This document shows, in pieces, positions 1 through 64,000 of a stretch of DNA of 64,000 nt; within the stretch, counting starts at the first letter, position 1, and each line of letters begins with the position of its first letter. The DNA lies in contig JAPETS010000023.1 in the NCBI GenBank assembly GCA_026023565.1, forward strand, positions 434,001 through 498,000, in the 5' to 3' direction. The position numbers and the translations under genes are program-made. The notes beneath the pieces are model-generated. The model saw nothing but the letters and a program-made list of their open reading frames with translations, did no database searches and was not told the DNA's origin. The stretch comes from Cirrosporium novae-zelandiae. Taxonomy: Eukaryota.

Positions 1-1399
1 TTGCAGAATTTTTCCGTTATATTTATATAAAAAACTGTACTATTATACGAATATAATAAAAAAATAATATTAATATTCTCGTTATAATCTAGATTATAAT
101 CCGTAATATTTTATTAATTGTTCTAATTAATATTAATATAATTTACGAGTTGCGTATATTATAAAAATATTATAAATATCGTCGTTTTAGCTCTCGTAAT
201 TTTAAATAAAAAAATAAGAATCGATTAAAAATTAAATATATTAATTTCCGATATAATAATAATTGAGAATATCTGAATAAATTAAAATATAAAGAATATA
301 TTAATTATTAAAAATAAAAAAATTATAATTATCAATTTAAATAAAAACGAATTTTCCGTTATAAAAATAAGAATTAAAAAATTAATTCCGTTAAATATAT
401 TATATACTGTTATAAATATATTATCGCAGAAATAAAAAATTATAAATCCAGAATTAAATACGTTAATAATATTATTAATTTATTAAAAATTTTTAATTTA
501 AATATTATTATAATTGATAATATAATTAAATTATAATCTAGAAAAAAAATTTCGAAAAACAAATTTCGTTTTATTTAATTTTCCAACGTATTAAATTTTA
601 TCGTTACCGAAAAATCCGAAAATAACTTAATATAATTTAACCAAATATTCACCGATCTAAATTTAATTAAAAATAAATAAATCTCGGTATAACGATAAAT
701 TAATAGAATATTATTAAATAAAATAATATAATAATTAATTAAAAAACCTAAAACTATTATAAAATATAAAAAAAAAATATTAAATATATATTAATTAATT
801 TCTTAACGTCAAAATAAAATGAATTATAGAAAATATAGAAAATCGAATAAAAATTATTATTAATAAATAATAAATAAATATATAGATTTTAATTCAAAAT
901 AATTTATAAAATAATTTTTATAATAGATCCGATTATATTATTATTTTTTTAATATATATATTTTGCTAATATTAATAGCTTTCGAATTTATATAATTATT
1001 TTGATATTAAAGCCTTTTTTATATAAATATTCTGCTAGAAATAACTATTTATTTAATATTATTTATATTTTTTATTTTCGAATAAAACACGCAATTTCTT
1101 TTCAAAAATTATACGATACGTTACCTGAAATATTCTAATAAATTTTTCCAAATATTAAAAACTAAATTCTAGATTATCGGAATTATTTTCGGTTCAAACG
1201 TTACGAAATTTACTGTAAAAAAATTTATAATAGCTAATAATATTTATATAAATAATAAATTTTAATAATTCTATAAACGCTACGATAAGAAAAACGTAAA
1301 ATAATTAAGGTTTTTTATTAAATTTTTTTTTATTATTATTTATTATATTTATATTGTTTTTTATTATATAAATAATTTTATTTTTATTAATAAAAATAT

Positions 1400-3450
1400 A
1401 CTATTTTAGAATATAATATATCCCTGAATCGCAGAATAAAAATAAATAATATTAAATTATTCAGCCAACCAAAAATATCTCTAATTTTCGAATATAAAAA
1501 AATTGAAAAATCGGTTTTAATATAATTTCAATTTTAGATCGTATTTATTTTAGAGTTTTAAAATAACATTTTACTATTATAATTAAATTTGGACGTATAT
1601 TTATTTTTCCGTTATTTACGTACAATATTTAAAATATTTATATTTATAATTTTAATAATTATTCTAACGTTTATATTTTTAAATTATATTAGCGGAAAAA
1701 ATATTATCAACGGTATTTATAATTTAAATTAATTAAATTAAACGAATATAAATTATAAATATATAATCCGTTATTAAAATTATTTTATATTAATTTTAAT
1801 TATAATAATTTACGTATATTATATAATATATCGTGAATTACGTGTTTATATTCGTATACGATAAATATATTTTATTTTATTCGTTTAATATTATTAAATT
1901 TTTGCAGTTATTATATTAATAATTAAAATATTAAAAAAATTATTTATAATTAAAATTTTAAATAATTTATATAATAAATTTCCGGAATTTATTAAAAAAA
2001 TTAATAAACGAACTAAAATTATCTATAAATTAAAACGAGCGGAAATTAAATTTATTTAGAACGTTTTATTAAATTTTTTATTTAATAAATGTATAATTAA
2101 TAATAATAATTATTATTATTAACGAGAAAATTATTTAAAAGATAATTAAAAAAATTCGGTTTTTTAATTTTAAAAAAAAATTGATTAAATTAATAATTAT
2201 TATAAAAAATTAGACCGGTTTAATATTAAAATTAAAAAAATATAAAAAAAAACGGAATAATTATTATTATTAAATTTTATTTTCGTTTAATTTAATAATT
2301 ATTTTACGGTATATATAACGTATTAATCGGTAATAAATTATCGTTTATAAATTATATTAATCGAATATATTAAAATTTTATTTTAAAATATTATTTAAAA
2401 AAATCTAATAATAAATTAATTTAAATATTAAATCTAAATAATTTTTATTATATTAATTATTATTATATTAATTATCGGATAAAATAGATCGATTATTTTA
2501 ATTAATTTAATATTGTAAATTAACGATATAATTATAATAATATTATAATTTAATTAATTAAATTATTTATTCACGGGAGTATTTGGTTTTATTTAAAAAT
2601 ATTTTTTATAAATTCTGCTAACCGGCGTAATATTATTAATCCCGGTATTATTACGATTTCTCGCGAATTAATAAAAATTTTATATTTTTATTTATTTAAA
2701 ATTTTTTAACGGTTTTTTTTATTTTCGGGTATTATTACGACGATAGCTGATTTTATATAAAATATTTATATTATATTGAATATATTTATAACGAATTTCT
2801 TGAAAATTAATATTTATTTTTTTTTATATTTGATATTTTATATATTTTTAATAAATACGGCTGCGTTTATTTAAATAAAAAATTTATTCTGATAATTCGT
2901 GATAATCCTATTTTATAATAAAACTGTACGATAAAAAATAATAAATTTAATATATTTTTTTATTTATTTATATTAATTTAGTTTGTATTAATAAATTAAA
3001 TTTTTAAAATAATTTGATAAATATTAATAAATTACGTAAATATTATATATATTATTATAATATTTTTTATTTTAATATTCGATATTTTGGTTTTTATAAT
3101 ATTTTTAGTAATATATAAATATAATATATTACGTATAATAGTTTTTTAAATTAATACGAATAATTTATTTTATTTAAAAACGTTGATATAATCTTTTATT
3201 AATATTTATATTAGAGAATTTTATTTAATTAATCTATTTTTTTATACGTAATTCGGACGGTAATATCGTTTATATCGGATAAATATTATTAATAATATTT
3301 ATTATTTTTTAATTATATTTTTTTATGTAAAATTAAAAAAAATATATAAATTTTTTTTAAATTTTTATTATTACGCGTTGAAAAAATTAATTAAATCAAA
3401 AAAAAATCTAAAAATATTTTTCGATCGGATAATTAATTAAAACGATATTA
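1400..3450 (+). pseudogene. RIP-destroyed CSC1/OSCA/TMEM63 (DUF221, RSN1/PHM7-like) calcium-permeable channel gene, copy 1
   Basis: Two-copy consensus with RIP reversal reads GLDAYLFLRYLRT (1586-1625), LNYIGG..GLD, ELRVYIRIRQAYL, ATVLVTxIP, FPGRIRNIWINRDL, LIPVLLRFLANQQG, NLPKxxNYFFSY and ELCLIGLFFxRDSDG. This is the motif order of fungal CSC1-family proteins. Boundaries approximate. Confidence 0.85.
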
Positions 3451-4099
3451 AAATTTTCGGTTTAATTATATAAATACGAAAAAATCTATCGTTTAAATCC
3501 CGAATAATAATTCCGCAATTAATAATTACGAAATTATAGAAATAAAAAAATTAAATTAAAAATTATTAATTAATAATAAATAAATATTAATAAATAAAAA
3601 CGGAAAAATAATATTAATAAAATTTTTTTCTAATTTTTTTAATAATGGCTGGCAGCTTTTTCTGATTATTCCAGATTAATATAAAATTTAAAATCTTATA
3701 ATATTGGTCTGCAGATTTTTATACTCAAAAAAATTATAAAAAAATTAAATAATAAAAAATAAACGTATTAATCAAAAATTTATATATTTAGATTTAAAAA
3801 TAATTCTAATTCTAATTATATTTCGAGCAATAGAATTTTATAATTAAATTATTTTTTTATTTTAAAAAGAATTCTGCAATTTATCTGGTAAAAACTGGCT
3901 AAAAATAAAAATCTTGAAATAAAGTATGAATTATTTTAGGAAATATAAGAGATTTTAGATAGAAGAATTATAATCTTTTTATAATATATCCTTATATTTT
4001 TTCTAAAAATAATTTTTTAAAAATAATTTATTTTATAGAATATATTTTCGCAATTATTTTTGTTCCATTTTTTTTTATATATAAACTAATTTTTAGATT

Positions 4100-5480
4100 A
4101 TATTATAACGTTATAATACCAATTATATTAATTGATTTTTAACCGAAATAATTTTTATTTCAATTTATAATAAAAAATAATTATTTTACGTCGATCGGGA
4201 TACGGCGGTTAACGTTTTTCCGTCCTGAACAGAAATTATACCGAAATAAATAAATTTTATATATTTATTACTGTAATTATTATTCGTTTTATTATTTTTA
4301 ATTAATATTAGAACCGATATTAATCGATTAAATTTTATAGAAATATTATAACCAAATATTATACGAACGAAAATAAATTATAACGACGGTAAATAAATAA
4401 TAATTATAAATAAAACGTTTTTAATTATTATTTAAATATTTAGGTCCACCGATATTTTTATTAAATATTAATATTTCCGTAATAAATTATAAAACCTGGA
4501 TTTATATATAAAATCAATTATAGTATTATTATTAAAAAACGTGTTTGTTTATAAAAAATTAGCGATAATTTTTTTAATAAAATAATAAATTTAATCTAAT
4601 ATTACACCGTAATTAATATAATATTTATATATTTTTTAAAATAAAAACGTTTCTTAATATTGTTTTTTAATTAATAAATATTTTTAATTTTTATAAAAAA
4701 AATAAAAAAAATATTATAATTATAATATTTATAATAATAATAAAAATAAATATATATCGATAAAAATTTATTAATTAAAATGAATTCTATTTATAATTAT
4801 TTTATTTTAAATATAAACGATAAAAAAATATTAGAAAATAATAATAAATAAAACGTTAATACCGGAATAGAGAATTATAAATCCTATTATAAAAACCCAG
4901 AATTTGAATTTTTATCCGAAAAAAATTCGAAAATAAAAATATAAAATAGAAAATTTTATTAACGTAATTATAAATAATATATTTATTATTTTATTAATAT
5001 ATAAATATTATAAATATTTAAATAATTATTAATTATTATTTAATTTAGTTTTCAACGTATTTTTTATAAATTAATCAGTTTTTTAGAATATTTCTCGATA
5101 ATAATTAAATAATAGCTAATATTTTTAGTTTTGATTATTAGAAAATAAATTATTATAAAATAATAACGAATAACGAAAAATAGAATTAACGTATTAATAA
5201 TATATAAAATAGATTATCTAAACTTTATTATTTAAAAAATATTAGATTATATTATTTTTATATTAAAAAAAATACAGATATATATAAACGTAATAAATAT
5301 TAAAAAATCGTTTAATATAAACGGGTTTTTTTGAATTTTTTAATATAAAATCGAATTAAAATTATTATAATAATTTTACCGTTTTCATATTCGTTTTCGG
5401 TTGAATTAAATAAAAATATTATAAAAAATATTATAAAAAATATTATAAAAAATAAAATTTTTATTATAATAATAAAAATA
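4100..5480 (-). pseudogene. RIP-destroyed PTH11-like (fungal rhodopsin-domain) integral membrane protein gene A, copy 1
   Basis: Reverse complement of 29450-30850, where ARFYTR..GLDD, GGxGxH, KFSILxFYxRI, FQCxPIxYxWDKTI and LWxLxM..KxxLxxVFxLG are readable after RIP reversal. Confidence 0.8.
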
Positions 5481-5728
5481 AGGAATATTAAAAAAGAAAT
5501 TATAGATTTAGATTAAATAAAATATTTATTAATATAAAAACTAAAAAAAGATAAAAAAAATATAAATAATAAAAATATAATAAAAAATCTATTATTATTA
5601 CGTATTATTATTATATAATATGATAAATATAATATTTATATATTTTAAAATTTCTATTTCTAATCTAAAACGTTTTATATTGATTATTCTATTAATAATT
5701 ATTAAATAAATATTTATTGATTTTTATA

Positions 5729-8700
5729 TAATAATAATTATTCATTATTTTATATCTATATATCGCTTAGAAACTATAACGGATTCTATTCGGGGGTTTT
5801 TAGGCCTCTTTGTATCCCTTTTCGGGCTTACTTTTAATTAAAGTGGTGGGGGTTAACCCCCCTAATTCAATTATATAGTTTCCCCCCTTTTTTGGGTTTC
5901 CTAAAATTATCTGATTTATTTAACCGGATAGTTTTTTAGCGTTATTTCGGTATTCGTAATTTATAAATAGATTTATTCGTATTTATTTTCGATTTTTTTA
6001 ATTTTTATTTATATATACGTTTATCCCGCGTTTCTATTACGGTCCCAGTTTTTATTTAATACCTATTTTTAAATCGTTTTTTTTCCCGTATCCGGGTTCA
6101 ATTTATTTTTAATCTAGGTATATTTTACGATTTTTTATTTCGTATTAAATCTAATATTAAAGTTTTTTTATTTCTATATCGTTTAAAAAACGTATTTAAT
6201 TTTTAAAAAATCTTCGGTTTTTTAATACGAATATTAATTTTTTTTATCGATTATGTTAGATTATTAATTTTTTTATTTTTTTATTATTTCCCGTAAATAG
6301 ATTTTAATTATTTATTAGCGCGGGTATATTAATATTAAATAAAATATATTTTAATATAAAATCCCGTATTATTAATACTCCGGCATAATAATAATTTTCG
6401 TACGATATATATATTTTCCGGTAACGGCGTATTCCGTTTTTATTTAATAAAATCTATTTATTAATTTTTTAAACGTATATTTTAATATTTTATTTTTTTT
6501 ATATTTTTAATATATTTAATAAAATTTATTAAACGATTTTTTTATTTTTTAATTATATAATTAATTATACGTTTTTATAATTTATTTTTTTATTATATTA
6601 CGGATTATATAAATTAACGAAATTTATATTATTATTTTATTATTTTTTAATATTATATTTATTTTAATCGTTTAATTTATTATTTCGTTTTTTAATATTT
6701 TATAATATTTTAAAATTTATTTAATAACGATTTTTATTTTTTAATTTATTAAATATTTAATATATTTATATATTTTTTATATAATTATTTAATTTTTTTT
6801 AATTTTTTTTTTCGATCTATTTAATAGCCGTTTACGAATTAAATAATAATATTATTATTTTTTTAGAAATTTTATAATTATTTAAATATATTTTAATTAT
6901 TATATTTAAAATTATTTATATTTTTAAAATTTTATATTAAATATTTTTTTATTTTAATTTAAATAATATTTTTATATTATTTATAAAATTTTTTCGATTA
7001 TTTTTTAAATTATTTTTATTTTTATTTTATAATTTTTTAATTTAAATATATTCGATTAATATATATTTTTTTAATTTTATATTAATATTTCGGTAAAAAT
7101 CTATTATTTTAAAAATATTATTATTTTTTTTAAAAATTTATTTTTTCGATTATTTAAATTTTTTCGATTTTAAAATTCGGATTTATTATTTTTTAAATTA
7201 TCGTTATAATTAAATATTAATTTAATATATTTTTTTTATTAAATCTCGTATTCATATATATAAATTAATACGATAATTATTATTATTATTTAATACGTAA
7301 ATCTAATAAATAATCCGTTCTAATAATATATATATATAATTACGTTTTCCGTATATCGGATTTTAATTAATTATTAAACGTAATAAATTTTTAATTAAAA
7401 ATAATATCGTATTATTTTTATTATTTTATTAGAATTTTATTATTATAATATATATAATATTTTAAATTAAATATTATTATATTTTAAAATTTTATTCGTA
7501 TTTTATATATATAACGTTTTTCGTATTATTCTTTCGAATAATTATTAAACGAATATTTTTTTTATCGTTATTCTCCCGTTTTTTATATAAAACGTTAATA
7601 TTAGATTTTAATTTTAAAATTTATTTAAATCGTTTTTTTTATATATATTTAAAAAACATCGGTTTATTTATTTTTTTTTTTAATTTTAATTAATTTTAAA
7701 AATTTTTTAAATATTATTTTAATTTTTTTATAAATTCGGCGTTTTTATTTCGTTTTTTTATAAATTCGGGATTAATTAATTTATTTTTAAACGTTAATTT
7801 TTTTATTCGAATTAAATAAAAACGTAATTTAAATTAATTTTTAATTTATTATTTATATTATCGATTATCGCGTTTATTAATTTTTTTTAAAACGATTTTA
7901 TAATAAAATTAATTATTATTAAATTAATTATTAAATAATAAATCGATTTTTTTTCGAATTAAATATTTTAAATAATATCGTTTTATATAATTAAATCCTA
8001 TTTTTTTATAAATATTATTAAAAATACGTTATTTACGTAAATAATTTATTCGGGTTTTTATATTAAATTATAAATATTAAAATTTTTTATTAATATTATT
8101 TTATTTTTATTAAAAATAGATTTTTATTTTATATTTTATAAAATTTTTTTAAATTTTTATTATCGGTTTTATTTTTAAAAATATATATTTTTTAATTTTT
8201 GATCGTAAACCTTAATTATTTTAATCGGGTTTTTTATTTTTTTATCTGCGTTTATTTTATTAATATTTAGTATTACGAAATAAAAATAATTAATTTAATT
8301 AATTTTTACGATTATTTTAAATACGATATTTTTTCGGTTTTTATATATAATAATAATTATTTTTACGATTTCTTTTTTATTTAGATCTCTAATTCGGGCT
8401 AATAAAAATCTTACGCCGGATATAATATTTTTTTTTTTTAATTTTTAATTAGATTTTTATAATAATATTATATTTATTTTAATTTATATAATCGATTTTA
8501 AAATTATAATCGTTATATCGTATTTTTTATAATAATTATATTATAATATTTTTATTTATAATTTAGATATATTATTATTTATTTACGGTATGGATATTAT
8601 TAATATTTTAAATATTATTTATATTTTTTTTTTTTTTTTTAAATTTCTAATTCCGGGATTTTTAATTTTTAATCAAAATTTTATAGATTTTTTTTTTTTT

Positions 8701-10565
8701 TAAAAAAATAAATACGTGGAATAATTATATAAAGTTTTTTCGATATTTTTTTTTCGTATATTTTATATTTATTTTTCGGATTATTAAATATTTTTCGTCC
8801 GTAATTATATAAAAATTTAAATAATTTATATATTTTATTATCCGATATTAGTAATTTTACGTTTCGTATATTTCTATATATATTATATATTTAGAGGTTT
8901 TATTTTTATATTCCAGAAATAATTTATATTTTAATTCAATATATTTTAAATACGTTTTATTTATTCCTAACGTAATTTATCGGATATATCGAAATTTATA
9001 TTTTATTAAATAATAATTTTCGGTTCTTTATTTTTTATATATTACGAACGGGAATTTTATTTTAATTAAAATAATATATTTTTTTAATATAAGCCCGATT
9101 CGTATCTATTTTTAACGATATTTTTCCGGCGTTATTTATACGATTACCGTATTTCGAAATAATAAATAAATATTTTTTAAATTATTTTTTATTAGATTTA
9201 ATTTTTTTAAATTTTTAAATATTTTTAAAAATATTTTTTATATTTTTATTTAATATAAAATTCTTAATAAATATATATTTATTATCGTATTATTTATTTT
9301 TATTATAATTTTTAAAATTTTTTATTTATATTTAAATATTAATATATTCGTATTAATTTTTTTATCGAATATAATTTTTAAATTATTTTTTTTATTAATA
9401 TAGATTTCTCTCACCCGTAATTCAGACGATATATTTAAATTAATTAATTTAATATTCATCGCCGTTATTATTAATATCGTAAAACCCGAATATTTAGTTT
9501 TTTTTTATTAAAAATCAGTATTTTTTAATTTTTAATTTTTATATTTTTATTTATAGAATTAATGCGTTCTTTTTTATAAAATTTAATTATTTATTATTTT
9601 TTATTAGATTTATTTATTATTTTATTAATTATTTTAATATAAATAAATTTTATAAATTCTAATATTATTTTTATAAAAATCTATTTTAGGGTTTATAATA
9701 TTAACGGTAAAATCTTTTATTTAATTATCTTTATTATTTATTAAAAATTTTTCTAGATTTTTTTATTTATTTATATTATTATCCCCGTATTAAATATTTA
9801 TAATCCGGTTATTATATCCGTTCGGGATATTATTAAAAAAAATATTATTTTTTTTTTCTATTATTCGTTCGGATTTAATTATTAGAATTATATAATTTTT
9901 ATTTATAAAATTTTTTATTCCGTTATATATAATTTCTGCGGTTTTTATTTAAATTTATAATATCTGGATTATTATTATAATTATTTTTTTAATTATTAAA
10001 AATTTTTATTTAATTATATATAATTTTTTTTAATTTTTTTTTTAAATTTTTATAATTTTATTATTTCGTTTTTCTAAAACGATTATTCGGATTTTTAAAT
10101 CGAAAAATATTTTTTATAATTATATTATAAAATCGTCGATTTTTAAAATCTAATATATTTTTTTTTCGATTATAGAAAATATACGTATTATTATATATTT
10201 AATCGTTTATTCGATTAAAATATCCCGGTTATTAATATATATATTTTTTAAAATATTTTTTTATTCGTAAAATTTTTCGACGATATTTTTCCGTTTAATC
10301 GTTTTTTTTCTAAAATAGGGGTCGTAATACCGAATCGTTAGATTTTATTATAAAATTTTATTCCGGTTTATTCAATTCGTTTTTTAGACGCTATCGTTTT
10401 TTCGTATCCGTTTGATTCTCGTTAACGGTACGTATTTTTCCAGTCCCTAATATTTCCCCGCTATTATTAGATTTTATAGATTTTAAATAAATATTAAATA
10501 TTTCGTATAACGGTCGTTATAGTAATGAATTAATTTGGTGGCGCGGGATTATTAAAAAACGTTTT
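5729..10565 (-). mobile_element. Tad1/I-type LINE copy 1; both ends present, several internal deletions (RT core lost)
   Basis: Reverse complement of 18886-25284. RIPed (CAT)n tail at 5729. 16-bp TSD TTTATT(G/A)ATTTTTATA at 5713-5728 and 10566-10581. The empty site is seen in the inverted copy at ~29207-29222. Confidence 0.9.
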
Positions 10566-11317
10566 TTTATTAATTTTTATAAAATTAATAGTTATAAAAA
10601 AAATCGATAATAAAAATTAATATTTAAAAAATTTGAAATATTATTATATATTGACTATTAAAATAAATTAATAATGAAAATAAATTTTTAAAATATTTTA
10701 ATTTTAATTCTAATTATTGATATATTTGATAAATTCCAATTCCGTTATTAATATATTTAATAAATTCAAAATATTGTTTATTAATAATAATTATTTCAGC
10801 CAATTAATATAAAAAACTTTCCGAAAATAATTAATAATTTTTATAAATAATTGAAAATTAATAAACGGTATAATTACCGTTAAATTATAAATTATCGTAA
10901 TTAAATTAAAATACGTAACGAAATTCGCATTTAAAAAACGTCGATTAATAACTAAACGATAATCGAACAAAAAAATATAAAAATTAATCGAATTATTATT
11001 TAATTTTATTTATTAATTTTTTTATTAATTATATATTTCCGGATATATAAATATAATATTATATATAAATACGTAATATAAATCTTTATATTTAAATAGA
11101 TAAATTAAGAATTATTATTATATAAATCTAAATTTTTTTTTGATTTATTTATTATATTTTTATATAATCTATACGTTAGTTTATTTAAAATATTTATAAA
11201 ATAATCAAAATTATTAAAATTTTATATTTAAAATATCTGATTTAATTTATATTTATTGAATTATTTAAATACGTAAAATAATATATTCTAAAATATTAAA
11301 ATAAAAATTTTTTTATT

Positions 11318-14300
11318 AATAATAATAATTATTTATTATTTTATATTTATATATCGTTTAGAAATTATAACAGATTTTGCTCGGGGACTTTTAGATTTTT
11401 TCGTATTTTTTTTCTGGTTTATTTTTAATTAAAATAATAGAGATTATTTTTTTAATTCGGTTATATAATTTCTCTTTTTTTTAGATTTTTTAGAATTATT
11501 TAATTTATTTAACCGGATAGTTTTTTAACGTTATTTCGGTGCTCGTAATTTATAAATAAATCTGCTCGTATTTATTTTCGATTTTTTATTTTTATTTACG
11601 TATACGTTTATTCCGCGTTTTTATTACGGGCTCCGTTTTTATTTAATATTTATATTTAGGTTTTTTTTTTCCGTATCCGGGTTTTATTTATTTTTAATTT
11701 AAATATATTTCACGATTTCTTTTTCTTATTTAATTCAGAATTAAGGTTTCTTTATTTCTGTATTATTTAAAAAACGTATTTAATTTTTTAATACAAATAT
11801 TAGTTTTTTTTTCGATTATATTGAATTATTGATTTCTCCGTTTTTTATTATTTCCCGTAACTAGATTTTAACCGTTGTTTAGCGCGGGTATATTAATAAT
11901 AAATAAAAAATATTTTAATATAAAATTTTATATTATTAATATTCTGGGATAATAATAATTTTCGTATAATATATATATTCCCCAGTAACAGCGTATTCTA
12001 TTTTTATTTAATTAAATTTATTTATTAATTTTTTAAATATATATTTTAATATCCGATTTTTTTTATATTTTAAATATATTTAATAAAATTTATTAAATAT
12101 TTTTTTTATTTTTTAATTATATAATTAATTATATATTTTTATAATCTATTTTTCGATTATATTATAGATTATATAAATTAACGAAATTTATTCGGTTTTT
12201 TTATTATTTTTTAATATTACGTTTATTTTAATTATTTAATTTATTATTTTATTTTTTAATATTTTATAATATTTTAGAATTTATTTAATACCGATTTTTA
12301 TTTTTTAATTTATTAAATATTTAATATCTTTAAATGTTTTTTATATAATTATTTAATTTCTTTTAATTTTTTTTTTTCGATTCGTTTAATAGCTGTTTAC
12401 GAATTAAATAATAATATTATTATTTTTCCGGAGATTTTATAATTATTCAGATATATTTTAATTGTTATTTGTAAAATTATTTATATTCTCTAAAATTTAT
12501 ATTGAATATTTTTTTTATTTTAATTTAAATAATATTTCCGTATTATTTATAAAATTCTTTCGGTTGTTTTTTAAATTATTCCCGTTTTTATTTTACGATT
12601 TTTTAATTTAGATTCGTCCGATTAATATATATTTTTCTAGGTTTATATTAGCGTTTCGCTGAAAATCTATTATTTTTTTTAATTATTATTTTTTTTAATT
12701 ATTAAAATTTTTTCGATTTTAAAATTCGAATTTATTATTTTTTAAATTATCGTTATATTTAAATATTAATTTAATATTTTTTATTTAATTTTTTAAATTT
12801 ATTAAAAATATTTTAACGATTATTGTTTTAATTAAATATTTATATTTTTTATTTTAAATATTATTAATAATATTAAATTAATTAAATTTTTTTTTAATTT
12901 TTTAAAAATATTTAAATCTATATTTTTTTTGCGCGATATTTAATATTATATTTATAAAATATATATAAACTTTTTATATAATCCTAGTTAGTAAAATTAT
13001 TTTATAAATTTTTATTATTAATTTTATAAATTTATTTAATAATTTTTAAAATTTTATTTAATATCCGATTTATTTTTTTTATTAGATTTTATATTTATGT
13101 ATATAAATTAATATTATAATCGTTATAATTATTTAATACGCGAATTTTATAAATAATTTATTTCGGCGATATATATATTTAATTATATTTTTTATATACC
13201 GGATTTTAATTAAACGTTAAACGTAATAAATTTAGAAATTAAATTTCGGATTTAATTATCGATTCTAATTTTCGATTTAATATTTATGTCAATTTAATAT
13301 TTATATAATTTAAAAAAAATTATAATTTTAGTTTTTTAAACGTCGAATTTTAATTCTTTTTATTAAACCGCCGTTTTCGTTATTTATTAAATAATTTTCC
13401 GGGTTTATTTATTATTTATATAAATAGTCGAAAAATTTACGTCGTTTATAAATAATAGAATTTTAATTTTAAAAATTATTTATTTTATAACTGCGAATAA
13501 CCCGCTATAATATATTAGAAATAATATTAAAAACACAGGCGATTTTTACGGTACCCCGTTTTTATATTAATTTAAAATTATATTTTTCCGTCGATTATTA
13601 ATTCGATATTTTATTAAATTATAAAATTAATTATTTATTTAATAATATTTTTATCGATTTTTAATTATTTTAAATATTATATTAATTTAAATTATAATAT
13701 ATAATTAAACGTTTTTTTAATATTTATAAATAATATATAAATTATTTAATTTCGATTAAACTTTTTTTTATTTAATATATTAAATACGTAAACGTATTAA
13801 TTATATTTTAATTACGTTTCGATTTAAATTAATTTTTATATAATTTATTTAGATTTTCGTATATATTTATTAATATATTAATTACAATTTTTTTAATTAT
13901 TTTATCTAAATAATATAATAAATTTATTATTTTATAATTTTTAATTAATATTTTATCGGTTTTTTTAAATTTAAATAATAATATTTTTTAAATATATTTT
14001 TATTACGTCGGATAATATTTTAATTAAATATAATATCGGATTATTTTTATTATTTTATTAAAATTTTATTATTATAATATTCGTAATATTCTAAATTAAA
14101 TACCGTTATATTTTAGAATTTTATTTATATTTTATACGTATAACGTTTTTCGTACTATTTTTTCGAATAATTATTAGACGAATATTTTTTTAATCGAAAC
14201 TTAAAATTCGGGATTTTTTACAAATAACGGGAAAATCCGTTTTTATTTTTAATTTTTCTCGTTATTCTCCCGTTTTTTATATAAAACGCCGGTATCGGAT

Positions 14301-14805
14301 TTCGGTTTTAAAATTTATAATATTTTAATATTTTTTATCCCCGTTAAATATTTTCAGGATTTAAAAATTTATTTAGATCGTTTTTTTTTATATATATTTG
14401 AAAAAAATCGATTTATTTTTTTTTTTTTTTAATTTTAATTAATTTTATAAATTTTTTAAATATTTTTTTAATTTTTCCGTAGATTCGGCGTTTTTATCTC
14501 GTTTTTTTAAATATTACGCAGTATTTATATTTTTTGGCGGTATATTCGGGGTCCCACCAAACATTCGACCAGGAGTATACCCGTTTAGGTTTTGCGTATT
14601 TATCTAGAATAGCCTTTAGTTGGGTGGTAATCCCCTATATTTCATTTTCCAACTGCGACTCCATACAGTCTGCGGCTAGCGTGCCCTTCGCAGTTGACTA
14701 GAACTCCTATTCTTGTTTCGCTTTAGTTTGCTGTTGGGGGTCTTCCAGCGGCTTTAAATCCCACGAATTCGGGGTTGGCTGGCTTATTTTTGGGCGTTGA
14801 CCCCC
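11318..14805 (-). mobile_element. LINE copy 2, 5'-truncated (ORF2 linker, RT, RNase H, 3' UTR)
   Basis: Matches ~21700-25284 in reverse. Minus strand reads TGVP*KSPV (~13535-13560), WSDGSKL-like (~12605-12628) and ILDKYAKPKRVYSWSNVWWDPE (~14545-14610). Degenerate ~14-bp TSD at 11303-11317 and 14806-14819. Empty site at ~28483-28500. Confidence 0.88.
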
Positions 14806-14999
14806 AAAAAGTTTTTATTTATATTTATATTATTTATAATTTTTATAAAAACTGTTTTTAATTTAAATTATATATTATTTTTGTTTTTTAATATTTGGTT
14901 TTTTTAATTTTATTATTAATTTTTTTTATTATTCGATAATAATTATAATGTTTTTGGAATATAAAATATATATTTTAATTTTTATAAAAAAGATCGGTT

Positions 15000-16250
15000 T
15001 TATAACTATTAAATATAAAATAAATATTAGCAATAATACATTTTTATATTCAAAAATTTTAGAAATTTTTAATAAACTAATAATAATATTATAAATATTT
15101 TAAAAAATCATTATTCAATAATTAATAATAAACTTTTTTTTTCGAATTATAAAAAAAAATTAATATTATTTTAAGAAATTTCTTTTTTAATCTATATATA
15201 TTCGATTTAATATAAACTTGGATCTATTTCGTATTATTTCTAAAAAAAGTAATAAAAATATTAGTATTATCGAATTAACCGCTATATATAGCGCGGATTT
15301 ACGATTCGTCAAATAGATAATACGAGTTCTGGCTGCTATAGATTTTGTAATAAAAAATAATAAAAAAATATATAAATCTTTTATATTTATTCAGGAAATA
15401 ATAAAACTATCGATTAAAAAAATTATAAAAATATAATTAATAATATTCTATTATATTTTATAATTAATTATAAATTAAACTTTTATTATTTTAATTACGA
15501 TATTAGAACGAAAACCGTATACGAAATATTTAATTAAATTTATAAATATATTTTTCTAAAATACGTTTAAAACGAATGTAGATTATTTCGAATATTTAAA
15601 TAAATATTTTAAATAAATTAAAATTTTTCAGTTTTAGATAATCGTCAATTAAATTTAAAAATTAAATTAATTAAAATAATTCTTTATTTAAATACAAATT
15701 TTTAATAATTTTAATAAAAATAAAAATAATAATATATTTTAAATCAATATCGGCGGTAAATATAAATAATATTTAGAATTATTTAAAAAAAGATTTTTTT
15801 ATTTTAAATATTTGATTTTGCAAAAATTTTTTTGTTTAATAAATACGTTTAATTTTAATAAAAATATTAAAATAATAAATTATAATTTTTAATCCACCAT
15901 TTATCCGCTATAAAATATTAGTTTTTTTTATAAAAGAAATTATCTAATTTTATATATCAGGCGCCCGGGTATTTTTTTTTTATTAAATTTTTTATAACTG
16001 GTTAGACTAAAAAATAAATAAAATATTCCGTTATATTATATTAATTATAATTTCTAATTATTCGAAATTAATTATTAATAAATCTATTTTTCTAAATAAA
16101 TATTATGATAATAATTCAAACAATATCCTACGAACGATTACGAAAAAAATAGAGGGAACTATTATAATTAATTGATTTAGAGATTATTGAATTTTACGAT
16201 CTATTTATAATAAACGAAAAAATAATAGAAATAACTCGGAAAAACTAATC
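15000..16250 (+). pseudogene. RIP-destroyed SAM-dependent O-methyltransferase gene (Methyltransf_2, fungal secondary-metabolite type), copy 1
   Basis: Consensus with 27381-28400 reads ELAAxYSADLRFVKxIxRVLAA (15272-15340, dimerisation helix), IDIGG (15743-15757), FPxxGRLILQDLP, IExMxHDFF, intron acceptor CAG at 15958-15960, GARVFFFHxIFHNWSD, and TPGYSKLIINExILPD. Confidence 0.9.
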
Positions 16251-16999
16251 GGAACTATTATTATAGGATTTTTATTTTTTTTATTATTTATTATTTTTTT
16301 CACGAGATATTTTAAATTTATTCAGTTTTATTTATTCTATTTATATTCGTATTGTTATATCGTATAAATATATATATATTATTCCCTTTTTTATTAATAG
16401 TATTTTTCCGTCCAAAACCTTAATTATTTTATATATTTTTTTATTCGCTATTAATAATAGTATTTTTCGTTAAATATACGTATTTATTTTATTATACGAT
16501 ATTAAAACTTTAGCTATAAAAAATATTATTTCAAAAAATAGTAAATAATATTTTTTTTATGCTCAGAAAATTAATATAATTATTTTTTTATATAATTTTA
16601 TTATTTTCAAATATAAAAATAAAATAATAATAAAATTGATCTACCAAATTATAAATAAAAAATATACGATTATAAATATAATTTTATTTTTAATAATTAT
16701 TTTGTCGAAATATTATATTTATAAATCCAATAATATTATATTTATAAATCTAATAATATTATATACCCAAATTCTATAAAATATTATATATATTTTCTGA
16801 TATTAATTATAGAGATTCAAATGTCAATCAAAAAAATTATTTCGTTATATGGTATATAATAAATATAATATTTATTTTTACGGTATATTTTATCCAAAAT
16901 ATTTTTTATATTTATAAATTTTAAATTATATATTTTATTTTATATTTTATTATAATTCTATTAATATATAACGGTATTTTATTTTTTAATTTTTCGTCG

Positions 17000-18200
17000 T
17001 ATTTTATATTTATTTTTTGTTTTCTAAATATAATTATTCTTGGATTAGAATTATAAATAATTCTTTAAAAAAATTTTAATCCGGTTATAATTATTTTATA
17101 GAATTTTTTATTACGATCAAACCCTATAAATAACAAACGGAAAAACGGACGAAAAATAAATAAATATATATAAATAATTCTAATTATTATTTTAATAATA
17201 TACTAAATATAAATAATAGCAAGAATCTTTTAGAAATTTATCGATCAATTCTAATATTCGATATAATTAAAAAATGAAAATTTATATAATATATTAGTTT
17301 TATTAAATTTAAAAAAAATAATAAAATAATAGATATTAATAAAAATAATATTATATACAGACGTCAATTTATAAAATATATAAATTAAAAATAATTAATA
17401 TATAAACCCCCTAATATAAAAATATAAATCAATAAAATAGGCCTGATTTTGTCTATTTAGACGTTCCAAAAATAATATTCTGGAAATAATAGAATAATTA
17501 TATCCGTAATAATATTCGGGATCCTATTTTTAATAAATAACCCTTTAAAATTGATATAATAATTAAAGAAAACGGATTCTAAATTTTCTAAATAAATATA
17601 TACCGAAAAATACTAATATAAATAATAACGTAAAACCCAATAATATTCAAAATAATTTTTATATTTGTAATCGATAAAATACGACAGTATATTAAAAACG
17701 AAATTAATTTAATTATATCAATAATAATATAATAGATATATTCGTAAATTATCAGAATCTAAATTAAAAATAAATTTTATAAAAAAATTTAATATTAATT
17801 AATTAATTAATAAATATTTAATTCAGTAATATATCGATCTAATTTATAATAAATTATTTTTATAAATTAGTACGTCGAATTAATATAATATATTTTCTAT
17901 TAAAATATATATAAGATTTATAACTATATTTACAAATAAAAAGATTTGTATTTAATTAATATATTGTAAATCTGGAAATAATAAAATTTAATATTTATTA
18001 TCGCGATTACAATTGAACCGTTATCGAAACCGTAAAAAACGGATTTTATATACCGAGCAGTAAATCGTAAAATAACAAAAAATAGAGCGAATATAAAAAT
18101 TACGATTATTAAAATAAATAATTTATTCTGACGTTAATCCCGGTAGATTTCGTTTATATTAAAAATATTGGCTATTAAAAAAAATATTACGAAAATCGAT
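17000..18200 (-). pseudogene. RIP-destroyed PTH11-like membrane protein gene B (single copy in window)
   Basis: Minus strand reads FVILRFTARYxKSxxYGxDD (~18020-18080), GLGRHI-like (~17830-17845), KLxSLLxYCRI, IPNIITDIIILxLP..WNVQMDK..IFxLGG (~17405-17523) and WxIIE..GIICACLPTLRPLFR-like (~17138-17205). Confidence 0.88.
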
Positions 18201-18278
18201 GTTATCGTAAAAATCAGAGAATCTAATAATAATTTAATATTTAAATTTATTTTTAAATTCTATTATTATTTAATATTT

Positions 18279-21200
18279 TGTAACGGCGTGCCAAGTATAT
18301 GCGCTTCGTAGGCGCATAGGCGAGGCTTGGCGCGTGGCCAAACCTTTATATAGGAGAACGCTGCTTAATTTATCAAAACAACGTTCGATTTTTGTATCTA
18401 TAAAAGGAATATTTCGAAAACTATTATTATTTTTTATATTTTATATACGAATAATATATTATATTTATTAATTATATATTTTATTATTTTATTAATTTAT
18501 TATATTATCTGTATTAAACGTTATTTTTATAATAATCGAACGTTAATTCTATTAACGGAAAACCGTTCGGTAAAATAATAAAAAATAATTAAATATTACC
18601 AACAATTATTTTTTATTTTTAAAAAAAATTATAGAATCGATTTCGTTACGACTGTATATCGTAACTAAGATTTAGACGATATTTTTACGTCGAAATAAAA
18701 TATTAGCCCGAGTAATTGAACCGGAATAAACGGAATTATCGATCGTATCCCAAAAATTATTAATTACGTAGCCGGAATCAGCGATTGTATAAAAAATTCG
18801 TAAATTCAGTATAATTTTAGACGAATACCCCCTATCTCAAATAAATAAATATTACGATTTAAATAATATAATTAAATAATTATGAAAAACGTTTTTTGGT
18901 GACCCCGCGCCACCAAATCAATTCACTATTATAACGATCGTTATACGAAGCAATTAACACTTATCTAAGGCCTATAAAACCTAACAACAGTGGGGAAATA
19001 TCGGGGGCTAAAAGAATACGTGCCGTCAGCGAGAACTAAACGAATACGAAAAAACGATAACGCCTAAAAAACGAATTAAACGAATCGGGGTAAAATTTTA
19101 TAATAAAATCTAGCGATTCGGTATTACGATTTTTATTTTAAAAAAAAAACGATTAAACGAAAAAACGTCGTCGAAAAATTTTATAAAAAAAAAAAAATTT
19201 TAAAAAAAAATATATTAATAATTAAAATATTTTAATCGAATAAATAATTAAATATATAATAATACGTATATTTCCCGTAATCGGGGAAAAAATATATCAG
19301 ATTTTAAAAATCGACGATTTTACGATATAATTACGGGAAATATTTTTCGGTTTAAAAACCCGAATAATCGTTTTAAAAAAACGAAATAATAAAATTATAA
19401 AAATTTAAAAAAAAAATTAAAAAAAATTATATACGATTAAATAAAAATTTTTAATAATTAAAAAAATAGTTATAATAATAATTCAAATATTATAAATCCG
19501 GATAAAAATCGCAGAAATTATATATAATAAAACGGAAAATTCTAGAAATAAAAATTATATAATCCTAATAATTAAATCCGAACGAATAATAAAAAAAAAA
19601 AAAATAATATTTTTTTTAATAATATTCCGAACGGATATAATAACCGGATTATAAATATTTAATACGCGAATAATAATATAAACGGATAAAAAAATTTAGA
19701 AAGATTTTTAATAAACGGTAAAAATAATTAAATAAAAAATTCTATTATTAATAGCGAAAACCCCGAAATAAATTTTTATAAAAATAATGCCGGAATTTAC
19801 GGGGTTTATTTATATTAAAATAATTAGTAAAATAATAAACAAATCTAATAAAAAATAATAAATAATTAAACCCCGTAAAAAAGAACACATTGGTTCCGCA
19901 GACGGAGACACAAAAACTGAAAATCAGAAAATACTGATTTTTAATAAAAAAAAAATCAAATATTCGGGTCCTACGGCACTAATAATAACGGCGATCAACG
20001 CTAAATTAATTAATTTGAACGTATTATTTAAATTACGGATACGGGAAATCTATATTAATAAAAAAAACAATTTAAAAACTATATTTAATAAAAAAATTAA
20101 TACGGGTATATTAATATTTAAATATAAATAAAAAATTTTAAAAATCGTAACGAAAATAAATAACGCGATAATAAATATATATTTATTAGAAATTTTATAT
20201 TAAATAAAAATATAAAAAAGATTTTTAAAAATATTTAAAAATTTAAATAAATTAAATTTAATAAAAAAAAATCTAAAAAATATTTATTAATTATTCCGAA
20301 ATATAATAATCGTATAAATAACGCCGGAAAAATATTATTAAAAACGGATACGAACCGGATTTATATTAAAAAAATATATTATTTTAATTAAAATAAAATT
20401 CCCGTTTATAATATACGAAAAATAAAGAATCGAAAATTATTATTTAACGGAATATAAATTTTGATATATCTATTAATTTACGTTAAAAATAAATAAAATA
20501 TATTTAAAATACGTTTAATTAAAATATAAATTATTTTTAAAATATAAAAATAAAATTTTTAAATATACGATATATACGGAAATACACGAAACGTAAAATT
20601 ACTAGTATCGGATAATAAAATATAAATCCGTGTATACGGGGGCTTATATATATATTTTATTAAAATATACAAACTGTCTAGGCCCCTATATAATCACGGA
20701 CGGAAAATATTTAATTACCCGAAAAACAAAAATAAAATATACGAAAAAAAAATACCGAAAAAATATTATATAATCGTTCTATATATTAGTTTTTTTAAAA
20801 AAAAAAACAAATTTAAAAAATTTTAATTAAAAATTAAAAACCCCCGAACTTTAAAAAAAAACGGAGGAAAAAACGTAAATAATATTTAAAATATCGATAA
20901 TACCGAAAATACTGATAATATTCGTACCGTAAATAAATAATAATATATCCGAATTATAAATAAAAATATTATAATATAATTATTATAAAAAATACGATAT
21001 AACAATCGTAATTTTAAAATCGATTATATAAATCGGAACGGATATAATATTATTATAAAAATCTAATTAAAAATTAAAAAAAAAATTATTATATTCGGCG
21101 TAAAATTTTTATTAATCCGAATTAAAAATCTAAATAAAATATAAAATCGTAAAAACGGTTATTATTATACGTAAAAATCGAAAAAATATCGTTTTTAAAA

Positions 21201-24200
21201 TAATCGTAAAAATTAATTTAATTAATTATTTTTATTTTATAACGCTAGATATCAGTATAATAAACGTAAACAAAAAAATAAAAAATTTAATTAAAATAAT
21301 TAATATTTATAATTAAAAATTAAAAAACGTATATTTTTAAAAATAAAATCGATAATAAAAATTTAAAAAAATTTTATAAAATATAAAATAAAAATTTATT
21401 TTTAATAATAATAAAATAATATTAATAAAAAATTTTAATATTTATAATTTAATATAAAAACCTAAATAAATTATTTATATAAACGACGCGTTTTTAATAA
21501 CGTTTATAAAAAAATAAAATTTAATAATATAGAATAATATTATTTAAAATATTTGATTCGGAAAAAAATCGATTTATTATTTAATAATTAATCCCACAAT
21601 AAAACCGTTTTAAAAATAATTAATAAATACGGTAATCGATAATATAAATAATAAATTAAAAATTAATTTAAATTATATTTTTATTTAATTCGAATAAAAG
21701 AATTACCGCCTAAAAATAAATTAATTAATCCCGAATTTATAAAATTTAAAACCGTTAAAAAACCTTTAATAATAAATTAAAATAAAATAAAAATAAAAAT
21801 TCTAATTAATTACGAAAAATATATTAACCGTAAATTATACGGAAACGTAATTAAAAAACGAGATATAAAAAATTATTATTTAATTAAAAATTATTTTAAA
21901 TAAATATATAAAATCTAAATAAATATACGTTTAATCGAAAATTTAATAGAATCCCGAATACGCCGTTAAAAAATACGAATATTATATAACGTTTAAAAAA
22001 ACGAAATAAAAACGCCGGATTTACGAAAAAATTAAAATAATATTTAAAAAATTTATAAAATTAATTAAAATTAAAAAAAAAAATAAATAAATCGATTTTT
22101 TTTAAATATATATAAAAAAAAACGATTTAAATAAATTTTTAAATCCCGAAAATATTTAATAAAAATAAAAAATATTAAAATATTATAAATTTTAAAATCG
22201 AAATCCGATACCGGTATTTCGTATAAAAAACGGAAAAATAACGGTAAAAATTAAAAATAAAAAAATTTTTATACGGAAACGAACGTTTCTATTATTTCTA
22301 AAAAATATTAAATTTCGGTTTTCGATCGGGGGGATATTTATCTAATAATTATCCGAAAAAATAATACGAAAAACGTTAAATATATAAAATATAAATAAAA
22401 TTTTAAAATACGATAATATTTAATTTAAAACGTTATATATATTATAATAATAGAATTTTAATAAAATAATAAAAATAATCCGATATTATTTCCGATTAAA
22501 ATATTATCCGACGTAATAAAAATATATTTAAAAAATATTATTATTTAAATCCGGAAAAACCGATAAAATATTAATTAAAAATTATAAAATAATAAATTTA
22601 TTATATTATTTAAATAAAATAATCGAAAAAATCGTAATTAACGTATTAACGAATATATACGAAAATCTAAATAAATTATATAAAAATTAATTTAAATTAA
22701 AATATAATCGAAATATAATCGATACGTTTATATATTTAATATATTAAATAAAAAAAAATTTAATCGAAAATAAATAATTTATATTTTATTTATAAATATA
22801 AAAAAACGTTTAATTATATATTATAATTTAAATTAATATAATATTTAAAATAATTAAAAATCGATAAAAATATTATTAAATAAATAATCAGTTTTATAAT
22901 TCAATAAAACGTCGAATTAATAATCGACGGAAAAATATAACCCCGAATCAGTATAGAAATAGGGGTACCGTAAAAATTATCCGTATCCCCAATATTATTC
23001 TTAATATATTGCAGCGGGCTATTCGCAGCCGTAAAACAGGCGGTTTTTAGAATTAAAACCCTATTATTCGTAAACAACGTAAATTTTTCGATTATTTATA
23101 TAAATAATAAATAAACCCGGAAAATTATTTAATAAATAACGAAAACGGCGGTTTAATAAAAAAAAAAAAATAAATTAAAATTATAACGTTTTTTAAATTA
23201 CGTAAATATTAAATTTAAATAAATACGAAATTGAAAATTAAAATCGATAATTATTCGATCGAATATAAAAAAAATTATATACGATAATTAAATATATAAT
23301 TAAATCCGAAATTTAATTTTTAAATTTATTACGTTTAACGTTTAATTAAAATTAAACGCGCGGAAAAAATAATTAAATATATATATTATCGAAACGGGCT
23401 ATTTACGGGATTTACGCGCTAAATAATCGTAACGACGATAATATTAATTTATATATACGGATACGAGATCTAATAAAAAAAACAGATCGGATATTAAATA
23501 AAATTTTAAAAATTATTAAATAAATTTATAAAATTAATAACGGAAATTTATAAAATAATTTTAATAATAACGGTTATATAAAAAATCTATATATATTCCG
23601 TAAATATAATATTAAATACCGCGTAAAAAAAATATAGATTTCGATATTTTTAAAAAATCGAAAAAAATTTAACGAATTTAATATTATCGATAATATTTAA
23701 AATAAAAAATATAAACGTTTAATTAAAAAAATAATCGTTAAAAAATTTTTAATAAATTTAAAAAATTAAAAAAAATATATTAAATTAATATTTAATTATA
23801 ACGATAATCTAAAAAATAATAAATCCGAATTTTAAAATCGAAAAAATTTAAATAATTAAAAAAAATAGATTTTTAAAAAAAATAATAATATTTTTAAAAT
23901 AATAGATTTTTAACGAAATATTAATATAAAATTAAAAAAATATATATTAATCGAATAAATTTAAATTAAAAAACCGTAAAATAAAAACGGGAATAATTTA
24001 AAAAATAATCGAAAAATTTTTATAAATAATACGGAAATATTATTTAAATTAAAATAAAAAAATATTCGACGTAAAATTTTAAAAAACGTAAATAATTTTA
24101 TAAATAACGATTAAAACGTATTTAAATAATTATAAAATCCCCGGAAAAAAAATAATAATATTATTTAATTCGCAAACGGCTATTAAATAGATCGAAAAAA

Positions 24201-27200
24201 AAAAATTAAAAAAAAATTAAATAATTATATAAAAAATATACGAATATATTAAATATTTAATCGATTAAAAAACGAAAATTATTATTAAATAAATTCTAAA
24301 ATATTACGGGATATTAAAAAACGAAATAATAAATTAAATAATTAAAATAAACGCGGCGCTAAAAAATAATAAAATAATCGAATAAATTTCGTTAATTTAT
24401 ATAATTTATAATATAATAAAAAAACGGATTATAAAAACGTATAATTAATTATATAATTAAAAAATAAAAAAATCGTTAAATAAATCGTATCGAATATATT
24501 TAAAATATAAAAAAAATCGGGTATTAAAATACGTATTTAAAAAATTGATAAATAAATTTTATTAAATAAAAACGGAATACGCCGTTACCGAAAAATATAT
24601 ATATCGTACGAAAATTATTATTATTCCGGAATATTAATAATACGAAATCCCGTATTAAAACGTTTTTTATTTAATATTAATATATCCGTATTAAAAAACG
24701 GTTAGAATTTAATTACGGGAAATAATAAAAAAATAAAAAAACTAATAATCTAATATAACCGAAAAAAAAAAACTAATATTCGTATTAAAAAATCGAAAAT
24801 TTTTTAAAAATTAAATATATTTTTTAAACGATACGGAAATAAAAAAACCCCAGTCCTAAACCAAATACGAAACGGAAAATCGTGAAACGTATCTGGATTG
24901 GGGATAGATAGAACCCGGACACGGAAAAAAAAAAAACCTAAACATAAATATTAAATAAAAATTAGGTCCGTAATAAATACGTGGGATAAACGTATACGTA
25001 AACAAAAATTGAAAAAATCGAAAATAAATACGAATAAATCTATTTATAGGTTACGAACACCGAAATAACGCTAAAAAACTATCCGGTTAAATAAATCAAA
25101 TAATTCTAAGAAACCCAAAAAAAGGGGGAAATTATATAGCCGAACCAGGGGGGTAACCCCCACCACCTTAGCTAAAAATAAGCCCGAAAAGGGATACGAA
25201 AGGGTCTAAAAACCCCCGAATAGAGTCCGTCATAGCTTCTAAGCGGTATATGGACATAAAACAATGAATAATCATCATCATCATATAAAAAATTCGTACG
25301 GAAAAAATAAATACGCCAGAAATACTAAATATATTATCGGTTTTAAATATAACGCCCGAATAATTAAAACAACGGTATAATAAATTAACCGAGATATTAA
25401 AAATAAAACGTTTTAAAAATAAAATTTTTACGATATAACAGCGTATCGATCGTGGCGACGATATTTAAAATATATGGAACGAAAATATCGTTAGTACGTA
25501 TAAACGTTACCGTTCTACCGATAATATATAGAATACGGTTCGTTTAAATCCGTATAAATCTAAAATACCGCTAACGTACAACGGTAAAAACGAAAAAAAA
25601 CTGTATAATTATATATTAGATTAGCAGATATATTTGAATACGGCCCCGTATCTGAATATTAATACGAAACGCGTGATATACGCAATTACGTTTTTTATTA
25701 AATTAGCTCGTAAAAAATAATATCGTTTCTTTAATAAAGATATAATTTGGGAAAAATATTTATAATAGACTCGTAATATTATTAAAAACCCTACGAATCG
25801 CAGATTAAACGTAATTTTGAGATATAATAAAACGAAACAGTTTCCGAACCAGAATATTAGAAAATTCACCTATTATTTTAAAAAAATCGAAGAAAATATA
25901 TTAATAGATAATCGTAGAAACGATTCAAAAAAAATATCTAATTTAATAATAAAATTAAAACCTAAATTACGTAATAAAATTATACGAAAAAATTATAAAA
26001 TAACGAACAGAAAATATATTATTACAATTATTTAACGATTCGAAAAAATATTAAAAAAAAAAACTATAATCCAAATTAATATTCTAAAAATATCGTATAC
26101 GAAAAATAATCGCAGCGACCGGAAACCGATCCCGAAATTTAAAAAAAAAAAAAATAATAAATTATTTTTATCGTCTAAAAATAATTAGAAGGTTTTTTTT
26201 AAAAAAATATATTTTAATTATTAAAAATAGGGATATTGTATTAAATTTTATAAAATTCCTAAAAAAAAATCAATATCGAAAAAATTAAAAAATTCTTAAA
26301 AAACGTTATAATAGCTTCCGTAACGCTCGATAAAACTTTTAAAAAAGCTAAACGTATTCGAATAATAATTACTACCGTTATCCTACGTTCTAAATAAAAA
26401 ATACGTAAAATAGTAATATTAATTAATACCGGAATTCAAAAAATTTTTATTTCTCAAAAATTTGTTATAGAATAAGAATTTCTTATTATAAATAGAAGAG
26501 TTAAAATTTATATAATTAATAAATATATTATTCTAATTTATAACCAATATTCTATCCGTATTTACGTTATAAATATATAGAATTTAAATAAAAAATATTA
26601 ATAGATTTTTTTAATTATTAATATTCGAGAATACGATATTATTTTAAAATATTTATAATTTAAAAAAATTTTATTTATCTATCGATAGAAACGAAAAAAA
26701 TAATATTATTTAAAATTGATATTAACTGCGTTAATAATTACAGATTTTATAAAAATTACCGCTAAAAAAATAAAAAAAATTAAAATATTAAATTGTAATA
26801 TATACCGTATATATATATTTTATTTCGGATATACGATACGTATGAAAAACGTATAATAATTATTTTAGCGCAGAATTATATACGATCGAAATAATTAATA
26901 TAATTTTTTTTTTAAAATATTTAGAATTCTAAAACGTATTTATAGAAAATATTAATCAAAATTTTCTAATATAAATTAAAATAATATATAAAATCGATAT
27001 TTAAAAAAAAATAAAAATATTATATAAATCGATTTATATATTATCAGCGACTAAATTACGTACGTTACGTTAATATATCGATAACAGTCTAAAAAAAAAC
27101 TGGATTCGGGAATCAAAATTATTAGAAAAGATTTTTATTTTATTTATAAAAAAAAAAATAATAATTTACGTTTATACGTTAATTATAAAAAATTTAATAA

Positions 27201-27381
27201 AATAACGATTAAAAATCGTTATTTATTATTTTTAATTAAAAAAATTATCGATAAACTATCGGGAATAATTATATTTATTAAATTAAATATAAAAAATATA
27301 TATTATCGGATCCGTATAAAACGGGGCGACGAATAAAAAACTGTTTTTCGTACGCGTTATAAATATTTTGAATATTTAATG
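18279..27381 (+). mobile_element. Ty3/Gypsy LTR retrotransposon C, 3'-truncated within RT and interrupted by LINE copy 3
   Basis: Begins TGTAAC at 18279 (LTR-like start). Contains a RIPed gag knuckle CxxC-x4-H-x4-C (~26209-26252), protease LI(D)TG (26419-26433), and RT LRL(C)V(D)Y..KNRY..YYRIRIKRGDE*KTVFRTRY..FEYLM (27166-27381). No second LTR in the window. Confidence 0.85.
18886..25284 (+). mobile_element. LINE copy 3, near full length (~6.4 kb), Tad1/I-type with RNase H
   Basis: After RIP reversal: ORF1 knuckle KCANCLGPH..TDGKCP (20663-20713), APE-like DIxLLQEP (~21040-21065), RT GVPQGSPVSPILFLIY (22962-23009) and FVDD (23067-23078), RNase H VFDAEL, DSQxAI and WIPGHxGIxGNExAD (~23940-24345). 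3' tail AATGAATAAT(CAT)4 ends at 25284. Possible degenerate TSD TATGAAAAAC/TATAAAAAAT. Confidence 0.92.
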
Positions 27382-28400
27382 ATTTATTAATAATTAATTT
27401 CGAATAACCAGGGGTTATAATTAATATAATATAACGGAATATTCTATTTATTTCCTAATCTGACCAGTTATAAAAAATCTAATAAAAAAAAAACACCCGG
27501 GCGTTTAATATATAAAATCAGATAATTTTTTTTATAAAAAGAACTGATATTTTATTTTAAATAAATTATAGATCAAAAAAATTATAATTTATTATTTTAA
27601 TATTTTTATTGAGATTAAACGTGTTTATTATACAAAAAAAATTTTATAGAATTAAACGCCCAAAATAAAAAAATCGTTTTTTAAATAATTCTAAATATTA
27701 TTTATATCTACCGCCGATATCGATTAAAAATATATTATTATTTTTATTTTTATTAAAACCGTTAAAAATTTATATTTAAATAAAAAATTATTCCAACCAA
27801 TTTAATTTTTAGATTTGATTAACGATTATCTAAAACTGGAAAATTTTAATTTGTTCAGGATATTTATTCAAATATTTGAAATAATCCAAATTCGTTTTAA
27901 ACGTATTCCAGAAAAATATATTTATAGGCCCAATTAAATATTTGTATTTATTTAATTCGAAATAATCGGATATTTCGTATACGGTTTTCGCTCTAATATC
28001 GTAATTAAAATAATAAATATTTAGTTTGTAATTAATTGTAAAATATAATAAAATATTATTAATTATATTTTTATAATTTTTTCAATCGATAATTTTATTA
28101 TTTTCTAAATGAATATAAAAAATTTATATATTTTTTTATTATTTTTTATTACAAAATCTATAACAGCTAAAACTCGTATTATTTATTTAATAAATCGTAA
28201 ATCCGCGTTATATATAACGGCTAATTCGATAGTACTAATATTTTTATTATCTTTTTTAGAAATAATACGAAATAGATCTAGATTTATATTAAATCGTTAT
28301 AGAACCGATTTTTTTTATTAAAGCTAAAATATATATTTTATATTTTGAAAAAAATTATAGCTGCTATCGAATAATAAAAAAAATTAATAATAAAATTAAA
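27381..28400 (-). pseudogene. O-methyltransferase pseudogene, copy 2 (C-terminus truncated)
   Basis: Minus strand retains LIDIGG (27710-27727), GRLIL (~27647-27661), NWSD (~27458-27469) and TPGYSKLII (~27389-27415). Confidence 0.88.
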
Positions 28401-29449
28401 AAAATAAAATATTAAAAAATAAAAATAATATATAATTTAAATTAAAAACAGTTTTTATACAAAATATAAATAATATAGATATGAGTGAAAAGTTTTTTAT
28501 TTTAATGTTTCAGAATATATTGTTTCACGTGTTTGAATAACTCAATAAATATAGATTAAATCAGGTATTTTAATTATAAGATTTTAATAATTTTAATTAT
28601 TTTACAAATACTTTAAACAAATTAGCGTATAAATTATATAAAAAAATAATAAATAAATCAGAAAAAAATTTAGATTTATATAATAGTAATTTTTAATTTA
28701 TTTATTTAGATATAAGAATTTATATTATATATCTATATATAGTATTATATCTATATATCCGGAAAAAAAAATAGATAAATAGAATTAAATAATAATTTAG
28801 CTAATTTTTATATTTTTTCGTTCGATTATTATTTAGTTACCAGCCGGCGTTTCCTGAATTCGAGTTTTATTATATATTTTAATTTAATTGCGGTAGTTTG
28901 TAATTTAGCGGTAATTATACCGTTTATTAATTTTGAATTATCTATAAAAACTATTAATTATTTTCGGAAAATTTTTCAGATTAATTGGCTGAAATAATTA
29001 TTATTAATAAATAATATTTTGAATTTATTAAATATATTAATAACGGAATTGAAATTTACCAAACATACTAATAATTAGAATTAAAATTAAAACGTTTTGA
29101 AAATTTATTTTTATTATTAATTTATTTTGTTATTAAATATATAATAATATTTCAAATCTTTTAAATACTAATTTTTATTATCGATTTCTTTTATAATTAT
29201 CAGTTCTATAAAAATCAATAAATATTTATTTAGTGATTATTAATAAAATAATTAATATAAAACGTTTTAAATTGAAAATAAAAATTTTAAAGTTTATAAA
29301 TATTATATTTATTATATTACGCAGTAATAATATATAATAATAATAGATTTTTTATTATATTTTTATTATTTATATTTTTTTTATATTTTTTTAATTTTTA
29401 TATTAATAAATATTTTATCTAATCTAAATTTATAATTTTTTTTTTTTTT

Positions 29450-30850
29450 AATATTTTTTATTTTTATTATTATAATAAGATTTTTATTTTTTATAATATT
29501 TTTATTTAATTTAACCGAGAGCGAATATAGAGGCGGTAAAATTATTATAGTAAGTATTACGGTAATTATTATCCAGATTATAATAATTTTAGCACGATTT
29601 TATACCAGAAAATTTAAAAAAAAAATTTTTAGATTAAACGATTTTTTAATATTTATTATATTTATATATATCTATATTTTTTTTTAATATAAAAATAATA
29701 TAATTTAATATTTTTTAAATAATAAGTTTTGGGTAATCTGTTTTATATATTATTAGTACGTTAGTTTTATTTTTCGTTATTTATTATTATTTTATAATAA
29801 TTTGTTTTTCAGTAATTAAAACTGGAGGTATTAATTATTATTTAGCCGTTATCGAAAAATATCCTAAAAAATTAATTAATTTATAAAAAATACGTTAAAA
29901 ATTAAATTAAGTAATAATTACTGATTATTTAAATATTTATAATATTTATATATTAATAAAATAATAAATATACCGTTTATAATTACGCTAGCAAAATTTT
30001 CTATTTTATATTTTTATTTTCGAATTTCTTTTGAATAAAAATTTAAATTCTGGGTCTTTATAATAGAATTCATAATTTTCGATTACGGAATTAATATTTT
30101 ATTCGTTGTTATTTTCTAATATTTTTCTATCGTTTATATTTAGAATAAAATAATTATAGATAGAACCTATTTTAATTAATAAATTTTTTATCGATATATA
30201 TTTATTTTTATTATTATTATAGATATTATAATTATAATATTTTTTTTATTTTTTTTATAGAAATTAAAAATATTTATTAATTAAAAAATAATATTGATAA
30301 ACGTTTTTATTTTAAGGAATATATAAATATTATATTAATCACGCCGCAATATTAAATTGAATTTATTATTTTGTTAAAAGAATTATCGCCAGCTATTTAC
30401 GAATAAATATATTTTTTAATAATAGTGCCATAATTAACCCTATATATAGGTCCAAATCTTATAATCTCTTACGGAGATACTAATATTTCATAAGAGCATC
30501 GGTGGATCTAAATATTTAAATAATAATTAAAAACGTTTTATTTATAATTACTATTTATTTATTATCGTTATAATTTTTTTTCGTTCGTATAATATTTAAT
30601 TATAATATTTCTATAAAATTTAATCGATTAATATCGGTTTTAATATTAATTAAAAATAATAGAACGAATAATAATTATAATAATAAATATATAGGATTTA
30701 TTTATTTCGGCGTAGCTTCTATTCAGAACGGAAAAACGTTAACCGTCGTATTCCGATCGACGTAAAATAATTATTTTTTATTATAGATTGAAATAAAGAT
30801 TATTTCGATTAAAAATCAATTAATATAATTAATATTATAACGCTATAATA
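29450..30850 (+). pseudogene. PTH11-like membrane protein pseudogene A, copy 2
   Basis: ARFYTR at 29592, RL(D)DFLI at 29631, KTGGxxYH near 29820, and ITLAKFSILYFYFRI at ~29982-30026, followed by the FQCxP/WDK and LWxLxM motifs in RIPed form. Confidence 0.82.
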
Positions 30851-31449
30851 TAATCTAAAAATTGGTTTATATATAAAAAAAAAATAGAAAAAAAATAATT
30901 ACGAAAATATATTCTATAAAATAAATTATTTTTAGAGAATTCTTTTTAAAAAAAATATACGGATATATTATAAAAAAATTGCAATTCTTCTATTTAAAAT
31001 CTTTTATATTTTTTAAAATAATTTATATTTTATTTATTTCAAAATTTTTATTTTTAGTTAGTTTCTACCAGATAAATTATTAAATTTTTTTAATATAAAA
31101 AAATAATTCAATTATGAAATTCTATTACTTGAAATATAATTAATATTAAAATTATTTTTAAATCTAAATATATAAATTTTTAATTAATATATTTGTTTTT
31201 TATTATTTAATTCTTTTATAGTTTTTCTGAATATTAAAATCTGCAGACCAATATTATAAGATTTTAAATTTTATATCGATTTAGAATAATTAGAAAAAAC
31301 TGCTAGCTATTATTAAAAAAATTAAAAAAAAATTTTATTAATATTATTTTTCCGTTTTTATCTATTAATATTTATTTATTATTAATTAATAATTTTTAAT
31401 TCAATTTTTTTATTTTTATAATTTCGTGATTATTAATTCCGGAATTATT

Positions 31450-33670
31450 TCTCGGGATCTAAATAATAGATTTTTTCGTATTTATATAATCAGGCCGAAA
31501 ATTTTAATATCGTTTTAAATAGTTATCCGGTCGAATAATATTTTTAGATTTTTTTTCGATTTGGTTGATTTTTTCGACGCGTAATAATAAAAATTTAAAA
31601 AAAAATTTATATATTTTCTTTAATTTTATATAGAAAAATATAATTAAAAAAATAATAAATATTATTAATAATATTTGCCCGATATAAACGATATTATTAT
31701 CCGAATCACGTATAAAAAAAATAGGCTAATCAAATAAAAATTTATAATATAAATACTAATAAAAAATTATATTAACGCTTTTAAATAAAATAAATTATTC
31801 GTATTAGTTTGAAAAACGATTATACGTAATATATTATATTTATATACTGTTAAAAATATAATGAAAATCAAAATATCGAATATTAAAATAAAAAATATAA
31901 TAATAATATAAATAATATTTACGTAATTTATCAGTATTTATTAAGTTTTTTTAAAAATTTAATCTATTAATACAAGCTAAATTAATATAAATAAATAGAA
32001 ATTTTTTTTTTTGAATAATAAAAAAATATATTAATTTTATCGTTTTTTATAGTGCAGTTTTATTACAGAATAGGATTATTACGAATTATCGGAATATATT
32101 TTCTGTCTAAATAAATGCAGCCGTACCCATTAAAAATATATAAAATATTAGATACGAAAAAAAATAATTATTAATTTTAGAAAGATTCGTTATAAATATA
32201 TTGGGTACGGTATAAATATTTTATATAAAATCAGCTATCGTCGTAGCAATATCCGAAAATAAAAAAACCGTTAGAAAGATTTGAATAAACAAAAATATAA
32301 AATAATAGTTCTGAAACGAGAATTCGATAATTAATTAAATATAAAATCCTTATTAATTCGCGAGAAATCGTAATAATACCGGGATTAATAATATTACACC
32401 GGCTAGCAGAATTTATAGAAAATATTTTTGAATAAAATTAAATACTTCCGTAAATAGATAATTCAATTAATCAAATTATAATATTACTGTAGTTATATCG
32501 TTAATTTACGATATTAAATTAATTAAAATAATCGGTCCGGTTTATCCGATAATTAATATAATAATAATTAATATAATGAAAATTATTCGGATCTAATATT
32601 TAAATTAATCTATCGTTAAATTTTTCCAAATAATATTTTAAAATAAAATTTTAACGTATTCAATTAATATAATTTATAAACGGTAATTTATTATCGATCG
32701 ATACGTTATATATACGGTAAAATAATTATTAAATTAAACGAAAATAAAATTTATTAACGGTAATTATTCCGTTTTTTTTTATATTTTTTTAATTTTAATA
32801 TTAAATCGGTCTAATTTTTTACAGTAATTATTAATTTAATTAATTTTTTTTTTAAAATTGAAAAACTGAATTTTTTTTAATTATATTTTAAATAATTTTT
32901 TCGTTAATAATAATAATAATTATTATTATTAATTAAACGTTTTTCAAATAAAAAATTTAATAAAACGTTTTAAATAAATTTGGTTTCCGTTCGTTTTAAT
33001 TTATAAATAATTTTAGTTCGTTTATTAATTTTTTTTAATAAATTCCGGAGGTCGCGATTAATCCAGATATTACGAATTCTACCCGGAAATTTATTATATA
33101 GATTACTCAAAATTTTTATTATAAATAATTTTTTTGGTATTTTAGTTATTAATATAATAGCTGCAAAAATTTAATAACGTTGAACGGATAAAATAAAATA
33201 TATTTATCGGATATAAATATAGATACGTAATTCATTATATATTGTATAATATATATAGACTATTATAATTAAAACTGATATAAAATAATTCTAATAACGG
33301 ATTAAATATTTATAATTTATATTTATTTAATTTAATTAATTTAAATTATAAATACCGTCAGTAGTATTTTTTCCGCCAATATAATTTAGAAATATAAACG
33401 TTAGAATAATTACTAAAACTATAAATATAAATATTTTAAATATTATACGTAAATAACGGAAAAATAAATATACGTCTAAATTTAATTATAATAACAAAAT
33501 ATTATCCTAAAATCCTAGAATAAATACGATCCAAAATTGAAACTATATTAAAACCGATTTTCTAATTTTTTTATATTCGAAAATTAGAAATATTTCTAAT
33601 TAATTAAATAATTCAGTATCGTTTATTTTTATTTTATGATTCAGGGATTTATTATATTCTAAAATAATAT
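31450..33670 (-). pseudogene. CSC1/OSCA channel pseudogene, copy 2
   Basis: Minus strand retains FPGRIRNIWINRDLR (~33045-33090) and IEFSFQNYYFxFLFIQIFLTV (~32268-32330). These two stretches are partly deleted from copy 1. Confidence 0.85.
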
Positions 33671-33674
33671 ATTT

Positions 33675-36362
33675 AAACGTTAATTTTTTTATTTAAATTA
33701 AATAAAAACGTAATTTAAATTAATTTTTAATTTATTATTTATATTATCGATTATTATATTTGTTAATTATTTTTAAAACGATTTTATAATAGAATTAATT
33801 ATTATTAAATTAATTATTAAATAATAAATTTTTTTTTTTTAAATTAAATATTTTAAATAATATTATTTTATATAATTAAATTTTATTTTTTTATAAATAT
33901 TATTAAAAACGTATTATTTATATAAATAATTCGTTCGGATTTTTATATTAAATTATAAATATTAAAATTTTTTATTAATATTATTTTATTTTTATTAAAA
34001 ATAAACTTTTATTTTATATTTTATAAAATTTTTTTAAATTTTTATTATCGATTTTATTTTTAAAAATATATATTTTTTAATTTTTAATCGTAAATATTGA
34101 TTATTTTAATTAAATTTTTTATTTTTTTTTTTATATTTATTTTATTAATATTTAATATTCCGAAATAAAAATAATTAATTAAATCGGTTTTTACGATTAT
34201 TTTAAATACGATATTTTTTCGATTTTTATATATAATAATAATCGTTTTTATAATTTTATTTTTTATTTAAATTTTTAATTCGGATTAATAAAAATTTTAT
34301 ATTAAATATAATATTTTTTTTTTTTAATTTTTAATTAAATTTTTATAATAATATTATATTCGTTTTAATTTATATAATTAATTTTAAAATTATAATTATT
34401 ATATCGTATTTTTTATAATAATTATATTATAATATTTTTATTTATATTTTAAATATATTATTATTTATTTATAATACGAATATTACCGATATTTTCGGTA
34501 TTAATAATATTTTGGATATTATATATATATATTTTTTTTTATTTTTTTTTAAATTTTTAATACGGGGTTTTTAGTTTTTAATTAAAATTTTATAGATTTA
34601 TTTTTTTTTTAAAAAAAGAAATACGTAAAATAATTATACAACGTTTTTTCGGCGTTTTTTTATATATTTTATTTTTATTTTTCGGGTAATTAAATATTTT
34701 TTATTTGTAATTATATAAAAATCTAAATAATTTATATATTTTAATAAAATATATATATAAATTTTTATATACGCGGGTTTATATTTTAATTAAATATATT
34801 TTAGATACGTTTTATTTATTTTTAATATAAATTATCAGATATATCGAAATCTATATTTTATTAAATAATAATTTTCGATTTTTTATTTTTTATATATTAC
34901 GAACGGGAATTTTATTTTAATTAAAATAATATATTTTTTTAATACGAATCCGGTTCGTACCCGTTTTTAATAATATTTTTCCGGCGTTATTTATACGATC
35001 ACCGTATTTCAGAATAATAAATAAATATTTTTTAAATTATTTTTTATTAAATTTAATTTTTTTAAATTTTTAAATATTTTTAAAAATATTTTTTATATTT
35101 TTATTTAATATAAAATTTTTAATAAATATATATTTATTATTATATTATTTATTTTTATTATAATTTTTAAAATTTTTTATTTATATTTAAATATTAATAT
35201 ACCCGTATTAGTTTTTTTATTGAATACAATTTTTAAATTATTTTTTTTATTAATATAGGTATCCCATATCCGTAATTTAATATTAATCGCCGTTATTATT
35301 AATATTATAAAATCTAAATATTCGGTTTTTTTTTCATTAAAAATTAATATTTTCTGATTTTTAAATCCCTATTTACGGAATTAATACGTTTTTTTTTATA
35401 GGATTTAATTATTTATTATTTTTTATTAGATTTATTTATTATTTTATTAATTATTTTAATATAAATAAATCCTGTAAATTCCGGTATTATTTTTATAAAA
35501 ATCTATTTCGGGGTTTTCGATATTAATAATAAAATTATTTATTTAATTATTTTTATTATTTATTAAAAAAATTTTTAGATTTTTTTATTCGTTTATATTC
35601 TTATTCGTCTATTAAATATTTATAATCCGGTTATTATATTTATTCGGGATATTATTAAAAAAAATATTATTTTTTTTTTTTTATTATTTATTCGGGTTTA
35701 ATTATTAAAATTATATAATTTTTATTTATAAAATTTTTTATTCCGTTATATATAATTTTTATAATTTTTATTTAAATTTATAATATTTAAATTATTATTA
35801 TAATTATTTTTTTAATTATTAAAAATTTTTATTTAATTATATATAATTTTTTTTAATTTTTTTTTTAAATTTTTATAATTTTATTATTTCGTTTTTTCAA
35901 AACGATTATTTAAATTTTTAAACCGAAAAATATTTTCCGTAATTATATTATAAAATTATCGATTTTTAATATTTAATATATTTTTTTTTCGATTACGAAA
36001 AATATATATATTATTATATATTTAATTATTTATTCAATTAAAATATTTTGATTATTAATTTATTTTTTTATAAAATTTTTCGACGATATTTTTTTATTTA
36101 ATCGTTTTTTTTTAAAATAAAAATTATAATATTAAATTATTAAATTTTATTATAAAATTTTATTTTAATTCGTTCGATTCGTTTTTTAAATATTATTATT
36201 TTTTCGTATCCGTTTAATTTTCGTTAACGGTACGTATTTTTTTAATTTCTGATATTTCTCCGCTGTTACTAAATTCTATAAATCTTAAATAAATATTAAA
36301 TATTTCGTATAACGATCGTCACAATAGTGAATTGATTTGGTGGCGCGGGGTCACCAAAAACT
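33675..36362 (-). mobile_element. LINE copy 4, 5' portion only (5' UTR, ORF1, endonuclease)
   Basis: Direct match to 7789-10560. Intact 5' end TTTGGTGGCGCGGGGTCACCAAA at 36336-36358. Confidence 0.88.
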
Positions 36363-36380
36363 TTTTTTTTTTTTTTTTCC

Positions 36381-36717
36381 AGATATTAGATAAAAACTGG
36401 GCCCGTAATAGAAAAACGGGGTAAATATATATATAAAATACAAAAATTAAAAATCGAAAAATAAATATAAATAAATTTATTTATAAAATTCGGATATTAA
36501 AATAACGCTAAAAACTATCCGATTAAATAAATCAAATAATTCTAAAAAATTAAAAAAAAAAAAAATTATATAATCGAATTAAAAAAACTAACCTTTATTA
36601 TTTTAATTAAAAATAAATCCGAAAAAAAATATAAAAAATTTTTAAAACCCTTAAATAGAGTCCGTTATAGTTTCTAAGCGATATATAGATATAAAACAAT
36701 GAATAATCATTATCATT
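36381..36717 (+). mobile_element. LINE copy 5, short 3' fragment
   Basis: Matches ~24945-25284 and ends AATGAATAATCATTATCAT. Confidence 0.85.
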
Positions 36718-36778
36718 CCCCGACTGTTAGAAATATACGTATTACCGTATATCTAATTATTTACTCGATTAGGGTATC

Positions 36779-37107
36779 TGTCAAGGTTAGGGCTCTCATA
36801 GTGTAAATAGCGATGCGGATAATTAATATATCTATATCGTAATAATATTAAAATAATAATACTTTTATATAATATAAAACTAAAAACTAGTTTTTCTTAA
36901 TTTTTTTTTTATTTTTTTATATAAATTTTTTTATTTGATATTTTTTCGGTAATTTATTAATATTATATAACGTTATTTTTTTATTTTTATTCCGTTTTTA
37001 ATTTTTAAATGTAGCGATTTTTTTTATTTTTTTTTTTTTTTTTATAATAGAATTTTTTTTTATAATAGAATTTTTTTTTAATATTTTTTTTTTTTTTTTT
37101 TATAATA
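36779..37107 (-). repeat. 3' LTR of Gypsy D
   Basis: Starts TGTCAAGGTTAGG and ends TTTATAATA (RIPed TTTATGACA). Aligns with 43622-43959. Confidence 0.88.
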
Positions 37108-37474
37108 TAATTTTTTTTTATACGATTATTTTTAACCGTTATTTTTAATTTTTTAACGTTAATTTTCCGTTCCGTTAAATATAATTTTTTTTTTTAAATT
37201 TAATAATATTATAATATATATAAATTCCGTTTTTTATCTATTATCGTTTTTTATTCAGCGAAATTATTATTTTTTTTATTTTTTTTTTTTTTAATAAAAA
37301 TTTTTTTTATTATCGTTTTATTTCGTTTTTTTATTATTTTTATTATTTATTTATTATATTAATATTACTATTTTCATTTTTATTAATTATTCCGTTTTTT
37401 CGGGATTATTATTTTTATTTTTTATTCGGATTAGCGTTTTTTTTTCTGAATATAAATAATCGTTATTTTTTTTT

Positions 37475-37514
<40 letters not shown>

Positions 37515-40500
37515 CCCCGTTTTTTTTTATTTTTTCCGTTTTTGTTTTTTCGACGTTCCTATTAATTATATTTTAGATTTATTTTTTTTTTATTTATTTT
37601 TTTATTTACTATTATTACTATTATTATTATTATTATTATTATTATATTTTTCTCGCGCCCCTTTTTTTCCGTCCCTAATCCTATTGCTGCTGTTCGTGGC
37701 GTTCTTTTTTTTAGATTTATATATCTGAAATATTTCTAGCGTTTTGCGGCAAATCCTTTTTTCGTATATTCCTAAATATCTGGCCGTTTCTATAACGTCT
37801 ATTATAAGTAGTATAAAAAATATCTCGAAATATTATTTTTTTTTTTTTTTTTTTTTATTTATTATTTTTTCAGATTTTTTTTATTCTGGTGTTTCGTTTG
37901 AACCGCCTGTTTGCGTAGATTGATATTATCGTTTCCGCCCGTCCTAATAATATTAATACCGTTTTTCGTAAAAAACTTTTGGTCTCGGTCTATCGTTTCT
38001 ATCGTCGGATTATAATTATTTATCGGTTAAAACATATTATATTATTTAATTTCTACGTCCATATTAATCAGTTATTATCTGAAATTAATTAATTTATTCG
38101 GTAATTAAATTAGATATTTACGGCTATTATACGTATTTTTTTTATTTTCGTACGTTTTTTTTTTAATTAATTTTAAATATTATAATGTAAATATCGATAA
38201 TAAAAAAAAAATAATAACGATAATATAAATTATTTTTTTTATAATTTTTTTTTTAATAATATTTTTACGGGTATTAATATTAATATTAATACGGTTTTTA
38301 AAAATAATAAAAATTTTAACGTTATTAAAAATACGGTCGATATCTAAATTTTTATATAATTATTAATATTCGAGCGTTTTTTATTATAGATTATATACGT
38401 TTAAAACGCGTTTTTTTTTCGATAAATATTCCGTGATTTTTAAAATTATTAATAAAATTCTTTTTTTTTTTTTTTATTTTTATTATTTTTTTGGTTTTTT
38501 TTTATTTCGTTTTATTTTTTTTCCGGCGATATTCCTATTTCTATTTTTTTTTTTTTATTTTTTATTATTTTTTTTTATTTTTTTTTATTTTTTTTTTTAA
38601 AATATTTTTATATTTTTTTAATAATTCGCTAGATTTTCGATATTTTTTTATTAATTTTCCGTATATAACCAGTTTTTTTATTTTATTAAATATTCGTTTT
38701 TTCTTTTTTTTTTTTTATATTCCAATATTTTTTTTATTATATATTCCGGTATTCTTATTAATAATATTGATTCCGGGAATTTATAATCCGGATTTATTTA
38801 TAAAATTTTAATAGTAATACGTGGAATATCGGATATAATTTTTGGTATTATTAAAATAACTATAATCGATACGTATTTTATTCGTATATAATTTTTATAA
38901 TAAACGGTTTTAAATATTTTATATTTAATTTTTTATTTATTTATTTCGTTTTTATATTTTTTCTTATTAATAATATTTAATTTTTTATTTTATATTATTT
39001 CGATATATAATAACGATCGTAATAAATTTTTTATTTTAAAACCGATTTTTTTTATATTTTTTATATTTTTTTCTATATTTTTTTTTATTTTTTCTGTATA
39101 TATTTTTTTAATAGGATTTTTATTTTTTTTTATTTTTTCTATATTTATTTTTAATTCTGGTTTAAATATATATATTATTTCGAATAACGTTTTTTTCGTT
39201 TTTTAATATTTCGTATTATTATATATATATTTTGTATTCGTTAATAATATTATTTAATCGTTTTAATTATAATTATAATATATTTTTAAATATTTTTTTA
39301 ATATTTAATTTTATTTTTCGGTTTAATTATTCGTTTATAAATAATAAACGATATTTAATTTTTTTTATATTATTAAATAATAATAAAATAATTTTTAATA
39401 AATATTAATAAATAATAATTTTTTATCCGATATTATATTTTTAAATATTTTAAATTTTATTCCAACCGTTTTTTATATTAATTCTATTAAATTTTTTATT
39501 TTTATTTTTTTTATATATAATATATATATAATTAATTTAGAATATTTATTTATTATTATTAAAATTATATTATATATATTATTATCCTGTTTATTTAATA
39601 ATAAATTAATAATAAAATCTATTATTATTATTTTTATTACATTTTAAAAATATTATAATAATATTAAAATTTTATAAAATCGATAATAACCCGTTTTCGA
39701 TCGTTAATATATATCGTATTATTTTATATATTTTTTAATATTTTCGTTTATTTTTATTTATTAATATTTTTTATTTATTATTTCTCTCGTTTTTTCGTTC
39801 CTAAAATATTTTTTAGATTACGGAAAATTATAATTTATTTTTATTATTTTTTTTTTAGCGCGGTATTATTTAATATATATACCGTTTTATTTCTCCGTAA
39901 TAGACCTGTATCGTTTTCGTCCTATTTTTTTTTTATCTCTTTTTTTTTTTTATTTTTTTTTTTATTTTTCTCTTGTTTTTCTTTTTCTATATATATCCTG
40001 TATCAGGGGTTTAATTTTTGTATTTTCCGTAATAAATTTATTAATATTTCTAATATTTTTTTTTTGATTTATTTTTTATTATTATTATTTTATATATTTT
40101 TCGTAATAATAAATAATTATATATATATTATACGTTTTTCATAATATATTCTAAAAAATTATTTATTTTATTATTTTTTTTTATCGTTTTTAAAAATTTT
40201 TTTGATATTGAAAAGATTTTTCTGGTAAATAATCCGTATTTTATACGATTTAACGCCGTTATCGTAATTATTAATTAATCGAATATTTTAATTTTTTTTT
40301 TTTATATTATTTAAATTTATTTTATAACGTAAATAATAATTTATTTTTCGTTTTTTTATTTCCGTTTTTTTTATATAATCTAATTTTTTTAATATATCTG
40401 TTAGATTAGTTTTCCCCGTTCTATATATTATTTCGAAATCGTATTCCGCCAGTTTTTCTGTTTAGCGTATTTGCCGTTTATTTAGCGCCGTTATTTTTAT

Positions 40501-42606
40501 AAATAATTATAAATTCCCGTAATCTATTAATATTTATATTATATATTTATTTTTTTATAAATAATAATTCCATTTTTTGAATTTTTTTATAATTATAAAT
40601 AATTTAAAATTATATATTATATATTTTTATTTTAATTTTATTAGTTTTTTTAATTAGAACGTAATTAAATATTATATTCTGTTTTATAATTATTTTATAC
40701 GTTTATTATTTAATTACGATAGAATTCCCGTAATTCTTTTTTATAATATATCCGTTTCTATTTTTATTATTTTCGTTAGATTAAAATAATATAATATAAA
40801 TATTATTATAAATATTTTTTTAAATATTTTAAATATTATTTGCGCGATTTCGGATTATATAAATTTTTTTATTTTTTTATCGTTTTTTATTTTTTTTAAT
40901 AAATTTATAATAAAATTTATTATTTTTAAATAATTTTTTATAAAATTTATTATTTTTAAATAATTTTTTATAAACTTTTTATAAAAACTAATAAATTTAA
41001 TAAAAATTTAAATATTATAATAATTTTTTGGTTTCGGTTATTTTAGAATTGTTTTTATTTTTTATTTTTTTATACGGATTTTTTACGTTCCGATTACGAA
41101 ATTTAAAAACGTTATTTCCGGTTTATTAAATATATATTTTAATAATTTTATATATAATTTATATTTACGTAATTATTTTAATATTTATACGTATACTATA
41201 TATTCCGCGATATTAAATAAATAAATTAAAATATCGTTAAAATATATTATATAAATTATATTTAAAAAATCGAATAATATTTCGTTAATATATATTTAGA
41301 ACGTAATTAAAATATTTATTAATCCGAATAATATTATTATACATTTAAAATATCCGTATTAAATATAAAAAATAATTTTTTATTTATTTTTTTTTATTCG
41401 GATTCGGTAATAAATATTTTTTAAATTAAATTTTATAAAAATTTTTATTTATTTTAATTTATTTAATATTTTTTTAATTAATAATAACGAATATTTATTT
41501 TTAATTATAATCCGATTAAATTTTTATAATTTATATATAAATATAATATTCCGTCCGATTTTAATATAAATAAAATAAATTTTTTATATAAATTTTTTAA
41601 ATATTCGATCCGTTTTTTTTTTAAATTTTTATTTAAATATTTTTTTAATATTCGTAATTATTTTTCGTTTAATAAATAAATTAATAAATATAATAATATT
41701 TAATCAGACTTTAAATCGATAATATATATTATTTTAATTATATTCGATAATTATATAATTTCTTTTTTTAAAAATATATTTTTATAATTTTAATATTTTT
41801 TTAATATTATTATTTTATTTTTTATTCCGTTTTTATTATAATATTAATATAATATTATTATTTTTATTTTATTATTTTTTTTACGAATTTTTTAAACGAT
41901 ATAATTTTGATTTTTATATATTTTTCGTTAATATTCTAATATATTTATTTATTTATTTTTTAATTTATTTTTAAATTTATTTTTTTTAATTAATTTATTT
42001 TTAATATTATTAATTTATTTTTATTTTTTATATTTATATTAATTATTTTCTGGATATATTATCGGATTATACGTATTAAATTTATTATATATAATCGTAA
42101 TATATATTTTTTATAAATAATTTTTTTTTTTATTTATTTTTATTAATTCTATTAATAATTTTTCGTTTTTTTTTATTTTTTATTATTTAACGAATCGTTA
42201 TAATATATAATTTTTTTCCGTTTTTAAATTAATTAATACTTTCGTTTTTTTTTTTTAATAATATTTATATTTTTATTTTAATTATTATTTTTTTATTTAT
42301 AAATATTTCGGCGATTATAAAAATTTTATTTTCCGAAATTATTTAATAAATCCGTAAAATTTTTTTAAATTATTTATTTTTTTTCCCGTATTTTTTTTTA
42401 GTATCTAATATTATTTTAATAAATATCCCAGTTTTTTATAATTCTAATAAATAGACGTATTTTTTCCGATTTTCGGTTTTATAAAAATTTTTTTTATAAT
42501 TATTACTGTCGTTATTTATTTTTTTTATTATTTTTCGTTATTTTATTTCGTTATTATTTCGTTATTTTTTTTTTATTCTAACGATTATTCGTATTTTTTT
42601 TTTATT

Positions 42607-42680
<74 letters not shown>

Positions 42681-43621
42681 CGTTCTATATTTTTATTATT
42701 ATTTTTATTATATTTTTTTTTTTTTTAGTATTAACCTGTTTATTATTATAGTTTTTTTTAATAATAATTATAAATAAAAAAATATCGTAATTATTTTTTA
42801 GAAATTCGTATTCGTGAATAAAAATAATTATATCTGGAAATTCTATACGTACGCGTAAAATACGTATAATATTTAGTCCGGTATTTATTCGATACGTATA
42901 AATATTTTTATTATTTTAAAATTTTTATTTTATAAATCGTGGATTTTTATTTTTAAAAATTTTTTAAATTTTATTTAATTAAATTGGTTTTTTTTTTTAT
43001 CGTTTATTTATATTATAAATCTCCGATAATATTTTATAAAAAATATATAATTATAACGATTTTATTTTTTTTTATAAAATATATATAAAAAATTTTTTCG
43101 AAATAAATTTTATTTTATCGAATAAATATTTTTAATTTTTTATAATTTTTTTTATAATAATTTTCGGGCGTTAAAAATTTTATTATAAATAATTTTTTTA
43201 GATTTCGGTTTTTTATATAATTTATATATATTTTAATAATAATATATTTATATTTTATTCGTTTATTTTTTAATATTTTTAATTTTTTTATTAATTTTTT
43301 TATTAATTTTTTTATTTTTTTTTATTTTTTAATTTTTTTTTTTAATATTTTTTTTTTTTCGTTATTTTCGTTTTTTATTTTATTTTTTTTTTATTTATAC
43401 GTTTTAATTTTTTATTAATTATTTTCCGTTTTTATATCGTCCGTTTTTTTTTTTATTTTTTAAATATTTTTTTTTTATATTTTTTATATCGTTCGATTAA
43501 ATATATATAAACGTATTCCGTTTTTCGAATCATTATCGGAATTAAAAATTTTTAACGTTTATATTATCGTTTATTCGTTATTTAAATTATTTTTTTTTTT
43601 CGTAAAAAAAATTTTTCAGAA

Positions 43622-43959
43622 TATTAAAATTAAGATTCTGATAATATAAATAACGATATAAATAAATAATATATTTATATCGTAATAATATTAAAATAAT
43701 AATATTCCTATATAATATAAAATTAAAAACTGGTTTTTTCCAATTTTTTTTTTATTTTTTTCCAATTTCTTTTTTTATTTTTTTATATAAATTTTTTTAT
43801 TTAACGTTTTTTCGGTAATTTATCGGCGTTACGTAACGCTATTTCCCCGTTTTTATTCCGTTTTTAATCCTTAAATATAGCGATCTTTTTTAGTACTCTA
43901 TTTCCCCTCTTTTGTGACAGAACCCCTTTTTAGTATTCTCTTTCTCTTCCTTTATGACA
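43622..43959 (-). repeat. 5' LTR of Gypsy D
   Basis: Starts TATTAAAATTAAG (RIPed TGTCAAGGTTAGG) and ends TTTATGACA, followed by TSD GTATC. Confidence 0.88.
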
Positions 43960-44692
43960 GTATCCCGATTATTAATCTATTTTTTTTTGGGGTTTTTGCT
44001 CCCCCGTAAAATCCCTCGATAGCGTTTTTCCGTCTAGTTTTTTTTTCTGGAATAGGGATCGTAATACCGAATCGCTAAATTTTATCGCAAAACTTTGCCC
44101 CAGTTCGTTCGACTCGTTTTTTAGGCGCTGTCGCCCTTTCGTATCCGCCCCGTTCTCGCTTACGGCACGCACGCTTATAGTTCCCGATTTTTCCCCGATA
44201 CTGCTAGACTTTATAGGCCCTAAATAGGCGCTAAATATTTAGTATAACGGTCGTCACAGTAGTGAAATGATTTGGTGGCCCGGGGTCACCAAAAGTTTTT
44301 TTTTTATAGGGACCAATTAAATCTCTAGTATAAATGAAAGCAAAATCGACTATAAAATAAAAAAGATATTTGATTTTTTAAAAATTAAATAGTTAGTTAG
44401 ACCGCTACGCTATAGTCTTCGACTAAATATATTTAATAAAGAATTAAAATAAAAATAGAGTAATATTAGTGTATATTCTATACTCGCGGCCACCCTAGTT
44501 ATATTATTTATACTAATATGCTTGGCACGGAATATACCGGAATCTTAATATAACCTTTGCAAGAAACTATATAAACACCGACAATATTATTATTACTACT
44601 AGATAGTAGTTATCTATTATTTTGACCTTAGTCTTCTTTATATCTTCGTTGACGATCATAAGCCACTGTGACCGTGATGAGAACCCTAAGCG

Positions 44693-45751
44693 TCACCACT
44701 CCATATTTTTGGATGTTTTACACCCAGCCCCCCCATCTTCGTTTTCTACTTTTTCTTTTTTCCCGACTTCTTTCCTATACGCCACCCCAAGCCCTTTATC
44801 TCTGCTCCAGTCATAAATTCCTCCCCTCTGCTTGAACCCTTCCTCATCCCAGATAACCTCTTCCAACGCTTTATCCACCCCGACATCCAAAATTGACGCT
44901 GTTGGCTTCCCTGCTCCTTGGGTTGGCCGATTGAGAAATCGCATATGTTCATCGAGAATGAGATAGGAACTCCTCATCACTCCATTTGGTTCATGCACAA
45001 AGCATTTGTTATGAGAGTGTTTGTCACAGAATACCTGGTACTGCTGATCGGAGATAACAAAATCCTGGGCATTGCGCAGTCGATCAGAGTTTTCATTTTC
45101 GCCGGGTACGACCAAGACTTGAAAGCATTTCCATCGAAACGGCGCAATCTCTCGGATTCCTTCGTTCATATCCTCTTGGAAATTGTACTTGTTGACTACT
45201 GTGTTTAGCTTGAATTTAATGCCATAGCGATGACATAACTTTGCACATTTCACCACCGAGGGGAGGTGATCCCCTTTCCCCCTTCCAATTCTCACATTCG
45301 TAGCCTCATTGAATGAATCAACGCTTATGGCCATGATGTCAATGTACTTCCCATATTCTTGCATCCATGTCTCTGTTACTTTGCTCCCATTAGTCACAAT
45401 ACTCACACTCTCCAAACTCAGCTCCTCCTTGCAATATTTCGCTAGCTGGCCTAGATACTTTGGGTATAGAAAAGGCTCACCGCCCGCGAAATTGAGCTTG
45501 CGAAGACCAGCAAGTGCGAGGCGGGAGAGACCTTGGTACGCGCGGTTGAGAGGTTCATGGTAGCTGTCTGACGCTGTGTGGAAGCAAAAACCGCATTCGT
45601 AGTTGCACCGACGCGTAAAGTGATAGTTAACTGAGATGGGGATTTTGCGCCGTGGTTTGCGGCGGCTATCAAGGATCACATAGAGCCAGAACAGGAGGAT
45701 TAGGGCAAGGGGGTAATAGAAGCGGATGACTGTAGTGATAGAAATACCCAT
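44693..45751 (-). CDS. RSAD2: Viperin-like radical SAM enzyme (ddhNTP synthase family), 352 aa, intronless
   Basis: SVNYHFTRRCNYECGFCFHTA (CxxxCxxC), KLNFAGGEPFL, SIVTNGS, AISVDSFNE, FKLNTVVN, RWKCFQVL, SYLILDEHMRFL and RGGIYDWS. N-terminal hydrophobic anchor and C-terminal Trp. Confidence 0.97.
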   Translation of the reverse strand: MGISITTVIRFYYPLALILLFWLYVILDSRRKPRRKIPISVNYHFTRRCNYECGFCFHTASDSYHEPLNRAYQGLSRLALAGLRKLNFAGGEPFLYPKYLGQLAKYCKEELSLESVSIVTNGSKVTETWMQEYGKYIDIMAISVDSFNEATNVRIGRGKGDHLPSVVKCAKLCHRYGIKFKLNTVVNKYNFQEDMNEGIREIAPFRWKCFQVLVVPGENENSDRLRNAQDFVISDQQYQVFCDKHSHNKCFVHEPNGVMRSSYLILDEHMRFLNRPTQGAGKPTASILDVGVDKALEEVIWDEEGFKQRGGIYDWSRDKGLGVAYRKEVGKKEKVENEDGGAGCKTSKNMEW

Positions 45752-47096
45752 AACGATAAGACTGATTTAAGAATTGATGGTGATCAGGTAAGTGTCTCTT
45801 ATTCGATGCGGTTGCCTATTTCAGTGCAATGGAGATAAATAGACTCTTTACCAGCCGTTGGTTTCCAGAGTGTTGACTATTGACCATAGATATCTATATC
45901 TAGAAGCCTGGCCCAGAACCAAGGGTGTTCTAGAATTATATTAATCTTGCAAGACAAAGGGGACGGCAAACAACTTATCAGACAGAATCCTAAACGAAGT
46001 GCTTGCTACTTTTGCTTGTTTAGACAAACAAGAATGGTATCTCAGCGGATCCAGTGAACAAAAGGTCGGCATCTTACATAGAGATTCCTGTTCTGCCTTA
46101 CTGGACCTACCCGATACATTACATTCCTAAAACTACCAAATGTCCTACGGGCGCTTTACCAGGGAAGCAGACTATTGTGTTGCCAGCATCTAGGCGCATG
46201 GTCTTCTTTTAACAAAATATGTAGGCATATACCCGACGAAATTATTTGCACAATACCAACAACGGTAGTCGTAAATACTTTGAAGAGTAGAATTATGGAA
46301 GCACTAATAAATGGTGAGAGGGGCTATTTATTATCTTAAAAAGGTTTCCGGAGAATGCGGAGGAAGCTAAGCAATTCGAAGAGCAGGTAGTGTGATTTTG
46401 ACTAGGAATCCTCGTCTAGATTTGATCATATAACTGGAATTTGTGTAGATTTTTCGGCCTTTGGCAGCAATCAATATTCGCAAGGACGACAAACATCATG
46501 CGCGGTTTGACTGGAAAGTGAATCTCTGTTGGGGTGTATGAAATGGGCCAGAATGTTTGTGGAGAAGCAAGGATGCTATCTAAAGCATAGGTGATCTTTA
46601 TAAGAGTATTTTAAGGATCCAGATCCATTATATCAGGCATGTGCTGGGAGCATAATACAGAAAGTAGTCTTATCAGCAGCCAACAGGTCAGCAATGGGAA
46701 GCACCCATGGCGTAGGGTAATATGCTATAACATCTTTGCCCCCGTCTATTGATGTAGCTGTTCTACTGGGCCAGCCACGGTCGAGCGTACTGATCGCGAA
46801 CAAGAGAAAGATTAATAACACCATCCAGAAACACAAGAAGACTAGAATGGCAATTGGTGTAATCTCTATGGGTTCGAGAGACAGAATGTTTAAAGAAACT
46901 GTTTCAGAAAAGGAATCAAATAATTAAATAAACCACCAAGCAATAATAAGGCCAACTTACTGGTAGAGTATTGGTAGGATAAAATTCTGGGGATTTACCC
47001 TCCTCTTCCTCTTAATTTAAACATCCTCATTTCATCTCTTTTACCGTCTTAATTCAAACCCAGAGAGATTTCTTTGTCACAATCACAGCTCCAGCC

Positions 47097-47711
47097 ATGC
47101 TTCTCGAGGTTGAACAGAAGTTCGTCGTCGCCCTTTCTAATCTTACCAAGTTCAGGGTAAATCGCGGTACTCCTCCATTCAAGTCCCTGAAGTTTTCCAA
47201 GAACATTACCTTCGAAGATGTGTACTACGACCACAACAACATTCTTTCCGGCCTGGGCATATGGATCCGCAAGAGAGACAACCAGTGGGAGGCGAAGCGA
47301 CGCATTTCCGGCGATTACCTCCGATCCACATTTGACGAGACTGGAAATCCCGACCAGATTCATGGGATGCTCAAAGATCTAATACCTTACAGGGTTCTTA
47401 AGAGCCCCGAGAGAAACTTCGGCCTCGACGTGCTGGCAAGATTCAGAACCACCCGTGAGACCTACATAGCCAATGAGAAGTATACGATTGTTTTGGACTC
47501 GACGGATTTTGGACACATGGTTGGTGAGATAGAGGTTATGGGCGAGGATGAAACCAAAGCTCATCAGGAAATCGACAACTTCCGTCAACAGCATTCTTGG
47601 TTCTTTGAAAGTGGAAACCCCGAAGGGAAACTGTCCGCCTACTTTAGGAAATTTGGACGGCAACAACTCTTCGGCGAAAGGAGGTCCAACGGCGATCAAG
47701 GCGTGATCTAA
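47097..47711 (+). CDS. CYTH-domain triphosphate tunnel metalloenzyme, thiamine-triphosphatase-like, 204 aa
   Basis: N-terminal ExExK (LEVEQKF), EDVYYD, GIWIRKRD, WEAK, FRTTRE, IVLDSTDFGHMVGEIE and GKLSAYF. Confidence 0.88.
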   Translation: MLLEVEQKFVVALSNLTKFRVNRGTPPFKSLKFSKNITFEDVYYDHNNILSGLGIWIRKRDNQWEAKRRISGDYLRSTFDETGNPDQIHGMLKDLIPYRVLKSPERNFGLDVLARFRTTRETYIANEKYTIVLDSTDFGHMVGEIEVMGEDETKAHQEIDNFRQQHSWFFESGNPEGKLSAYFRKFGRQQLFGERRSNGDQGVI

Positions 47712-48182
47712 TAGTATCTTAAGGCTGCATGATATGGGATATGGTATGCCTACCCATGTTAGTGCCCGGTAGTTATTGTGGAGGAATTGATCTCCAATGA
47801 GGCTTGGTATTTCCACTGTATGCCCAAGGATGACCCCTTTCTATACACGCATAGTACGATAGATGTGAAGAAAAAATTAGAAATTGATACTTTAGGTTTG
47901 AAATGTTATTGTAGCTAATCTAATCTATCATCTATACTCCTTTTTCACCGATGTTCCCAAATAAAAGGTACGCCTACAATGGTGACAAGTAATGTACAGT
48001 TATTTCAGTATCCCCAACACCATACTATGTACGCAGCAATTGAAGCAGCTTTCCTTCCATTACCGCTTCCACCAATTCTCACATAAAAAGATATCAATCT
48101 TCAAGATGGTCGTTTGAATATATTTCCTTAGAATATTTCGTATTCCGTTGGGCTTTTGTCGTGTCCCTGCTCAACTTTCATG

Positions 48183-49931
48183 TTAGACACGGGGCCATCT
48201 GGCGTGCCACTCCACGTCATCCAGGATGCCCTTCCCCATATTCCGCACATATTGTGAGCCGCCATCCACAATGGGGGTATAATCCCAGGATGTTTGAACG
48301 CCCTTGCTCAATGCAGACCAAATGACTCGTCGTCGGCGCTGTGATTCCAAAACCTTTTTCGTCAATGCATCAAAATTCCATCTCTGGGAAACCTCTTCTA
48401 GGAACAGAGCGAGAAGAACCGATGGATCAGAGTGAGAAGTAGTTGTATTGGTGGCGCTGGCGGGCACAATGGTACCAGGACTAGGTGTGTGGGGAGGAGA
48501 GGGCATAGCAACTGGTGCGAAAGGGAGGTGAAGATTTGGAAGAGGTCTAACAGACTTTTGCGAGCGAGTTGGAATAGGCAAACCAGCCACTAAATTTGTT
48601 CTCTCAAGAGGATCGGCAACAAGATCGAAAAGCATTGGAGGGTCCAATGGCGAATAAATGAACTTCCATCGATCGCGACGAATCATAACTAAGGGTGCAA
48701 GGGTGCCCTCACCCATGTATTCTCCAATGACGGTATCCGGTCTAGGTCCCTCGATTTGTGCGATATATGGCATCAATGAAGTGCCATCAACGGGCAATCT
48801 TAGATCCCTGGCACCTCCTGCCATGTCCACAAATGTTGGAAGAAGATCTAGTGTAGAGACATTCTCATGCACACGATGTGGCGCATACAGCCCAGGCTTG
48901 TACACCAACATGGGCACCCGGGCTGACATCTCGAAGAATGCCATCTTGTACCAGAGTCCCCTCTCACCTAGCATATCACCATGGTCGCCAGAGAAGATAA
49001 TGATCGTATTGTCTGCCATGCCGGTAGCTTTGAGGGTCTTCAGAAGCTTGCCGATCTGGTCATCGACATATGTGCAGGCGGCGAAGTAAGCCCGCCGGGC
49101 AGCTCGGATCCTCTCTTCTGGGATTTCACTACCCCATAAATCAATGCATTTCAATATTCGTTGAGAGTGTGGATCCTGCTTGTCTTGTGGGATAGCGGCA
49201 GTTTTTGGCATTGGGATCTCAACGTCCTCATAAAGATCCCAGTATTCTTGTTCCATCGTGTATGGATCGTGAGGGTGGGTCATTGAAACAGTAAGACAGA
49301 ATGGTTGATCACCTCGGTGCCTTACATGGTCCCACAAGTATTGATTAGATTTGTAGATGACCTCATTGTCATAGTCCAGTTGATTTGATCGACCGCATGG
49401 ACCAGCATCAAGAACTGACGACATGTTGTGATAAAAATCAAGGCGAACCTCCTACTCATATATATTAGTTACGTTTAAACTATGAAATAGAGGGCTATTT
49501 ACCGGTTCATCCCAATTGACGGACCAGCCATAATCGCCTGGATAAATATCACTTGTTAATCGTTGTTCATAACCGTGAAGCTGGTCTGGTCCAATATAAT
49601 GCATCTTTCCAGCCAAGGCAGTGTGGTAGCCTGCCGCTCTCAGGTAATGTGCATATGTTACAACGTCGGCGGGAAGATCGCTGGCATTGTCAAAGGCGCC
49701 GATTTTGGAGGGCAGTCGACCAGTCACAAGTGCAAAACGTGAGGGAGCACAGAGGGGAGAGTTGCAGTAGGCTTGGTCAAAGACTACACCATTCTTGGCC
49801 AAATGATCGAGGTTTGGAGTCTTGACACGAGATTCGGGATCGTACATTCGCAGCATAGGAGCGGCCATCTGATCAGCCATGATGTAGAGGATGTTGGGCT
49901 TTTGGCCCGAGTTTTGAGGGTCGGAAGCCAT
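48183..49931 (-). CDS. betC: Choline sulfatase, 2 exons (49931-49503, 49451-48183), ~565 aa
   Basis: PNILYIMADQ, formylglycine motif CAPSR, GKMHYIGPDQLHGYE, HPHDPY and GDHGDMLGERGLWYKM. A 51-nt GT..CTAAT..AG intron restores WDEP-EVRLDFYHNMSSV. Confidence 0.93.
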
Positions 49932-50696
49932 GAAGAGTGGGTGGTGATTGTAATAGGTCTCTCTTAGGACGGCAAATGGTAGGACGAAGGTGAGAGAAGA
50001 TGGGTTGAATATTTCTAAATGGTTAGAAAGAGAAGAAGCAGATGAGAGGAGTCTGAAAGGGTCTTAAGAGTTTCTAATTTCTGGGTCGACGCCTTCATTT
50101 CACCGTTTGATCTTTACCAAAACGGGAAATGTTATCTCTTGGTTGGGTGTCAAAAGGTTCCTGGATCTTTTTTTCCCAGATCCCAGTCATACCATGCGCC
50201 TGGTACGAGGGAAATACTATGCATACGTAGTGGAATTCGTAGTGAGTCCTTGTCAGCCAGCAAGGATGGGTAGGATGGGAGTTGGCTGGGGTCTGTTGTG
50301 ACTTGATGGGGCAAGCACACAAACGATCATCATCTTTTCGCCTCAGTCCCCAGAAAATAATCAGATTGGGGGCTTTCGGATCAATCATTACACTAAATTA
50401 CTGTCTCTGGTACAAACAATCTCACACAAACTCGGAGAATAACTGATACACCGCAATTCGCACGACATTGGGCCTTCTACATACATCATTACCATCTTCT
50501 CCTGATATTTATGAGAAATCATCTCCTTGCGCTTGTTTCAATTTTCTTTTCTTATGTTCCAGAGGCTGCTCCCCCACATGCACGTGCCTTTTTGTGCCTT
50601 TATCCAAAATTTTGGCTTTCTTCCTCCATTTTCCTATGTGATGGCGTGCTTTATCTTCTTCATGATTCAATTGCCACCTCTCCTGAATACGTGGAT

Positions 50697-51636
50697 TCAA
50701 TCTCTGAAATCTCCATCTGCTGAATCCTGTCCTGGATTGGCCTCCTCATAATGAAAATATTTCACAAATAAATAATATCCCGACGTGATCAGTGAGCCCA
50801 AACAAGGTCCAACCCAGTATATCCAGTGATATCCGGGGAAATTCGATGCTACAGCGGGACCGAAAGAGCGGACAGGATTGAGGGAGCCACCGGTGGAGTT
50901 GACACCTAAATTCAACGTATCAGTCAGTAGTTAACTTGAAGGCATCATATGGCGTGTTACTGACCTGCTATTTCGCAGATAAATAGAGCCAATCCTATGC
51001 CAACCGGAGCGAGAAACGTGTCCTTGGATTTCTCCGCTGCCAACATCAAGACGGTGAAAACCAGGACACTTGTCAAAAACATCTCTATAAAACACCCTTG
51101 GGCAATTGACGTGTTTCGGGATAACGTGGTATTCACACTACCGATATCACCAGGAAACATACAGCTGACGAGTCCCGCAGCAGTCATGCTGCCAAGAAGC
51201 TGAGCAGGAAAAAGAAAAGCAGCTCGTGTCCATGCCAACTGTTGTGATAAACACAGCCCTAAGGTAACCTATTGAGCAATCAGCATCAGTAGCAGCATCC
51301 AGAGCACACCCTATATCTCTACAGGAGGCGTTCCGAAAGGGCGATCCATACCGCCGGATTGAATAGTCCACCACTAATCCTATAAAATCCCCATACCGTT
51401 ACAAGCAGCGCGAATCCATAGCTCATACTGATATAGATGACTGTGGAATTGGCATTACCGCCCTGGGCTGCAGGGGCAACGGCCTGATCGACCGACATCA
51501 AATGGCCGGCAAAGGCAAGGTAAAGAAACAAGAATGTGCCCACAAATTCGCCGGTTGCGGCCACGAAGTGATTTTTGAGGTCTTCTCTCCATTTCACCCT
51601 TGCTTCCTCATGCTGAAATGGACGTGAGAACTTCAT
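50697..51636 (-). CDS. Aquaporin (MIP family), 3 exons (51636-51352, 51268-50965, 50905-50697), 265 aa
   Basis: GEFVGTFLFL, ISGGLFNPAVT, TGGSLNPVRSFGP and HWIYWVGP. Two GT-AG introns give an in-frame 798-nt CDS. Confidence 0.93.
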
Positions 51637-53087
51637 AATGCTTGTTAAAGTCGGGATATAGTACTAAAGTCCAAAGACAGCTAAGGAAACTAGACAACTA
51701 ACCATTTAAAGTAGCTAAGAATATGGGGGAATTACAGAGCCATCTATCAACGTGCTTTGATGCAGTCTATATATTTCTATGGTGAAGTTGAGATGGGGAG
51801 ATATACTAAAAGTCAGCCCCGGAGCTTGAGCTAATGACGATATTCAGCTTGACAAGATTTGGTGTTTTCAGTGCTAACCTAGAAGCTAACCTATAAAGAT
51901 GCGCTCGAAAATTTGCTCTTGCAAAGAAGGTCATCTGGGTTGGCTTGGCTTGAGTGGTACAGAATCCTGCATACTATTTGAACCGTAAAGCAACTGCGAC
52001 CAAAAGGGTGGACAGAAATGGTAATATGGACGGGATCTAAGTGTCACTTTTTCTGATGGTGTCTCTACTTGTAGACAGAGCATATTTAAAAGTTATTTTC
52101 ATGGCATGAATAGAGTCATGGTTCTGAAGTGGCAACTGAGTCGGGTTCACTTTGGTCGAATCGACAGGGGAGATTCAGTTGGCAATATGAAAAAGGTTTG
52201 AGTGAAGGTTCGTTAAATAAGTAGTATGTAGATCCGCTTGGCATGCTTGGCCAAAGTAGTATTTTTCTCTTTTCCCCGATCTCCACATTGAGCAGAAGAT
52301 AGATCGAAGATGGATGAAGCTTAAATGTCAATGTTTATATTCACTCTGATTAGTCATTGAGATAATGCAACAGTACAATAATGGCCTAATAAGGTAAAGA
52401 TAATTAACACAAATCAACATAATAATGACTTGAGAATACTATCATCGATCAAGTTTAATGGAGTAGATAGAAATTACCGGTTCAATGGATCGATCCATCT
52501 ATGGGGAAAGTGGAATAAAGTATAGACTCCACTTAGTTACAGACAACTTGACAAGTAGTGAAAGAGGAGTAAATAGATAGTACTTTCAAGTAGTAGTAAA
52601 GGAATAGAGAAAATTCCATGTCAACTTAAATGCCCGCCGTGTCCCCCTGTCCCCTCCCCCGGAGAAAAGTTCAAAAGCGCCGGCTTCAAAAACTCCCGGT
52701 ATCGACGTAACACGATTTCAGGACCCTTATTCCTATTCAAGGGATCCTCTAGCTGTAATTGGTCAGTTTCAACAATCAAGCATTGTCGTGGCTTTCGCGC
52801 CTTGAATGGCCATCTCCCCTATGTGATACCCACTCCTGAGTGCCAGAAGCCGCGCAAGCTGTCCCTAAAAAGAATGTTATTTGCGTATATTTAGCCCCGA
52901 TGACCTTGATAACATCGAGTGCCACGGGCCTTGACCCTCAAGCAATCTAAAATCCACCATGGGTTGGCTTCACTTCTGCTACCAAAAAAAAAGGAAAAGA
53001 AATGCATGTTGATCATGTTTCTAAGGAAGATGGCATTAAAGAATAAATGAATTCATTTATTGCTTCTATTCTAACTAATCCTGAATC

Positions 53088-54249
53088 ATGAGGCCACTGA
53101 CTAGAATCGCAATCGCTGCATGCGTCCTCCTAACAATCTGTGCCATCACGGTACACCTTGAACTCCTTCCTTTCCTACCCACTGGCTGGGGTTCGGTAGG
53201 GTCTATATCGATCCAACACCCATCTGAAGATGATTCTCAGAGCTATGCGGACAGTTCCAACTCCTCGGGTGCTATCAGCCCAGCACCAGCCGCCAATCCG
53301 ACAACAGACGGTGAGAATCAAAACGGAGATGCCTTACTGCCAACACCCAAACCGACAGTAAAGGTCGGCGACAAGGTCATCGTGATGGCGAAACTTCAAT
53401 CCGAGGACACAAGTTGGGTTTCAAACGACCTACCTGAGTACGTTTAATTGTCCTGCTTCCCTTTGATCCAAAAAATTTTTTTTTGAGCACACCACTAACC
53501 CCCAATCCTATAAAGCTGGCAAAATGCAATATATACCGTTGACAACACCACCACTCCCCTCCACACCCCCTCTAACAAAGGCAAAGAAAGCATGGCCTAC
53601 CTAACCTACCTAATCGATACCTACCCGGACTTCCCCAGCACCATCGCCTTCATTCATTCCCACAAAAACGGTTACCCAACTGCTTGGCACACCGACACCG
53701 ACGATCATAGCAATGTCCTCTCGCTGAATACCCTGCGTCTCGTTACCGTCCAAAAACAAGGCTACGTAAATCTACGCTGCCTCTGGACCCCCGGTTGCCC
53801 TGATGAAGTCCAGCCCTTCCGGCACCCACCCGATCTCGAGAAACCAGTTGAGCTCATCATGCCCAATGCGTGGAAATTCATGTTCGAAAATACAGCTGTG
53901 CCCAATACCCTCGCCACGACATGCTGCAGCCAGTTCGCGGTGTCCAGGAAGCAGGTGCTGAAGCGGCCCAAGGCGGACTACGTGAGGTTTCGCAATTGGG
54001 TCGAGAGCGTGCATGTGGATGATGATATCAGCGGAAGGGTGCTGGAGTATTTATGGCATGTAATTTTTGGGAAGGACGCCGTACAGTGAGTCTTTCTGAG
54101 TAGTCCCCCTTCCTACAACACCAACAAGTCCGAAAGTGTGGCAGGCATGCTTTATCTATTTATACTAACTTATACGCCTTTTTGCTCGCCTGGCATCCAG
54201 CTGCCCTGATGCCCGTAAATGTTACTGCGACGTATACGGAAAATGTTGA
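53088..54249 (+). CDS. DUF3431 family type II membrane/secreted protein, 3 exons (53088-53437, 53516-54085, 54201-54249), 322 aa
   Basis: N-terminal anchor, EDTSWV, NKGKESMAYLTYLID, FIHSH..AWH, GYVNLRC, CCSQFAVSR, GRVLEYLWHVIFG and CYCDVYGKC. Canonical introns with CTAAC branch points. Confidence 0.88.
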
Positions 54250-54816
54250 AGATATATACCGATCATAAAAAGAAGACCATGTAGATATAATATATATAAC
54301 AAGGACTGGTCAGCCGATCAGTTCCCTAAGAGTCAATACTCAACCAAGAGTATGGATTAGGATAATCATGCCGAAGGAAAGGAAAAGCTCTTGAAAAAAT
54401 TTGGATCTACTTACACTAAGTTTAGAACTTCAATATGACACCCTAACCCCTGCCCTTAAATTCGTTCAATTGATTGACTATCCTTAGTCATGATTTATCC
54501 TCCACATGCATGTATATGTACATGTATATATAGATTTCCGTGTGTATACTCTGTTATTACAAAGTATTCACTGTCTCTTCCCAAGGTTACTTATACAACG
54601 TACGCAAAACACATATAGCATACATGAAACTCGCCCCCCAGGTAGGTCGGTAGCTAACCATTCCCCCGGACATTTCATTTTGCTTTCCATGAACATATCT
54701 CCCAACAAACGAAAATCTCCCACGCTATAAACTTCAAGACTACCTAAAGGGGAACCCGACCATCCCACGTCACTTCTTACGAGCGCATCCACCTTTAAGC
54801 AAACGTACAATGTCAA

Positions 54817-56630
54817 TCAAACATCGGTATTCCGAAACGGGGCCTTCCACTTAATATTCAACTTTCTCCCCTCCTTTGCCGTCTCCGTCGGCTCCACATT
54901 CTCATCCTGCTCCAATTCCGCATCTTCTGTATTCAGCTTCTCCAACACGGCCAGACGTGCTGCATTAGCCGCCTCCTCCGGCGTGGTGCTACTGTTCCTC
55001 CTCACCTCCTCCTTCTCGTGCTCGACATATCGCCTAGGGCGATGCGGACTGATAGCCTCCTTGTCCGTAAAAATGAGTATGGATTGGTTTTCACGGAAGA
55101 GACGGTCAATGTCTTCGAGGGAGCGGTCTGCGGTCTCGGGATAGAGAAAATAGACTATTGGGATGAAGGCGGCATTGAAAATAGTCCAAATAATGTAGAA
55201 GCGCCACTGGAGGTTTTGGATGCCGAGAGGGGTGATCTCGACGACCATGAAGTTGAAGATCCAGTTGGATGCGGTGCCGATGGCGGCGCCTTTTGTGCGC
55301 ATGCTCAGTGAGTTTATCTCTGTTGGATACAGCCAGGGGACGCCTTGCCAGCCAATACCGAAGAAGACGTAGTAAAGGAAAAAGAAGGCAATTGAGGCGG
55401 AGGCAACTTCTTGCTGGTGCGGGTAGCCTGGTTTTTCGTTGAAGTGGATGAGGACTGTGATGATGAGGTAGCAGGCGGATTGACCGGCAGCCGCGTACAT
55501 CATCATTTTTCGACGGCCCCAGCGTTCAACGTTAGGGATGCCGATTAGGGAGAAGAGGAGGTAGGAAACGGAGTTGCAGGCGGCTAAGAGACGGGCCATG
55601 GTGTTGGAGAGGCCGACCGACTGAATGAGCACTGTGGGGAGGTAGTAGGACGTGACGTTGATGCCGGATAATTGCTGCATCGCTTGAGTACCGGCACCAA
55701 GAGCGAGGCGACGAAGTGTGCATGTACCTCCTCGATCGCCAGTTCGACCGCGGACGAGATCGCGCCAGCGGACACTGTTCTCCCGTTCGTACTGGACGGC
55801 ATATTGGATCTCTTTTATTTCTGTGATAACGTAGCCATCTTGGATGTCAAGGTTTTCCAAATCAGCAATTATTTGGGTGGCTTGTTCCGTGTCACCATGG
55901 GCGACAAGCCATCTGGACAGAACATGTCAGCTCACCTATGGTATCAGGACTAAGGGCCAGGATAAGTAACGTACCTCGGGGATTCAGGGAGCCATGGGGT
56001 AGTAGCGTATAGTATGATGATGAAAATGAGCTGGAATGCCAGGGGAAACCTCCAGGAAACCGCTCCGCCAACAAACGAAAATCCGTAGGTCATCCAATTT
56101 GAGAGCGAGAAGCCAGCGATATTCAGAATCATTTCGATAACGACCAGCTTTCCACGCCAACTAACCTTGGAGGTCTCGGATTGCCAGACCGGTGCTGTCG
56201 AGGTATTAAGACCGTTACCTATACCAGCGATAATCCGACCTGCTATCATCTGGCCCACGCTGAAAGCAGAAATCTGAATGATTGCTCCGATAGTCATGAT
56301 GGTTGTTCCTAGTAGGATGGTTTTTTTACGACCGAGGTATTCACCAATAACCACCGCAGCAATGGCACCCACGAAACATCCAATGTCATAGAGTGCGGTT
56401 ACCGTACCGACAAGGCCGGTTCTTCCCACCAGATTGAGGGTTTGAAGAAAATCATCTGTTACGATAACACCTCCTGAAATAGCATATATTAGAACTCATT
56501 CCGTTTCTTATAGCTGCAGGGACCTACCAAAAACACCCTGATCATAACCGAACAATGTCATGTCAGTCGCACAAGCGACAGTTACCCAGAAGGTCAGCCA
56601 TCCTCCTTTCAATCCAAAGTAGGGCTTCAT
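54817..56630 (-). CDS. MFS sugar porter (STL1-like sugar/polyol:H+ symporter), 3 exons (56630-56528, 56473-55975, 55912-54817), 565 aa
   Basis: LFGYDQGVFGG, GRKKTI, APVWQSE, WRFPLAFQ, PESPRWL, QQLSGIN, WLYPTEI and PETA. Splices give an in-frame 1698-nt CDS. Confidence 0.93.
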
Positions 56631-59278
56631 ATTGTCAGTTGAACATGTAGATTTGAATTCAAGGAAGTATCGACCAGCCAGCTGCTTGTTGGCTTTGCTG
56701 TTGACATCTTGACGGGAAATACTGCCATCTTATCTAGGAGAGCCGGCGATTCAGGCAACTCGCTCATATCACATCTGCATATCCAAGTATTGATAATGCA
56801 TGTCCATTGGACAAAGAGTTCCCGATGAACATCATCTTGCAGTGGTGACCTTTTTAACTTTGAGTGTGGGGTAAATGAAATCCGGGGACACTTAGATCGG
56901 TCTAGGGTAAGCCTGCATTGCCTACTGCTTCTTGATACCCCACCGAAATCTGACGAATCGAGTTCAAGGAAACGATGGATGGGACTCTTCAACCTCGATG
57001 AAGAGCCAATCCTGTAGTAACATGTTTGATCGACATTCTTCCGATATTTCGGCCCTTCTGCCAAATGACCAGTCTAATAGTATCCATGACATGCATTATG
57101 AATGCCAAGAAGTGAAGTTTATAGGACAAAAGTTCCGATTGTTTAGGAGACAGACACAGTGGCGAAAGGATAGATCCCCAACACCAATTTTGAGCTTTCC
57201 GATAGCAATAAGAGAGGTTCGAGACCTCTTAACGAGCCTACTAACTCATATCAATCGTTCTATCAAAACGACAGTACAATTAGTGGAGCATCTCCAGGAA
57301 AGCTAGGTAATAAAAGTATATCGGAAATATCATTGATAGGGGTTGAATAGATTGAGTCAATATTGAAAACGATTCAAACGGTACCTCTTTCGCTTGTGGC
57401 AAATCAGGTTACAGGTTGGTCACCTTGTTTGAGCCGCAACCTTCTGAGAAAAAACAGGTGGCGTGGTTGAGTGCTATAGAGTCAATTGCTGTCATCCATG
57501 TAAATATGGCCTTATCAAAGCTAGCCGGTGCCCTTTGCCTTTATCCCCCTCCTTGCTGACTCGGAACTACTTTGCGGGCCTATTAGAGAAAATTTGAGTA
57601 TTATACTTGGTACTAAGTACAATTGATATTGCGTTCGCGAGGGGAGTAGTGGGTTTTGAAGTATGCAAACCTAATCTGCGTGGCATGAAGGCTGTCAAGT
57701 GGTCCCGCAAAACTGCTCGTTATACTTTTTAATATACTTTACTCTGTGAATTGGGTTTTTAATAAGGCCGGAACGACCTTGTTACTCAAGGTCCTTTTTA
57801 TTGATCCTTAACATTGTTGCTACTACTAAACTTTCCACAGATGTATTCGGTTTTGGAAGAACGCCGGGGAGATGCAGGAATCGGGCAGTATGTCGGGCGG
57901 CTTTCAGGAGTTCGCTTCGCCACTACAGCAGAAACGCCACAATTATAATGAGTTCGGAATAGGTTTGCTGTCACGCCTGCACCTCAACTCCAGCCGTAAT
58001 TACAACGGACTTCCGCTTTGTTATTGTCGGCCGGGGCCACAGCTGAAGCAATGCTCACAAAGCCGAAAGTGGGAGATGTGAGGGGCGAAGAACAACTCCA
58101 TTTTAGTTTTTATAGGTGGTTTTCTGTGCTATTAAGGTAGGTAGGTAGGTGTATGAATTGCTTTCGGATATTATCCGGTGAATTGACTTTTTGAGAATAA
58201 TAAAAATTGAAGCTACGAAAGCGGGAACACTTTTTTATTTCCCTCCTCCTCCTCCTCCTCCTCAAAGAGATATGAAAATCTAAGCAATAGTCTAGCTCGC
58301 TCGTTTTTATCACGAAGATGGAGATCTAGGCATTCATTCCATCATGTTCATTCTTGTATAGTAGATCCCTCGTCTCCCGTTGCTGACCCAGGACTTGTGT
58401 CGAGCTCCATTGCTGGTGTTCCGCAGAGTGAGGTAGACGGATAGCCGTATATCGTCACCAAGAAGACGGGAGTTGGACAGTACAGTAACTAGATAAATGT
58501 AACTAGATTAGCTAATTCCAATATTTTACGTTAGTTGGTTAGAACTAGCTGTTGCAAAGTATTTGGAGAAGCAGGAGCAATGGGTGATTCTGATCCCTTG
58601 AGATACAACAGCTCGAACATAGGATGAGAGAAAGAATGACCGTGCATGTGTCGCTCAGCCTTATTACTGTAGTGTCATGGATGCCAAGCATCATGCTCAC
58701 ATGACCTCGTTATATTAGATTCCTTGAGCTCACAGTTTATGGGCCAAGCCAAAGCGCCTGACACAAAAAGGCGGACTCACAAATTGATATATAAAAGAAT
58801 TTAACCACAAATATCTATAAATCCCAACCCCGTTAGACTAAGCATCAAAAAAAAAAGCGATGGATTTGATCAACGAGAAGGAACAACTGGGGAAACCCAC
58901 TTGGCAAATCGGGGATTGTTACTCAGTAGACTGGTTCCGGGTTTCGGGAAACCGATTTACTCAGTAGTTGCTGTTAGGTACAGTACAATGTCAATAATTA
59001 TCTTATAATTAAACTTGAATTAAGAAAGAAAACAGGTCAAGTTGATTATTACAAGTGTAGGTAGGTACTATGTCGGCTGTTCAATCTTCTTAGACTGTTT
59101 TGATTCCCCGACCTCTGCAAGTATGTCATCTGGTCTGCTACAAGTAAGTTATGTAATACTTGGTTCATATACATGGACCTTTTTCTTCCCCTCATTTTTC
59201 AACATTTCCCGAAATTAATGTTCCCGATGAATTACCTTTAGCTAACAACCAGCTCTTGACTCCCTCGGACAACAGTGT

Positions 59279-61045
59279 TTATAATCTCACAACACTGACA
59301 TCTAAGATACCCTCCTCCTCTCTCAACTTTTCCTCTGTCTCTTTCCCCACCTCCCCGTCAACCCCCAAAATCATCAATGCCTCGTTCCCATGCGTTACCC
59401 CCTCATCAGTCTTCATTGCGCTGGCTACATTATTCGTTCTCTCTACCTGTTCTAGCGCTGCCACAGACATGAAATGAATATTGACGCGCTCCTTCCCCAA
59501 CACGCTTCCTACACTTCCGATCTTTCCGGGAGTATCGTAGTTGTGGCAGATGATTAGCGTTCCGGAAGGAATGAAGTTGGTTGCGAACCGGCCTAGGCGG
59601 GAGATGTACAGTGTTTCTACGCTTACGAATCCGCTGATGACATGGCGCTGCGCAAGTCCTGCTTCTGGCCCAGGTACTGGGCCCCGATCCTGAGAGGCAG
59701 AACGGGCAGGACGGGAGTGAAGTGTCACGAGGCTGGAGTAAGTATGTTCGGGCGTGTCTCGCGAATGGGATTCACTAATTATGATGCCGCGCTCGCGGGC
59801 AACAAGAGGAGCGTTGACGATGTTGATATTGCGGCCCTGGTGATCAGATATACTCTCCGTGAGCCCTTTCACTAGAGCAGCAAACAGGGGCCGGGTGTTG
59901 CTGATGTTAGCTATTTCTCCTTCGTAGACGAGATCAAAGGACTGTTGCCCTAATCGAGTTTTCCCCGTCGCAAAGTGCTGTGTGTATAGACTCCCGATCT
60001 TTTCCACTAGTTTCACAAACGGCTGCAACTTTCGGTACTCTTCTGGGAGGATCAAGGGCGCATTGACAGCGCTGGTAGGGAGGTCACCACGGAGAACGGA
60101 GACGACTTGACGGCAAACGTCAATGGAAACATTTTCTTGTGCTTCGACTGTCGATGCTCCGAGGTGAGGGGTTGAGACGACGAGAGGATGAGCAATCAGC
60201 TTCGCGGCAGAACTATCTGACGCTGGAGGCTCGGAAGACCAGACGTCGATACCTGCACCCCCAATGGAACCTTGTTCCAGTGCTTCGAGAAGGGCAACTT
60301 CATCTATCACGCCTCCCCTAGCGACGTTAAGAATTCGAGCAGTCTTCTTCATCGTAGCTAACTCATGGCGAGATATCATGTTTAGGGTGCTTGCAATCAA
60401 TGGCGTGTGGACCGTCAACCAGTCACACATGGGCAGTAACTCTCCCATGCTTCCCACAAGACTAACACGATTTGTGGCCGCAATCTCTGGGCTTGCATAC
60501 GGATCCATTGCGACCACTTTCATACCCAAACCATTAGCCATCCTCGCGACACTCAAGCCTACTTTACCCAGTCCAATTATGCCAAGCGTTCTTCCCTTTA
60601 CCTCGACCCCGACATGTTTGCTACGTTCCCATTTTCCAGACTTGAGAGCAGCGCACGCGCTAGAGACGTTGCGAGCTGTAGCTAGGAGGAGTGCGATGGT
60701 GTGTTCGGCAGCAGCTTGAATATTCCCACTAGGGCTGTTTACAACGATAATGCCTTGTTTGGTGGCGGCTTCAACGTCAACATTATCGACACCAACACCT
60801 GCTCTTGCTATAGCTTTCAGTTTTCGAGCAGCAGAAATGAGCTTCGAGTCGACCTTTGTTTCAGAGCGAATGATGAGGGCATTGTAGTCTCCAATCTGGC
60901 GGAGAAGGTCGTCAGGTTGAAGATCAAGTTTCTGGTGAACGTCTAGGGTCTTGGAGAGGAGGTCAATGCCATCCTGGGAGATTTTCTCGGTGATGAGGAC
61001 GGTTGGACGGTAGGGATGGCTATTAGATGAGTTTGACAAGCTCAT
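59279..61045 (-). CDS. serA: D-3-phosphoglycerate dehydrogenase, long form with ASB-like and ACT domains, 588 aa
   Basis: [24 protein letters not shown] (NAD-binding), NVARGG and [13 protein letters not shown]-terminal [19 protein letters not shown] is ACT-like. Confidence 0.95.
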
Positions 61046-61203
61046 TTTTTATGATTTGCTAGTAATGATTCTGGGAGAGTGAAAATGCCAGACTTGAGAA
61101 AAAAGCTGTTAAGATAAAGAAAATGGTCAAAGAAGGAAACAATCTCCTTCCTTTCTCAAGGGCATGTCAATTACAATGGTGCATTGTTTGAGACGAAGAA
61201 TGT

Positions 61204-61258
61204 GGGGTAATTTGAGATCTGGGGGTCTGGGGTTTTCTGGGGTCTGGGGTACCAGGGG
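61204..61258 (+). promoter_or_regulatory. Cluster of six G4-G5 tracts, including four CTGGGG repeats, upstream of serA
   Basis: GTGGGG...CTGGGGGTCTGGGGTTTTCTGGGGTCTGGGGTACCAGGGG. Matches the CreA/Mig1 consensus SYGGRG and the G-quadruplex pattern. Function is inferred only. Confidence 0.4.
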
Positions 61259-62280
61259 CATGCAGTTGGTTTCGATTTTATTGGTGAAAATTCCGAGAGG
61301 AGTTTTATAGATATTTGTACTGTACTATACAATGAATCACCATTTCAATTGAAACTACTGGACTTTAAAGTACAACATTCATGTGCTACCCCTCTTAAAA
61401 GAAACTTTGTTTTCTGTAACGGCGCCCTTTCATTCAGAGATTATCGGTGGCAAGTCCTCTGCGATCCCAAATGCTTTCAACAGCTGCATAACATTAACTT
61501 AAAACACCAAGTTTTCAACACGAGAAGTGGAGATGAACTCTAAGAATCCTAATGTGTATGATCAGAGGTAGTAAACTGATGGCAGATAAAGGCTTGCTTC
61601 AGAAGCCGAGATGGGTGTTTTTATGTGCCTATAGAAAACAGCATGTTAGCAGCACTACACTCATATTCACTGCACGTGGATATTAACTATGCACTGCCTT
61701 GATCGGGTGCTATCTACTGTGTAAGCCCTGCAGAACGGCTTCCTGGAATTCACCATTCAAGCCTTGAAAATAGCATGCACACACTTTGATTTATTATAAT
61801 AACATAGAACCGTTATTCTCCGCTCATATTGACAATCCCAATGTTTAGCGACAGTATGTTTTATCACTTCTCAACGGGTATCAGATAGCAGCAAATCCTT
61901 TCCGCACCCTATTGGCAATGCTAGAGCATCCACGACCCCGTAGCAGAGAATGTTGGTATAAAGTTCCTATTCCTAGGATATACTGCGGCGTTGAGGCATC
62001 TATTATAGGCCGAATTTAGAGCAAAAACTAGGCCATATCGTAGTGGCATAAGAATATGCAGCCCTCATCCCGTCTTCGTAGAACTTATACAATATCACCC
62101 CTCACACATTATTAGTCGGTAGTGACTATACATATGAGTATGGTGAACCGCAGTATATGCTGGCACTTTTCCAGGTTTTATCACCTGGACTATTTGACCA
62201 ACCCTTCAGCCTGCTAGCGCTACCTCGACATACCAGTTCTACACTAAAAGCTCGTCGATTTCGGCTTCTAGTTATCCTTT

Positions 62281-63659
62281 TCACCTCCCAAGCTCACCAA
62301 GCATAAGGTTTCGGTCAGAGGAAGCAGAGACGACTGTTACGGAGCCAGTAAGTAAATGTTTAAACCATAGTGACTAGGCCATATCAATGCAAGAGAAAGA
62401 ATAAACTTACTAATTGGTTCATCCCCTGGCGAGAACCGCACGTCATTAACCGTGCCACGGTGCCCTGGTAGCTTGTAAAGAAGCTTGCTAGTTCTCGCAT
62501 CCCATACTACAACACTGCGGTCGCCACTTCCGGCAGCAATCCTCTCTCCCTTGGGATCCCAACTTGCTCGGATAAGATTCTTTTCAAGACCTGCGGGAGC
62601 ACCATCATAAGTGCGGATGTGTCTATCTGTTGGTGCAAAAGGCCGGACATCCCAAGTGCGTACCGTCGAGTCATGAGAATTGGACAATAAGGTCTGCGAG
62701 TCTGGGGACAGGGAGAGAGATGTAATTGTATCGGTGTGACCAGCCATAGTATATGCAACATTCTTTTTTCGCAAATCCCATACTTTAATCACGTTATCGA
62801 TCCCGCCTGAAAATAATTCGTTTCCAGCTTCAGAAAGAGCTACGGCTGTGACTGGGAATTCAGTTTCAATGAAATCAACAGCAGCTTTCTGTCGTGGATC
62901 CCACAGCCCTATATACCCATCATCGCTTCCACTCACAAACATCTCAGAGCCTCGTAGGCTCAAGGCCATGGCATTTACAACTTCCTCGTGACCAACATGT
63001 CGTCTTATTCTTATTCCGGTTTCGAGATCCCAGCTTGCGAGATTTGTATCAGCAGATGCAGAATACAGCGACGGAGTGGTTCGTGACCATGCGAGATCGA
63101 GAATTGCGCCTTTGTGGCCGGTGAGAATTCCGTAATTTTCGCAGTTTCCGTAGGTCCGCCATAGAACTAAAATATCGTTAGTTTTCTTCGTACATTAAAA
63201 GCAGCAGGTGCCTTAGAAGTTTAGGACCCCACGAATATTACGGTCCATGGAACCAGACGCTATATTTTGTCCACTAGGGTCAAATCGACATGCAAAGATC
63301 TCCCCAGAATGGCCTTTCCATCAAATCAGTCTAGTTGTCCCAGAAAACATGCTGTTGTTAGGTTTCAAAGCTCACCGGTTAATTCCATTATTGGAGCTTC
63401 TAACCCGCTGGTACGTGGGACCTATCCTCCCTTCATATCAGTTGAAAGCCCTCTTGAAGCTTGATTCAGCCAGCTCCTTGATATCTGGAATAAGATAAAA
63501 AAACATGGTGATTTAGCTTACCGCTTGAATTAAAGCTCCATTTTGAGCACTATTATTAACCACCGCAATAGAATTGTGGTTTTCATCCGCTCTTGCCCTC
63601 TTAACAATCAATTGGGAGGAACCAAATGCGTCCGAAGCTGGGCGCTTTTCTGCCGACAT
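62281..63659 (-). CDS. SNRNP40: U5 snRNP 40 kDa WD40 protein (Spf38/Cwf17-like), 5 exons (63659-63522, 63421-63376, 63313-63233, 63166-62411, 62333-62281), 357 aa
   Basis: RTSGLEAPIMELTGHSGEIF, ASGSMDR, WDVRPFAP, EKNLIRASW, LYKLPGHRGTVN and SASSDRNLMLGEL. Four GT-AG introns give a 1074-nt CDS. Confidence 0.92.
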
Positions 63660-64000
63660 GGTGATGGCCCTAAATATTGAATAATTGAGGGGACGTAGTA
63701 AGGTGATCAGGTAGTAGAATTAATTATAGCTGCTTCGTTTGAGTCGCTACTTAGTCTTGAAAGGCGTAGAAGAGAGGGTAAGTAGATTGAATAGAGGAGC
63801 TGTGGGTATGTTTAAATTAGATGTGTACGATATCCGAGACTGTAGACGCAAAAGTGTAGTTTACTCATAGTGTTGCTGAGGGTTCTAGAGGCTTCAAAAT
63901 AGACATCGAGGAAGGACCTTGAATTTAGCCGCCATGCGGCGGCTAACAAGCGTAGGCGGTCAATGGTTAGTAGAATCTGGGGAAGCACAAGCCGATTTCA

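Follow-up and report, generated by a model that had tools for sequence, protein, structure and literature searches.

Among immune enzymes, viperin belongs to the small number that occur in organisms from bacteria through to humans, and the genetic partner known for it is a nucleotide kinase. In vertebrates RSAD2 is paired with CMPK2, and in fungi the linkage of viperin to kinases of the CMPK1 type has been published (Shomar et al., bioRxiv 10.1101/2023.09.13.557418). According to the accessible portion of that preprint, two fungal viperins yield ddhUTP, which is the main product of the fungal enzymes, and one sentence deals with viperins fused to a triphosphatase/cyclase domain, of which there are four, for which COG1437 was one of three definitions used and class III cyclase domains (PF00211/COG2114) were included. 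The same portion mentions fusions only and no thiamine triphosphatase (ThTPase)-like CYTH neighbour, whereas at the loci described here such a protein is the third conserved gene and is free-standing in a recurrent cluster. A literature search covering few subscription journals returned nothing that, judging from titles and abstracts, links viperin to CYTH proteins, thiamine triphosphatase or triphosphate tunnel enzymes, and nothing that joins ddhCTP and the mammalian thiamine triphosphatase THTPA. The initial annotation had called the pairing undescribed; this holds for the free-standing neighbour, of which no account was found, but has to be qualified for fusions, to which the accessible part of the preprint devotes its one line.

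On the CYTH side, the closest described enzyme is the mammalian 25-kDa THTPA (5a64, 5a65, 3tvl, 3bhd, 2jmu). Excerpts of two publications (PMC4641920, PMC8615392) describe its catalytic Tyr-39/Lys-65 dyad and a Trp-53 against which the ring of the substrate is stacked, and according to the second no specific ThTPase had been identified in fungi as of 2021. In the plant proteins TTM1/TTM2 (7z67), as far as the accessible description goes, a CYTH domain is likewise coupled to a P-loop domain of the pyrimidine-nucleotide-kinase type. However, this coupling is a fusion, the kinase belongs to another (uridine-kinase-like) family, viperin is not involved and the fold match to the protein described here is weaker (TM 0.44).

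The window, i.e. the whole stretch of 64,000 nucleotides from Cirrosporium novae-zelandiae that was analysed, contains an intact viperin gene and an intact CYTH gene that diverge from a common 1345-bp interval (Table 1), as the initial annotation had described. It had also taken both genes to be intronless, and indeed both align end to end with their homologues as single ORFs, so that no intron is required. The pair is situated at the edge of an AT-rich block, the stop codon of viperin lying about 700 bp away from it, and the ratio (CpA+TpG)/(ApC+GpT) is 0.26 at 40000-44000 compared with 1.29 in the interval, which is thus unaffected by RIP.

Table 1. Features of the viperin-CYTH locus and its surroundings (positions within the window).
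Feature	Position	Strand	Basis or remarks
AT-rich, RIP-like block	1..44000		GC 0.10-0.23 per 2 kb
Viperin (radical-SAM ddh-nucleotide synthase family)	44693..45751	minus	uninterrupted ORF, 352 aa
Interval viperin-CYTH	45752..47096		1345 bp: viperin promoter side, kinase relic and CYTH upstream region
UMP-CMP-kinase-like gene, decayed relic	46082..46392	plus	kinase exon-1 HMM, tblastn
CYTH / triphosphate-tunnel metalloenzyme, thiamine-triphosphatase-like subfamily	47097..47711	plus	uninterrupted ORF, 204 aa
Choline-sulfatase-like gene, two ORF pieces	48183..49931	minus	PF00884 and PF12411

The viperin passes the curated family model NF038283 (viperin_w_prok, 255.5 bits with a cut-off of 180), scores 376 bits against TIGR04278 (viperin), which is under the cut-off of 450, and reaches 71.6 bits against the radical-SAM family PF04055. 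It is predicted to convert CTP or UTP into the corresponding 3'-deoxy-3',4'-didehydro (ddh) nucleotide, on account of its similarity to solved fungal viperin-like enzymes (7n7i: E 4e-114 over residues 35-318; 6b4c and 9dfw: E about 1e-114); the match to the mouse enzyme 5vsl has an E-value of 3e-99. The CxxxCxxC motif is present as CNYECGFC, with C49, C53 and C56 invariant in the viperin alignment, and the N-terminus forms a hydrophobic helix. The C-terminal residues M-E-W fit the aromatic tripeptide [LIM]-[DES]-[WF], known from the accessible part of a preprint as a motif for cytosolic Fe-S cluster delivery (10.1101/2023.05.19.541488), and the viperins of nine loci end in LDW, LEW, FDW, LNW or LEF.

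The CYTH protein exceeds the cut-off of Pfam PF01928 (31.1 bits versus 23.2). Its ExExK motif consists of E4, E6 and K8, E6 being invariant and the other two nearly so in the family alignment, and R58, R60, K67, E81, R120, D134, E144 and E146 are also conserved. With the family profile, mouse and human ThTPase were matched at E-values of 2e-17 to 3e-16. For the AF2 model (pLDDT 93.0, pTM 0.85), Foldseek returned 76 PDB matches with E-values of 0.001 or lower, of which ranks 1-32 are all triphosphate-tunnel or CYTH-type proteins, indicating the eight-stranded beta-barrel tunnel fold, and the top match was mouse ThTPase with thiamine triphosphate (ThTP) bound (5a64, TM 0.74). In the profile alignment to mouse ThTPase, on which the positions were placed by manual count, Tyr-39, Trp-53 and Lys-65 correspond to Y43, W56 and K67. 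By sequence and fold the protein is nearest to mammalian thiamine triphosphatase, with which it has the ExExK motif, the catalytic dyad and the ring-stacking tryptophan in common. The identity is however only 22-26%, and Met-195 of the thiamine pocket has no conserved counterpart, the fungal family having T, S, A or E at this position in 'GKLxAYF'. The genomic context, made up of viperin and a kinase, is a further difference.

The same comparison bears on the possibility that the CYTH protein turns the viperin nucleotide into some other product, cyclised or with release of inorganic triphosphate, that serves as a signal or exportable metabolite. Fungal gene clusters are frequently metabolite pathways, class IV adenylyl cyclases (3n10, 2fjt) have the same fold, and the viperin-fused domain is called 'triphosphatase or cyclase' in the accessible text of Shomar et al. 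(bioRxiv 10.1101/2023.09.13.557418). We nevertheless regard this conversion as very unlikely, given that these cyclases reach TM values of 0.51-0.55, well under the 0.71-0.74 of the ThTPases, and that the family profile, which found the ThTPases in the PDB, matched no cyclase there at E up to 1.

An independent metagenome scan with the CYTH family yielded 35 dereplicated groups, 18 of which were informative, meaning that they were related and had usable flanks. Viperin and CYTH genes are no more than 4.5 kb apart in 13 of these 18, which as linked groups are phylogenetically non-independent. The pairing thus exceeds chance, a point that the initial annotation had proposed to test. At least seven gene orders or orientations occur among the loci. 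A UMP-CMP-kinase-like gene (ADK/UMP-CMP-kinase family, PF00406) is the third member in nine of the 13 linked groups, and in seven of these nine it is the kinase that stands head-to-head with viperin, as in the described viperin-kinase modules. A further locus from a separate collection (L053) likewise bears the viperin-kinase-CYTH cluster.

Annotated genomes at NCBI point in the same direction. In Caloplaca ligustica (L6R39_004316 and _004318) and in Loekoesia sp. (Q9225_006821 and _006823) the tags of a CYTH/viperin pair are two apart; the genes in between, L6R39_004317 and Q9225_006822, are absent from the best 120 of 7900 kinase-profile matches. For two further pairs, the two members have the same small longest contig, of 4766 and 4359 bp, respectively. 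In Lasallia pustulata viperin and CYTH also have the same longest contig (1.16 Mb), but their protein accessions are 84 apart and they were not counted as adjacent. In addition, one predicted protein (P0454) unites a viperin part with a ThTPase-like CYTH part, similar to the CYTH-type fusions in the accessible portion of Shomar et al., and two others (P0346, P0154) unite ADK and CYTH; all three are either fusions or merged gene models. A ThTPase-like CYTH gene within about 5 kb of viperin is hence found in 13 of 18 informative groups, in L053 and in the NCBI tag pairs, that is, in many divergent genomes rather than in this genome only.

That the genes are neighbours merely through inherited synteny or by chance, without functional meaning, appears extremely improbable. 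Eukaryotic neighbours are commonly unrelated in function and the linked loci do have common ancestry, but it is the trio that is conserved and not its outer flanks: the linked loci scanned for this purpose (L001, L007, L016, L020, L023, L027, L029, L030, L036, L037 and L039) have no flanking Pfam family in common with one another or with the window, and the choline-sulfatase-like gene of the window is absent from all other cluster loci. Furthermore, gene order and orientation vary, fusion or merged models exist, and the CYTH proteins of the other groups are 50-67% different from that of the window, which implies deep divergence. The CYTH protein is very probably a functional member of the viperin cluster. 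As the same pairing, usually accompanied by the kinase, recurs in many distantly related fungi, it points to an undescribed extra step in the viperin pathway.

The window itself departs from the described viperin-kinase module. An intact nucleoside-monophosphate kinase near viperin is present in the nine kinase-bearing groups and in L053, but in the window the kinase is a relic and only viperin and CYTH look functional. Just the 3' third of kinase exon 1 is recognisable, split over two frames, and the P-loop is missing. When the kinase exon-1 HMM was compared with all 3347 six-frame pieces of the window, the first two ranks (46318-46392(+), HMM 82-101, E 0.11, and 46082-46336(+), HMM 58-83, E 4.6) were colinear and both fell inside the viperin-CYTH interval. 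Among 1000 dinucleotide-shuffled versions of this interval, one attained the observed score. For five of seven kinase queries the best tblastn match was at 46330-46389, and 3' of the relic follows GTAGTG, at the position where the kinases of the other loci enter their intron. The HMM for kinase exon 2 found nothing in the interval, its best matches, with E-values of 1 or higher, being located in the AT block. The relic was detected only with cluster-kinase queries and the HMM; with the merged Lasallia model P0154, tblastn gave no kinase match there up to an E-value of 10. RIP was considered as the cause of the decay and ruled out on the basis of the index given above for the interval and the AT block. 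The kinase-less loci L036 and L039 contain no convincing kinase relic.

These findings change the picture drawn by the initial annotation, in which two head-to-head genes formed a candidate system, with a phosphate-removing partner of viperin where other loci have a kinase. With the kinase as third member in most linked groups, a two-gene pair on one shared promoter does not represent the ancestral state, and in seven of the nine kinase-bearing groups the place opposite viperin belongs to the kinase, of which the window retains the remains; CYTH supplements the kinase module and does not replace the kinase.

The tree of CYTH proteins comes from a rapid search, has SH-aLRT values as its only support and leaves 17 of 44 inner branches unresolved. 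In this tree, viperin-linked copies are found in all major clades, which does not fit an ordinary syntenic orthologue. The five unlinked rows form two clades nested among linked ones, and the fewest state changes are two, suggesting two losses of viperin linkage. Of the 18 informative groups, five are without viperin linkage. Three of these five are found in a housekeeping-looking syntenic context (methyltransferase, AP sigma subunit, Maf1). In the sister groups L021/L022 and L025, which are also unlinked, the CYTH gene is followed by an AAA_17-HAD-UPRTase ORF, with a gap of 69 bp in L022; this neighbour is again one of pyrimidine-nucleotide metabolism.

The housekeeping contexts are consistent with CYTH being a thiamine or inorganic triphosphatase that has its neighbourhood, and perhaps stress-responsive regulation, but not its substrate in common with viperin and the kinase. 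The three ThTPase determinants have all been retained, so ThTP itself may be the true substrate, and the best fold match is a ThTPase with exactly this ligand. Moreover, synthesis of ThTP by adenylate kinase is cited in the references of a ThTP review, as far as this source was accessible, so that a kinase and a ThTPase could in principle cycle ThTP. Such a role would however leave unexplained why viperin has remained at most 4.5 kb away while the locus was rearranged into seven architectures between unrelated flanking genes, why linked copies are spread over every major clade and why a single predicted protein combines viperin and CYTH, and the altered Met-195 position speaks against it as well. 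We therefore consider a housekeeping function unlikely.

Hydrolysis of the normal UTP/CTP pool, which would either leave less competitor for the ddh-nucleotide in the termination of viral RNA or throttle the supply of viperin, draws on the same linkage evidence as hydrolysis of a ddh-nucleotide. The association with a pyrimidine-nucleotide enzyme even where viperin is lacking, and the structure of an archaeal triphosphate tunnel enzyme with ATP bound (7nsd), would suit this activity, and sequence does not distinguish an NTP from a ddhNTP substrate. On the other hand, it would work against the co-clustered kinase, which builds that very pool, and we assign it a low probability.

The CYTH family looks far rarer than viperin (30 word-indexed matches versus 1991 for fungal viperins), so most viperin-bearing fungi seem to do without it. 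Rhynchosporium and Exophiala viscosa are among the fungi that possess the CYTH gene. A search of the 79 prokaryotic viperin loci most similar to the fungal enzyme gave no CYTH match of the family HMM within 5 kb, and L053 was the sole match among 3097 ORF pieces of 80 loci. The Pfam scan covered 95 short ORFs immediately next to prokaryotic viperins, in addition to which there are 56 longer neighbours, and found PF01928 in none of the 95. Conversely, two prokaryotic loci with a ThTPase-like CYTH protein (L133, L134) contain neither viperin nor kinase.

It is known that ThTPases cleave off the terminal phosphate, and since the closest sequences and folds are ThTPases, removal of a terminal phosphate is the predicted reaction of the CYTH protein. 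Most likely it hydrolyses the triphosphate of the pathway, ddhUTP or ddhCTP, although a ddh-nucleoside triphosphate as the substrate has a probability slightly short of even. In the proposed pathway, the kinase would feed pyrimidine nucleotides towards UTP and CTP, and viperin would use the triphosphate to make the chain terminator, ddhUTP or ddhCTP. The CYTH protein would then take up the triphosphate tail in its tunnel, while the conserved tryptophan stacks on the ring system, and remove the terminal phosphate, yielding ddhNDP and Pi. The removal of ddhNTP might reduce the poisoning of the cell's own polymerases or be the first step towards a non-phosphorylated ddh-nucleoside. A reason for self-protection is provided by the misincorporation of ddhCTP by mitochondrial RNA polymerase, described in the accessible part of a recent article (JBC 2025, PMC11982959). 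However, ddhNDP can be recharged by nucleoside-diphosphate kinase, so the loss of the terminal phosphate alone would be a weak detoxification. The chances are about equal for and against the full proposal that the pair in the window is the remnant of a conserved fungal cluster of viperin, CMPK1-type kinase and ThTPase-like CYTH protein, with the latter carrying out the step to ddhNDP.

ThTP and ddhCTP resemble each other in having an aminopyrimidine, an unsaturated five-membered ring and a short triphosphate arm. This likeness leads to the idea, which we think improbable, that tunnel enzymes of the ThTPase type originated as phosphatases of the ddh-nucleoside triphosphates made by viperin and perhaps still act as such in animals. 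If this were true, animal ThTPase, which has long been a puzzle, would be the missing starter of the route from ddhCTP to circulating ddhC, and the original three-enzyme route of supply, synthesis and disposal would survive in the fungal cluster.

That a second, phosphate-removing partner has been kept with viperin through many rearrangements in fungi suggests that the pathway has a built-in step of disposal, control or maturation. The CYTH protein is thus a candidate enzyme for the dephosphorylation of ddh-nucleotides and for the protection of the cell's own polymerases from them, and through the viperin cluster the fungal ThTPase-like proteins gain a testable role.

The viperin and CYTH open reading frames (ORFs), which the initial annotation had described as head-to-head partners in a candidate two-gene ddh-nucleotide system, were recovered exactly as placed there, including the interval between them. 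They are the first two genes beyond an extremely AT-rich region, in which GC is 0.10-0.23 per 2 kb over the first 44 kb of the window and the RIP-like dinucleotide index (CpA+TpG)/(ApC+GpT) is 0.26 at 40000-44000; beyond 44 kb, GC is about 0.45 and genes begin. The viperin stop codon and the end of the block of 10-23% GC (window 1-44000) are about 700 bp apart. The cluster is located at the border of an AT-rich isochore, and its outer neighbours in the window are this block and a choline sulfatase gene. Base composition, relatives that bear introns, and named best matches that are without exception fungal and for the most part lichen-forming point to a filamentous ascomycete.

Features of the viperin-CYTH locus in the window
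Feature	Position	Strand	Description
Viperin ORF	44693-45751	minus	352 aa
CYTH ORF	47097-47711	plus	204 aa
Intergenic interval	45752-47096		1345 bp between viperin and CYTH ORFs
Putative kinase relic, piece 1	46318-46392	plus	HMM 82-101, E 0.11
Putative kinase relic, piece 2	46082-46336	plus	HMM 58-83, E 4.6

The viperin passes NCBIfam NF038283 (255.5 bits, cut-off 180) and scores 376 bits with TIGR04278, below the cut-off of 450. It matches the solved fungal viperin-like enzymes 9dfw, 6b4c and 7n7i (E ~1e-114) and mouse viperin 5vsl (E 3e-99), contains an N-terminal hydrophobic helix and the cluster motif CNYECGFC, and ends in the tripeptide M-E-W, which fits the pattern [LIM]-[DES]-[WF] reported as a C-terminal signal for cytosolic Fe-S delivery (10.1101/2023.05.19.541488). 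In nine related loci, viperin ORFs have the same type of ending. Teloschistaceae (predicted proteins P0075/P0161 and P0104) have at least two viperin paralogues per genome, those of Xanthoria calcicola bearing the tags _005550 and _009907.

JGI metagenome contigs were scanned with A1, an alignment of 26 relatives, yielding 52 loci (L001-L052) that collapse into 35 groups when the matched peptides are clustered at 90% identity, and all 52 loci were then searched with the window's viperin. Among the informative groups of related CYTHs, 13 of 18 are linked to viperin; in the other five, the sequence read on both sides spans 2 kb or more, with a maximum of 10 kb.

Metagenome CYTH groups by viperin and kinase content
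Class	Groups	Loci
Viperin within 4.5 kb	13	L001-3; L007-9 + L019; L011; L014 + L016; L020 + L024; L023; L027 + L034; L029; L030 + L032; L036; L037; L039; L040
No viperin	5	L004-6; L010, L012, L013 + L015; L017-18; L021-22; L025
Too short for verdict	10	L026, L028, L031, L033, L035, L038, L041, L044, L045, L051
Distant (at most 33% identity), no viperin	7	L042, L043, L046, L047, L048-49, L050, L052
Kinase-bearing subset of the 13 linked groups	9	L001-3, L007-9/L019, L011, L014/L016, L020/L024, L023, L027/L034, L029, L037

Further cases were found outside this set. CYTH, a kinase and viperin occur together in L053, a locus of eukaryotic composition from the prokaryote genome collection; CYTH and viperin are two genes apart by NCBI locus tags in Caloplaca ligustica and Loekoesia sp.; and in two more pairs both partners report the same small longest contig (4766 bp and 4359 bp). 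In P0454, a single predicted protein of 605 aa, a viperin part and a CYTH part are 54% and 39% identical to those of the window. Lasallia pustulata was left uncounted, as the longest contig is alike (1.16 Mb) but the accessions are 84 apart. The record holding L053:1-10891 bears the title of a chromosome from a MAG of the actinobacterium Lapillicoccus. In this DNA, GC ranges over 28-62%, ORFs are sparse, the kinase is split by an intron and the viperin is of fungal type (53% identity); because this stretch looks eukaryotic, the record may be mislabelled or chimeric.

A third cluster member emerged from a Pfam scan of ORFs of at least 100 aa around CYTH in 11 linked loci and from tblastn mapping across all loci. 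Of the 13 linked groups, 9 contain an ADK-family gene (PF00406, UMP-CMP-kinase-like), which is head-to-head with viperin in seven of these nine and in tandem in L011 and L034. No kinase was found in L036 and L039, linked groups with adequate flanks, and the flanks of L030/L032 and L040 are too short for a call. CYTH and kinase also share two short contigs (L035, L045), and an ADK part is joined to CYTH in the predicted proteins P0154 (Lasallia) and P0346. In the P0154 model, from Lasallia pustulata, a UMP-CMP-kinase part that is truncated is merged with a Kelch propeller and CYTH, suggesting that kinase and CYTH are separated by a Kelch gene in this species or that the model is wrong. Kinase and viperin also pair without a recorded CYTH, adjoining each other in Trichoglossum hirsutum (tags M1813_007244 and _007245) and having matching longest contigs in Tirmania nivea and two other assemblies. 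This neighbourhood agrees with Shomar et al. (10.1101/2023.09.13.557418), who describe the fungal viperin-associated kinase as CMPK1-type and report mainly ddhUTP as the product of the fungal viperins they assayed. In L016 only, an Acid_PPase ORF (PF12689; L016:5511-6092) is located about 1 kb past the cluster kinase.

The commonest architecture is viperin(-) kinase(+) CYTH(+); its kinase position corresponds to the window's intergenic interval, in which no kinase ORF was found. The cluster kinases are two-exon genes whose exon 1 ends just past '...DGFPRxxxQAxxFE..'. When the 64-kb window, cut into 3347 pieces over its six frames, was searched in full with an exon-1 HMM from seven loci, the two best matches window-wide were adjacent, colinear, on the plus strand and within the interval, with a score reached by 1 of 1000 dinucleotide-preserving shuffles of that interval. 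For five of seven kinase queries the best tblastn match is at 46330-46389, and GTAGTG follows at the site where the intron enters in related kinases. The relic contains no P-loop, the exon-2 HMM has no match in the interval, and the RIP-type index of the interval is 1.29, i.e. it is not RIP-affected. We read 46082-46392 as a decayed kinase pseudogene; the window has lost its cluster kinase.

Order and orientation of the cluster genes vary between loci.

Arrangements of viperin (V), kinase (K) and CYTH (C)
Order	Loci
V(-)K(+)C(+)	L001, L020, L023, L029; mirrored in L053; window with relic K
C(+)V(-)K(+)	L007, L037
C(+)V(-)	L030, L036, L040
K(-)V(+)C(+)	L014/L016
C(+)K(-)V(+)	L027
C(+)K(-)V(-)	L011
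V(+)K(+)C(+)	L034
V(-)C(+), 357 bp between	L039

Pfam scans of flanking ORFs revealed no outer neighbours common to the linked loci (for example protein kinase in L001; GNAT, Acid_PPase, Rad4 and alginate lyase in L016; NmrA in L020; Abhydrolase_3 and tetraspanin in L027; BTB, CRAL_TRIO, EamA and DUF4246 in L037; PAS, GDPD, WD40 and DEAD in L039), and the linked CYTH proteins are deeply diverged, with only 33-50% identity to that of the window. The CYTH genes of L027:2059-5272 and L034:5-2957 group at 90% identity or above, yet the order of the trio differs, which could reflect two cluster copies or a recent rearrangement. A quick maximum-likelihood CYTH tree was built from 47 rows, of which 26 stand for locus groups (out of 35) and 21 are proteins (out of the 30 from a word-indexed search), short or partial rows being left out, with SH-aLRT as the only support and 17 of 44 inner branches open. 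None of the major clades lacks viperin-linked copies. The five unlinked rows fall into two nested clades, of which one is sister to L007 (support 99) and the other lies beside L020 and the predicted protein P0022. Over 18 linked and 5 unlinked rows, linkage state has to change at least twice; most simply, viperin linkage would be ancestral to this CYTH family, with two later losses.

Three unlinked loci (L004, L012, L018) share one syntenic context without viperin: methyltransferase, CYTH, Kdo/APH-like kinase, aldo-keto reductase, AP sigma subunit and Maf1. In L022:9965-13173 and L025:5061-7716, the gene after CYTH is a large ORF that combines AAA_17 (P-loop kinase type) and HAD phosphatase domains, in L022 also with a uracil phosphoribosyltransferase domain and 69 bp from CYTH; it may be a separate gene or be joined to CYTH by an intron. 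This neighbour is again one of pyrimidine-nucleotide metabolism, though it represents one evolutionary event.

Against 1.84 billion representative proteins, the A1 profile gave 1532 matches at E <=1e-3, 869 at E <=1e-10 and 159 at E <=1e-30. A word-indexed search returned 30 relatives of CYTH versus 1991 of viperin, so that only a minority of fungal viperins come with a CYTH. Among its named holders are Lasallia, several Teloschistaceae, Rhynchosporium agropyri (two copies), Exophiala viscosa and the glomeromycete Entrophospora candida. In the best 80 viperin loci of the prokaryote collection, the family HMM detected no CYTH within 5 kb except in L053, and a thymidylate-kinase-type neighbour occurs in 10; PF01928 was found in 0 of 95 short ORFs adjoining viperins of this collection (56 longer neighbours were outside the scan). 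Two prokaryotic ThTPase-like CYTH loci are without viperin. In three Dehalococcoidia loci (L099:4071-6947, L114:4072-6968, L115:4077-6899), a histidine-phosphatase gene (His_Phos_1) lies just upstream of viperin and an NAD-dependent epimerase/dehydratase just downstream, a possible prokaryotic setting in which viperin has a phosphatase of its own.

The CYTH protein passes the Pfam CYTH model (31.1 bits, cut-off 23.2). E6, R58, K67, E81, R120, D134, H140 and E144 are invariant among the 26 relatives in A1, and E4, K8, Y43, W56, R60 and E146 nearly so. Among solved structures, the A1 profile matches mouse and human thiamine triphosphatase (ThTPase) best (E 2e-17 to 3e-16), followed by an archaeal CYTH (E 1e-4). 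An AlphaFold model on A1 (pLDDT 93.0, pTM 0.85) has as its top Foldseek match 5a64, mouse ThTPase with thiamine triphosphate (ThTP) bound (TM 0.74), then human ThTPase and other tunnel enzymes. Mouse ThTPase is reported to stack Trp-53 on the thiazole ring and to use Tyr-39/Lys-65 as catalytic dyad (PMC4641920, PMC8615392); by hand count on the alignment, Tyr-39, Trp-53 and Lys-65 correspond to Y43, W56 and K67. The window's CYTH is intact as a tunnel enzyme and retains every catalytic residue of a terminal-phosphate hydrolase. As a rival reading, it could be a true ThTPase or PPPase having only regulation in common with viperin. The fungal family does not conserve the pocket position of Met-195. 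According to a 2021 review of ThTP (PMC8615392), a specific ThTPase is yet to be identified in fungi. In another rival reading it could be a cyclase or another product-forming enzyme; Shomar et al. mention four cases of viperin fused to a 'triphosphatase or cyclase domain' (10.1101/2023.09.13.557418), and class IV cyclases match the model at TM 0.51-0.55.

With an intact viperin, an intact tunnel enzyme and conserved clustering with a pyrimidine-nucleotide kinase, CYTH would act on the triphosphate of the pathway. The most economical substrate would be the viperin product itself, ddhUTP or ddhCTP, which, like ThTP, carries a planar unsaturated five-membered ring beside a triphosphate arm, on which the conserved tryptophan could stack. 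A further rival is a UTP or CTP hydrolase adjusting the nucleotide pool. Such hydrolysis of ddhUTP or ddhCTP may keep self-poisoning low, ddhCTP having been reported in 2025 to be misincorporated by mitochondrial RNA polymerase (PMC11982959), or may start conversion to the nucleoside. Apart from the four fusions of Shomar et al., no triphosphatase partner of viperin was found in the literature searched, which excluded most subscription journals. The fungal viperin-kinase module is already known; we regard as new the addition to it of a ThTPase-like hydrolase.
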